Under the pieces are notes generated by a model. It ran no database searches. It saw only the letters and a list, made by a program, of their open reading frames with translations, and was not told where the DNA came from. From Pseudogymnoascus verrucosus (taxonomy: Eukaryota): a stretch of DNA of 64,000 nucleotides. Below are positions 1 through 64,000 of this stretch, in pieces. The stretch lies in assembly GCA_001662655.1 (NCBI GenBank), contig KV460273.1, one strand, 5' to 3'. Both the position numbers and the translations under genes were made by a program. Each line of letters begins with the position of its first letter. Position 1 is the stretch's first letter.

Positions 1-1071
1 AGTGCACCGGCTCATGAAGGCGCATGGGATATACAATTTTGGGTGTAAGTTGAGTTACTTTGCATGCTGGGGAGTGTATGGTATACGGCGGGAAGCAGAC
101 CATTGTGCCGTATTACAGTTGTGTGTATATGGATTGTATGGAGTATGAGTGTGGGGGAAATGGCAAGCTGGCAGATCGAGCCGTCGACCGTCGACCGTCG
201 ATCAATCGGCTGTGACCCATGTAGTGGACAGAGCTCAGTGGATGGATGGTGACTGTCATCCTGGACTGAGGCTGAGGCTGAGGATCATACTACTTGACTC
301 TAAGGATAGATATAGAAGAAGAGTACACTGTGTTCGTTCGATTGGACGCGGTGCCATAGAATGAATGGACGTTGATGAGATTCTTTTGCCTCGAACCGGC
401 CAGAGTGTATTGTCGTACAATTCCAATTCGCATAGTAGGAGTCACACAGGAGATAAAGTAGTGTATGTATGTATGTGCATATCTGTACCTCCTCCGCACT
501 CCTCCGCACCAGATTACTCGTAGTGCCTGGGTTGAGTAATCTAGCCGCCGTATAGTATTTACTATAGTAAGTACTACTAGTATGTAGAGTAGTAGGACCC
601 TTTCTCCGCGACGACGGCGCGACGATGTGGTTGGTATAGTTACTACTAGTATTATTACTGCTACTAGAGCATATGTGTACTGAGTAAGTGTGGTATGTAG
701 GCGGGCGGTTGTGGTAGATGTGTACCGCGTCGTCGACTGTGTACTCTCCAAGTGCCATTCCCCAAGAATCCCCTAGGGTTCTCCCCCTGGTATGGTGGGA
801 ATGGTACCAATAACATACTTCCCTCTATAAACTATATTCTATACACCGGACTGTCTACGAGTAAGACAATAAGAACAATCCATCCCGTCGCGCCTTCTCC
901 TCCGCCTCCTCCGCCTCTGCCGAATCCCTGCTTTTAGACTGATTTAAGGTAAGGCTACTGTGGTCTACTGTGGTAGGTAAGGTACCGCCCAGTGTATATG
1001 TATGTACAAAGTGACAAACGTGCACACCTTCACACACACCGTACACACCGTACACACACATAGCTCCAAAA

Positions 1072-1081
1072 GACACGCTGT
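1072..1081 (-). promoter_or_regulatory. Candidate unfolded protein response element (UPRE) upstream of PDI
   Basis: GACACGCTGT; its reverse complement ACAGCGTGTC equals the core of the yeast KAR2 UPRE bound by Hac1. Lies ~350 bp upstream of the PDI ATG. Confidence 0.55.
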
Positions 1082-1433
1082 TCTTAGGTTTCTAAGCACT
1101 TAGCGAGTTCCGCCTCCATACCCAGATAAAGACAGCCACATCTCCACCTCTCACCGAATCTTACAATTCAACAATCACATTCTCTTCTTTATTTGTCTTG
1201 GTCAAAAGCAAGTTTGCATAGCTTGCAATTGGGTTCACAGCTAAGTCGAGAAGAAGACGACTATCAATACCCAACAGGTAAGCATCTCTGCCCCTCTATA
1301 TACATCCATTTGGCGGTACTCCCGCTATCACCGACCCCCCAGTCCCGCCACCTTCCCAAGCTTCCTATTTCTCCACGTTGAACCATTGCTAATTCTCGTT
1401 CCCACTAGATTATCAATAGAACGACCGCCCACA

Positions 1434-3056
1434 ATGTTCAACTTCAAGAACGTGGCCTTCGGCCTCATCGGCGCTGCTGCCATTGCCTCGGCGTCTGATG
1501 TCCACGACCTCAAGACCGACACCTTCCCGGCTTTCATTGCCGAGAACCCGCTTGTGCTTGCTGAGTTCTTTGCACCATGGTGCGGACACTGCAAGGCTCT
1601 TGCACCAGAGTACGAGGAGGCCGCTACCTCCTTGAAGGAGAAGGATATCAAGCTGGTCAAGGTTGACTGCACAGAGGAGGCTGAGCTCTGCCAGTCCTAC
1701 GGTGTTGAGGGTTACCCAACCCTCAAGGTCTTCCGCGGACCAGAGAGCGTTGCCCCATACTCTGGCCCTCGCAAGGCTGATGCGTAAGTCATTCTCATAA
1801 ACACCCTGGCAGAAATGCATACTAATTGCCATCTTAGGATCACATCTTACATGATCAAGCAATCCCTACCAGCTGTGTCTGCTCTGGACACCGAGACTCT
1901 TGAGGAGTTCAAGACCGCCGATAAGGTTGTCGTTGTTGCGTACGTTGATGCCGAGGACAAGGCGTCTGCCGAGATCTTCACCGCTATTGCGGAGGCTCAG
2001 CGTGACAGCTTCCTCTTCGGTACCACCTCTGATGCCGCCCTGGCCAAGGCCGAGGGTGTCACCGCCCCAGCCGTTGTCGTCTACAAGAAGTTCGACGAGG
2101 GCAAGAACACCTACACCGAGAAGTTCGTATCCGAGGACATTGATACTTTCATCAAGACCTCCGCCACCCCCCTTGTTGGTGAGGTCGGCCCAGAGACCTA
2201 CGCCGGCTACATGGAGGCCAAGATCCCCCTTGCCTACATCTTCGCCGAGACCCCTGAGGAGCGCACTGAGCTCGCTGAGCTCCTGAAGCCCCTTGCCGAG
2301 CAGTACAAGGGTGTCGTTAACTTCGCCACCATTGACGCCAAGTCCTTCGGTGCCCACGCCGGTAACCTCAACCTGAAGGTTGACTCTTTCCCCGCATTCG
2401 CCATCCAGGAGGTCGCCAAGAACCAGAAGTTCCCCTTCGACCAGGAGAAGACCATCACCCTCGCCGATATCACCACCTTCGTCAAGAGCTTCGTCGATGG
2501 CAAGCTTGAGCCAAGCATCAAGTCTGAGCCCATCCCTGAGGTCCAGGAGGGTGTCACCGTTGTCGTTGCCCTGAACTACGATGAGGTTGTCATCAACAAC
2601 GAGAAGGATGTTCTCCTTGAGTTCTACGCCCCATGGTGCGGTCACTGCAAGTCATTGGCTCCCAAGTACGATGAGCTTGCCGCCCTCTACGCCGCCGATG
2701 CCGATGTTTCCTCCAAGGTCACCATCGCCAAGGTTGATGCCACTGCCAACGACGTTCCCGATGAGATCCAGGGCTTCCCTACCATCAAGCTCTTCCCCGC
2801 CGGCTCCAAGGATGCCCCAATCACCTACTCTGGAGCCCGTACCCTTGAGGACCTTGTTAAGTTTGTCGCCGAGAACGGCAAGTACAAGGCTTCCGTCGTT
2901 ATCCCAGAGCCAGTTGAGGAGGTTAAGGAGGCTGCCGAGGAGGCTGCTGAGGAGGCTGCTGAGGTTGTTGAGGAGGCCACTGAGGCCGTGAAGAGCAAGG
3001 CCGCCGAGGCAACTGAGGCCGTCAAGGAGGCTGCTGAGGAGCACGATGAGTTGTAA
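1434..3056 (+). CDS. PDI1: Protein disulfide isomerase (ER)
   Basis: Signal peptide, two WCGHCK thioredoxin sites, C-terminal HDEL. Exons 1434-1783 and 1838-3056 (GTAAGT..TAG intron). Probable 5'UTR intron 1278-1408. Confidence 0.97.
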
Positions 3057-3349
3057 GCGTGATGGGGAATGAATCTTTTTAATACCTGTAATGTACATAT
3101 GCCTTACGCTCGCGTGTGAACTTTGGATTTGAGACGAAAGTATGATCTGCTACAAAAATTGCAACGAAATAAATTATACCTTGACACTATTTTGTGGAAA
3201 CCAACACAGGTGGAACTGTAACCTCTGTAAAATACTGCCCTTTGACAATGTGTATACTTGTGAACAGAATACGTCTTTATATCAAATCAGCCTCTCCCTC
3301 GTCCTGCAACTCCATAGCTAAAAATGGCAAAAAAAAAAGAGGCAAAAAA

Positions 3350-3468
3350 ACATACAACAGTGGGTATTCGCTGGTGGTCACCCACCCAACTACTAATCCA
3401 CCGATCTCAAGCTTGTGTATGGCAGAGCGGACGGGATGCCCAATTCTCTTGAGTCTATGGTCGTATGT
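3350..3468 (-). rRNA. 5S rRNA (dispersed copy 1)
   Basis: Minus strand ACATACGACCATAG...GATTAGTAGTTGGGTGGGTGACCACCAGCGAATACCCACTGTTGTATGT, ~119 nt, followed by poly-T Pol III terminators. TATA-like element ~22-30 nt upstream. Confidence 0.96.
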
Positions 3469-3982
3469 GTCAGTTGTTCGTCTCATAGAGTATATATACA
3501 ACTTCACACTTCGTACAATAAGTGGCGGCCGTCTAGGATTTTGTGTCTCGAGGTTGTGGCATCACGGCTACAAGTTGAGTTACGGAGGACAGTCATTTCA
3601 CGACATAGCTGGAACGTGATTTGTGTTTCGCAACTGCTAGACTTTGGTAGACTGCATTTTGTGTGCACCTATCTATGCATTGTAACGGTCCAGTAGCTCG
3701 CTACTGACTACCATTTTCTGAAACACAGTATGTGATCTGTTGCCTCTTGAGAATATATCAAGACTTTTCGTTCTCCTCGCTGGGGACAACGCCTTTTATT
3801 TGTAGTCTTGCCTTGGTAGATCGCAGGTATAACAAATAGATATTGTTACTATCGATTCCAAGGGCGATGCCGGATGGAGACGATTCCGCAAGCCGGTGCT
3901 GGCGGCGCCCACTTGGCTTCTCCGGCGAAACTGTTGCCCTTTGCACGGATCTGATTTGAGTTCAATAGAAGAGCCCTCCGTT

Positions 3983-4346
3983 TCATGTGTCCAGTACATC
4001 AACATCCAACTCCTCCATCATAGCCAGGGCCACAGACAAGCTCTCCATGAAGCCATTGACAGCAACACGCAGCATCCTGTTCGTTGTAGCTTTGTATTCG
4101 GTGCGCAGCACAGTCTTGTCACATTTCGCATCCGACGTCGGCGCAACGAGAGTCAGCGTGCGGCATACAAGGGCAGATAGCTCTTTGTCAACCTGTAGGG
4201 CCTGCAACGCAGAGGAAGCAAGGCGCTCAGTCGGCAGCGGGATGTCAATGACGCTGTATAGATGTCAGAGTATATTTTTTATTTAGTGTGGTTCATGATC
4301 TGCCTTACAGCGAGCATGGAAACTCCGGGTCCACGGCGACAGCCAT
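3983..4346 (-). CDS. PCC1: EKC/KEOPS complex subunit Pcc1
   Basis: Exons 4346-4309 (MAVAVDPEFPCSL) and 4253-3983 (VIDIPLPTERLASSALQALQVDKELS...YKATTNRMLRVAVNGFMESL), matching the Pcc1 pattern. GTAAGG..CAG intron. Confidence 0.85.
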
Positions 4347-5023
4347 AGTAACTCAAGTATAGCGTATATGTGAAGGGGCCTGAAACTCGGGGTGGTAATG
4401 TAGGGATCTTCGTAGCCTGGACGACTGGTCGGTGTCGATAATGCAGGTCCGTCGCGGCTCAAAACCCCGCGGCACGGACCAGTCAATTAGAGGCGTTGCT
4501 ATGACAAGCGCACCCGCTTAGCAGTCCGGCCTCTGATTGGTTAAATCGGGGGGTAAACAACAACATATGGCCAATTGGGGCAACGTAGGCCTAAACAGTG
4601 CTTCTGGATTATTCGTATAATAATAGAGAGGTACAGTCCAGTCTTCAAAATACCAACAAGCCGACTTTCTACCAACGATCTCCTGTATTTACTCTCTCGC
4701 CCAGCTATATACTTCTTCCTTCGACACTGAGAAGGTTGACGAGTCTCATTCCCACACCAGCGACGAGTTCAAGCTTCATATATTCCTGCTCTATATCGAA
4801 GATAATGTTTGGTCAATAGCACGTTGCCACATCATCACGCCTGCCATTCCCTGGCAACTAGAAAAAGCAATACTTCCTCTTCGACCATTGCACCTACTAT
4901 ACACGCGAGTCGCTCCTGCCTCACTTGCTGTTTGAAAGCAAGCAACGAAACGTATAACACAGAGAGCCTGGCAGTCGCAGTGCCTTGAATCTTGTTTACC
5001 AACACAGCAATCTAATCTGCATC

Positions 5024-7261
5024 ATGCCTTCTACCGTGCGCTCCCATTATGGGCAGATCATTGAGTATATACCAGGTAAGCATTCCAGAATCGCTCCTTC
5101 CCAATAGGTGTCTCCGTGGAATGCCGTCGGCGCCATATTTCTCCCATGCCGTGGTTTGCGCTCCGACGTGTAGATACCATGGCACGGGAGCATGTTGGAT
5201 ATCGCCGCCCGTATCGCCATTTAGTATTGCAGGACCATCATTCACTATCCAAGTATTTGTTTGGTCTTAAATGGGTCCCTCAATATCCGACGCCGAGACC
5301 CTCGTTGCTGGGCGCAAACAACAAGGCCCCAAATCATTGCTAATGTTTCTGCCAGACCGTTTATACCTAGCATCCTACACATCTACCCCAGGTCCCGACA
5401 CTTACTTCCCATACCACGATAAACAACCCTCGAGGCGATCTCCGTCAAAGCGCTCATCCAGAGCTATTGACGGACCGGAACCAGTGGCAAAGGACCAGAA
5501 CCCACCCTGCTACTTCTCTGTTGACGATACCCTGCTTTACAATGCTTTCCACCACGACTTCGGACCATTGCACATCGGACACCTCTACCGCTTTGCCGTC
5601 CAATTCCATGATATCCTCGGCGCGCCTGAGAACAAGGCGAGGCCAGTTGTTTTCTACAGCAAAGCTGATCCCCGCAGTATGTTGAATCTCCATAGATCGC
5701 AAGGAATGTTGCTGACAATAACTTTCTAGGCCGTGCAAATGCAGCTTGCCTGCTCGCATGCTACATGGTGTTGATCCAGTCATGGGCTCCCCATCTTGCT
5801 CTTGCGCCGATCGCCCAAGCCGACCCACCTATGATGCCTTTCCGCGACGCTGGATACAGCCAGGCTGATTACGGAATCACCGTTCAAGATGTTGTTTACG
5901 GTGTGTGGAGAGCGAAGGAGGAAGGCTTCTGCGCCTTACCACAGTTTGATCTCGAAGAATATGAGAGGTACGAGCGTGTGGACCAGGGTGACTTCAACTG
6001 GCTCACTCCCGACTTCCTTGCCTTTGCTTCTCCCCAACATACACCTGTGGCGCCAATCGCCAAGTCATCACCTTTGTATGCCACCCTTCCCACGACATTG
6101 GACCAGGTGGACGCCCACCCTACACTCCCCCAGCCATTTAAGAATGTGCTCACACATTTCGCCGAGCGCCAGATTGGCCTTGTCGTGAGGCTAAACTCGG
6201 AGCTATACTCTCCCTCATATTTCACGGCTCTCGGTATCGAGCACCTCGACATGATCTTCGATGATGGCACTTGCCCACCGTTGACAACTGTTCGCAAATT
6301 CATCACTCTGGCCCACGAGACCATCACCGTCAAGAAGAAGGGCATTGCAGTTCACTGCAAGGCCGGACTTGGACGTACCGGTTGCCTCATTGGCGCATAC
6401 CTCATCTACAGGTACGGCTTCACTGCCAACGAGATTATTGCATTCATGCGCTTCATGCGCCCCGGAATGGTGGTCGGCCCCCAACAGCATTGGCTTCACC
6501 TGAACCAAGGCACTTTCCGCAAGTGGTGGGAGCGCGAGCAGTTCGAGATCGACATGCGCGCCCAGATCGAGTCAGAGATCAAAGCCAAGTTGGCCGCCGC
6601 ACCAAGCACCCCTACCAAGGCGACCCAAAAATTCCGCCTCAACAGCGCACAAGTCGCCACCCCTCCCAACGGCAGCCAAAACAGACGTGCTCCCCTCGGC
6701 GAAGTCGACAACGAGCGCAACAGCCTCGGCGTCCAAGAAGACTGCCTCCCCGCCCCCACCCCGGGCCAGCCACGAAAGGGCAGCCGCAGCGGCAACGACC
6801 GCCACCACCCCTATGGCCGAAACACGGGCAGCTACGGCAGCTCTGAGGAAGCCACCGAGGTCAAGCGCGAGACGGAGATGATCTCCATCCACCGGCAATC
6901 CGTGCATGGCGAGTCCGAAGACGAGGAGTGGAACGTGCGTGTCCGCACCACGCGCAAGTCGTCGCGCTCGCCCGCTCGCAGCGAGGCGCGCTCCGTCAGC
7001 CAGACGACCACGACCATCTACTCCGCCATCGACAACGATAGCAGCAACGATATTGAGAATATCGGCAGCGGCCGCCCCAAGACGCCCGGAAGCATGAAGT
7101 CCGGAAGCGGATCCCAGACCATCGGCATGAAGGTCCGCGGGAGCCCGAAGCGCGCTGACTCGCTCATGGGCGACAAAGCGCGCGCGGGTGTCCGGAAGGC
7201 CAGCGGTCGCGTGGGGAGCGTCAGCTTGACTGCTGCTACGCGCAAGGCGTCTGGTCTCTAA
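5024..7261 (+). CDS. CDC14: Dual-specificity phosphatase Cdc14
   Basis: HCKAGLGRTG catalytic motif, DFGPLHIGHLYRF N-domain, RPGMVVGPQQ. Exons 5024-5075, 5356-5676 and 5730-7261 join in frame. Confidence 0.96.
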
Positions 7262-8349
7262 GCCTTCCGTCTGTCCGCCATTGTTAGGGAGGCATAATCT
7301 GCTCCCTGGAGTTTTTGTTCCGCATAGAAAGTCGACGGATTTTTGCACTGCATTGTTGTTGTTTGTGTATACGAATTCCTGTCTGTCGTTTCGCAAGCCG
7401 GTCGGTCGGTAGTTTGCATAAGAGAAAGGGGCGTTTCATAGGCATAGGCATAAGTCATCGTCTCCATGTCTGGGCGGGGGCGCCTGGTTTTTTATTGCGT
7501 TTGGGCGCAGCATAGTGTGTGTGGATTGGTTGTTTTTCTGCTTTTGGAGTTTGGGAATTGGGTGGGCGTTTGTGATGATGGGGGTTGTGTTGTTTGGGTT
7601 CTAATAACCATTATTGCGTGTTCTTGTTTGGGTTTGGACTATACTGGAGAATGAATGATGATGAGGTTGATGATAGAGATTACTAACTGAGAAGACATCA
7701 ATGAAAGCACAAATTCATGAATTCTATTTACTTATGTTTGAAGTTGTGATTGTTTGTCTGCTATGAGTGAACTTGAGTGATGATGAGACGCGTGAGGTGG
7801 CCAGTCACATGTTTGTATGCATGCATGATATCATCATCATACTCAAGTGTCAACAAACATATCACAATAGGCACAATCATTGCTACTCATCGACTGAACG
7901 TGCAAATGCTTTTTTTTATTCATAGTCTGTCTAAGTGAGATAGAGACGCCCACTTGGGTAGTAAGACCTCTATACCCCGCCGGAGATTAAAGAAATCAAG
8001 GAATCTTTGTCTTGTGTGTTTACGCTTGATCGATCGAGAGAGATAGAGAAGAGAGAGAGAGAGCGACAAAAAAGGTTGTGTGGAAGACGCCATCGGCCAG
8101 TGCAGGGGCAAATTCTATTCTTGACAAACTAGACGAGGCCAAAAAGGTAACAAAGATAGCCTTGGAACGCGTTAGGGGTCCCCCATCAGAAAAACGTATA
8201 GCGCGCGCAAAGATTTTCTGTGAATGAACCTCCAAAAAGCTCCGTCGTTTGTGTGTCGACAAATAGGTTATGCGAAAACGTGCTAAAAGCAACCCCATTA
8301 CTTCACAAGTAACCCGCATGACCGATCAGGAACGCCAGCTTTTGTCAAT

Positions 8350-9361
<1,012 letters not shown>

Positions 9362-10773
9362 TTTGGCGGGGATTGTGCTGTGATCAGAATACGTTAGTAA
9401 ATGATGTACTGACGTTTGTTTGGAAGGCCAATGGGGCCGATAAGCCTCGTGCGGGTTAGGTGGTGTTAGGTGTCGCGCTAGATGCGTCTAGGGCAAGCTG
9501 GACGGCCAGAGGTGAACATGGACGATTGATATCTGGAGGATGGTCGCAATGATCTGATATCGGTATCTAGCTAGATATAGTGGACTTTGTGCTTGTGGTA
9601 TGCCGTGCAGCTGATGGTATGAGAGGACAAGGTGCCATGTATGTGGGTTACCCCTCCATGGTTCCCGTGCCGATGGGGTCGTCGGGTATCACAACAACGG
9701 GAGCGAGAGTCGCAAAGCCGCGTTGACAATGATAAAGAGATATGTCGATGAGGCGCTCCGGATGGCGCAAGATATAGGATCCATTGAAGGGTAATGTTGT
9801 TGTCCGATGGAATGGGGGTAGGGGAAGGGCTTTGGGGGGTGAAATGGCGGATAACGATCGCCAAACAACAACAACATAAAGGAGAAAGTGCTCACCTGTC
9901 TTTTATAGAGGAGGTGAGGGGTTCTAAGTGAAGAATGAGGTTGATCAGACAGAAGACGGATCAAGGCGAGGGTAAAGTGAGATTATAAAGCGTGTCAAGG
10001 GGAAATATTGTGTATTTTGAGGTTTGGGTGAGTTGAGGTTGAAGCAGGTGGGAAGCGGATGGAACAACCGCAGTCTCTCGCTGTTTTTGGAACTAAACCG
10101 AATGAGGAAGGGACGAGTGTCGATCCAAGGAGTGAGGGGATGTGCGCTTTGGGGGGACGAGAGCGCAATCAGGCTGCTTTTCCTCAACAAAGGCATAAAT
10201 TTGAAATTATGGGGGTAGATATATAAAATTGTAGTATTTTATTGGAAGTTGTAGGTATTTTCAATTATTTATTTAGTAATTACTATATATTTCTATATTT
10301 ATGTTTTGACGCGCGCTGTACATGACCGGTCGGAGAATATAAATTGCATGTACTGTACAGCACAGATAGATAGGGATAGGACGAAGGCCACGGTGTGTAA
10401 CTGATTGCTACTGGGTGCTACTAGATACACATCCACTACAATTCTACACGCACACCCAATGACATACTCTACGTATCTGCTCACAGCCCCAATACACCCG
10501 CATCCAATCAGGTGACCCCAATCTACCACCGTCCACACACCACCCACTAACCCCCAAAAAACCCCGTCTAATACCGCCCCCAGCTCAGGGTTCTACAGCA
10601 TCCCCCAATCACGTGACCAAACAACCTATCCGAGCTTGCCCGTTCCGCCGCCAAGCAATGAGCTCAAGCTTGAAATCGGGCTTCCAAGGAAACCTACCTC
10701 CACCTCCACCTCTAACTCATAACCATATCAATTCCACCCCCAAAACACCACACAACCCACAAACTCACAAAAT

Positions 10774-11313
10774 ATGTTCCGCCAGTCCATCGTCAAGGCC
10801 ACGCGCCCCGCGACCCGCGCATTCGCAACCACCGCCCGCGCCATGGGAGCCGGTGATACCGGTTCTGTCCGCCCATCTGGACAAACGTATGTTGCATCAC
10901 CACTACCTACCCCCCCCCCCTTCTATCCGGAGACGGGACGAGCTGAGGAGAATCTTGACTAACTGTCGTGGTGTTGTAGTGATGCGTTCCAGAAGCGCGA
11001 GAAGGCGCAGGAGGATTTCGCTATCCGCCAGCGCGAGAAGGAGAAGCTCCTGGAGCTGAAGAAGAGACTCGAGAAGTCGCAGGATCACATCAAGAAGCTT
11101 GAGCAGGATATGTGAGATTCCCCCTTTGCAACTATATTCATACTATGAGTAGACATTATATTAGAACAGAGTGCTGACGGAGCGTCTCTTACAGTGATGA
11201 GTTCACCAAGAACCAGGGCGGCGAGCAAAAGTGAGTATGCCGCGACACCCCCCCCCACGGGACGCATTGGATGGACACTGGGCATAGCTGAGGCTTTCTC
11301 TCCGTTTAGCTGA
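10774..11313 (+). CDS. INH1: Mitochondrial F1Fo ATPase inhibitor (IF1/Inh1/Stf1 family)
   Basis: Arg-rich presequence followed by GAGDTGS...DAFQKREKAQEDFAIRQREKEKL coiled coil. Exons 10774-10886, 10980-11111, 11195-11230, 11310-11313. Confidence 0.88.
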
Positions 11314-11694
11314 TAACCGATCTCCGTGGCGCCATGACGAGTTGAGTTCGAAGAGAGGAGGAGGAGGAGGAGGATTCACGTGGTGGCTGTGTTTAAATAG
11401 TTGGTAACGGACAGAGAGGTCCTATTGTACGGTGCAATTAACAGTGTACCATCACTGACGGCCCTCGGCCTGTGTAAACTCTCTACTGTCTCATATACAA
11501 CTCTCACCTCACCCCCCAACTGCTACCTGCGACCGACACATCTTCTTGAATAATACAAATTTCTCCACTCTCGCAAATACATGGGGCAAAAAAACGTCTA
11601 CTCCGTACCCTCTTTTGGGAAAAAACTCCATATACCCTAATCCTGTCCCCGCCCTTTCTTCGTGATGACCACCCGTTTCATGACCACCATCCCA

Positions 11695-13728
11695 TTACCT
11701 CCTGCCCAAATACGACCGGAGCATCTCGTGGGATGCCTCGGACTCGTTGTCGCCGTGGATGCTGGCGCCGAGGCTACGGCTCTCCTTTTGAGCAGCTGCG
11801 ACCTTGGCCTGGAGCGCAGCGGCGTTCTGATCAATCCATTGGAGTTGGGACAGATGTCCGTTAAGGACCTTGACGATCTGTTGTAGCTACACAATGTTAG
11901 ACTATGCATTTAGAAGAAGTTTACAAAACCCAAAACTTACAGGATCATCCGGCTTCCCAGCCTTGCTCAAGCTCGACGACGCCGTGTTGATTTCCTGGAT
12001 CATGCTCGTGAGATCCTTACCCATATCATCTAGACGCCCGGCCAACTTCTCAGCTAGCTTGTACATGCGCTCGCGCTCCTGATCCGGACCCTGAAGATTA
12101 TCGCTCGATCCCAGATTCCTGTTGAAGAGCTCATCAACATCCTTCTCGTAGCGATCCAGCCAGCCCTCTAGCTCTCCTTGCATGTTCTCCACAGCAGTAA
12201 GCTGCTTCTCTACCTCAGACGTAGCCCTCTCAGCCTCGAACGTGCTGACGTAGAGTTTCTGGATCTTATCTCCGTTCTCCACCAAGAGTCTATCCCAGGA
12301 TGCAACCTTTGTGGCCTGCTCCTGGAAGTCCTTCTGGTACTTGGAAAGGTCGCTCGCCCACCTGTTGATAATCTCATCCATAGTCCTGTTCTTCAAGCGG
12401 GACATCTGCGGCGCAGGCCCAGCGGTCGAGACATTTGGGTTGGTTGCCCCTGGAACTGCAGCTGCAGCAGCTGCGGGCGCCGTTGCAGGTGCAGCTGTAG
12501 AAGGGGTAGCTCCCGTGGCAGCAGGCTTAGCACCGAAGAGACCAGTAGCAGGCGCGGCACCAACTGCTGCAGTGGGCGGCGCAGCGGCTGATGTCGTTGC
12601 GGCGGCGGGTTTGGCACCGAACAGAGAACCGGCTGCTGGTGCAGCGGGTGCTGGTGCAGTGGTAGATGCAGGGGCAGCAGCAGAAGTGGTAGCAGCAGCG
12701 CCACCAAAAAGTCCACCAGGCTTGGGAGCTGCCGCAGTTGCTCCTCCGCCAAAAAGCGAAGGGGTTGCTGCTGCAGCCGCGGGGGCAGCGGGGGCGGTGG
12801 TTCCCGCCGGTGCGGCACCGGTGGTAGCTGGCGCAGCTGGGGGTTTCGCGGCCATGGCGCCTCCAAATAGACCTCCGCCTGCAGGTGCAGCAGGTTTCGC
12901 CGCGCCAAAGAGACCTCCAGGAGCTGGTGCCGCGCTCGCAGGTGCAGCCGCTGGCGCTGCTGGCTTGGGACCCCCGAAGAGACCACCACCAGCAGGAGCA
13001 GCGGGTTTATTCAGACCACCGAAGAGAGATGGCGCCGCAGCGTTACCACCTGCTGGAGTACCAGCTGGGGTTGTAGATGAAGGGAAGCTGAACATGCTGC
13101 CGGCTGGTTTGTTTGGAGCTGGTGTAGTTGAGCCGAGAGTAGGAGCAGCAGCCGGTGCATCAGCGGGTTTGGCTGCGCCGCCAAAGAGGTTGGCGGGTGC
13201 TGCGGGCGTCTCTGGCTTGTTCGGGGTAGGGAAGGAGCTGGTGGTTGGTGTAGAGCTGGGTGGGTTCTGAGTTGCACTCTGACCGAAGGAGAAGTTGCCA
13301 AAGGAAGAGGGCTGCTTGTTGGCCTGGAATCCACCACCGAAGAGTCCACCAGCCGGAGCCGCTGCCGGGGTTGCACCTGCCGTGGCTCCAGAAGTAGGCC
13401 CCCCAAACAAGCCCCCGGAAGGAGCAGTGGTTGTGGTTGAAGATCCAAACAAAGGCGCGGATGCGGTTGGCTTCGCAGCGCCTCCCCCGAACAGATTTGA
13501 CGGCGCAGTCGTAGCTGGCGTAGCGCCAAAAGAAAATCCACCTGGCTTTGTCGTAGCTGCAGCACCACCACCCCCAAAGAGGCCACCTGAGGCTGGCTTG
13601 TTATCCGTGGCACCTGCCGTAGGCTGGCCAAAAAGGCCCGTCGTGGGCGCGCCCGATGACGCTGGTGTAGTGGATTGTCCGAAGAGATTGCCACCAGTTC
13701 CACCTGGGGCACCGAAGCTGAAAGACAT
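11695..13728 (-). CDS. NSP1: FG nucleoporin Nsp1/Nup62
   Basis: MSFSFG start, many LFG/FSFG repeats, C-terminal coiled coil LKNRTMDEIINRW...VLNGHLSQLQWID. Intron 11940-11887. Confidence 0.93.
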
Positions 13729-14229
13729 ATTGGGTGAGATTCGTCTGTTGAGCTCGTTGAGGATGGCAATTCAGTAGGAGCTATGTCGTGGAAGAGCTTA
13801 TTGTCATGTATTTCGTTTGTTTCGAGGCAGAATTCTGCAGCGCACAGGATCGGGGCCGGACGCAAGTGGGCCAGTTGCGTGAATTCGTCCTCCTCTACAG
13901 ATCTGGACGCGTGCGTGAGGTTGAGAGGGAAAGCGTCGAGGGTATTAGACGTAAAACGTGATAAATCAAGTGGTAGCCCAGATAGCTTTTACCGTGAGGC
14001 GCGCGCGGATCGCGAATTTCAAGAGCACCCATGCATCATTGGGGATTTAGCGAGCCTCATTATTTTTGGGCATCCAGACCACAGCCCAGACCCGCCCTCG
14101 ACCATACACTTAACTTTTTATACACCGATGCATCCTGAGCGCTTCCATGGACTAGAGTTCTATCTACATTAAAGCCTTCAGTGCCCCCAAAGACGATAGT
14201 TTGCGTCCGCCGACGCCGCTGAAGACACG

Positions 14230-15917
14230 ATGGCCGAAGACGACACGCAAGCAACGCTGGCCCCCCCTTCCCCTCCAAGCCAGGCCATCGAAGACCCCGG
14301 CGCCCACGAGCTGGGTGAGCGATACCCTCCCCCCCACAACCAGTGAATACACATAACTAACACCCCCTCCAGAATCCTCCGACTCCGACGACCACTTCTC
14401 CGATGCCCGTAGCGACCGCGCGGCTTACTCCCGCACCGCATCCCCCATCCCCACGACCCGGGTGGAGCGAGTCGACCACGAAGCCAGCTACGGCGAAGTC
14501 CCTGGGACAGCAGCCTACGACCAGCGCTCTGAAGACGCCCGGCCCGACGAAGTCGCCTTCGTTGAAGACGACACCCCCTCCGCCACCGAACCAGTCCCTC
14601 GTCCTCTGACGCCCATCCCCCAGACGGTGCTCGAAGAGGTCCCCCCCTCCCCCATCCGGGGCCACGCCCACAAACCCAGCACACCTAAAGTCTACCCCGT
14701 CGACGCCCAGCCCGACCGCGTCATCCACATCCCAGATTCCGGGGCTGCTTCTACAGAGGAGGAGGAGGGAGGATCCGTCTCAGGTACGCGGCCGCGCTCT
14801 CCTAGCTCCCCCTCCGCGCCCGAGTCCGAGACGAGGTCACGAACCTCTAGTGTCGCCAGACCGCTGTCTGTGAGCCACGCGCTCGCCCCGCCGGCGGGAG
14901 ACTACGACACTGATGCCGACGGGGATGAGGACGAGGACGAGGATGCGGGCTTCGGTGACGACTTTGACGATTTCGAGGAGGGGGACGAGGACGCGGAGTT
15001 TGGGGACTTCGATGACGGGTTCCAGGAGGCGGGTGTGCAACCTGTACAGTCTTTACCGCAGATAGCTTCTTTATCCCTCGTAAGTAACACACACACACAC
15101 GCATGCATTGCGCAGCACAAACCGTCCCACCCCGTCCCAACCGCGCGTGACGCACGCACTTCCCCCCTACCCCCTACCCCCTACCCCCAACTCCCATCTG
15201 CCACCCCCTCCCCTCCAACCCACCAATCCTACTAACACACCACCACAGCCCCCCCTCTCCTTCGACACCCTCGACTCCCCCGCCGAAGTCCACGCCGCCA
15301 CAACCCCCTACCTAGACACACTCTTCCCCCCCTCTCCCCCCGCCCCCACCGTCGCCCCCCCCACCTCCCTCTTCCCCACCCCCCGCTCCGCCTCCCTCTG
15401 GGCCCAACTCAGCGCCCCCCCGCCCCTCAACCCACCAAACTGGCTACGCTCCCGCATTCGCCGCCTCTTTCTCGTTTCGCTCGGCGTGCCGATCGATTTA
15501 GATGAGATTCTCCCGGCGAGCAAGCAAGCTAAACTCGTTCTCCCGTCTACTGCATCCCCACGCACCTCGTCTGATGCGCGACTGGGATCAGTGGCAAGGT
15601 TACAGGGTGACAGCAACGGGAGTTCCGCCTCTGTCGACTCTTCGGGGAAATCGAAAAGAAGGCGTGGACCGCCGCCGGCGCCGGCGCTGGATCTAGGCGC
15701 TGCGAGGAGGTTGTGTAGTACGACTGATGAGGCGCTGGCGGGGTTGAGTGATAGAGAGTTGAGGGAGCATGTGGAGGTGTTGGAAGGGTTGAGGGGCGCG
15801 GCGGAGGGGGTGCTGGAGTATTGGACGAGGAGGACTGATGAGAAGTTGGGGGATAGGGAGGCGTTTGAGGGGGTGATTGAGAATTTGGTGCAGCATGCTA
15901 GGAAGGTTAGGAAGTAG
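14230..15917 (+). CDS. Laa2/DUF5102-like AP-1 clathrin adaptor accessory protein
   Basis: Acidic FGDDFDDF...EFGDFDDGF motifs (gamma-ear-binding type) and conserved PPNWLRSRIRRLFLVSLGVPIDLDEILP. Introns 14315-14372 and 15080-15248. Confidence 0.7.
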
Positions 15918-16897
15918 AGGGGTGGTGAGGTGAGGGTGGAAGTGGGAGTGGAGTGGAGTGCGGGTAGCTGGGCTATTCTCTGCGCTGGATGGGGTGGTGG
16001 TGGAAAAGAGTGTTGTTTGTACGATGGAGGTGCATGGGGGGAGTTTTTCTTTTATATCTTGTTGTAATTATTCATGAGAGTGGCGTTAGGGATACCAGAG
16101 GAGACAAGAGTTAATATAACACTCCCGATTGCAAATACAATTTTTTGGCTCATACTATGGTTCAATTGCTTCATTACGTGCAGTTATGCCTTCTATGTGC
16201 CGCCACGGCGTCGTATCTTCTACGAGCAATGTCTTTCTACATACGCTAGGATAAATGCAGTCTGTGAATTGCAAATGCTAGATTTCTAACTGATGCCATT
16301 GACTAACTCCTTGATATATACCGTAGCCGTAGCTTCTACGTGCCGTTCGTATCTTCTACAAATCATGCCTTCTGCATGACATCCATGTCTTCTACGCCTT
16401 CCGTGACTCCTATATGCGACGCATACTATCCTCTACAAAGAACCAGATCCATACCTCATACCCACCTGCACTTCACCGGCGTCAACAATTTCTCATTCGA
16501 GATGCTACGCTACGAGGTGCCCTGCGAAACAAACAATTAGAGCAGAGTAGCCACCCCTTCCTCCTCTAGAGGAAGCCCATAGAACACAGCAGCAACAACA
16601 GCAACGCCGACTAATTCGCCCTAGTCCCCCCTCCTCTAGCGGAACTCCATAAAAACACAGCGGCAACACCTCCCTTGCCGCCTACCCTGCCGCCCCCCCA
16701 ACGAACGTCTTCAACCCCCTCACCCCCTCAACCAAACCAAAACGGCTGCCTATCATATATCACAGGAATCGTTGAGCATAAAACGTCGAGGACGACGTCA
16801 CAATGGGCACAAAGAACTCTGAGGTCGAGGTTAATGGGCGAAAGGACAAAGGACACACCGATCTAACAATGGCGACGACGAGGTCCCCGAGAAGGAA

Positions 16898-17002
16898 GTT
16901 CACCTCCTTGCCGAGTTGGAGGTAACTCACCCTCGCCACGAACTTACCTTAACCTTCTGTTAGTAACTCACCGGCGTTAGTAACTTACCACCTTCTTCAC
17001 CT
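16898..17002 (-). promoter_or_regulatory. Cluster of consensus 5' splice sites and TACTAAC branch points (putative RNA regulatory element)
   Basis: Minus strand: AAGGTG-GTAAGT-TACTAAC-GCCG-GTGAGT-TACTAAC-AG-AAGGTTAAG-GTAAGT-TCGTGGCGAGG-GTGAGT. Four perfect donors and two perfect branch points within ~65 nt. Confidence 0.6.
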
Positions 17003-18075
17003 TCTTCAAGCTCTCACTTGGATCACGCAACGCCGATCACAAAACAACAACAACACGATCACAGCACAAGCACAACTCAACACAACAACACAGCATTCAC
17101 CAAACACACAAACCAGACGAACGATCACCAAGCCAAGCCAACGTACGCAACGAACGCCAACAACAGCACCGCACAACACAACACAACAGCAGCACCAAAG
17201 CAAAAGGAAACAACCTTCATCAAATTTTCTCAATTCATCTGTTACCACTCTCCATCCCCCCATCCATCCATCCCGATCTACACCTTCCCCATCCATCAAC
17301 CCCCGAAAGAGCACAACTCAAAAGAAAAAAAAGAGAAGCCGCAGATAGGCCGTCCGTCGTATGTTAATCCCTGAGAGTCTAAAAACTTTTCTTGTGTTGA
17401 TTCGTTGTTTGGCGTGAGTGTGTGGGTGGTACTTGGAAAAAACGACGACGACGATAAAACACAGAGATCCGAAGAGAGAAAGGAAAACAACTAGTAGTAG
17501 GTAAGGCTGCGCGAGATCCCGTCGAAAGGAGGAAGAAGAGGCACATATATTGACCGATCCATCAGATAATTCTGTTTCCTCCGATAAAAGGCTATGCCGC
17601 TGAACCTCGAAAAGCACAGGTTGGAATGAAGGCCCAAAGAGCTCCGAAATCAAACCAGAAATCTGCACCCTCGAAGATCCATAACAAAGCGCCTTGAAGA
17701 AAACATGATGGCGGCAAAAAAAAACAAGAACACACCCTCGACGGGACACAAGCCAGCGAAAAGCACAAAAAAACAAAAAAAAGACCAAAGCACGCAAAAC
17801 ATTTTGTTACTGATCCGAAGCACCCCCAGGTCGTCGTCGCGTGATAAAAAGAGCCCTCTAATGCACTTTTGTACATAGGCCGTCGTTAAGTTAATGCAGA
17901 TCCCCACCCATCATTTTTGACAAGGCAAACGCTAAGAGTAATAAACGGTAGCTCCAGGCAAAGTCGATGAGCAGAAGTGAAGCCAGATCAAACAGGCAAG
18001 CCAAGTGCAAGTACGCCGGTGAGTGCTGACTAACTAACTCCATTCGCGAGAGACACGGAAGAATCATTCATGCTT

Positions 18076-19703
18076 TTACTATAGATTGGTGGTTAGCAAG
18101 ATAACTTTTACTGACATGCTTCGCAGGGTTTCGATCTCTTACCTTAAGAGGAGCAAAGTTTCCATAGGGGTGGGATGGTGGCATGCCCATGCCCTGGTAC
18201 TGTGGTGGCGGTGGAGCCGGTCTGTAGGGGGTTCCAGCGGGACCAGAGTTGTTCTGGGAGCGTCCCCAAGAAAGGCGAACGCGGGAGTTTCCGATGGGGT
18301 AACCCTGCATCTGGTTGATGGCCATCTCAGCAGCGTGGCGCTGGACGAACTGGACGAAGCCGCAGCCCTTTCCGGGTGGGATCTTGACGTAGGTGATCTC
18401 TCCGAAGCCCTGGAAGAAAGAGCGGAGCTCGTCCTCGGTGACGTAGCCAGAGAGGCCACCGACGAAGACGGTGGTGTTGTTGGGGTCAGTGAACTGATTC
18501 ATTGGCTGGGGGGCACCGTAGTAGCCGATCGGGGGAGCTCCCATGGAGTACATGCCAGGGGCCATGTTGCCTCCCATTGGGGCGCCAGGCATACCGCCCA
18601 TGGCACCAGGTGGTCCACCACCGCCAGACTTGTTCTTGGGGGTCGCGGTGGAGATACGCATGGGGCGGTTGCCGCAGTAGACGCCCTGCATCTCGGTGAG
18701 AGCGCGCTGCTGGTCTCCCTCATCGGAGAAGCGGACGAAGCCGTAGCCACGCGACATGCCGGAGATCGGATCAGTCATGATCTTGGCAGACTTGCAAGAT
18801 GGGAATCTGGACTGGAAAAGCGAGACCAGGACATATTCGTTAACCTCTGGGCCGAGGTCACCAACGAAGATGGAGAATTCGGGTCCACGGTCATCACTAC
18901 AATGAGAGTCAGCAAAAGTCTCAGGCAAGGTGTTAAACACAGGGAATAAGGACCGAGATTCTGACCGTCTATCAGCGAGCCCGCCACCGGAAGCCCAGTT
19001 GAGCTTGAATGGGCGCGAGGTGTTGGGGATCATGGATCCGTTCAAGGAAAGAGCCTTGGCAGCAGCCTCAGGCGTGGTGAAGTCAATGAAGCAGTAGCCG
19101 GCGTTGCTAAGAGGAGGTTAGATCGGAAACAACAAGGTCAGTTGGCAGGATTGGAGCTTACCCAGAGAATTTGTCACGGATCATCTTGACGTTGACCTGC
19201 TCGCCCATTCCGAACCAGACGCTGCGGACGAAGTTCTCATCGATCCATGGCTCAAGCTCTCCCATCCTGTTGGAGGTTAGTATCCATGAAGAACAAAGGT
19301 CAACACTAGGTGCGGGGTGAAGCAACAGATCCAGGGGAATAAAGAGCTATCAAGCTATTATTCTTGAATCTGTATGATCACCCTGAACGAACTCAAGGTT
19401 GATACACAGAGGTACCAAGGTTGTGTATGGCCCAAGATCTACACCATGAAGGGATGAGGTTCAAACTTACCAGAGAGTGGTCTTGGAGTCAGGAGCGCCA
19501 GTCGATCCACCTTGGCCTTGCTCCATAGCACCTTGTCCCTGGAACGGGGCCTGGGTATCGGAGCCCTGGGGAGTTTGTTGCATGCTGGGCATGTTCTGCT
19601 GCATGTTTTGGATCGGTGGCTGACCCTGGGTGAGGCCAGTGTTTCCGTTCTCGGTGAACGGAGCAGGTTGTCCCTGCGAGGGGTCGAAGCTTGGGAAAGA
19701 CAT
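18076..19703 (-). CDS. Triple-RRM RNA-binding protein, Nam8/Ngr1/Csx1 (TIA-1-related) family
   Basis: KTTLWMGELEPWIDENF, FSIFVGDLGPEV..SRGYGFVRF, DPNNTTVFVGGL..KGCGFVQF..VRLSWGR. Introns ~19470-19267, ~19161-19108, 18965-18897 and 18142-18079; the last exon begins with TAA. Probable 5'UTR intron 20268-19717. Confidence 0.9.
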
Positions 19704-20988
19704 GGCGTTGCAAGCTTGATGGGTTGTTAGGTTTGTCAATGGCAATAAAGTGTTTGTGCAAGATTGGAAGAAGTACTGTAAAGGTGAAGGGTGGTTGTGT
19801 GGAGGAAGAGAGGAAGCGTCGAGGTAAATATTCTGGGCAAGAAGGTAAGCCTGTGTGACGCGTTGTGGGGTTCACGGCAAGGAATCGACGGCGACGGTGA
19901 GGCACCGACGGCAACCATTCTTGGGGGGATGGGGCTGGGAGTCACTCTACAGCAGCCCCACGACCTCACTTCGATCGCACTCTTTCGCCACGCACTGCGC
20001 AACTGGCGCAATGGGGCCAGAATTATCACATAGATCTCTCCTACTTGGAGACAACATGTCATGGACAGCATGGGCAGCATTTATCGAGTACAATTGGGAC
20101 TTCAATCGCACCGTACGATGACCTCACTCAAGGACAATGCAGCCGGACAGGTCATAACTTTATGGGGGGGAAAAGCACAGGGTTGGGACGCGCAAACAGC
20201 AACTACTGAGCACTCCTGTATATATGTGGGGGGGGACCATGATCGAGATGTGTGTATATGCGCACTTACTTCAAAGAAGCCCTTTAAAGCCGGTAAGTCG
20301 TTGTCGTCGTCGGAAGGTTATCCAGGAGGAGAGCGAGTTTCGGCGGGATAAAATATGTGCAAGGTTTCGAGAGGTCGCAGTGGGGAAAGTTTGGGTTGGT
20401 CGAGAATATTAAAAACCGGCGCAAGATTTATACGTTTAGAAGGACCTGAATCGTGGATCGTAAAGATTTTGAAGAAAGGCGCAGATGCTAGTAGGTAGCT
20501 GGGGGACAAAGCCGAATTCGAAAGGTTCGTTGTTCTTTCGGATTGTTGGTTTTGGTGGAAAGCAGTTTTGGTAAAATCAGTTTTCAAGTCCGAACACCCG
20601 CGACGCGCAACCCAGACACACGAAAAGCACACGAAGGAGCCGAGTGGGAACTTTTTTGGCAAGCGGCTTGGGAGAATTTGTTTATCGAAGGAGAGAAACA
20701 AATATAATAATAGAGCGCACGCAGGACACACAAAGATGTCTAAATAGGGAAGAGTGAGGAAAACGGGCGATCGTGGCGATGAGGTGGTGCAAAAGAAGAG
20801 AAGAAAGAGAAGAGAGGTAAGGTGGAGGTGGGAGGGTGGAGGTAAGAAGAGGATAGAAGGTGGGAGGTGTGGAAGTAGGTTTTTGGGTGTGGTATGGTGG
20901 TTTGTGGTGTGTGTGGTGGTGTGTGGTAGACAAGTACGTAGTGGGCTGGCTGGGGGGGGGTGCAAGTAAGGTAGGTAAGGTACTCCTA

Positions 20989-21083
20989 GTGTGGTTAGGT
21001 GTGGTTTAGGTGTGGTTAGGTGTGGTTAGGTGTGGTTAGGTGTGGTAAGGTGTGGTAAGGTGGTGGTAAGGTGGTGGTAAGGT
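20989..21083. repeat. 10-11 bp minisatellite (GTGTGGTTAG / GTGGTGGTAAG)n
   Basis: About 9 tandem units read directly. Confidence 0.9.
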
Positions 21084-24022
21084 TATGGTAAAGGTAGCTA
21101 GGTATATTTCGAGTAGTAGGCTGAAAAAGTGTTGGAGGGGAGTTAGGAGTACAGCAGTAGTAGGAAGGGCGGCGGGGAGAGAGGGTGGGGCGGGAACGAG
21201 GGAAACCAAGAAGAGGGAAGGAAGGGAGGAAGGGAAAGGGAAAGAATTGGCTGTGAATTGACGGCAATTGAGGGTAGTTTGGGTTGGAAGTGGGCACTTT
21301 TCATGGTTTAGACGGGTTAGATGGGGTTAGTGAAGGGCTTAGATGGGTTTAATGGGCTTTAGATGGGATAGTTGAGTAACTCTAGAGCTGAGGGAGGGCA
21401 AGAGCAATGGATGGAAGGATTGATTGTGGGCAGGGCAAGGAGAGAAAGGAAGGAAGAGAGCTAGAAGGCAATAGAGCAATACTAGAGATAGTAGAGATAC
21501 TAGAGATACTAGAGATGCTAAAAGTTGAGCAGGAGTAGACTTTGGCTAGAGGTACTGACTATACAATACAATACAATACTGGCGGGCAACTTCGGACGGC
21601 GCCATGGTTCATAGCCATACCTTGCGCAGGTTATCGAGGTACACTGCCATACGATAATATATGGACAAGTACATAATTGCCATGTTCGTAGCGTGGTAGT
21701 GGTGGTCTGTCCATCGTGAGTTTTATGTATGTGTGTCTGCGTATGTGCATCTGTGTGTGCGTGTTTCTGGGCAGAGTGGGGAAGCTCAGAGGGCTGTGTT
21801 TGTTTGGTTTCAGCCGCCCAAGATACTTTAGTAGGAGACGAGGTAGACGAGGTATTAAAGTATGTACAGTACTTTTGCATTTAGTCTACTCTACTCTGAC
21901 CACAAAGTGAAGTATCACAGGTAACACAATAACGACAATAAACGGCGATAAACCTCCTCTGGACCCGTCTGTACCGTCCATCCCATCCCTAGCTTCACTG
22001 TTGTGCTACTCGAGTCTAATAGAAAAGACACTATATCTGTATAAAATGAACTGACACGACAACTCCTCAAGCTAGACAGGCCACTACTCCTACATAGTAT
22101 ATCCATCTACTGACCTGACCATTACAGAGTATACCCAATCCTCTAATTATATCAGTCTACTCAACCATCTATTCCTGTCCATCCCCGTCTCCTCACCCGT
22201 CTATTCGCATACCTTACCTGCACCTCCCCAAGCTAAACACCAGGAGCTTTGACATCCCCATCCACCCCCCCCGGTCCTCCTCGCCCTGCCCCGGTTGAAT
22301 TCCCGAATGAAACCAATCTCCTTTGCCCGCACCCGCCGCGCTCCATTCGTCGTCATGTTTCACCTTTCCCGGCCTCGGGTGCCTGAGCGAGGTGAGCGAG
22401 GTGAGTAAGATATCTTACTCGCGCGTACATACCCCATCCTGCAGTTACAGTACCTGTTTCTGCCAACCTGCTAGCACTTCTTGCTAACGCTCGTTGTCTT
22501 GCATATTACAGCTATTTATGTATGCTGCCCGATGCCCGTATGCGGGTCTTTTACGAGGTCATTGGTGACTAGACGTCCTGTACCTACCTGCTCCGCGCGC
22601 CGGATCCATGCATGAAGGCAGCACGATGCATGTAGGAGAGGTACAGGACAGCGACAGGAGTACAGTGAGACAGTACAGCCAACCTGTCTCAAATCGTTGT
22701 ACCTTGAAAATAATCTTGAAAGTCCGGGGGACTGCGCCCTCTGCCCATCCATCGCCCCGAACCGAAGCAAGCAGGCAAGCAAGCAACTAGAAACCTGCCC
22801 ATAATCCTGTCATAAACTGAGTAAAAGACAAAAAAAAAAAAAGGGAAACAGTTCCAGCCGGTCATGGTTCACAGTTTCCCCTCATCTCTGGCTCACCAGA
22901 TGACATAGCACGCACAGTAGTACGGCCTAGTCGACACCTCCGCGCCCAATGGCTCCATCCCCTCCAGCGGTGGCTGATCAAATGGCTGATCCGTGGCTGA
23001 TCCGTGGCTTCATCAACAGCTTCGTTCCAGGGCTTGGCTGCGCTCGCGAGGTGAGGTACCTGTCAATAGTCAGGTCAGCTAACAGCTCGCTCGCTCAGTC
23101 GATAATAAAATCAAACCGATAAATCGCATGGTCTACAGCAAAACAACCCCGTGCCCGCGCATCGCCCGCGGTCGACCAGCAAACAACAACGCTGGGAAGA
23201 TGATCTATCCCCCTCTCTGCTGATGTCAAAAATCCGCCTGTCTAACTATCCCATCCCATCCCATCGCATACTGTACCGTCGCATCCCCCTTCCTTCCCCC
23301 ATGCCCTCCCGCTTTCCCCTCCCCTCCCCTCCATCCTATCGCGCATCGCGTATCATCGCTCCTCATCGAAGATTGGCACATCGCATCGCGATTTCATGCA
23401 CGTCATCTTTCTCACACAAACGACGCGCACCAATTGGCTCTGACGAGGGGCCTGCCCTGACTGCATCGCAGATTATTTACCCGGGATAGAAAATCTGCAG
23501 ATGGGATGGCTGGCTGGACGCTCCAGATTGATTGAGCGAGGGCTTGAGAGCTGTGCGAGGTACGTATAGGAAGTTGGTGGTGGTGGAGCTGTGCCGTTTG
23601 CTACATACTTTCCGCGGCGGCCCGAGATGTGTTATATCTCACGTTTATATATTCGAGAGCAGCTTCATCGACCGACCGACGACATCCGCCTTCTCTTACT
23701 ATGCTGCTGCTAGCATTCCGTGAGCCATTTGGCTGTGAGCACGTGTTCTAGTACTGGCTGGTCGTGTGTGCAAAATGGTAGGGTGTGAGTTTAGGTACAG
23801 CAGTACAGCACAGCTTATCGGCTTAACCAATGACATCCCAGCCGAGGTTCGAGATGGTAGAAACGCCTTCGTCGCAGCCTCAAGGGGTCTACTGTTCAGC
23901 CTCACTATAGCCATTCAACCCCCTTGAGACACAATATCTATCCCCTCCTCTACCGCCTCCCTCCCTCTCTACCCCCATCTCCACATCTCCGACCATCTCC
24001 CTGCGAACATCCCAACCCCAAA

Positions 24023-25327
24023 ATGACACTCCTCCACTGCCTCCGCTCGTCCCTCCCGGACCCCTCCTCCACTTCCAACATACCCCTCATCGCCCTCACC
24101 TCCCTAACAACGCTCTCCCTCCTCCACCTCACCCGCCTCGCCCTCTCCGCTCCCGCCCTCACAACCCGCGGTCCCACATCGACGCTGCTCCCGCACCTCT
24201 CCCAGGCGGCCCGCGAGGGGCTCGAGTACCCGCCTGATATCCTGCCGGGGGGGAGGGATGTGGATACACCGGTATGTGCTGGCCCCATTATCTACCTCGT
24301 GGTCCTGTCTAGTCTTCTTGTGCTAGATAGCAACTAGGTGGTGGCGGTAGAGTTGAGGAGGAGGAAGTAGAAGCAGAAACAGAAGCTAACATCTAAGTAG
24401 TATGGCTCAATAAGGGTCCATGAATGGGGTCCAGAAACCGGCCCCAAAATCCTAATGGTCCACGGCATCACCACGCCCTGCCTCGCGCTCGGCGGGCTCG
24501 CCCACGGCCTCGTGGAGAAGGGATACCGCGTCATGCTCTTCGATCTCTTCGGGCGCGGATACAGCGACACACCCACCTCCCTCCCGCACGACCTGCGGCT
24601 GTACACCACGCAGCTCCTGTTGGTTCTCTCTTCCTCCTCCCTCCCGTGGTGCGTGCCAGGTGGTTTCACACTCCTCGGTTACTCTTTGGGGGGAGGCATC
24701 GCAAGTGGTTTCGCGAGTTACTTCCCTCATCTCGTTAGCAAACTCATCCTCCTCGCCCCAGCGGGGTTGATCCGACCTCAACACATGAGCTCGAGGAGTA
24801 CAGTGCTCTACTGCACCGGTCTCATTCCCGAGAGCTGGCTGGTCTGGCTTTGTGAACGCCGTCTACTCGCCGGGCCGATGTACGCCAAAGAAAACAAGGC
24901 CCCAGCTTCCGTACTAGACGCCGAACTCCCCGGCCAAGAAGGCGTGCCGAACCCAGATTTCACACCCCTCTCCCTAACACGCCCCTACCTCACCGTCCCC
25001 GAAGCCGTACAGTGGCAGCTGCGTCACCACCCGGGTTTCGTGCCCGCATTCCTGAGCTGTATCCGCTACGCGCCGATTACGGGACAGCAGGAGATCTGGG
25101 AGAGACTACGCAGGGGGAGGACGGATGAGGTGCTGCTTGTGGTCGGGACGGAGGATCCGATTGTGCTCCCTGACGAGGTGAGGGAGGATGCTGAGAAGTT
25201 GCTGGGAGAGGGGAGGGTGAGGTATGTGGAGGTTGGGGCGGCGCATGATTTTGTGATTACGGATGTTGGGGAGGTTGTTGAGGCTGTGGTGGAGTTTTTG
25301 GAGGGGGGGAAGGGGAAGGTTGAGTAG
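24023..25327 (+). CDS. Alpha/beta-fold hydrolase with N-terminal hydrophobic anchor
   Basis: VHGITTP, FDLFGRGYSD, nucleophile elbow GYSLGG, D in GTEDPIV and H in GAAHD. Intron 24272-24400. Confidence 0.88.
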
Positions 25328-25654
25328 ATTTTCAAGATTTTTTTTATTTTTTATAGAGGGTGGAGGATAGGGGTGCGTTTGATACATGAGCGAGCGGTTT
25401 AATATAATGGGTGGGAGGAGATGGGGATGTGTAAGATGATAGAGGACAGAGTTAGAGACGTTGGATATCTATTTATTTTATCTCTCTCTTCACAACCCGC
25501 TCCCCGCAGCCATAAAGCACACCGCCAACAGTAACAGTAACACCCCCAGCCAGCCTTTCAACGCAGCAATGTATATATCCCCCCCCCCCCAGAACGCCAT
25601 TTCCATTTCCATTTCCATTCCCATCCCAGCAGTTCCCCCCCCTCAACCCCACAA

Positions 25655-26730
25655 CTAAGCACCATACCCCCCAAAACACTCCTCCCTATGCACCCCCAAA
25701 CACTCCAGCGCACAACACCTCGTCCCACACGCCATACACCTCACGCGTCCCCAATACCCACAAACCTCACAGAACCTCCTTCCCTTCACCCTCGCTGCTC
25801 CTCCTCCTGCTGTCCCCTCAAACCCGGCCTTGGCTTCTAAATACCCCCTAGGCCGTTCTGCTAACAAACTTTCCACCTCCTCTTTCGTTGGCATACTTGG
25901 TATCCTGGATCTGAGCAATGGATCGCTATCCCCAGGGTGTGGTGTGAAGTTCGGGGCTGTAGAGAGGAGGAGTCCTCCGGCATCAGCATCTGCATCCGCC
26001 ATCACCGTATCAGGCTGCGGCGTCTCGATCTTCATCGGCGGAGGCGTCGGTGTCGCAGCCGCCCCAGCAGCGAGAGAGCGACGTTTATACCCCCTCTTCG
26101 ACTGTGCCGCCGTAGGCGCAGGGCTCGCAGCGGCGGGTGTGGGTGTGGATGTGGCTGCGGCGGTGGTGGATGGGGCAGCGGTTGTGGAGGAGGGAGGGGC
26201 GAGAGCAGCGAGGGCTTCGGCGTCGGAGAGGTGGTTTGCGAATGTTTTTTGGGATTGGAGGATTTTGCGGACGGCGGGGGTTACTTTTCCGTGTGTTGCT
26301 GGTCATCATTAGCTTTCATCCTTCCATTTCTCAGTTCTCCCATCACCGCGCTTCCCCCCCGGCCTCTTTCCCCAGTTCCAGCTTTGGTGAACGTAGGCAG
26401 GACTCGAAGCAGTTCCACGCGCCGCCCAGGAAAGGAAAGGGAAGTAAAGCACAATAAGGAAAGACAAAACTCACCCCTCCCCGCCCCATCCCTCCCCCTA
26501 GGCACAACCGGAATACTCACCTCCCTCCCCCCCCCCTCCCTCTCCAACGCCGCCAGGTCCCTCGCAACTTTCGCATCCTGCCTCGCGCTCTGGTCGTGCG
26601 CGCTGGCGGTGTGGCGCGCGCGTTTGCGGGATGTAGGGGCTGCGGCGCTGGAGAGGGTGTCGGGGATGTAGGCCCACCCTGCCGAGGCGGATTTGGAGGT
26701 GGGGAGGTCGTGGACGCCGAAGAGGTCCAT
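25655..26730 (-). CDS. VPS71: SWR1 complex subunit Vps71/Swc6 (zf-HIT)
   Basis: GWAYIPDT N-terminus, VRKILQSQKTFANHL, C-terminal FCEVCGYWGRVRCMACGTRCCALECLGVHREEC. Intron 26474-26299. Confidence 0.85.
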
Positions 26731-27161
26731 TGTGGCGTGTGGGTGTTGTAAAGGTTGTGGAAGGTTGGGTGGGTGAAGATGGTGGAGGTGGGAAGGTGAG
26801 GGTGGTGAGGTGGATGATGGGGGAGGCGAGGCTGTGGGTGGGAAAGTTTGGGTTGGCGAGGCTGTGGGAGGTGGGTGGGTGATGCGCGCATTGGGGGTGT
26901 AAAAGTTAAATAGTTGGGGGAATTATTGGGATATAACATAACATATCACAGCAAGGCAACGAAGAATATACACGTCAAGGTATCCATAGAGATCATATAC
27001 ATCTCGCGCTCAAACCCTCATTTCGCTACAGTTCCATCAAGCCGCTGAAAACATCCGCTATTTCCCTTCCTTCATCACTACTTTTCTTCCCTCATATCCA
27101 GTCCAGCCCTGCCAGACCCCGACCGTATCATAGTCCTCCCCTGTATAAATTGCCCACTGGT

Positions 27162-27808
27162 TTACTTCCTCCTCTCAGCATTATCCAGCTTCTCCTCCAA
27201 CGTCTCGACGTAGGCGTGCACACGCTGGACTGCGGCTTGTAGGGACTATATCACCATCGCGTTAGCCACACATCCAATATCCAACCATCGCACTGCCTTT
27301 CCCTTCTCATCCTCTTATTCCTCCCGCAACAGAAGAACAGCTGGGGCTTGGGGTTGGGGAGACGTACATAAATATCCTCCGTCAACAACTCATTCGCAAC
27401 CCGATACTCCTCAAGGACGTAATAATACACCCCCGCGCCGGTCAAGGTGCTGCCGAGGAAGAATCCGAATAACCTATATCTCTCATTAGCCCCTCCTCTT
27501 CATCCTCTTCCCTCTTCTCCCATCCATCCCCATCCCCTCATATGCCCATACCCATCCTCCTCTCTATCCTTCTCATCCGCCAATCTTCCCCCCTCACACC
27601 GCCGAAACGCAAGGGCGCGCAAGTGAACCAACAGTAAAAGGAAAGAGACTCACCCCCCACGGAAAGCACCAACAGGCTTCCTCACAGGCAACACACTCCC
27701 CTCCTCCGCCCTCCTCGCCGTCGTCTGAAACGCGCGCGCGCACCTCGGCGCGACTGCTGTGTTTGCGACGCGGCGAAGCGCAGCGGGTGTGAAAGCGCGG
27801 GACGCCAT
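27162..27808 (-). CDS. Small conserved mitochondrial membrane protein (uncharacterised)
   Basis: Presequence-like MASRAFTPAALRR..., then RKPVGAFRGGLFGFFLGSTLTGAGVYYYVLEEYRVANELLTEDIY and a short coiled coil. Introns 27653-27474 and 27367-27246 restore the frame. Confidence 0.8.
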
Positions 27809-28566
27809 TTCGTTTCGTTTAGTTCGGGGTGTAAAAGTGGTCGCGCGACAGTTCTATTCGAGAGCTGAGATGGCCGGGTAATTGCAGTAGTAGTATGTAA
27901 GGCTGTATAAAATGTGTATTGGTAGTCCTCGGCGTAGGTACGAGCATTACTCGACGTAGGTAGGAGCTCTGAGACGTTTACTGGGGTTCGGCATGTGCGC
28001 TAGTGATGGGCGAGGAGGGTGGATGGTTGGTACTTGGTGGTACTTGGGCGTGGGGGGTGGGGGTCACACACACACACGACCTGGCGCTGAGGAAGGGGGG
28101 GGAGGTGCAGGCGAGGCTGGGGATGGGATGGGGGAGAGGCGGGAAGTCCGGATGGGGTGGGTGTGATTGAGGCGTGAAGAGGGTGAGGATGGGATGGGGG
28201 TGTTGTTTGGAGAGAAGCTGTTGGTGTGGTTTGGGTATTTCGTGTTAAGCTGGTGAGAGGATCTACGAGCACCCATCCATTCCTCTCATGCTCCAGGATA
28301 TAGTGTAGTATATAGTGTAGTATGCAACATAAATGTCTATTTTGCAATAGATCTCGATTCATCGAATCGTCATATGCTAATCGCCCTCAGCTGGCTAGAT
28401 AGATAGTATAATACACCCACAACATCTCACATTCACAAACCCCCCAAAAACGCCCGCATAAAAACACTTCAAACTGCCTCCCAACCATCCCAACGCTTCT
28501 CCAAACCCCAAAAACCATTACCATAGTAACCATCACCCATCAACCATCTCTCCATTTCCCAAGACC

Positions 28567-30762
28567 CTACGTCTCCATCGCCCCCGCCGCCGCCTGCTGC
28601 TCCGCCAACGCCTTCTCCGCCCTCTCCGCCCTCCTCGTCGCCTCCTCCACCTCCCCCCTCAGCGCCTTAATATACTCAATAGCATGCTCCACCGTGCTGG
28701 CCTTACTACTACTACTCTGCTGCTGATTCTTCCCCCCTCCTCCTTCCCCACCATCACCGTTTTCCGCATCACCGCTCCCGCTCCCCGCTGCCGCGCTGCC
28801 GGGTAACAGCGTCGCGATTTCTTGGAGGGCGGAGTTAATCCTATTCCTCCTCCCCTGCTCTGCGATCTTGTGACTCGTTCGCTTTGAGGTTAGGTTTGTT
28901 GATAACTCTGTTGGGTACGAGACACCGGGGAGGTGGGTTCCCTCGAGGATATTCTGGTAATTCGACTTCGTCGCCAACAGCAGCGAGGCGGTGTCATCGC
29001 TGATCGATGGCCCCCTCGTCATGGGCTTCAGACTGGGCGAGATGCGAGGGAGCAGCGCGGGGGAGGCGTGCACGGATGGTGGACGCGGTGCCGAGCCGCG
29101 GGCGGCGAGTTTGGGAGTTTTGCGGAGGGAAGGGGTGGATGTTGGGTTTGGTGTTGGGGGTTGAGGTTTTATTTGCGGGGAGGGCGTGGGGTTGTTGTTT
29201 GTAATCGTAGAAGTAGAAGAAGAAGTATCGCGGTCGTTAAGGGGTTTAAAAGACGGCGTGCGGGAGCCGGGATTGGGGAGGGAGGCAGCTGCGGCAACGT
29301 TATTTTCGAGCGTAGCAACCTTGGGTGGTTCGGCGTGCGGATTTGCAGCTTCGGGGAGGACGAAATCTTCCATTAGCTGGTCGTCGTCCTGCTCGGCGTG
29401 GACACTGAGGGAGGGAGAGGCCATGGTCTCCTTATTACGCGGGATGCGCATTAGGGATGCTGGGGTGGCGGGGGACATTGCCGCGGTGCCGGAGATGATT
29501 TGTTGCACGCGCGGATGGCTGTTTTGCGCCGTGAGGTAGGGGGATTTCCTGACGGAGTTGGAGGAGGGGAGGGGAGGGGGAGCCATGTCGGAGAGGTGCT
29601 CGGGGGAGATGGAGTTGTTCTCCGATGAGGAATCTCGTGGCTGCGGCTGCGAGGGGGAGTTCGTCGACGACCGCTTCGCTGCTAGGGCTGGCTCGACGAG
29701 CTCAGATAGCGTCTCAGCTGATATCGAGGTGCTTGTCATTTTCCTCCTCTGCGCCTTGACGACGGGGGACTGGCGGACTGCGCGCGGGGCTCGCGGCTTG
29801 GCGGGTTTCCGGCCCGCACCGATGGAGTGCTTGCGTCCTGGGCCTCCCGTGGAGTTGGCGGGAGGGGGGAGGAGATCGATGTTCATGTCTGAGGGGGAGG
29901 AGGCGGAGACCTCGGCGCGGGAGTACATGGAGCTGTACTCGGTGTGGGCGTGTAGTGCTGGGGAGGAGAGGGGGCTGAAGTAGGCACCTGGGATGGTGTA
30001 TTCTGGGAGGCTGAAGTGGGTTTCCAATGGGGTGACGGCGGGGGAAACGAGGGGTGTGAAGGCGAGCTTTTAGTTGAGTTAGTAATTTGTTCGGAGAGGG
30101 GTACTTCAAGTTCTTCGTACCTCCTGCTCCCTCAGGCGCATCTGATAAGAATCAAACATCGCCTGCTGCTGCGGATCGTGCTGTTGCTGGTACAGCTGCC
30201 TCTCACCACTGTGCATCTCAATGCTATTCGGCGTGGGCGGCACACCACGATTGTTGTGTGGGACATAGTAATTCTGGTGCTGCTCCTGGACAATGCGCTG
30301 CTGCTGCTGCTGGCGCTGCAACTGGAGATACTGGATCTGCGCATCGATCTCGACGAGGCTGCTATCCGGCGCCGCGGCGTTCTGCGTGATGACGGGCGAG
30401 GGCTGGGTCATCGCTGACATGGCCGCACTCGTCGTAATCGGCATGTGGTTCTGCATCATCCCGTGCTTCTGGAGATCCATCATCGCGGCCTCATTCCCCA
30501 TTGCCGAGCCCATCGCATCAACGCCCCTCTGTCTCATAATCTGCGCATGCTGCTGCTGCTGCTGCTGCTGCTGTTGTTGCGGCTGTTGTTGTTGTTGTTG
30601 CTGTTGCTGATTCTGCTGTTGCTGCGGGGCATAGTCCTGGAAATTAAACCCCACCTCGTCGCCCATGCCATTGATCCCCAAATCGAGAAACTGAAAGTCA
30701 TCCTGCGAAGCTGCCGACAGCGTCGGATCACTACTCTCCCACGACGTCGTCGTGTCCATCAT
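28567..30762 (-). CDS. PHO4: bHLH phosphate-acquisition regulator Pho4/NUC-1/PalcA
   Basis: SKRTSHKIAEQGRRNRINSALQEI...SKASTVEHAIEYI bHLH; FTPLVSPAVTP and FSPLSSPAL S/T-P motifs; polyQ tracts. Intron 30120-30067 with an AAG acceptor. Confidence 0.85.
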
Positions 30763-31364
30763 CGCGGCGTCGAGTGTGGTGGTTGTGGTTTGGGCGGGTG
30801 CTCGGCGTGCGTGGGGGGTGGGGGGGCGGTCGGTGGCCGTCGCAGCGCCGCGAGCGAAGACCCTTATCGAGCGGCGGTTGTAGTGATGGGCGCAGCCTCT
30901 CGTGTCGACTCGGCTGCGATTTTTTTTTTCTCTTCGGGGAGCGGCGACGTTAAGATGGGATTGCGGCGGTGGGTTATGGCGACGGAGACGGGTGAGATGG
31001 AGATGCAAAGCTTTTGACAGAGGGCTCTGCTCGGAGGAGAAGCGGCGGGCTAAGGGTGTCCACCCTAGAGACTATGGTTGGAAGTGGTAGAGTGTGGAAT
31101 ATGTGGGAATAGAGAGAAGTGACTTACTCGAGGCGATATTCGGGGGTGTATCTGCAAGTCACTTTTGACTAACCCCACATCTTTCCATTGCTACATTGCC
31201 ACTTGGGATTTTCGTTATGCAGCAGCGTCGAGTATTATCCCAGCTAGGATGATTAGTAGTTTAGTGGTGTTGGTTCCAGGGTTTAATTGTTCCGACACAG
31301 TTTGTTTCCAGTGGCTTCAGATGAGGGATGGGATGTTTGATGGTTAGGGTTGGGGATTAGAGGA

Positions 31365-31430
31365 GTATAGAGATAGAGACGAGTATAGAGTAGAGACGAG
31401 TATAGAGTAGAGACGAGTATAGATAGAGAT
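31365..31430. repeat. 17-bp tandem repeat (AGTATAGAGTAGAGACG)x3
   Basis: Read directly; lies upstream of the Pho4-like gene. Confidence 0.75.
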
Positions 31431-34024
31431 AGAGAGGAGTATTAGTATAAGTATAGAAATGCCGACTGCCTCAAAGTACGCCTTATAGATAGATAATATA
31501 AAGCGAATAACCCTTCTGAGTAACCCGTTATCCCCGTCGTTACCATTCACGTCCATGTTCTGTATCTCCCTCTCTGTCTCTACCAGTCAGTATCCCAGTT
31601 CCTTCCCTCCCATCCCTCCCAGCCGCCCTCCCCCCTCCTCCTCTAATTCTCTTCCGTCGGAGTGATCGACTACCGAGAATTCCTAATCTACGCACATACA
31701 TCCTAGAAGCAGTACAAAGGTATCGGGTGCAGCAGCCGCGTCTTGCCCTTGTACTTTTCTTATATAAGAGGAAATGCCCCATGGCATGGGCAGTCTAGGA
31801 ATTTGGGGGTCACCTCTACCGTACTACTAAACTGAAAAATCTACAGCAACTCCCACCCACTCACCCACCACCCACCTACCACAGTCCCCGAATCCCCCCG
31901 TCGGCTTCCCCCCATCCCCCCCTCCTACCATCCCACGTAACCCCCCCAAAAAACTAAAAAATACACCTACTATAATTAACTAACCCCCTCCCATCCCCCA
32001 TCCCCCTCGCCGACAAAACTAATAACTAAGCCGAAATCCCCAAACCATCAAAAACCAACCCCATGATATGCACAACATCATCATCGTCCCCAAAAAGCAC
32101 AGAAACCCCAACTAATTCATCTCAAAAAAGCAAATAAACAAGCACCCCCCTACCAGCGCCCAACAAGCCTTGCCCCCTTCCTAGGCACTTAGGCCTTCCT
32201 CGGCCCTTCCAGAAACCTGCCACTAGAAGCGAGTTATTGGCTTTTAGGGGGTCCCGCATGCCGCTACAGGTAGCTGTGGGACAGGGTTGGACCCGAACCC
32301 CGATGATGGTCCTTTTTTTTTGCCTTGGCCTCTCACAGCTCTCATACGGGTGGCAGAGGGGAACGGGACTTTTGTGCCTTGGCCTGTCGCGGGCGGCGGC
32401 GTATAGCACTTTTTAGTAGATGAGCAAAGCTGAACTTGCACTTCCTTCAGTACTTCCATGACGATTCTTCAACTTAAACAAAACTTTTGCCCCCATCATC
32501 CCATCCCAGCACTGCAAGGTCCTACAAGGTCCTACTGCACTCCCCAAACACTCCACCGCCTTAGCTGCACCCTCACACCCTCACCACCTCACCGGCCTTG
32601 CCGGGTCCCCGACTTCCCCGCCTCTATAATTCCTTTACCCATTCCCGTTACGTTGCTTGCAGCAACCAGGAGCCTTCTCTGCATCGGCCAGCAGCCAGCC
32701 ACCCCCAGTGGCAGCCACCCCCAACACCACCAGTAGTAGTACTAGAACCCAGGTAGCCACCCCCAACACCAGCACCACCCCTAGCAGCGGCTAGATGTGT
32801 GTGGCAACAAGGCCCCAACAAGGCTACGTACGAGGCGGCCCATCCAGCCTGGTCGGGGCGGTCTGGTGGGCGTTCACATGCACATCTAATATCAGACTAG
32901 GGTCCCTATCTCCCTCCCTGTCTGTAACTAGGTTGTCAGCTGGGGCGGGCTTCCATCCATTCTAGAAGGTTGAAGATGTCATCCCCATCCCCATCTCATC
33001 TCATCTCATCTGCATCTGCATGTCAATTTCCCTGCACGGCTGGGCCGGGCGGGGGCATTCGTAGTGAGCGAGCGAGCGGGAGGGAAGGGAGGGGAGGCGA
33101 TAGTGGGGGGGGATGCAGGTACAGGTGAAGATCTCTTTGGTCTTCGGAGGTACAGGGAAGAAGGGGATAGGATAGGACAGAGAGAGAGAGGGAAGTCACG
33201 ATGAGGCAATTCGGTGTTGGGTTGGGTTGGGTTTGTTGGAAATATGTCTCTTTCTCTTCCGCCTCCATTACGGATCCACCGTAGTTTAACAAGGTATGTA
33301 AGTGTAGGCTACAGTAATCTCTTCCTATCTACTATCCAGCGCCTACATCCATCTCACACATCTCTCCTCTCCCATCACCACTGCCTTCCCCTTCTCTCCC
33401 CCTTCTCTCTCCCATCCATAGATTCTGGTATGCCCTGGACCCAAGCATCTGGTATTCGCCCCCCTCCCCCCGGTATCTGCAAACAAAAAAAAGCGGTAGC
33501 CAAGTAACAAGAAAAAAAAAGAACAGAACAACACAGTTGTCAGATCAGCCAGTCAGGTAGTTGTTAAAAAAAAACACTCCCAATGATACCCCATACAAAT
33601 CATATCCATCATAAACTCCATAACATCCAAAACAAAAAAACGATTGTAAGACGCCTGCCTTATCTCAACTCGAAGAAAAAAATTATCCCCTGGATACAGA
33701 TCCGCTCTCAAGTCTGCTCGCTCGCTCGCTTGCTAGAGTACGATGCGCCGTAAAATTATGATATCGAAAACCGTGCGCGCGCGCTCCGACATGCTGCAAA
33801 AAAATGTGGGCGCTCAAAATGTGTGTGTGTGTGTGTGCTCGTGAGGTAAAAGTGTCGGTCTAAAGTTGCTTTTTATTCTCCTTTCCCCCCCAAAAAAAAC
33901 CGGTTCGACAAGAGAGAGTGTGTGGGCGTTAGTGAGTGAATAAGTGAGTGAGTGGTTTATCCGGCGGCAGCGGCGGTGAGGGCGATAATGGCCGTAGGGG
34001 TGACAGTGACATTTGTCTGCCTCC

Positions 34025-36214
34025 TCAATGCCTAGTATCCCCCAAATTCAACCAACTCATATCCGTCGACTGCTGATTCGGCCCCTGATGCCCACTCCTC
34101 CCCTCCACCATCGTCGCGCGCGGCGTCCCATATTGACTCTCCGTATACGCGCTACTAGCCACGCGCTCCCCCTGGTTCCACCCACTCTCCCCGCCGAACG
34201 GCGTCCACGTCTGATGCTCCTCATTAATACTCGACGCGACTCCCGGATACGCGTCCCTCAGATCGCCATAGCTCGACACGCTACTAACAGCAGAGTGCGG
34301 CCGCTCAATCTTGCCCGACATCCCCTGCTCCAAGGGTGAATTCCTCGGCTGATGCGCGATCGTCGGACTCCCCGAAGCCACCTGGCTAAGGCGCCCCTTC
34401 TGGGACCCAAAGTTCAGCGGGGGCACCATAGCGGACTGCTGGGTTCCGCGCGTGGGGTGCGCGGTCTCGGAGTACATGGAGTCCTGGTCGGATTGGGAGC
34501 CGTAAGTGCTGGCCCCTTTGTTTCCGAAGCCGAGGACGTTGAGGGCGCTGCCGCCGGACCAGTAGCGGTTCCAGCCTGAGCTGCGGCGGGTACTTCCTTG
34601 GCGGTTCACGCCGCTTCCGCGGGGTCGGGGTGTTGGTCCGGCGTTGGAGCCGCCAACGACTGGGGGACGTTCGGTTCGTGCGTAGGTTTCGGGTACTGCG
34701 CGAGCCTGGGGGATGGGCTTGCTGATCGTGTTTTTGTAGTTCTTGTTGAAGTTGCTGCTGGCGTTGCTGCTGTTGCTGCCGCCTCTTCTGCCGAGAGCCG
34801 GTTGCTGTGTCGAGCTAACCTTCCCCATCAAGATGGCCATTGACGAGAATGAGGCCGTTGAGGTTTGGGGAGCATGTCCCTGGTAGCGTTTAGTAGGGTC
34901 GAAGCGTATTCCACGGTCTGCAAAGTCCATTGGGTCTTTCTCGTCAGGGATGCCACTTGCTCTCCGTTGGTGGCCAGCTTCGGCGAACACGCGCTGCTTG
35001 CGCCTCCTCCTGATGCAGAAGAAGATAGCTAGCACTATCAGAACAAATCCTGCAACAGAGCCGATGATAATCCCCAGAAGCCTGCGACTGAGTTGCGACG
35101 AGGCTTCTGCGGCTACTGCAGCTGTTGAAGAAGCTGCTGGAGCTTCTGTGGAAACTGAAGTGGGTGTGTTGGTAATTCCGATCGGAACCTGTGCCTTGGA
35201 TAAAAGCAAAGTCGCATTTACCCACGAATTCTCCCTTGCCTTGAACATGCACAACACATCCTCCTCATTACCCCCGGATATGACAATGCGATCGTCTGCA
35301 TCTTGTGCGATGGAGTACTTTGTGCGTGTGGCTTTCGGGGCAAGTGATGAGTTATATGGCGGCCAGTCTGTGGCTGTAAGGGTAGCTCTCTCAGTGATAT
35401 CGCGAACTTCGTTGGAACTCCTTGATTTGACGGCTTTGACATTGGTCATAGGGTTTCCATTCTGATCAACCAGTAGCATTCGGTTCACCGAATTGGGTGA
35501 CACGGTCATATCGAACGTATATAGACTTTTGCTTTTATCATCGCCGTCGACAATGGCAGCCTTTACGCTCCCATCAGTCTTCAACGGGGCGTCTAGTGTA
35601 ATTTTAGAGTCCTCCCATGCTAACAACGGGTCGGTGGTTTGCTTGAACAGCATAACTCTCGTGTTAGAGTCGCTTCCTCCAAGGACGGCAGCTTGGCTAT
35701 CGGACCAGGTAAGTAGCATGGGCTCAATACTTGGTGGGGCAAACGATGGGAACGACCGGACTTCATACGGCGCCATGGTTGAGATGGTGAATGATTCCGA
35801 ACTAGGTTGCTTCGTGCCATCTTGATTCCCGGAGAATATGAATATCGAGGACGAAGCATTGAGGTAGATGGCGTTGTGGTATAGGCGGTTCTGTGTTACT
35901 GCCGATGAGAGCGAGATAGACTCCCAGGTGCTATCTTCGAAAGAATATCTTTGGAGGCCTTGATAACTTGTCTCCGATGCATTTGCGCTTCCTCCGACGA
36001 TATATAGGGCCGCTGGGGACGACGCATTATGTGAAGTGGTTTGCACGCAGACTCCTCCGGTAACAGAGACGCCTCCTGGCAATTGCTCCCATGAGGCTCC
36101 CTTATCTAATGGTAATGCTTGGAATGCGTCGGCGGAATAGGAGTAAAGGGTGTTGTTGTAGATAGTGGAGCAGCCACCGAGCGGAACTGCTGGGACGGGA
36201 AGTGACATCGACAT
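34025..36214 (-). CDS. Single-pass membrane protein with kelch/galactose-oxidase-like N-terminal region
   Basis: 729-aa ORF with GG-containing blade-like repeats, TM helix LLGIIIGSVAGFVLIVLAIFFCI followed by RRRRK, and an S-rich tail ending MSWLNL. Confidence 0.75.
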   Translation of the reverse strand: MSMSLPVPAVPLGGCSTIYNNTLYSYSADAFQALPLDKGASWEQLPGGVSVTGGVCVQTTSHNASSPAALYIVGGSANASETSYQGLQRYSFEDSTWESISLSSAVTQNRLYHNAIYLNASSSIFIFSGNQDGTKQPSSESFTISTMAPYEVRSFPSFAPPSIEPMLLTWSDSQAAVLGGSDSNTRVMLFKQTTDPLLAWEDSKITLDAPLKTDGSVKAAIVDGDDKSKSLYTFDMTVSPNSVNRMLLVDQNGNPMTNVKAVKSRSSNEVRDITERATLTATDWPPYNSSLAPKATRTKYSIAQDADDRIVISGGNEEDVLCMFKARENSWVNATLLLSKAQVPIGITNTPTSVSTEAPAASSTAAVAAEASSQLSRRLLGIIIGSVAGFVLIVLAIFFCIRRRRKQRVFAEAGHQRRASGIPDEKDPMDFADRGIRFDPTKRYQGHAPQTSTASFSSMAILMGKVSSTQQPALGRRGGSNSSNASSNFNKNYKNTISKPIPQARAVPETYARTERPPVVGGSNAGPTPRPRGSGVNRQGSTRRSSGWNRYWSGGSALNVLGFGNKGASTYGSQSDQDSMYSETAHPTRGTQQSAMVPPLNFGSQKGRLSQVASGSPTIAHQPRNSPLEQGMSGKIERPHSAVSSVSSYGDLRDAYPGVASSINEEHQTWTPFGGESGWNQGERVASSAYTESQYGTPRATMVEGRSGHQGPNQQSTDMSWLNLGDTRH

Positions 36215-39041
36215 CGTGTATCGATGAGAGGGTGTATAATCTCAGCTGAGATATCCCGCAAAGTAATAAAATCGGGAGTCGTGTATATCTATTGGAACAT
36301 GGCTTTGGCAATTTGGCAACTTCGCAGGATAGTCGTGTAAAATGTCGTCCTGTATCCGAGTAAGGGAGGTCGTTCTGGGTGGAGAGGGTTCGATGTTTGC
36401 TCCGGGAGATGAGAGTTCGAAAAATCGGATCCCCAGGTCGTCGATCAGTATGTTCGTGCCACTTGAGGGGAGGCGGCAAACAATAAAGAGGCTGGCTTCG
36501 GAGTCGAGTGTTTGAAGCGGGAGCGAGGGCTTGTTTCCAGTTGATTCAGCGAAGCAGAACACACGGCCGAAACAATCTATGTCTTCACCTGCAGCACGAC
36601 TCGGCGTTGTCTTCGAGCGAAACGTCGTTTAGAAACCGGAGGACGACGAGCTGAACGGTCAGAGGATCGGGAAGGGTCGTTCCAATTTACCCGACGTCGC
36701 GGAAACAGAGGGGGATGTCGATGGGCGAGGATGGAGGACCGAGTGAGGAGGGTGATACAGGTTCTCGAGATGGTCGTGTAAAGTTGTTTCGGCAGGAGCA
36801 CTATTACCCAGGATCTGGGGATCGACTTATTTCACAAAACAGGTGGGCCGCCTCCACCGAAACAGCGGGCGCGTGTGAGCGGGTACGAGGAGGAGGAGTG
36901 AGAGACGTTGGGTTGGGGTTTCTGTCCGTGACCCTCGCTAAGTCTCACGGAGCAAACGCTGGGAGTAGTTTCGAAACCGAGCAGTGCTATGAATATCGCT
37001 GGTGGCACAGTTTGATGCTATAACGGGAGAGTTGATCAGAGACACAGGAGGTATGAAGTTATCGTGAGAGAGTTGACGGGAGACGATGAGGCCGATGAGC
37101 AGGTCCGTTCATGCCATGGCGGACAGAAGTGACCTTTGTGAGTGAGCCCTTTTTCCCTTAGCTCAAGCAGCGTGAGCTTTGAATTGATACCAGTAGTAGC
37201 GCAGGCGGGAAGAGACCCTTCTCGAGCAGGTACCTCAGCGGTATACGAGGATAGCACGACACGACTGGGTAACTCGGCCTCCTCGACTGCGCGCACTGTT
37301 GAGCACAAGACTCGTACTTCTCACCAATAACGCTGGTATACTGGTACAAGACGAGTACCCTTAACAGTCCTGGCATATAACATTTTGCCTGAGCGGTAAA
37401 AGTGGCAGCAGGAATCACCAGAAATCAGCCAGGAAACACCACAAACCGCCAGAAATCACCAAAGCACGACAGGATTGGGAAAGAGAGGAGCATATCTGTA
37501 ACGACACTAGCAGGCCACGGACCCTGCTAGTCAGGGGCTGATGCTGGGAAAAGAGGTGCGATGGCTGGTAAGGACTGGGATGGGCCGCCCGACATCACAA
37601 ACTGTGGGAGCGTTGTGGGTTGTGGGACCGGCGTGGGACAGCGGGACCCGTGGAGACGGACTGTGAGTGGATGGGAAAGAGGGGATGGTACATCCACTTG
37701 TATGTGTCCACCCGCATATGACGAAGTACCATCTCCACTATCCCCAACCCTGGCAAAGTACCACTTGTGGTCACATCGCGACAGGAACGCGACAGGAACA
37801 CGAAAATGCAGTCATGGAGACTGTGCGGTATAACGCTCCTTACAGTGCTACCACACAAGAGTACTCCTCCTTCCACACAGGCAAACAGCACCACTCAGCT
37901 TCCTCTTGGCCCTCCCATCAGGGCTTCGTTTCCCCAGGTCCCTATCCAGTCTTCCCCAGTCCCTTGCGCTCCCATTCGTTGTGTCTTTGGCGCGGACCTT
38001 CTCTGGTCGCCCTTATCACTGTGTCATTGGCCATAATGGGTGATAGAGGGGCTGAGTGAGGGGACAGAAGACGCGCGACCGAGCGAGGAGTCGAGTCCCG
38101 GCAATGTACTGTTTGCTGACCAGCCGGTGCTGTGCTGTACGTGCTGCTTGGGTTACACCTGCTGCACGACTGTGCATATGGTAGTATTTGAGCTGTCTCT
38201 TGTCTCTTGCCCCTCACAGCATTCTCGCTCAGCCACATCTACCTCGGATAGTTTGAGGGCGGGAGGAGATAGAGTAAGGGATCTCACGACCTTGTTGCGC
38301 CGCGTTATGGTGACGACGTCCAACGAAGGCATAAAGCATGACGAAGTCCAACAAACTCTGAGTGTCGTGTAGAGTGAAGTGGAGCGAGCACCTATTCTCA
38401 TCACCAACAGATCAGACATGCTAACATACTCTCGGGTATTGGGGACTGCCTATACTATACCTGCATCCAGTGACCCGCTACCTATCGGCCACGACGTGCG
38501 GCCACCTCATCATGCACAGCTTGTGAACGCACCTACTCAATTGATCCTTCCGCTCCCTCAGGAATCAGCCCCCATCGCAGCCGCCCATCCTTCTCGACTC
38601 CATCCCGCTGATCTAAATAAAGATGGAGGTTTCGTTTTGCCGCTGACAATCTTATCGCTGGCGCGTATCTTCGGTGGGCGCGTATCATTACTCTATCACT
38701 TTCTAGCTTCGTTTCGCGGCGCTTAAACTATGTGGTCACGTGCATGTCAAAGTTTGGGTCGTGGGGAAATAGGCGGCTATTGTTGACAAGGGCCTATCTT
38801 AGTCCGGCGACATCATTCGAGATAATTGTCGTCATCGATTATGAAAGATGAAGAAAGCTAAACGTCAGCCTATTATTTTAGCTTCATACCACGAGTAAGA
38901 ACAACTGTTCTCTCGTCTGACCGGTGCCTAGTCTACCTGTATCCGGCCCTGGATTGGCTCAGAAAGGTCAAACAGCTGTCAGGCCATCCGAGGATTCCGA
39001 GCGAGTATTCACCTACTGTATCACATTTCCACTCCACCGTG

Positions 39042-40373
39042 ATGGCCTCACGATATAGCCCCCCGACCCCTCCAAACACTCTCACTGCAACCCCCACCAT
39101 GCCAATGCTCAGTCCCATCCTCCTGAGCTGCCTCCTGGTAGCCAGTCTCTACATGATGTTCACCTGGCACAGCGCCGAGTCGGCGCTCTCCAACCCCTGG
39201 GTCCCGCCGCCCGAGATCGACCTCTTCGTGCAACGCATCAAGGGCAATGATTCCGAACTTGCATCGTACGCAAGCGCGCTAATTACCGCGACGCCGCTGC
39301 GTACAAGCGGCCGGCACATCCTCGATGCGGATGATAAACCCATCAAGCTCGCGTCGGTGAATTGGTACGGTGGCAGCGATGAGCTCTTCGTGCCCTCGGG
39401 GCTGGATATCCAGCACCGCTCTGCTATTGCGAGGACGATCAGGAAGTTGGGGTTTAATAGTGTGCGCCTGCCTTATTCAGACGAAATGGTTGTTACCAAT
39501 CCTCGCATACCCCCGGGATTGCTGGCCGCGAACCCCGACCTAGTCAACCTTCGCGCTTTGGACGTCTTCGAAGCTGTGATCAACGCCCTCACGGAAGAGG
39601 GGCTAGCGGTGGTGGTGAATAACCATATCACGCATGCGACGTGGTGCTGCGGCGCCAATCCGTGCGATGGGCTGTGGTACAACACGCACCTGCCGGCATC
39701 CGCATGTCGGATCCACCAGTCCGAGTCGGGGTGGGTGGACAACTGGGTCACGGTTATGGGACCGCATGTTGACAACCCCTTGGTCATCGCTGCGGATTTG
39801 AGGAATGAGGTTAGAGCGCTTTGGGGGACGATGAGTTGGGAGAGGTGGGCGAGGGCGGCGGAGAGGGCGGGGAATAGGTTGTTGGGCATGAGGAGCGATT
39901 GGTTGATTGTGGTGGGGGGGTTGGGCTCGCAAAATTTTCTGAATGAGGTGAGAGACAGGCCGGTTAAGCTGGTGGTGCCGGGGAGGGTGGTGTATTCGTC
40001 GCATGTGTATAGTTGGTCGGGGTGGGGGAGTCGGGATGGGCGGTATGCGAAGAGGCCGTATGCGTCGTTTGTCAAGTCGATGAGGGAGAATTGGGGGTAT
40101 CTGGTTGAGGGGAACATTGCGCCTGTGTGGGTTGGGGAGTTTGGGGCACCAGCTAAGCCGGGGGAGGGAGATGCGAGATACTGGGGCCACTTGATGAGGT
40201 ATTTGAAGAAGATTGATGCGGATTTTGCGTATTGGGCTATTAATCCCAGGAAACCAAGAGATGACGATGAGGAGACGTATTCGTTGGTGGAGGATGATTG
40301 GGAGACGCCGGTGTTGGACTACAGGATGAAAGATATGCTGGAGCTGATGGAGAAAAAGCATAAGAAAATGTGA
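39042..40373 (+). CDS. Glycoside hydrolase family 5
   Basis: SVNWYG, FNSVRLP, NNH, acid/base DLRNEVR, nucleophile WVGEFG, YWAIN; N-terminal hydrophobic anchor. Confidence 0.9.
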   Translation: MASRYSPPTPPNTLTATPTMPMLSPILLSCLLVASLYMMFTWHSAESALSNPWVPPPEIDLFVQRIKGNDSELASYASALITATPLRTSGRHILDADDKPIKLASVNWYGGSDELFVPSGLDIQHRSAIARTIRKLGFNSVRLPYSDEMVVTNPRIPPGLLAANPDLVNLRALDVFEAVINALTEEGLAVVVNNHITHATWCCGANPCDGLWYNTHLPASACRIHQSESGWVDNWVTVMGPHVDNPLVIAADLRNEVRALWGTMSWERWARAAERAGNRLLGMRSDWLIVVGGLGSQNFLNEVRDRPVKLVVPGRVVYSSHVYSWSGWGSRDGRYAKRPYASFVKSMRENWGYLVEGNIAPVWVGEFGAPAKPGEGDARYWGHLMRYLKKIDADFAYWAINPRKPRDDDEETYSLVEDDWETPVLDYRMKDMLELMEKKHKKM

Positions 40374-40922
40374 GAGCTGAAGGAGTTGCCGTTCTAAGGC
40401 GTGGAAGGATCACATTTTGTACCACCGGATGACCGTACGATTTATGCTGGCTAGTGGGGAGAAGGATATGCACTTCTCTGTGATTTAAGGCGCTTATGGA
40501 AAACAAATTGTAACAGAGGTTAACTTAGATCATGGTTAGATAAAAATATACCTCCTTAATCTGTAGGGTTTTTAGTTGGAAATATCTGAAGTGAAGCTTG
40601 AGATAATAATCTTAAAATAAATATGACCGACATATAAGAATAAAAATCCCAGCCCTGTCTACTTAAATCTTATAAGCACAGCAGCCTCACACATAGTCTC
40701 CAGGACAGAAGGATATATATGTTAGTCCGTAAATTATCTTTATATCAAGGATTTACTGCAATATCAAACCAATATGTCCCACAAGGATCTGACGTCAATC
40801 AGCCTCGTAGCCAGCCTCGCCCTAGCATCACAAACGTGGAAACCAAACGGACGATTCGCTCTACGGACCCCAGATAAACTTTCTACCGACAGCTTCTCAT
40901 CAAAGCATGCATCTAGCTCGCT

Positions 40923-43119
40923 ATGGGTCCGCGTAGCGGTTTCGAAGAAATCACCGTGAAACCTCTGGGCCACCAGAGCGGACGCGATCGTGTAAGTTAC
41001 CCCTCATAATATCTTCATGTAACCTTGGAGGTGCGATGCATGGGACGACGCCGAGCTGAGCTGATGAGTTGTGATAGTACCCGAGGAAGTATGTGGAGGA
41101 TAATGATATAGAGATCCCACGATGTGCGGCGTGGGGTATGAATCTTACTGCGCTTTCGCAGGTATATAATGTGAGCAAGTCTCTGTCGAACTGCAGGTCA
41201 AGACTGTGTTGGAGCCCCTCATCTTCGGATCCAGTCTTGCCCTGAGGCCGTTAACATATCTCCCACCTACGACCACTCCCACTAACGAACATCCACAGAT
41301 GTACATCGTTGCCTATGGCCCCCAAATCCACATCTACAAACCCACCGGCCCCCAACAACTCCTCACCACCGAACCCCTCCTCATCCTCGACCTACCCTCC
41401 ACCCCCGAAGCCGACGCCCTCCGCGACAAAGACGCCTACAGCACGCACAGCATCAACCATCTCATAGTCGGCAACCTCGGCACCCGCGAGATCATCCTCT
41501 GCGCCTGCGCCGACGGCGACGTCCTCGCATACTACACCACGCCCGTTCACCGAGTCACGCTCACCCGTCCCTCCACACCTCCGTCCACTCCACCCTCCAC
41601 CACCCCTCCTCTCGCACCGCCACAACCAACCCCCTTCTTCCACGAAAACGTCAGCATTAGCGCCTGGGGCCTCGCAATCCACTCCCAATCGCGCCTTGTG
41701 GCAGTAAGCTCCAACAAGCATGAGGTCCAAGTCTTCGCCTTCGCGCTCTCCTCCGCCCCTCCCTCCCCTTCGCGCCCTCCTTCGCCATCCCTCTGCCGCC
41801 CTCTATCCAACTTCCCACTGATCTCTCCCCTTCCACCCTCCCCGCCATCTCGCTGCGACAATTTCCGACTGTGCTTACGGTTGGGGACGCGGGGTGATAA
41901 TATTCCGTCCATCGCGTTCACGTCGACGCCCCAAGGGGACGCGGATAGTATCGTCGCATCGGATATTAGAGGGGCGCTGTGGTTCCTCTCGCTTTGGGAT
42001 TGGGGAGTGCAGACGAGGATCCCTACATCACCGGGGGGCGTGAATTGGCGGCGCGAACCTCAGGGGTGGGGTGTGCTTGTGCTGGACGACAAGTTTGGGC
42101 GCGGTGCGAAGGAGGTGGAAGAGGCGTTTGGATGTACACCTGGGGACAGGGAGGGGGAATGGGATATCAGCCGCTCGATCGCCGAGATTCGGGGGACGAG
42201 AGTTGGGGCGAGGGAGACTCCAGGAGAGTATCCGGGGGGGTTTTTTGCGTGGGGGTATGGGGCCGGAGGGGGGTTGGATGTGGCGGATGTGGAGGGGATA
42301 GATTTGGGGCTTTATTGGGGGGATTTGTTGGATGTGGATAATATGGACGATGAAGAGTTTGATGGGGATGAGGATATGGGTGACGACCTTGATGGTGGTG
42401 ACGATGATGATGATGATGAGGAAGAAAGCGACGATTCCGCAACCAACTCACCCGCCGCGCATCTTCCAGTTCCCGTCCCACCGCATCATCTCATCCTCCA
42501 TCTCAACAGACACGCATTAACACTGTACCCGCCAACCGGCAGAGCCACATTCTGTTCCCCTCTACTGCGCCAGGATGTTTCTCATGCACCAGCGCAATTC
42601 GCGCACCCTATGGAGTTCTACAATCGCCTGAACATGGCTGTGCCAGTACCCGGTATTAGTTGCGTAGTTATAGGGTCGCAGGTGGGTAGGGTAGCTATTA
42701 TGAGGATTATGAAGGGGGGCGTGAGGGAGGACCGGGGGGTTAGGGAAGGAAATGGAGATAAGAACGGGAATGGAGGAAATAGCGAGAAGGGGGGAAAGAA
42801 AGGGAAGGGAGGAAAGAAGGGCGAAAATGGAGAATCTATACCCGCAACAACAATGCGTATCGAAACCATCCTCCCCCTCGCTACCCAAGAAGGCCGTAAC
42901 CGCGAGCGTCCCGCCACAGGCCTCCACGGCGTGGCCGTCTCGCCGATGCCGGAGTGGTTACCTGGGATGGAGGGCTCACCTATTGGAAGAGGAAATGGGG
43001 GGTCAGCGCGGAGGAGGAGGGGCGTGAAGAGGTGGCGGGTTATGATGCAGTATTGGGATTTAAGCGTGCTGAGTTATGTGATTAGTGATGAGCGGGCGTT
43101 GGGGGCGGAGGACTTATGA
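40923..43119 (+). CDS. CRT10: Crt10-family protein
   Basis: WGMNLTALSQVYN-MYIVAY, HSINHLIVGNLG, CADGDVLAY, FFHENVSISAWGLAIH, RLNM..VVIGSQVGRV. Exons 40923-40991, 41078-41170, 41299-43119. Confidence 0.8.
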
Positions 43120-43933
43120 GGGGGTTGGTAGGGGGTGGAGTTTTGGCGCGAGTTTTGGGTTGGGATCGAAGGAAATGGGGGATAGGGGTGATATGTATAA
43201 TGCTATATAATCCAAACAATGCGCAGGATGTTCGTTTGCACCGCTTGGAAACCATAACTTAAAAAGTCAAAAAAGCAAAAGACTCATCAGATATCTTTTA
43301 ATATCTGATGAGGGAGAAAATCATCTTTATGATTTTACTTTTTGTCGTTTGTTATTGTCGTGTCGATCGCTCGTTTCCAGTCTCTTTCTTTATTCCCATT
43401 TTTTTCTTCATCACCGGGTGTCGAACCCATAACCCCTTTATCCTCCGCTGGCCAGATTGTCCAGACAGTGGTACTACCACTGCGCCACTGTGCCGCTGGG
43501 AGGAGGGGGGTTATGTTTGTTTATAAGGGGGTGGGTGGTTCGCTTGCTGGGTTGGGGGCCTGAGGATGGAGGTTGGGTGTTTGGCTTAGGAAAGGGGGTG
43601 GGCGTTTCGCTTGCTTGGTGGGTGTGTGGCCTAGGGAAGGGAGAGGCTGAGGAAGGGGAGGATTACACGATTACCCGTTGGTTTGCTAGCAAAAGGAGGG
43701 ATTGAAATCATGAAAGTGCAGTCACGGCTCTGCTTTGTCTACAGAGATGCTTGACACATCTTTGCATGTGAAGTATGGGTTTTCCTTCTCCAAATGACCC
43801 CCGCCGATCCACCATCTTCGCACTGGATCACACCAGAGCACAGCAGGAAGTTATATAGCCCCCCAACTCTCATCTGGTATGGCTAATACTATGAGCTCTC
43901 AACCCAGATATAGCGCCATGGATACAAACATGA

Positions 43934-44980
43934 CTATAAACCCTTCAGCGACGGACACTCGAGGAGATTGTTCTCGAGGAAAGCAACGTCCAACTTCAAG
44001 CCAAAGACATTCCTGAAAGTACTGTCTGATGGCAAGTAAGGCGCAGAAATCGAGATGTCGCCTATTATACCAACTGGTTCATTCACGCCTGTAGAAAGCG
44101 TGGTGTTGAAGAAGGTGATCTGCTGATCACACTTTACGCCGTCGGCAAAGATGGGCTGGTTTGTTACATTGACATAGCTTGAATGGAGTTTAGCATAACT
44201 CTGGAAACAGGTATGGACATACGTACAATTCAAGTGGCCACGGGCCTACCGATGGAAGAGGCTTGAATTTAGTAGTGACTACCGCACTGTCGCTCTCATT
44301 CGTGTATGCGTTTAAGTAGATCTCCTGACCCCCCCTCGAGGGATGAGAGAAGGCGTAGGAATTATTTTCTGGTTTGAAAGTTGCCGGGATGGCAATTTGG
44401 CCATATGCTTCAGAACCTCCGATTGCAACAGTATTCGTCCCCGTGAGAATGAGATATTTGCCATAGGCGAAGCTTGAGTAGCCGTCTCCGAGCAAGTCTA
44501 CAAATGGGTAGAATATGTGAACGGACTTCAGTCGATTAGTTAGGAGAGGTTTGGTAAGAGTGTGAAGAGGTAAACCCACTTGGAAATCCGGTATAAGCTG
44601 AGTTCCGTTCAGACCAACATCGTGATCAAGGATTGACCGGACGATAAGCTGGGACAAGGGCTGTCAGTTACTCTACTTTCAATACACACTGTGCCACTCT
44701 TGCTTACGGGATACATATCATGAGGGAATCCAGGCAACGCAGATTTATACGCCTTCTTCAGAATGCCATATTGGGATGGGATAAGCTCGCGTGCGAGCGA
44801 ATATGGAATTGGAACCACGGCGATCGTGCCGTTTATGGTTCCGGTGACATCAGTTGGATATAGTGTACCGATTGGATTGGGCGCAGAATCAACTTGGGTT
44901 GGGGATGACAGTGAAGTCGTGGGAACTGCGAGAGCGATTGCACTTAACAGACATGCGACGGGGAAATTAGAGAGATGCAT
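43934..44980 (-). CDS. Secreted hypothetical protein
   Basis: Signal peptide MHLSNFPVACLLSAIALA. Three short GT-AG introns near 44708-44651, 44578-44529 and 44224-44178 link the ORF pieces. Boundaries approximate. Confidence 0.7.
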
Positions 44981-45368
44981 TTTGAGACAAATTACTTCGT
45001 AAGAAGGTATGCAAAAGCTTTGAAAAATAATAATGGGCTTGGGGGTGTTGTTGAATTTAAGACGCATATACTCTAGGCTTTTATTATAAATGGCTGGGGA
45101 AGTCGCTTCAGCTGAGCTATATTCAAATCACACTGCATATATTACTGCATATATCATGTAAGAACTAATACCAATTAGGCAAATTAAGGATCAAATCAGC
45201 TCCTCCAGCTAAAAATAATCAGCCTCAAAAGTCTTCACTAATAAAAAGCGGCCCTTTGCGCGGATAATAGACGGGGGCTTGCTCTCATAGGCATAAGGCT
45301 GTAGCCGCGTCAAGTGTTTTCAAACGTCTTATATTTACAGAAGTTATAGCTATTGCTGATAAAAATCT

Positions 45369-46321
45369 CTACCGGTTTGCGACGTGACGCCAGAAATCTC
45401 TCATCATCCAGATATCGAACTCTGTAACAACCTGAGAGCTTCCAGCGAGCATGATGAAGTTTGTTTGGCCCGTAGGTGTCCAGTCGTAGAAGTCATCGAG
45501 CCCCATAGTGTGACCCTGAATGGTTAGAATTCATAGAAGCAATCAGATGGCAAAAACTCACAAACTCATGTAGCCAAATGTGCGGATTATCGAGAGCAGA
45601 CAAGAAATACTCGCTCCCAACACGTTGGCCCCAGTCACCACCAGCACCGCCATCCATTCCTGCTGTGAGCCAAAGAGACACGTCATAGTGGCGGTCAGCT
45701 CCTCCCGGACAGGAGCCATAGTTGTTATCTTGATGGAAAATACGACCACAGCGGGGATCACACTCCGCTACACCTTCTGAATCTGTCGTTGTATAGACGT
45801 CGATGCCGGAGGTAGAACCTTGAAGGAGGTTCGTGTTTTTAGCAGCCCATCCAACTACATTGACAGGAATATTGTCGTATGGCCAACCCATGAACCCAGT
45901 GAGATTGTCGGTCCATTTCTTGACGTTTTTCTGGAGAGAGCTCGCGATGGCTGTGCGTTGGGCCTCGGTCACTGTAGCACTAGAGTCCCAACGGACGCAG
46001 AAGTTGAGTTTCCTGTAGCATATTAGCATTCTGATCTGGCGTTATTGCAGACACATACCCTCCGGAAGCCTTTATGATATCATAGCCATAGTTCTTAAAT
46101 CCTAGGAGATTCCCATTATTGTAGGTCGACGACTCGTGATCCCATACCTCTTGGAGGGGCTTGACAAGGTTCGAAGGGGGATTCCAAGTCGTCTGTCGTT
46201 TGGCCCAGGACGTCTGTCGCTTGGTTAACGAAGAAGCCCACACATCGCCGCTAAGATCACGATGATCTGAGGCAACGGCAAGGTTGGTTAGACCGGCAAG
46301 TATAACAGCTGTCAATTTCAT
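45369..46321 (-). CDS. Secreted HExxH zinc metallopeptidase-like protein
   Basis: Signal peptide, KR propeptide sites, LNFCVRWDS, GGDWGQR; the spliced motif reads WLHEF|GHTMGLDDFYDW. Introns ~46058-46013 and ~45560-45516. Confidence 0.75.
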
Positions 46322-47289
46322 AATCGATTTACTTGGTAGGAATAGCACACGTAGTGGGAGTAGTCGAGAAATGGGATGGAGGAATGTGATGCCTTTTAAT
46401 AAATTTCATCGTTGCATTAATTTCTAGATTAGGGAAGGGGATTGCGAAACGGAAGAATTTCTCAAGGTTTTCTGCTTCAGTCATGGGAGATAATCTATAA
46501 TTTTGATTTAAGTTCCACTGTAGATAAAACCTCATTAAGATGGAACCGTTGCCAAGAGGCGAAGAGGAATTCAAAATGCGGGGAGGGAGATCGAGAGTCT
46601 TTCTGATTAGTGGACCGAGTTATTTGTTTCAGATGCCCACTTTACAAAGTTTAACTAAACGTCAGGGTTTGATTATTGCCTGTTCTCCTGTCTTGGCCAA
46701 GGGATTATCGAGAAGGGAAGCTCGGTATATATCTGCCGCGATGTAATATATTAAGGTAGCATAAGAATGGAGTGTGGGGAATTAGATGGTAATAAGCCAC
46801 TGAAAATTAGCGGCAATAGGCGGAAAATTGAATGACAGGGGATATGGCATTAGGAAAACAAATTGCCTTGGCAGCTTAGGCTTTTATGGCATGGGCAAGG
46901 ACTGATAGGGTCGTACGCCGAAATGGCAACTGACCCCTGTGAGGATACTTCATAGAGTCTCTTGTCACCCTTGTGTAGAAGCTTATAAATTCGCCGCGGC
47001 ATTGGATACACTTGATGAGAGTCGATGCCTCACTTATGTCATCAAAACTGTTCCACGGGTCGACGAAAGGAGGAGTTACGCTTGTGTCAGGGTGAGTGAC
47101 CAGGAGGTAACTCAGCCTTCCTCAAAGAGCTTCATCCCGAGCAGATCAAGGGAAAGTTTCATCTTAACGACCTCAAATTGCTTGTATAGAGGCAAAGGCA
47201 CAGCGAGGGCGATGAGCCTTGGTGGTGGACTACGGTGGGGGGTGAGCTGTGCGAGCGCTTCGAGAACAGAGGAGGTGGGGCCGGTAGTA

Positions 47290-50200
47290 AAGGGGTATCG
47301 ACAGCAAAAAAAGTGACGACAACAGACTAACAGCAGCAGCAACAGACCAACAGCGACAAGAGGCTCTAGCAAACCTCCATTATTATCTCCGTCTTCCCAG
47401 CCCCCACGCCGACGTTCCACTGCTGCGATTCCAAACCCCTTTGCCCACACAGGACAACCCTTGATGCCTTCGGAAGTCGCTTTTAAATCCTTGGTTTCTG
47501 CGTAGTGGAGGATAGGGGGATTTAAATAAGTTACGCATGCCGACATCCATGGTGCTGCTGTGGCGATGGTATGTCTTTGTCTGGATAGTTTCATATAGCC
47601 ATAGATTGCTCTCCACCCCATCCCATTAAACCAAACTCCAAGCACCATCACCATACATGGGCCGAGCAGCTATAAATTTGTAGCCGCCGCTCGCTGCGTA
47701 CAGTTGTAGAATCACAAAAAGAGATGAAAGACACCATCATTTCCATCCATAGAAGTAGCAAGGCGATGCATCTTTCATGGGATCGAGAGGTAGAAGAATG
47801 GCTCTGCAAATGTGTTGTTTCTGGCGCCGATGGTAGCGACGGAGGGGTGGGTAGTGGTGAGGATAGGGGTATCGACAACAAAAGCGTAACAACGGCAAAG
47901 TGCTAACGACGACAGCAGCCCTACTGTCAACAGTCTGCTTTACCAACAGCCCCACCACCAACATTAAATCAACACGCTCGGAATCCAGAACCCCATCCAC
48001 TGCACATCCATGCCATAAACTCTTAGCCCACCGTGATAGTTGCCCTTTATCGTTTTGGCGTTTAATGGTGCAATACAGTTCCTCTCTCTCCACCCCGTCA
48101 TATACTCACCAACCCATATCCCTAGCCGCGCGCACACCACGATCATAAAGCATGACAGAATGGGTGTGTTGGTTTTGGGGTTCTCGCTGTGGTTTCTGAC
48201 AGGAGCAGATATCTTATTTTAGTATATAAAAAACTCTCTTCCCCCCCCCTTTTATCCCCTTCCCATGAACCTCCGTAGAACTCCGAACTATACAAATAGC
48301 AACCCCCCGTCCCTCTCCCATCATTTTTACCGCGCCCACAAGAAAGAAATCGAAGACAACTGCCTAGGCCCATCCACCCCGGCGACGCTGTTGTACTCAC
48401 CCTCATTGCCACCACACGACGATGCGGCTCTATGGAGGTGGGTAGTTCAGGAGAACTGGTATTCTGTCGTTCGGCGGCTCTGCTGTTGTTGTTTACTCTG
48501 CTGCTGTAACCACACCCTGTTGTCGTCAGCCCCTCACCATCCACTCTGCTGTCACCCCTCCCCTTCCCGTCAGATACCCGAACATCCGCACTCACATCCG
48601 TTGGACACGCGCAGCGCAAGAACTCATGCTCATTGTTCTCAGGATCGGTTCGATTCGACGAGCCGGATGACGGTCCGGTTCACGACGTTTTCTTTGCTGA
48701 TACAGTTCAGTTCCTCTATCCTGGCCGCTTATATATGCGCCAGCCCATATTTCCGAGCACCGCAGGTGTTATGATTGCAAGGGGATGGGGACGAGGATGA
48801 TATTATTGCTGTGCATGGAGAATTGGGACAGCAGATTTGCAATTTATGTAGTGCATCACGGCAGGGAGGAGAGTTGCTGAAGGACTTCAGCGGTGAGCAT
48901 GGGGAAAGCGATGAACGATGGACTCGGTCGTGGAAATGGAAGTGATGCAACTCAAGACTCAAATTTTCGATGAACATTCCCATGCCCGGGCCCCCCAGCC
49001 CCTCCGTCAAGATTTGAAATATCTCATCGTAATATATCTCCGTCTCCCCATCCTCCAAATCAAAACATCACAACCCCTCCCCCTATAAAGCACCCCCTCA
49101 CCCCCACCCCTCCATTCCACCATACAACAAGACAGCAATCCCAGAACACATCAACCTGCCGACGGCAGGAAGACAAAGCCTGCAAGATACTCACGGCTGT
49201 GTCCTATCCTCCGCGAGCGCAGGGTCATGCGGGACGGCAGGACAGGGTGAGGTGATGATAGCGACGACAGGGAAGCGGTGGTGACAGGATTGTATCAACG
49301 ACAGCAGAAACGCAGTGACGACAACACCCCACCATCCATCCAGCCCTTCACCCCCCCTCCTCCCTCCCCGCCGCCGACTCTATATTCCCCAATGCCCTCG
49401 TGAGAAGGGTAAGATCTTTGATATTAATGGTGTGGTAGGCTGAGGGTGATGCTAGGGGAGGAGGGGTATTTGTAGAGTCCGAACCAGGCTGGTTGTTGGT
49501 AGGGCTAGGGAAGGGGAGCAGGGATAGGGGAGTGCCGGGATTTGAGATGTGAGATGTGAGACGTGAGGTGGGGATGACTTGTATAATCGCTGCGTAAGGC
49601 TACATACCTCGATGATATTAAATCCAACCCCCCCGTCTTCTCCTCTTCCCCCCCCCTCCACCCCGTTCCCATCGCAACAACCCCCTAAATCCCCAACCAT
49701 AAAAACACCCCCCTCCCTCCTACTCCTCTCATTCCACCACATACGAACATTTATCAAAGGATATAAATGTGGGAAGTCTGTGGACAATAGGGTATCAAGG
49801 ACTAACATACATATGGTCGTGCGAGAGTGGGGTGAGGTGAGAATTCGCATCTACGTCCACCACCATGGGAGAGATGTCCCGTTAATGGCACAAAGGGGAT
49901 TCCTCTTCATCGTTCAGAAATGCACACGTCTTAGATGTAGTTGTGCCTGTAGCGGTGATAGGGGGGAAGGGGGGGGGTTGGATGGAGTTGTGCTTGCGGT
50001 GGTGAAAGGGGGTAGGTAGGTGGTGATAGCGGGTTATTTATGACAACAAAACCGCAACGACAGCAGCGCCCCGACGACAGAACGTAGTGACAGCAACCCC
50101 GTCCTCACTGCGCCCTCACACACCTCCACAAGCACCTCAACAATCTCCACAACCACCATAACCACACAGATCCCCGCTGTCTGCTCTGAGTGATGCCGGG

Positions 50201-51135
50201 GTCGGGGGGGTATTTATACAACCCAAACCAGGACGGTTGTTGTTGTTAGTAGGGAAGGAGCGGGCGGGAAAAATGGGGGAAAGGGGGGAGAGGGGATGGG
50301 ATGGTGGTGGGTTTGGATGATTCCTTGCATTCTCATAATATAATACGAAAACCCTGCCCCATTTTCCGCCCCCTTACCCCTCCTCCCTTCCCACCTTCCC
50401 ACCCTCCCACCTCATCCCCGAAACCCCCGAGTATAAAAAACACCCCCCCCCCCCACCCCTCCCCGCCACCAAACATCCACCAAAAAACAAAAGCGCAATC
50501 CAGTACGCTTTCTTCCCTTTCTCCCCCCTTCCCTCCTTATCCACCCTAGGTAGGTAGGCGACAAAAAAACAACCAAAAAAAACATACAACAGTGGGTATT
50601 CGCTGGTGGTCACCCACCCAACTACTAATCCACCGATCTCAAGCTTGTGTATGGCAGAGCGGACGGGATGCCCAATTCTCTTGAGTCTATGGTCGTATGT
50701 GACTATTCTTCGAGTGTTGGTGGATATATAGTAGTGTGCTTGGTCTAAGTGTTATGGTGTTCTGTGAACGAGATGAGAAATCGGAAACAGATATATCAAC
50801 AATATCAGAGCCGCCATCGCCTCTGAGTCTATTACAACTGTGCCTTTTGCTGTTATATCGAGTTCCTTACCTTAACCAGGGGAGTTGCCCAGTACGCTGA
50901 TTTCAGAAAAACCCCGTCTGAGATAGATACGGAAAAGGGAGGGTGTCGAAAGGAGTGTATGTCTGTCCTGTTCTTCCGGGAGTGGGTGAGTCAGTGAGTG
51001 AAAGGTTGTGGGAGTGAGTGAGTGAGTGAGGGTGTAGCAGTAGTGACAGGGGGCGTGTGGGTGATAGTAAGGAGAAGCGTTCTAACAAGAGAGAGGAAGC
51101 GGTGACAACAAACCCCCAACAACGACAGAACCTCC
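47290..51135. repeat. Diverged ~600-800 bp unit array, left arm (cores mostly GACARCA on +)
   Basis: Cores at ~47295, 47868, 48465 (inverted), 49260, 50040 and 51100. GGGGTATCGACA(G/A)CAAAA is shared by the copies at 47292 and 47866. Confidence 0.55.
50582..50700 (-). rRNA. 5S rRNA (dispersed copy 2)
   Basis: Identical to 3350-3468 by eye, with poly-T terminators and an upstream TATA-like element. Confidence 0.96.
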
Positions 51136-51845
51136 CACCGCCCATATCTCAGACAGTCGCATTTCCCCTCCATCCCGCTAGTAGATTCTCATCCCTCTCC
51201 TCTCCACAGCAGTGCCAGGTGCTAAGCCCGCAATGTACCCTTTGTCAAAAGCCATAGACGACGGGATTGTTCATCCGAGAGATACTAATAGGGGAGCATT
51301 AGCGTATAAAGCATAGGGAAGTATACTGTTGATAGAAGAATAAAGATGGGTAGGTAGTGGTCCACATAGATCCATACATCATCTCGTTGTCTAGGTGTAA
51401 GTAAGTTCGACCTGCCTACCTCGAGTGATGCCGGCACCGTATTTATACAGAGCTAGAGCCAACCCGATCTAGGTGGTGGGGGATGAAGGGTTTTAAGGCA
51501 CTGGTTAGGGGGGATGATGTGATTTTTGATATTATTTTGATTTGATTTATATTTATAGTTTCTAACCTCCCCCTCTCCTACTTTCCCTCTTCTCCACCTC
51601 CGCCTTCATCTCGCTCCCACGCCCACTCTCGAGCGACTGAACAGACAAACTGTGCTTTTGGTATCTTGAACAAAAAACAGAACAGAACTCCCATCTCCCC
51701 TTCCCCCTCTTTCCCTTCCTCCCCCCTTCTCCTCCTCCCCAAAAAACCCAGGATATATATGTGCAACCAATCCCCCAAACATGCTCCCCAACCGGTCCGA
51801 TGAAAATGATAAAAAATGCCAGGAAATGTTTTGCGTAGATGGCGG

Positions 51846-51852
51846 ACGATGA

Positions 51853-51883
<31 letters not shown>
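51846..51883. repeat. (GAT)n microsatellite
   Basis: Read directly; in the transporter 3' region. Confidence 0.9.
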
Positions 51884-51976
51884 AGAAAGAACACCCGCTG
51901 AAAAAAAGATCGAAGACGCCCGTCCGTACTCGCACAGAAAAATGTACAACCCCTCCTCGGCGGCAGATCGAGTCAT

Positions 51977-53902
51977 CTACCCACTCCTCCTCCCCTCAAC
52001 CTCCCCTTCTCTGCTTCCACTCCTCTCACTCTCCGTCCCATTCCCAAGATCAACCTTCTCACTCATCTCCCCCCCCGCCCCCACCGCAACACCCTCCTCC
52101 ACCCCCCCCAGCCGTCCCCCCACAAGCGTCCCCTGCGTCCCAACCCCCGAACTCGCGCTCCCCCTCGTCATCCCCCCCACACCACCACCCTCACTCCCCC
52201 GTCGACTAGAGCCATCCATACCCATCCCCGACAAACTCGCCATCTCGCCATGCTCGCGGATCCCATGGAGGTCGGAAGGTTCGATACGTTCTTCCACCTG
52301 GCTCATTCCCTCTTTGGCGGGTGTCCAGGCCAGGTAATCACGGCGGACTTCGACGTAATCGTATGCGAATTCACCCAACTGATCGTCGTCCATGCCAAGC
52401 AACTCCGCTGCTTCATCGGCGCGCAATTTCAATCCCGGGACGAAGTTGATGGTGTAAGCGAGGATGGCGGACATGAGGAAAGCGTAGGTGCCGCAAGCAA
52501 GGATGTATGCGACTTGGATGTAGAGTTGGCGGTAGTTGTGGACCAGCCAGCCGCCGGTGAGGACGCCGGTGTTGACGCCGTCGAGGCCGATGATGGTGGG
52601 TGTTGCGAAGAGGGCGTTGAAGAGGAGGCCGACGACGCCGGCGATGCCGTGCTCGGCGAAGACGTCCATGGAGTCGTCTATTTGGATCCAGAATTTGACT
52701 GTGCGTCTCCGTTAGCCTGTGCTCTCCAAGAAAGAGAAAGAAAGAAAGAAAGGTGAGAGAGGAAGGGGGACGTACTCTTCGTAGCAAAGTTAGCAACCAC
52801 GCCCGTCACAACGCCGAGAAGAACAGAAGCCCAGAGGGGAATAAATCCCGAAGCAGGCGTAGCAGCGACAAGTCCAGAAATGCATCCCGAACACCACCCA
52901 ACCATCGACCACTTCCTCGCGAGGCGGAAATCAAGCAGACACCACGTAGCAGCCGCCACCATAGCTGTCAAACACGAGTTCCAACACGCCATCACGGCCC
53001 TCAAATTCGCACCAAACGCGCTCCCGCCATTAAACCCCAACCATCCAAACCACAGCAACACCGTGCCCAGGGTAATCAAGCTCACATTATGCGGGCGAAA
53101 GTTAAGCATCATCTTCTCCTGACGCTTTCCGAGGACCATACTGTAAGCCAGAGCCGAGCAACCGGAGGCGATCTCGACGGGACCGCCGCCGGCGTAGTCG
53201 AGGACGCCGTATTTGAAGGCCCAGCCGTTGGAGTTCCAGATCCAGCAGGTTATGGGGCAGTAGACGAGGGTGGCCCACCAGAAGGTGAAGACCATGGCGG
53301 GGATGAGGCGGCCGCGTTCGGCGACGGCGCCCATGACGATAGCGGCGGTGACGGCGCAGAACATCATCTGGTGTTTGTCAGTACGCTGTCCCTATCGTGG
53401 AGGTGTAAAAGAGGGGGAGAAGGGCGTACTTGGTAGAAAGAAAACAACAACTCCGGAATCAACGGACTCCCTGGCGACGGCGCCCCCAGCGTCTTCATCA
53501 ACCCAAAATGCCTCAGATCACCAATAAACCCATTCGTCGCCGACTGACTGAACGCAAGCGAGTATCCCCAGAAATACCACTGAAACACAATCACCGAGAA
53601 ACTGCCCATACAGGCCCAGATCATGGACAACGCGGACTTGCGACGCGCGAGCCCGGAGTAGAGGAAGCCGAGCCCGGGGATCATGAGCAGGACCATGCAG
53701 CAGGCGACGAGGATGAAGGCTTGGTCGCCGGATTGGTACCATTGGTTTAGGTTTGTCGTTGCTGGGGGGTGTTAGTTTGGGGTTTCTGTGCGGATTTGGG
53801 AGGGTGGTTGAGGATAATGGGATGGGAGGGCGTACTGCTATCTCCTCCATCGCCTTCAGTCCCGTTGAAGGGCACGGGGGGTCCAATGCCGGTGTACGAC
53901 AT
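51977..53902 (-). CDS. Ammonium transporter, Amt/Mep family (MeaA-like)
   Basis: MVLLMIPGLGFLYSGL, GAVAERG, DYAGGGPVEI, WFGWLGFNGGS, DDSMDVFAEHG, QLGEFAYDYVE. Introns 53835-53762, ~53429-53368, ~52775-52699. Confidence 0.95.
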
Positions 53903-56059
53903 GTCTGCACGCGAAGCCCTCCGAGAGGACGGGCGCGTGGGGTGTGAAGTGTTCGAGGTGGCGGTGCTGGCAGGCTTTTGCTACCAAGATTGAAGAGACG
54001 AGACGAGAGGATTCGACGTGGTGAGAGAGATGAGGATCAAGTGGCGGCTGTTGGGTCGAGGTGTGGTGAGAATTGGGGGGGATATATATGTATGTCGTGT
54101 GCTGTTGTCCTACGTGACAGGAAGTTATAGTCGTCGGGATATTTTCCTTCTTCCTTCTTCTCACAGAGAAGAGATCGTGTGGTGTCTATGTATGTGGCGA
54201 AGGATAAATAATGTGATAACAATAAATTTTCGTCGTCGTCTATAATTGAGCTTGCTTGCTTTGTAGAGAGGATCGAGAATCGAGAATTGGAGAGAGACAA
54301 GGTCTAAGAGTAGTTTCCAAGCAGCAAAGACAAGTTTCAATATGTGCACGCGAGAATATGGAAATACAACAGTGTGTGGGAGGGGGAGGAGGAAGGTATT
54401 TAGCCCACCCCCCCTGCTACCCAACTCCAGGCCGCGAATAGAACATTGGGGGGCTAGGGGGCCAGGTCTAGGTTCCCTACTCTCTCCCTAGCATCTGTGG
54501 GGTTTTCCGGAGCGCATAATGATGGAGTGGGTTTCCTTTTTTTTTGCCTTTCCTTCCTTTCGTTCCATGTCCCGGTGTCCCCGGTATCGGTAGTCGACGG
54601 GATGGATGGGGGTTTGGGTGGGTGGTGGACTAGATGGGGGGTTTGTGGGTGGGGATGGGGATTGGGAGGGAGAGGGAAGACTAGGAAGACTAGGAGGGCA
54701 TGGGAGAGTGCTAGGAGAGGACAGAGATAGAGATGGAAGGAGCCAGTTAGACAGACGGAGGAAGGGGAGTTTGGGTGTGAGAGATAGAGGGATGGGGGGC
54801 GGTTAGTATGGAGATGTGCTAAGATGGTAGTCTACCCGAGTGCGTGCCAGTATAGTAGAGTAGGGTAAAGAAAGTGTGAACCACTGCAAGATGGGAGCGT
54901 GGGAGATCCGCCACCGTGGGCGATCCCTGGTTCTTGGGTTAGGGAGAGACATTGTAATGGAGTGTAATGAAGAGACGGGTACTTTGATGGTGGTATAGAA
55001 ATAGCGGGAGGAAGATGTACTATCGACGGATGGCAGTCCACTCTCGCGTTCTAATGAGATTTACAAACCGAAGGAAGGGTCAATCGCAGCCAATGGGGGG
55101 AGGAGTAGCGGCTGATTAGAGACGAGGATAAGTACAGTGGTGGGCGGAGGGAGGAACTGATAACGCTACGACACGATGAGTTAGGAGTATCGAGAGATTA
55201 GCATTAGTGTAAGCTGAGGGTAAAGTAGTAAAAGTGGTAGTAGTAGAGAAACAGTACTTTATTTTTTCATATAAAATATACCATCCAACAAAGTATCTTC
55301 TCACTAGCCCCGTACACTTCGCATGCAGAAACTAGGAAAACGTAGATGCGGCTGTGTGCGAGGGGTGGAGTAACGAAAAAGGACAGGGGGGGCGACGAGG
55401 AGAGAGGAAGCTTATCTCTCTCCAATAAATCCACCTTGTCTCTCATTCGCTGTCTGCTCCACCAACCCACGCACAAAATAAGCATTTCTCGCACCCGGCG
55501 CCATCGATGCCCGCGTCGCTTCTAGAATGGGATGTTGTGTGTACTTGTGGGTGTGGGTGTAAGTTAGCCTTGTTGAGGGTGGTTTTGGGTGGGTGGGAGA
55601 GGTGGGAGAGGTAGAGTGTACTTGTGATTTCTGTGAAGGGGGGGCTGTTGGGCACTGTAGAGGGTCTGTAAGGCAGTGAAGAATCAATCTTCTCCTTCTT
55701 TTGCCAATTTGCGGGTGGATGGGAAGGAAAAGCTTGCTTGAGGGGGGATGGAGTCACATGTTTGGGCTGTATGTATGAAGGGGATGGAATCACATGTCTG
55801 ACCTGTAGACTTGGCTGTTGATTACAGACGACTATGCAGAGAACTGTACTGTCTACTCCCCCATCGCCTGCATCACCATCGCAGAAGAACGTACCATCTA
55901 CCCTACCACAATCCTGATCTTCTCCGATTCTTTCCCCTTCCCACAACCAAAGCAAGCAAACCACAGCACCCAAACATCCCTCCCGATCCTCCCCGTCCCT
56001 TCTTTCGCCACCAACACACCAAACACAACAACCCGACCCCTCCCGACCCTCTATCTCCC

Positions 56060-59000
56060 CCCCTGTCGCCTCCGTAACTCAATGCTGTCACCACAGATAA
56101 GAACCCTTCCCCCCTGGTCCCGTTATCCCCAATCCAGTATAGACGGGTGGTGCTAAAACAAGGTGGCGCGCCAAGAGGGGGTTAGTCTTATCGCTGGGTG
56201 ATGATCCCTGCACGACTGACTGCCTGTCCCTGGGCGTGCATGTAAGACTTTCGTCAGACGGGAATTGGAAATACTGGAGAAATCGGAGATGCGAGATTGA
56301 GTTGTGGGATAGTTGATGGGGGTGATGAGGGATGCGTGACGAGAGGGTAATTTGGATAAGTACGGGGTGGAGGTAGGGTTTGTTTCTCCGTACATTACTC
56401 CGGGATTTCGGGGGTGATGATGAATGATAATCACGATTACTGTCTACGTGGGGGATACGAATTGAAATTCCAAAAAAGAAACACGAGTCCAAGTGCCTGC
56501 TTGCCTTCCTACCTGTCTACCTGCCTTCCTCTCTACCTGTCTACCTACCTACCTGCCTTCCAGCCTACGTACTTGCTTTTCCCTACCGCTAAAACGGACG
56601 CGGCTCGGGAGAATGAGTCGCGAACACGGACCAAGAGATAGGGAAATAAACGAGCGCCGCCCGCTGCTGAGCAGGATTTTTGCGCGCGCGCGCGCCGCGT
56701 GGGAGGCTGAGTGAGTGAGCTATGACGATGAGGGACGGGATGTGTGCACGTGAGTGATTACGGGGGTGTAGTGAGAACAGGTATCAGGTATGGGAATTTG
56801 GAGGGTGATGGGGGATGGAAACATGGGGGATGGGGGATGGGGGACCGGGGACCGGAGGGGATAGAAGAGGCCAGGCATACCTGCTCGAGTGCAAGAGCCT
56901 ACCTTCCTAGATCTGGCACGCACACGTGCTCCTCCTATCTAAATCTGCCATCCCCTCCCATCTATCCCCTTATCACCTCCCTTTAATGGCCAGTGGGATT
57001 GTGTATATAAACCCCCTCCACGCACGCTGAGGGGACGCTTTCTTCCATCATCGAAACATCGTAACTGGTTTGCTAGGGTTCTTATGTGGTTGGTTCTGTG
57101 GGGTGGGCTGGGTTCTAGGGGAGAAAAGGGGGGGGGATGGATGTATGAGGGATGGGGGAAGGGGTGGATGTGATGTTGTTGGTAGGATGGTGGTGCTGTC
57201 ACCGGTTTTGCTGTCACTGTTTTGCCGTTACCGTTTTGCTGTCGCCGTCGCCATCCTCTACTGCTGTCATTACCCTTCTCGCGCCTGGATTGAATACACC
57301 ACGTTTTGGATGGAGGAGGTAGGTGTTCCGATCTTAGAGATGGATCCTCGAGTTGTTCTCGAGTATGGTTCTCATTGATTCGAAGAACGGGATTGAATCA
57401 TGGTTTGTAGGTTATTGAAGGCCTTGGTATATAAGTTCGGTTTTGTTAAAAGTTCTATGGCCGTGGATTCCTGATGGACTGGGGATGAGGGGATGATATA
57501 TTGACATCTCGCATCTTTATATTTTATTATAATATAACCCCCTCACCCCCGTTCTCCCGCAAAAGGGTAAGTAATACCATCATCCCACCTCCCACGTCCC
57601 CTCTACTTCTTCCCCCCCCCCCTACCACCCTCCCTCCTACAATAAATAACCCCTCTTACCCCTCCGACCGCCGCATATATAAACCCCCTCTACACACGCT
57701 TAGAAGAGACTTCTCCAACAATTACGAATCTTCCACAGATGAGTTGAAGGCGCCGTGGATGTTAGTGAATATGTGGCTGGTGAGTTGGTGATGGTGTGAG
57801 ATGATTGGTGTTAATTCTTCATGTAGATGCGGTGTCTTGTCGTCGATTCGCTGCTGTCATCGCTTTCCTCTCACCGTTGCCCTCTCATACCGTCGTCGGG
57901 CCGCTTCTCACCTCAGCGAGCGGCAGATGTGCAGACGGGCGGAAATGATATGGGATGTTAGAGGGGTTAAGTGTTTAAATATTTCCTCATCTCCCCCGTG
58001 GTCATATTCATGCCTAGTGCTTCGATTTTTATATTCTGTCTGTGGTTCGTGGGTTTGGGGTGCTATTATATGTGTTTTGCGGCTATGGTTTTTGGACGAA
58101 GGGAAGGAGGGGTGAGGGATGATAGGAGATTATGGGGGGAAGCGGAAGGGCGGATGGGGATGGGGATGGGAATAGGGTTGTTTTATTTTATCTTTTTATA
58201 TCGATTATAATGGTGATTATTAAATATCACGTTCCCCCAAAAAGGCTTCACACCATATCTGCGTCCACAAACACGCCCCTCTAACACCAACAAGAACCTA
58301 CAAGAAAATGAATAAAGATGACCCTCCAAGTAATTGCCTGTTCCCCAGGAAAGTGACAGAAACGATAACTACCAAGCAGATTGAGTGGAGATCCGCAACC
58401 TTTCATTCACCCAATATCCAAATGACCCCCCCTTCCCCTCCCCCAAGTACAGCGTCTGCCATCGCACCCAGATTCCTGTCACCGCTGACAGCCCACCGTC
58501 ACCCATCTCTTGTCGTCAGCTAAGTAAACCCAACAAACACAGCGAAGCGTTTATGGATTGGCACAGTAGGCGGGAGACAGGGACGCCAGGCGAATATCTA
58601 CCTTCCTAGCACCGTTCTTTGAGTATTTTACAACAGCCTGTTTAAAAGGATGCTGTCTGTATACGTAACGTCTCCTTCTCTACTATTTGTATGAAGTTGT
58701 TTAGTGAGGTCTGTGTTGTAGCTCGTTTTGGAAGGAGGGGGGTTTGGGGGATTTTATGTTGGTTTTTTTTGTTGCTGTGTCAATTTCTTGGGGGCGAGGA
58801 GGGGAGGTTGTTATATTTTATATTTTTACTATAATTACTATTATAATACATTTCTCTTCACCCCTCACAAAGGCAAGTGAACACCGCTCAGCTTCCTTAT
58901 CACTTCTCATCCTTTCTTTGCGATGTCCTTTCCTACCTTGATCGTGTATAAAACTCCCTCCAAGCACGCTCAGAAAATGCCTCTCCAACTTTCATCCAAA

Positions 59001-60660
59001 TCGAGGCTTGGTGGAACAGGCGTGGCGGTTGCTGGGATGACAAGTTGCTGGTGGGCTGGCGTGCTGTGCACTGATGTGTGAGAGTTGTTGATTCTTTGCT
59101 GAAAGGTAATGCTGTTGTCGATACGCTGTTGTCACGGCTTTGTTCTCACTGTCACCGCTGATACCCTACCGTCACATCTTACTGTGGCCTCTCCATAAAC
59201 ACAATACGCGCAAGAGCACGGCACACGCATGGAAGGGAATGGTGGAATTATACGCTGCAGCTTCGTGATCGGAGAAAGCAAAGGGCCAAGAGCGTAACAC
59301 CGTGTACCTTGTCATTTCCAATCTGTGGGCTATGGAGTAGAAGGGAGGAGGTGGGTTTATGGTCTTTATGTAGGTTTTTGCCGACGTGGGTTTTTTGCGG
59401 ATGTGCGGAAGGAGGTGGGAAGATGGGGATAAGGGATGAGGGATGAGGAATGAGGAGATGAGGGGTGGGCGGAAGAGGAAGAGAATGAAGTTGTTTGTTT
59501 TCTGTTTTCTGTTTTCTGTTTAAATTTAATGACGATTATAAGATATTCCTCCCCCGTACCATGAGAACAACACAACCACCTCAACCCCCTCTGCAAATGA
59601 TAAGTCCATCCCCTAACCTCCCTAACATTTCTCATGCCTCCCCGCTGTAATAATGTATATAAATCTTTCCTCCACAGCAGGGCCATGCTTTCCTTCACAT
59701 CCAAATTGAACCATGGTAGAACTCGACTGTATGGTCGTTCCAGCCGGGAAGGCTGACACACTGTTGTGAGGCTGGTTTTATCACTGAGGTCCGTTAATCC
59801 CCTCGTTCGAATATGATACTGTTGTCCCCGTGATATCTGCTGTCAGTGCTTTGCTGTCACCACCAACCCCCCCTGTCGCTCCATCCTCCCACCACCACTT
59901 CCCCCACCGCCACCCTAACATCAAACCTCAAGGCAAGGGCCAAGCTTCCACCTCCCCGCCGATGAATCTGTGCGCTTCATTTGCACTCTCGTGGTTCCCT
60001 CGGAGTAGGCCAGTCGTGGAAAGCTGCCATTTTGTCCGCTGAAGGTTGAAGGGCCTCATTTCATTATTTGTGCACTCTTATAGTGTCCTGAATGTCGTGG
60101 AAAAAGGGGGAAGCGGTGGGGTGTTGGGGAGGGAGAGGCTGGAGAGAAGTTGGGGAGAAGTTGGGGAGAAGTCGAGGAGGAGTTGTGGAGAAGTTGGTAA
60201 TAATGGGGTGCATGGGAATGCCGAAGTTTACAGGGCGGTGATTACAAGGTTTTTCTGAAGCCTGCTTCGTATTAAAGTCTCCTGTTCTGTTCATATCATT
60301 CGTCTCAGGAACGCAAAAGCTAATACGCATTCCCACGCCCCCAACACTTCTCACACACCCATCTAGTAAGACCGCGCCCCCCGCGATCCTAAGCAACTAC
60401 TGTTAAAATCCGATCGCATAATCTTCAGTAAACCTTTCATTCGAACTCCATCCTGATGACTATAATAAACCCAAGTCAAGTGGTTGTGGGCTTTCCTGTA
60501 CTTTACATCCTCGAACCTACTGGCTGGATAACTCACTGGAGTTTGTTAAACCCCCCTTGAACATGATGTTGTCATCACTGCCCTTGATGTCGCTGCTGAG
60601 TCCAGCTGAGCTGCTTCTTGTTGTCACCACCTAATGCCGCCACCGCCCGATCTCGCTGTC
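56060..60660. repeat. Diverged ~620-760 bp unit array, right arm (cores YTGYTGTCR on +)
   Basis: TATAAA-CCCCTC-CACGCT-AG boxes at 57006, 57678 and 58947. Cores at ~57200, 57840, 58480, 59115, 59840 and 60570. Units at 57678 and 58947 align over ~200 bp. Confidence 0.7.
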
Positions 60661-61118
60661 ATCTCTCGGCTTGGTGTCTTCACACATGCTAGCTCTGAGT
60701 GGAGAGCGTGTCGTAACGAGTTGGGTTGGGTGTGTGAGGCGCAGGAGTTACACGTGGACCAGGCGTTCCACCTAGATTGAATTTAAATAGTTCGGATGCG
60801 TTGTTTTGGTAATAGTGGATGGGATGGGGAATTTTATATGCGTTGGTGATTGTTGGTGATGGTTGAAGGAGGGGAAGGATAGGGGGGATGGAGGATTTGA
60901 GGAGGCGGGGAAGATGGATGGGTTGGATGGGGATGCTGAAGTTGATGGAACAATGTCAACAGATGATTTCGCACCTTGCTTGGGGTCGGAGTGTATAAAA
61001 ACTCCCTGTTCTGTTCTGTTCTGTTCTGTCCTGTTAGTTGGTTACGGCAACCAAGCAATTACTTCCTTGTCACAGACGGATAAATATATTTCATTTCCAT
61101 AATAGTTATATAAAATAC

Positions 61119-62094
61119 CTAATTTAACGATCGGCCTCCATCGACTGGCAACTCGATTCCTGTGATGAAAGCTGCCTCGTCACTCGCGAGAAAGGCTGCG
61201 GCATTTGCGATGTCTGCTGGGGTTGCGAACCTGCCAAGCGGAATTCCTGATAATATCTGCTTTCGATTTTCTGGGGTATCAGGCTTTCCAAGGAAGAGGG
61301 GAACCCTAGCACCAGTGTGTTAGTTACGAATATAGCTGCAACAAGAACGGAGAACAGGAGGGGAAAAGGGCTCAATGAAGCACTAAGACGTACATGGCTG
61401 TCTCTCCCGCAACTGGACAGATAGCATTGCAGCGGATATTATCCTTTGCCAATTCTGCTGCTAGCCCTTTGGTAGCCTGTAACCACAGTATCAGTACCCA
61501 TTTGATAATGAGCGGCTAGAAATGGCACGGGAAGACATACTGCACTTGCTGCGCCTTTGCTGGCAGCATACCAGACGAGATTTGGACGAGGTCGCAGAGC
61601 GCTTATACTCGATATATTAACAAAAACACCGCCCTGGCCTTGCTTCTGCAAAAAGGGGCTAATGACCCTGGCACTCTGGTAGAGACCCTTGATATTCACA
61701 CGGAATATTCGGTCAAACTCTTCTTCTGAGAGTTCGAGAGACGACAGTTGTGGAGTCAGCATGCAACTTTCCACTTCTGAGGCGGAGAGATACGTACGAT
61801 TGCCTTATTCACAATACCGGCATTATTGACAACAACATCGAGTCTCCCGAATGAACTGATTGCAAGGTCAAGCGCCTTGCACCAATCGGCTTCAGAAGTC
61901 ACGTCCCCCTGGAGAAAAACCGCGGACCCTTGCGGTTGAGCCGCTGCTACGCTTTCTCCATTCGCTGCGTTGATGTCGACGAGGACCACTTTTGCGCCCT
62001 CGGCGACGAACTTCTCAGTAATGCCTGCTCCGAATCCGAAGCCGGCTCCGGTGACAATGGCGACTTTACCCGAAAGCCTTTGAGACGACATCAT
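61119..62094 (-). CDS. Short-chain dehydrogenase/reductase (classical SDR)
   Basis: [17 protein letters not shown], and C-terminal [12 protein letters not shown]. Three introns. Confidence 0.92.
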
Positions 62095-62846
62095 GTGCTT
62101 CTGAATTTGTATCTGGCAGTTATTTGCTATTCGTTCCTTTACTTTGGGTTGTCAAAGAATGAGAAGTCAGGATCCGGGCAGCTGGCGGCATAAAGAAGGA
62201 CGAACAGTTCCGGAGACGTCAGGATATTCTTAAGAGGGCTGTTAGTGTTGTTAGAGCGAAGGCCGTTGCCGACGTCCTCGTGTGATTGATGACCCGGCTA
62301 ATAAGATTTAAACCTCTGCCGCGGAAGAAGTATGAGAACAATGGACCATTAGAACCATGAGGGATCGGTGTTCGGATAACCTTCCGCGGAAGCTAGGAAC
62401 AAGAAGGTCGTACAGAAGACGCAAGAGACGGCACCAAGAGCTAAGGTTATCCCCGCATTCTGAATCCCCCGGATTCTGCGCTAGCCATTTCATTCGTGCT
62501 GTTGCTGTTCCTACGTAGTGACGGCGAATCTTCTTCTTGTAGTGTTGAAAGATAGGTTTTATATCGATGGCTGATGGATAAACCGGAGGGGATACGTGAC
62601 AAGGCAAGTCGAGGACAGATTACTAGACAATAAACATAAAATATCAATTCGACATACGCTCAAGGAAACTATCTTATACCCAATCCCCTTCTGCAACCGC
62701 GAAAAAGAGAGGGCCCAAATGCAGGTATCCACCCAACGCCAGCTAAACAAAAAACAAAAAAGCAACCAATATCTTAACACATCCCATTCATCCTTCCTTC
62801 CACCCATCCGTCATCATCATCACATTTTTTCCTCCTCCCCATCACA

Positions 62847-64000
62847 CTAAATCTCACTACCCATCGCCGAGCTAACCGGAATGCTAACTCTGCTTGAATT
62901 CCTCCCTCCCCTCATCCCAACACTCGATCCTGGCTCCCTCGGTCTCGCAACGAGCACCTGGGCCGGGCACACCACAATCTCCTCCTCTCCCACTCCCTCA
63001 TCATCGCCCTGCTTCACCACGAGCGGGAACAGCACAACCTGCACCACCGCGCCCTCCTCCTCTCTCTCCTCGCCGCTCACCTGTGGCGCTCCTCTCGAAC
63101 CGCCAGCGCTGATCTTCTCGCTCATCAGCGCAGCATTGAAGGCGACCTCACGCGCCAGGTCGCCGTTGGCGTCATACTCCGGCTGCAGCGGTGGGAGCAT
63201 CATGTATTGAGCGCGCTGGGTGCGCATCTCAATGGACAGGTTTACAGCGACGCGCACGACGCGGCGGAGCTGCACCTGGATTTGTTCCTCCAAGTTGGAA
63301 GGCGGCGGGAGGATCGTGCTGAGGGTCTGGAAGATAGCCTGGACGACGGCCTCAGTATCCTGGTCGCGCTGTGCGGCGAACGCAGGGCGGCGCGCGAGCA
63401 GGGAAAGCGTCGTCGCGCGCCATTGGTGGACTGCGGCCGGTGGGCCGACTTCGAGGAGCATCTTCTCGAGCGACTTGAGCTTCTGGCGCTGCTCGCGGTC
63501 CATACCGAATAGGTAACGCGTGAAGATGTACTCCCATACCATGGTCATGGTCATGGACATGAAGATGTCGCGGCGGCGCACGCGGTCGGCCAGGTAGTCG
63601 TCGACATCGGAGCCGTCGAGCACGGCGTTGTCTAGCCGGTCGATGATCTTGTCGTTGCTGATCTCCGATGTCAAACGGCAGGCGCGCATGTCGCTGAACT
63701 TCGAGAAGCGCAGGATCCACTGCGATACGTGCTCGCAGAGTCTCTGGCAGGCGTCATCGAAGTAATCCTCGTTGCGCACAACAAGGAAGGAAGCATCCTC
63801 GGACTTGGAGGCTAGGATCTGGCGCTGCATCTCTTTGATCTGTTCGCGCGCCGACTCAAGCTCGTTGCGCAACTGGTTGAGCTCGCGGTCTTTGTCTTGT
63901 AGCTCTTCCTGAACCTTGCCTTGTATAATCACTGCCATGCCTTCGGATAGATTTCCATGCGCGTGTCGCTCTTCTTCGAGCTCCCTTGTTGTTTGCGCAT
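62847..64000 (-). CDS. 3' part of a large fungal coiled-coil protein (5' end outside window)
   Basis: Frame is open to the window edge; coiled coil followed by a conserved-looking domain EDYFDDACQRLCEHVSQWILRFSKFSD...LPPLQPEYD...FPLVVK. Confidence 0.8.
   Translation of the reverse strand, partial: AQTTRELEEERHAHGNLSEGMAVIIQGKVQEELQDKDRELNQLRNELESAREQIKEMQRQILASKSEDASFLVVRNEDYFDDACQRLCEHVSQWILRFSKFSDMRACRLTSEISNDKIIDRLDNAVLDGSDVDDYLADRVRRRDIFMSMTMTMVWEYIFTRYLFGMDREQRQKLKSLEKMLLEVGPPAAVHQWRATTLSLLARRPAFAAQRDQDTEAVVQAIFQTLSTILPPPSNLEEQIQVQLRRVVRVAVNLSIEMRTQRAQYMMLPPLQPEYDANGDLAREVAFNAALMSEKISAGGSRGAPQVSGEEREEEGAVVQVVLFPLVVKQGDDEGVGEEEIVVCPAQVLVARPREPGSSVGMRGGRNSSRVSIPVSSAMGSEI

Follow-up and report, generated by a model that had tools for sequence, protein, structure and literature searches.

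Two arrays of diverged units, each unit about 650 bp long, flank an ammonium-transporter gene in the window (the whole 64,000-nt stretch of DNA that was analysed). Together they form one family of roughly a dozen units with a common anatomy, which lacks coding and folding signals and is absent from the relatives examined. The arrays, at 46.9-51.6 kb on the minus strand and 55.9-61.1 kb on the plus strand, are mirror images that face outward, away from the transporter gene, and are probably small non-coding RNA genes, a modest curiosity. The original prediction had placed a tandem family in the second block. Its observation is confirmed and its interpretation partly supported: the plus array is real, but the family is twice as large in total, the minus array at 46.9-51.6 kb having been missed.

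The motif TGYTGTCR occurs 28 times in the window versus 7.20 ± 3.06 times in shuffled sequence, and 0 of 100 shuffles reached 28. Twenty-four of the 28 matches fall within these blocks and point the same way as the TATA boxes; only 4 lie elsewhere. The plus array holds 12 of them (56083-60626), all on the plus strand, and the minus array another 12 (47299-51110), 10 of which are on the minus strand. A leave-one-out nhmmer profile of the core, built from the 12 other units with the tested unit excluded, found the core again in 10 of 13 units (E = 8.5e-8 to 0.0034), with the right orientation each time, and missed the three weak units p0, p3 and p6; with the full core model, nothing outside the arrays fell below E = 0.3.

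The plus array is flanked by the region upstream of the ammonium-transporter gene and, on its other side, by the 3' end of a gene for a short-chain dehydrogenase. It contains the following features.

55900-61100, plus strand: the whole array, units p0-p6 and a truncated p7, defined by motif counts, core profile and composition
56063-56090, plus strand: p0, a degenerate first core without a TATA box; missed by leave-one-out
57006-57031, plus strand: p1 TATA-CACGCT box TATAAACCCCCTCCACGCACGCTGAG, repeat family D18; leave-one-out promoter profile E = 5.5e-4
57184-57276, plus strand: p1 core, four TGCTGTCR and one degenerate copy; leave-one-out nhmmer E = 9.7e-6
57193-57343, strand not applicable: p1 stretch under an exact contig of run X4, with 0 other letters
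57678-57703, plus strand: p2 TATA-CACGCT box, placed by its TATAAA; repeat family D18
57796-57898, plus strand: p2 core; leave-one-out nhmmer E = 1.3e-7
58476-58515, plus strand: p3, a weak core without a TATA box, sharing a 27-mer with p4; missed by leave-one-out
58947-58973, plus strand: p4 TATA-CACGCT box, placed by its TATAAA; repeat family D18
59106-59174, plus strand: p4 core; leave-one-out nhmmer E = 3.5e-5
59658-59663, plus strand: p5 TATA box, placed by its TATAAA, CACGCT part missing
59811-59870, plus strand: p5 core; leave-one-out nhmmer E = 0.0034
60461-60660, plus strand: p6, TATA-like TATAATAAA at 60461-60469 and a loose core at 60567-60660; found by the full model only, missed by leave-one-out
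60994-61035, plus strand: p7, the last unit, truncated; TATAAAAACTCCCT, then directly (CTGTT)6
57506-57543, strand not applicable: one of the AT islands at unit boundaries, bordered by a G-rich tract on the left and a C-rich tract on the right
58171-58214, 58803-58860, 59503-59533, 50328-50352 and 51513-51569: further unit-boundary AT islands

TATAAA starts at 57006, 57678, 58947 and 59658, each exactly where it had been predicted; the CACGCT part is present at the first three positions but missing from the box at 59658. Cores start at 56063, 57194, 57837, 58476, 59113, 59820 and 60567 (intervals of 1131, 643, 639, 637, 707 and 747 nt), and those from 57194 to 60567 agree with the core positions of the original prediction. 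The pair of 27-mers at 58476 and 59149 described as matching is identical at 24 of 27 positions.

The minus array and the gene between the arrays comprise the features below.

46900-51600, minus strand: the whole array, units m1-m5 and the inverted unit x48, defined by motif counts, core profile and composition
51042-51447, minus strand: m1, TATAAA at 51447-51442, core at 51132-51042; leave-one-out E = 3.4e-4
49986-50218, minus strand: m2, TATAAA at 50218-50213 then GGCATCACTCAG, core at 50118-49986; leave-one-out E = 8.9e-8
49245-49474, minus strand: m3, TACAAATA at 49474-49467 then AGCATCACCCTCAG, core at 49334-49245; leave-one-out E = 1.5e-6
48289-48571, plus strand: x48, inverted within the minus array, TATACAAATA at 48289-48298, core at 48434-48571; leave-one-out E = 3.2e-6
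47803-47931, minus strand: m4 core; leave-one-out E = 8.5e-8
47244-47528, minus strand: m5, TATTTAAAT at 47528-47520, core at 47344-47244; leave-one-out E = 3.8e-5
52211-54334, minus strand: ammonium-transporter gene, context outside the family; Pfam PF00909 (E = 4.6e-61) and spliced contigs; introns at 52699-52775, 53368-53429 and 53762-53835

A 5S rRNA gene also sits inside the minus array.

The layout of the units is fixed, running through a G-rich leader, the core, a C-rich segment, a G-rich tail and an AT island. This compositional order is strand-specific and common to 12 units, with G exceeding C in 0-2 of the 12 at positions -240 to -150, in 9-10 at -90 to -30 and in 1-2 at +30 to +60. 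In the good units, a pyrimidine tract comes after a TATA box. Five of 13 units have a strict sense TATAAA at 90-200 nt 5' of the core, compared to a chance expectation of 0.039 per unit; near-TATA boxes, identified by eye, lie 104-181 nt upstream of the core in p6, m3, m5 and x48, and 4 of 13 units are devoid of a TATA-like box of any kind. The promoter box that had been described as conserved holds for p1, p2 and p4 but is not family-wide, as its leave-one-out profile brought back 3 of 10 boxes at E ≤ 0.16. The two other copies of the 26-nt TATA-CACGCT box (D18) are 81% and 65% identical to the copy at 57004, and extended promoter blocks of 26-69 nt are kept within p1/p2/p4 and, separately, within m2/m3 (74% over 69 nt by self-BLASTN). 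TATAAA is enriched on both strands, with 21 of the window's 46 copies within about 9.9 kb. G-quadruplex motifs, carried by the G-rich tails, are likewise enriched on both strands of the arrays.

The core consists of 2-5 TGTC-centered copies per unit (44 in 13 units, all sense), which form a sense-strand cluster of the consensus element TGYTGTCRYYRC. Conservation among the 44 copies is T35, G29 and Y41 before the TGTC anchor and R39, Y39, Y39, R37 and C29 after it, and differences at the variable positions are mainly transitions. The base following TGTC is A in 19 instances, G in 20, C in 2 and T in 3. A repeat step of 14-17 nt had been predicted; 17 of 31 intervals measure 13-20 nt, but the full range is 5-59 nt and the step is not strict.

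Our preferred reading, to which we assign a probability of about 0.45, is that the arrays represent a family of short, TATA-driven non-coding transcription units specific to this lineage, in which the TGYTGTCRYYRC cluster probably binds a protein. About a dozen units would each be promoted independently, presumably by RNA polymerase II. Each would run, on the sense strand, from an AT island through a pyrimidine-rich tract with the TATA box, a G/T-rich leader of ~100-150 nt, 2-5 copies of TGYTGTCRYYRC, a C/A-rich segment and a G-rich tail with G-quadruplex motifs to the next AT island. Judging from this layout, the products are most likely non-coding RNAs of ~0.4-0.5 kb, in which the motif cluster would be the sole sequence-conserved transcribed element. 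The cluster may act as a multivalent platform for a sequence-specific nucleic-acid-binding protein, either on the RNA or on transcribed DNA; the shared orientation of the motifs does not speak to the RNA or the DNA level, because the units share it by descent and it does not count as independent evidence. Tandem duplication, inversion and the gain or loss of entire units may have enlarged and reshaped the arrays. Of the small transcription units originally envisaged, the non-coding version fits best (layout, TATA boxes and one contig), while the micropeptide version is unsupported.

Transcription of the units is hinted at by that one contig, in p1 only. Run X4 yielded an exact 151-nt contig on 57193-57343, comprising the p1 core and a downstream stretch; the run is labeled metatranscriptomic yet flagged as possibly DNA, and the contig carries no strand, start or end information. 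The three other X4 contigs that match the window fall on exons of the transporter gene, a spliced one among them (joint 52698/52776).

Independent TATA-type Pol II core promoters drive short non-coding transcripts in filamentous ascomycetes. The units described here resemble these in having a TATA box with a pyrimidine tract, tandem units of a few hundred bases and no conserved ORF, and differ from them in the mirror arrays around one gene, the TGYTGTCRYYRC cluster and the fixed G-rich/C-rich layout. A second comparison is offered by fission yeast, where the DSR motif bound by Mmi1 is UNAAAC. As outlined in the respective reports, S. pombe meiRNA and DSR hexanucleotides are bound by Mmi1 (PMC3352096, PMC4077057), and the prt lncRNA adjoins pho1 (PMC4911910). 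The likeness to meiRNA/DSR and prt lies in multiple short, degenerate, sense-strand motif copies in what is here a candidate non-coding Pol II transcript, and the likeness to prt also in a position beside a nutrient-regulated gene. The motif is a different one, the yeast examples are single genes compared to an array of a dozen here, and the present units point away from the transporter. Protein binding and an effect on the neighboring gene are putative for the present units.

Alternatively, the arrays could be a relic without function, the decayed remains of an ancient duplication (tandem or segmental) in intergenic DNA, with the TATA boxes as leftovers, the TGYTGTC cluster surviving as a slippage-prone repeat and the G- and C-rich tracts as self-renewing low-complexity DNA; we regard this as possible but unlikely. 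The units hardly align: self-BLASTN of 46.9-61.1 kb gave 2 HSPs at E ≤ 1e-3, and the mean pairwise local score between units is 27.3 versus 23.1 in reversed controls. Away from the islands, similarity between units is close to noise level. The core itself partly resembles a degenerate simple repeat, with triplet periodicity (autocorrelation at lag 3, z = 10.5), further peaks at lags 14, 17 and 20 (z ~4) and, in p1, a 14-nt tandem repeat of 3.9 copies; slippage could therefore maintain it without function. Decay would also accommodate the limited reach of the promoter profile and two observations on relatives. In one relative's contig, 50951 is followed directly by 51610, so that 658 nt, or about one unit, are missing, which fits weak constraint on copy number, and a syntenic relative that keeps the transporter gene lacks the units. 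Related loci totaling 672 kb lack them as well. Units that had decayed neutrally to near-random identity, however, should not jointly retain three features in 10-12 units of two arrays, namely the strand-specific composition, the fixed TATA-to-core distance and the position-specific, transition-only motif pattern. The RNA-run contig on one unit and the m5 core kept in a relative also argue against a relic; in the latter case, 2 of 36 residues of the relative's ORF P0002 are changed over the m5 core versus 17 of 108 elsewhere, which may hint at constraint. Minisatellites and decayed tandem duplications share with the arrays head-to-tail units, 14-17-nt internal repeats and the one unit-sized length difference; they differ from the ~650-bp units, with promoter-like boxes at a fixed distance and a strand-specific layout that has outlasted alignable identity.

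The units could instead be genes for hydrophobic, Cys-containing micropeptides of 6-75 aa (such as LLSLRFCCHK and MLLSIRCCHG) that evolve rapidly through frameshifts, a reading we consider improbable. An ATG does lie 3-15 nt 5' of the core motif in a Leu-Ser frame in p0, p1, p4, p6 and m3 (and, by eye, in p5), m2 and m3 both read ...LRFCC[HR] and differ at synonymous positions, the motif is stop-free in all three sense frames, and the lag-3 periodicity is strong. A coding family with a common frame is nevertheless not supported, as no reading frame is common to the units: just 5 of the 31 intervals between motif copies of a unit are multiples of 3, the frames of the ATGs relative to the motif show no bias (7/5/6 overall, 4/2/4 for the first motif), and first-AUG ORFs are unrelated from unit to unit. 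Per-codon log-likelihoods are negative in 11 of 11 candidate ORFs (-0.02 to -0.34) and positive in 12 of 12 genes (+0.06 to +0.41), a partly circular comparison because these 12 genes are the model's training set. Translated similarity of at least 30 bits is as frequent in sense as in antisense (3 versus 3), and the best alignments cross stop codons. Pfam searches with 9 ORFs gave nothing above the curated cut-off (the lone sub-threshold match was DUF6404, 17 bits versus 27.6), a protein atlas search with candidate ORFs gave no usable match, 0 of 8 ORFs are present in a collection of 15 billion proteins, and homologue searches with two further ORFs found none. The longest conserved ORF, used as the query of an exhaustive HMMER search, had a single match, an 87%-identical ORF of a relative.

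To a similar degree, it is doubtful that the clusters work purely as DNA-level site arrays for a transcription factor or chromatin protein (TALE homeodomain, multi-zinc-finger or other), serving as promoter-proximal elements, or else forming boundary or regulatory modules on either side of the nutrient-regulated transporter gene. Sites of this kind would account for the 2-5 direct copies per cluster of a 12-bp, purine/pyrimidine-degenerate, 3-bp-periodic motif, for the symmetric bracketing of one gene and for the enrichment of TATAAA and G-quadruplex motifs on both strands. Against this, the motifs are located 3' of the TATA boxes, always on the sense strand, and the cluster occurs in 0 of 36 related loci of at least 6 kb. 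The syntenic relative keeps its transporter gene without arrays, which means that basic regulation of that gene does not require them. The TALE-homeodomain (Meis/TGIF/Cup9-type) consensus is TGACA/TGTCA. Some motif copies do contain CTGTCA, but a TALE array should have an invariant core, and only 19 of the 44 sense TGTC instances are TGTCA while 20 are TGTCG; the degenerate 12-mer is also longer than a homeodomain site. The TALE suggestion of the original prediction is therefore not supported.

Antisense TATAAA starts at 46984, 47671, 48225, 49084, 49762, 50432 and 51305 on the plus strand of the minus array, and at 57521, 58033, 58200, 58822 and 60838 on the minus strand of the plus array. 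It is very improbable that these boxes, found about once per unit in or near the next AT island, pair with the sense TATA boxes in convergent transcription, with the resulting overlapping RNAs entering a small-RNA or DNA-methylation pathway. In favor of this reading, the AT islands are symmetric in composition, and an antisense box is kept between neighbors together with its C-rich tract (49084-49126 versus 50434-50475, 81% over 43 nt). The antisense boxes may, however, simply be AT-rich 3'-end signals of sense units, and the complementarity of G-rich and C-rich arms is generic. The precedent is the disiRNA loci of Neurospora, which, according to the abstract of PMC3764098, lie in the gene-rich part of the genome; the arrays share possible promoters on both strands and a gene-rich region without RIP, and that abstract does not mention tandem mini-units like those found here.

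Four further candidates were not supported. For a structured ncRNA, folding z-scores range from -1.25 to +3.45 with 21 of 22 sense values at or above 0, RNAalifold predicted 0 pairs, and the 5S rRNA alone reached an Rfam gathering score. Sub-threshold miRNA-like Rfam matches at 50250-50420 come from generic G-tract/C-tract pairing. For a transposable element, arm complementarity is 16.4 within a junction versus 16.3 ± 3.8 across junctions, and there are no copy-specific terminal repeats; the predicted lack of TIRs, LTRs and transposase is borne out by the repeat search and self-BLASTN, which found no long inverted or direct repeats, and by Pfam, which found no domain in the ORFs. RIP is indicated by TpA/ApT above ~0.89 and (CpA+TpG)/(ApC+GpT) below ~1.03. 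The two arrays have values of 0.79 and 0.74 for the first index and of 1.15 and 1.17 for the second, like the rest of the window (0.80 and 1.17). Pol III genes can have an upstream TATA box, as the Neurospora 5S gene does. In the units, no T-run terminator recurs at a set distance, the T-runs that precede the last motif differ in length from unit to unit (T3 to T7), and the X4 contig continues through the three T4 runs of p1.

All of the sequences quoted in the original prediction were found where it had placed them, and the iterated TGTC core it described exceeds chance: TGYTGTCR occurs 28 times in the window compared to 7.2±3.1 in dinucleotide shuffles, and none of 100 shuffles reached 28. 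Twelve of these matches lie at 56083–60626, all on the plus strand, another twelve at 47299–51110, ten of them on the minus strand, and four elsewhere. The two opposite-strand blocks reveal a mirror-image array at 46.9–51.6 kb, across the ammonium-transporter gene, so the reported plus array is confirmed (55.9–61.1 kb) but the extent was set too small and the second array missed. Both arrays are oriented away from the transporter gene. The arrays are real, larger than reported, and form a lineage-specific pair of rows of promoter-bearing, non-coding mini-units. The surroundings are unremarkable filamentous-ascomycete chromosomal DNA, with Pfam-supported genes for protein disulfide isomerase, a Cdc14-type phosphatase, Nsp1, an HLH factor, a kelch protein, a GH5 cellulase, CRT10, and the ammonium transporter.

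Annotated features cited in the text.
52211–54334, minus strand: ammonium-transporter gene (Pfam), with three introns backed by spliced joints in contigs of three sequencing runs
61122–62094, minus strand: short-chain dehydrogenase gene (PF00106/PF13561 in three exon pieces)
50581–50700 and 3349–3468, both minus strand: two dispersed 5S rRNA genes (Rfam, 74.2 bits each)
60994: TATA box of the truncated unit p7, followed directly by a (CTGTT)6 microsatellite (61006–61035) where the unit body is expected

The short-chain dehydrogenase gene, which separates the plus array from the next conserved gene, forms the right-hand boundary of the arrays region and had no tblastn match in 80 related loci. 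The 5S gene at 50581–50700 lies inside the minus array, between the body of m1 and the G-rich tract preceding m2, and has its own TATATATCC upstream.

We defined 13 candidate units (p0–p6 in the plus array, m1–m5 and the inverted x48 in the minus array). A leave-one-out core profile, built each time from the other 12 units, recovered ten of the 13 in the correct orientation (E = 8.5e-8 to 0.0034), p0, p3, and p6 not being recovered, and the full core model gave no match below E 0.3 in the window outside the arrays. The cores contain 44 TGTC-centred motifs, 2–5 per core. Aligned on TGTC as the anchor, these read T (35/44), G (29), and Y (41) on the upstream side and R (39), Y (39), Y (39), R (37), and C (29) on the downstream side, with variable positions that differ chiefly by transitions. 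The proposed spacing of 14–17 nt holds in part, with 13–20 nt in 17 of 31 intervals but a full range of 5–59 nt. Autocorrelation of the cores is strongest at lag 3 (z = 10.5), with repeat periods of 14, 17, and 20 nt at z ∼4. Motif intervals within units (including the 57184–57276 core) fall at 2 mod 3 in 15 of 31 cases, at 1 mod 3 in 11, and at 0 mod 3 in 5; in-frame spacing is therefore rare although the lag-3 periodicity inside each copy is very strong.

The 26-nt TATA-CACGCT box is present in p1, p2, and p4 and is confined to those units; m1–m3 carry another box, TATAAATA...GCATCACYC(A)G, and a leave-one-out promoter profile recovered just 3 of 10 boxes. Five of the 13 units have a strict sense TATAAA 90–200 nt ahead of the core (chance, 0.039 per unit), and near-TATA boxes were seen by eye 104–181 nt ahead of it in four more (p6, m3, m5, and x48). 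TATAAA is enriched on both strands, 21 of its 46 copies in the window falling within the ∼9.9 kb of the arrays, with about one antisense copy per unit. In neighbouring minus-array units, 49084–49126 and 50434–50475 (plus strand) share 81% identity over 43 nt, comprising an antisense TATAAA, a C-rich tract, and CACCCCTCC...CCACCAWACA; this conserved block may serve either as a 3′-end signal or as a promoter for antisense transcription. Aligning the sense strands of 12 units at the start of the core yielded a single common composition profile.

Composition profile of 12 units (nucleotides from the core start).
−360 to −330: G-rich tract (G over C in 9–10 of 12 units)
−300 to −270: AT island (AT fraction 0.57–0.59)
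−240 to −150: C-rich tract with the TATA box (G over C in 0–2 of 12 units)
−90 to −30: G-rich leader (G over C in 9–10 of 12 units)
0: start of the core
+30 to +60: C-rich segment (G over C in 1–2 of 12 units)
+210 to +300: G-rich tail (G over C in 7–10 of 12 units)
about +360: next AT island

Canonical G-quadruplex motifs occur at 1.9 per kb in both arrays, compared to 1.4 around the transporter gene and 0.49 over the window's initial 46.9 kb; the plus array has about one per unit on the plus strand, and those of the minus array are mostly on the minus strand.

Of the small transcription units, encoding RNA or micro-peptides, and the binding-site array, possibly of TALE type, that were originally offered as readings, non-coding RNA units are the best supported. 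We tentatively interpret the arrays, with a probability of about 0.45, as short Pol II units, each independently promoted and making a non-coding RNA, that form a lineage-specific family. Each unit would use its own promoter to produce a short non-coding Pol II RNA; the multivalent TGYTGTCRYYRC cluster, as the sole conserved transcribed element, would be a platform to which protein binds, either in the RNA or in the transcribed DNA; and the G-rich tail and AT island would supply the 3′ end and the spacer before the next promoter. One run labelled metatranscriptomic (X4), which also yielded an exactly matching spliced transporter contig, contains an exact 151-nt contig at 57193–57343, corresponding to the p1 core plus the next 75 nt and carrying neither strand nor end information. 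Four X4 contigs in all match the 20 kb examined, and p1 is the sole unit covered, a hint that p1 is transcribed, with DNA carry-over possible. Contigs from two runs of a relative (X1 and X2), which include spliced transporter transcripts, gave none on the arrays at ≥90% likeness, a result not counted as evidence.

Several RNA classes were rejected for these units. T-runs vary from T3 to T7 among units and the X4 contig runs across the T4 runs of p1, which argues against Pol III genes. Folded, hairpin, or miRNA-like RNAs are disfavored by folding z-scores (21 of 22 at or above 0), by RNAalifold, which predicted no pairs, and by Rfam, whose sole match was 5S rRNA; for snoRNAs, Rfam likewise gave no match, and visual inspection showed no consistent C/D or H/ACA boxes. 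A scan for canonical introns gave 3 sense versus 23 antisense candidates for the plus array and 15 versus 34 for the minus array, indicating that introns are not common to the units.

Outside the conserved islands the units can scarcely be aligned: self-BLASTN over 46.9–61.1 kb returned two HSPs at E ≤ 1e-3, and the mean unit-versus-unit local alignment score was 27.3 versus 23.1 in reversed controls. A functionless, decayed duplication would share this divergence and stay recognizable through slippage-prone simple sequence; we consider it unlikely. If the units were inert, they would be a clean case of composition and short motifs outliving alignable similarity and misleading annotation. The absence of terminal inverted repeats or a transposon was upheld, left and right arms pairing no better within than across junctions (16.4 for own arms versus 16.3 for arms of other junctions), and a MITE/TIR element was rejected on the same grounds. 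A RIP relic was likewise rejected for the arrays, as was derivation from the transporter promoter, self-BLASTN finding no match between the arrays and 51.6–55.9 kb.

Micropeptide genes are quite improbable, and the coding claim was rejected on Pfam, codon scores, frames, translated comparisons, and homologue searches. What initially hinted at coding was LLSLRFCC[HR], readable in m2 and m3 with synonymous-looking differences; this apparent peptide is accounted for by the purine/pyrimidine degeneracy of the nucleotide motif, whose sense frames are all free of stop codons. Pfam gave no family at its curated cut-off for nine ORFs that cross the cores (one sub-threshold match, DUF6404). All 11 candidate ORFs had negative codon scores and the 12 training genes positive ones, a partly circular comparison. 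First-AUG ORFs bear no relation from unit to unit, ATG-to-motif frames are distributed 7/5/6, and translated unit-versus-unit comparison gave 3 sense versus 3 antisense alignments at ≥30 bits and 25 versus 17 at ≥25 bits, the top ones passing through stop codons. None of eight ORFs was found in a 15-billion-protein collection. The longest (m5, 144–180 aa) has only two counterparts, near-identical and Logan-derived, one of which was the single hit when HMMER was run exhaustively against 1.84 billion representatives; two further ORFs had no matches in the homologue search. The protein-coding annotation of the region is unchanged, whether the units are active or inert.

Arrays bound by a factor at the DNA level would also account for clustered motifs, and we hold this to be about as doubtful as micropeptides. 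The suggested TALE-homeodomain sites failed their defining test, TGTCA occurring in only 19 of 44 motif copies. Compared by eye, the Myb (CNGTTR), HMG/SOX (CTTTGTT), Ndt80 MSE, RFX, PUF (UGUR), and Nab3/Nrd1 (UCUUG, GUAR) motifs each fit only a minority of units. A convergent-transcription small-RNA locus, for which the antisense TATAAA copies might be cited, is very unlikely.

In mode of action, non-coding RNA units would most nearly resemble non-coding RNAs in which short binding motifs are clustered, namely S. pombe meiRNA and DSR with Mmi1 (PMC3352096, PMC4077057) and prt, a lncRNA adjoining pho1 (PMC4911910). Neurospora disiRNA loci may be a further analogue (PMC3764098). No description of such arrays was found in the literature searched, including a search by the motif octamer, which returned primer sequences only. 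A bolder proposal, which we think has a small chance of being right, is an undescribed kind of fungal locus: ∼0.5-kb non-coding mini-genes with promoter-like boxes at both ends, G-quadruplex-prone tails, and a sense (UGYUGUCRYYRC)n platform whose 3-nt-periodic, transition-tolerant pattern would be read by a modular nucleic-acid-binding protein, with such arrays recurring with other motifs in unrelated fungi and acting as a protein sink or a chromatin/transcription boundary around a regulated gene. If transcribed and protein-binding, the units would show fungi building and rapidly remodelling small non-coding gene families via tandem duplication, and a dozen natural variants of one promoter-motif-terminator layout would make a compact system for studying how core promoters work, how transcripts terminate at G-rich tracts, and how motifs bring RNA and protein together.

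Where the arrays stand here, a related fungus of identical gene order has ordinary spacers only, which makes it the telling comparison. The syntenic metagenome locus of a relative (L001/L002) keeps the order of neighbour gene, transporter, CRT10, and GH5, with a transporter exon 89% identical, in 12.2 kb versus 24.9 kb here. Nothing resembling a unit was seen in its 3.3-kb upstream spacer, which was read over its whole length; for the ∼1.5-kb downstream spacer, coverage was by automated scans only. Two TGYTGTCR copies within 60 nt were found in none of 36 related loci of at least 6 kb, and the profile scan of relatives proposed with the original prediction gave no core match at E ≤ 1 in all 80 loci (672,189 bases). 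The absence of units from L001/L002 and of core matches from the 80 loci indicates that the family is confined to a narrow lineage. Within it, a close relative keeps m5: its matching ORF (P0002) differs at 19 of 144 residues, with only 2 of 36 over the core.

One contig from a further run of a relative (X5) carries two joints: 50499 to 50915, where the 5S gene segment is skipped (415 nt; 25 other letters stand between), and 50951 to 51610, where a unit-sized 658 nt is skipped. With short contig flanks (37 nt), these joints only hint at differences between relatives in the 5S insertion and in unit copy number. Other X5 contigs cover the flanks, end at 56077, and resume at 61066, with 48.7–50.0 and 56.7–60.7 kb scarcely covered, which was not counted as evidence. 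Beside the minus array, ORFs at 44190–46029 (minus strand; within 43100–46900) have neither a Pfam family nor a counterpart in L001. X1 and X2 contigs with joints lie on 44001–44428 and near 45512–45629, pointing to at least one lineage-specific expressed gene adjoining the minus array.
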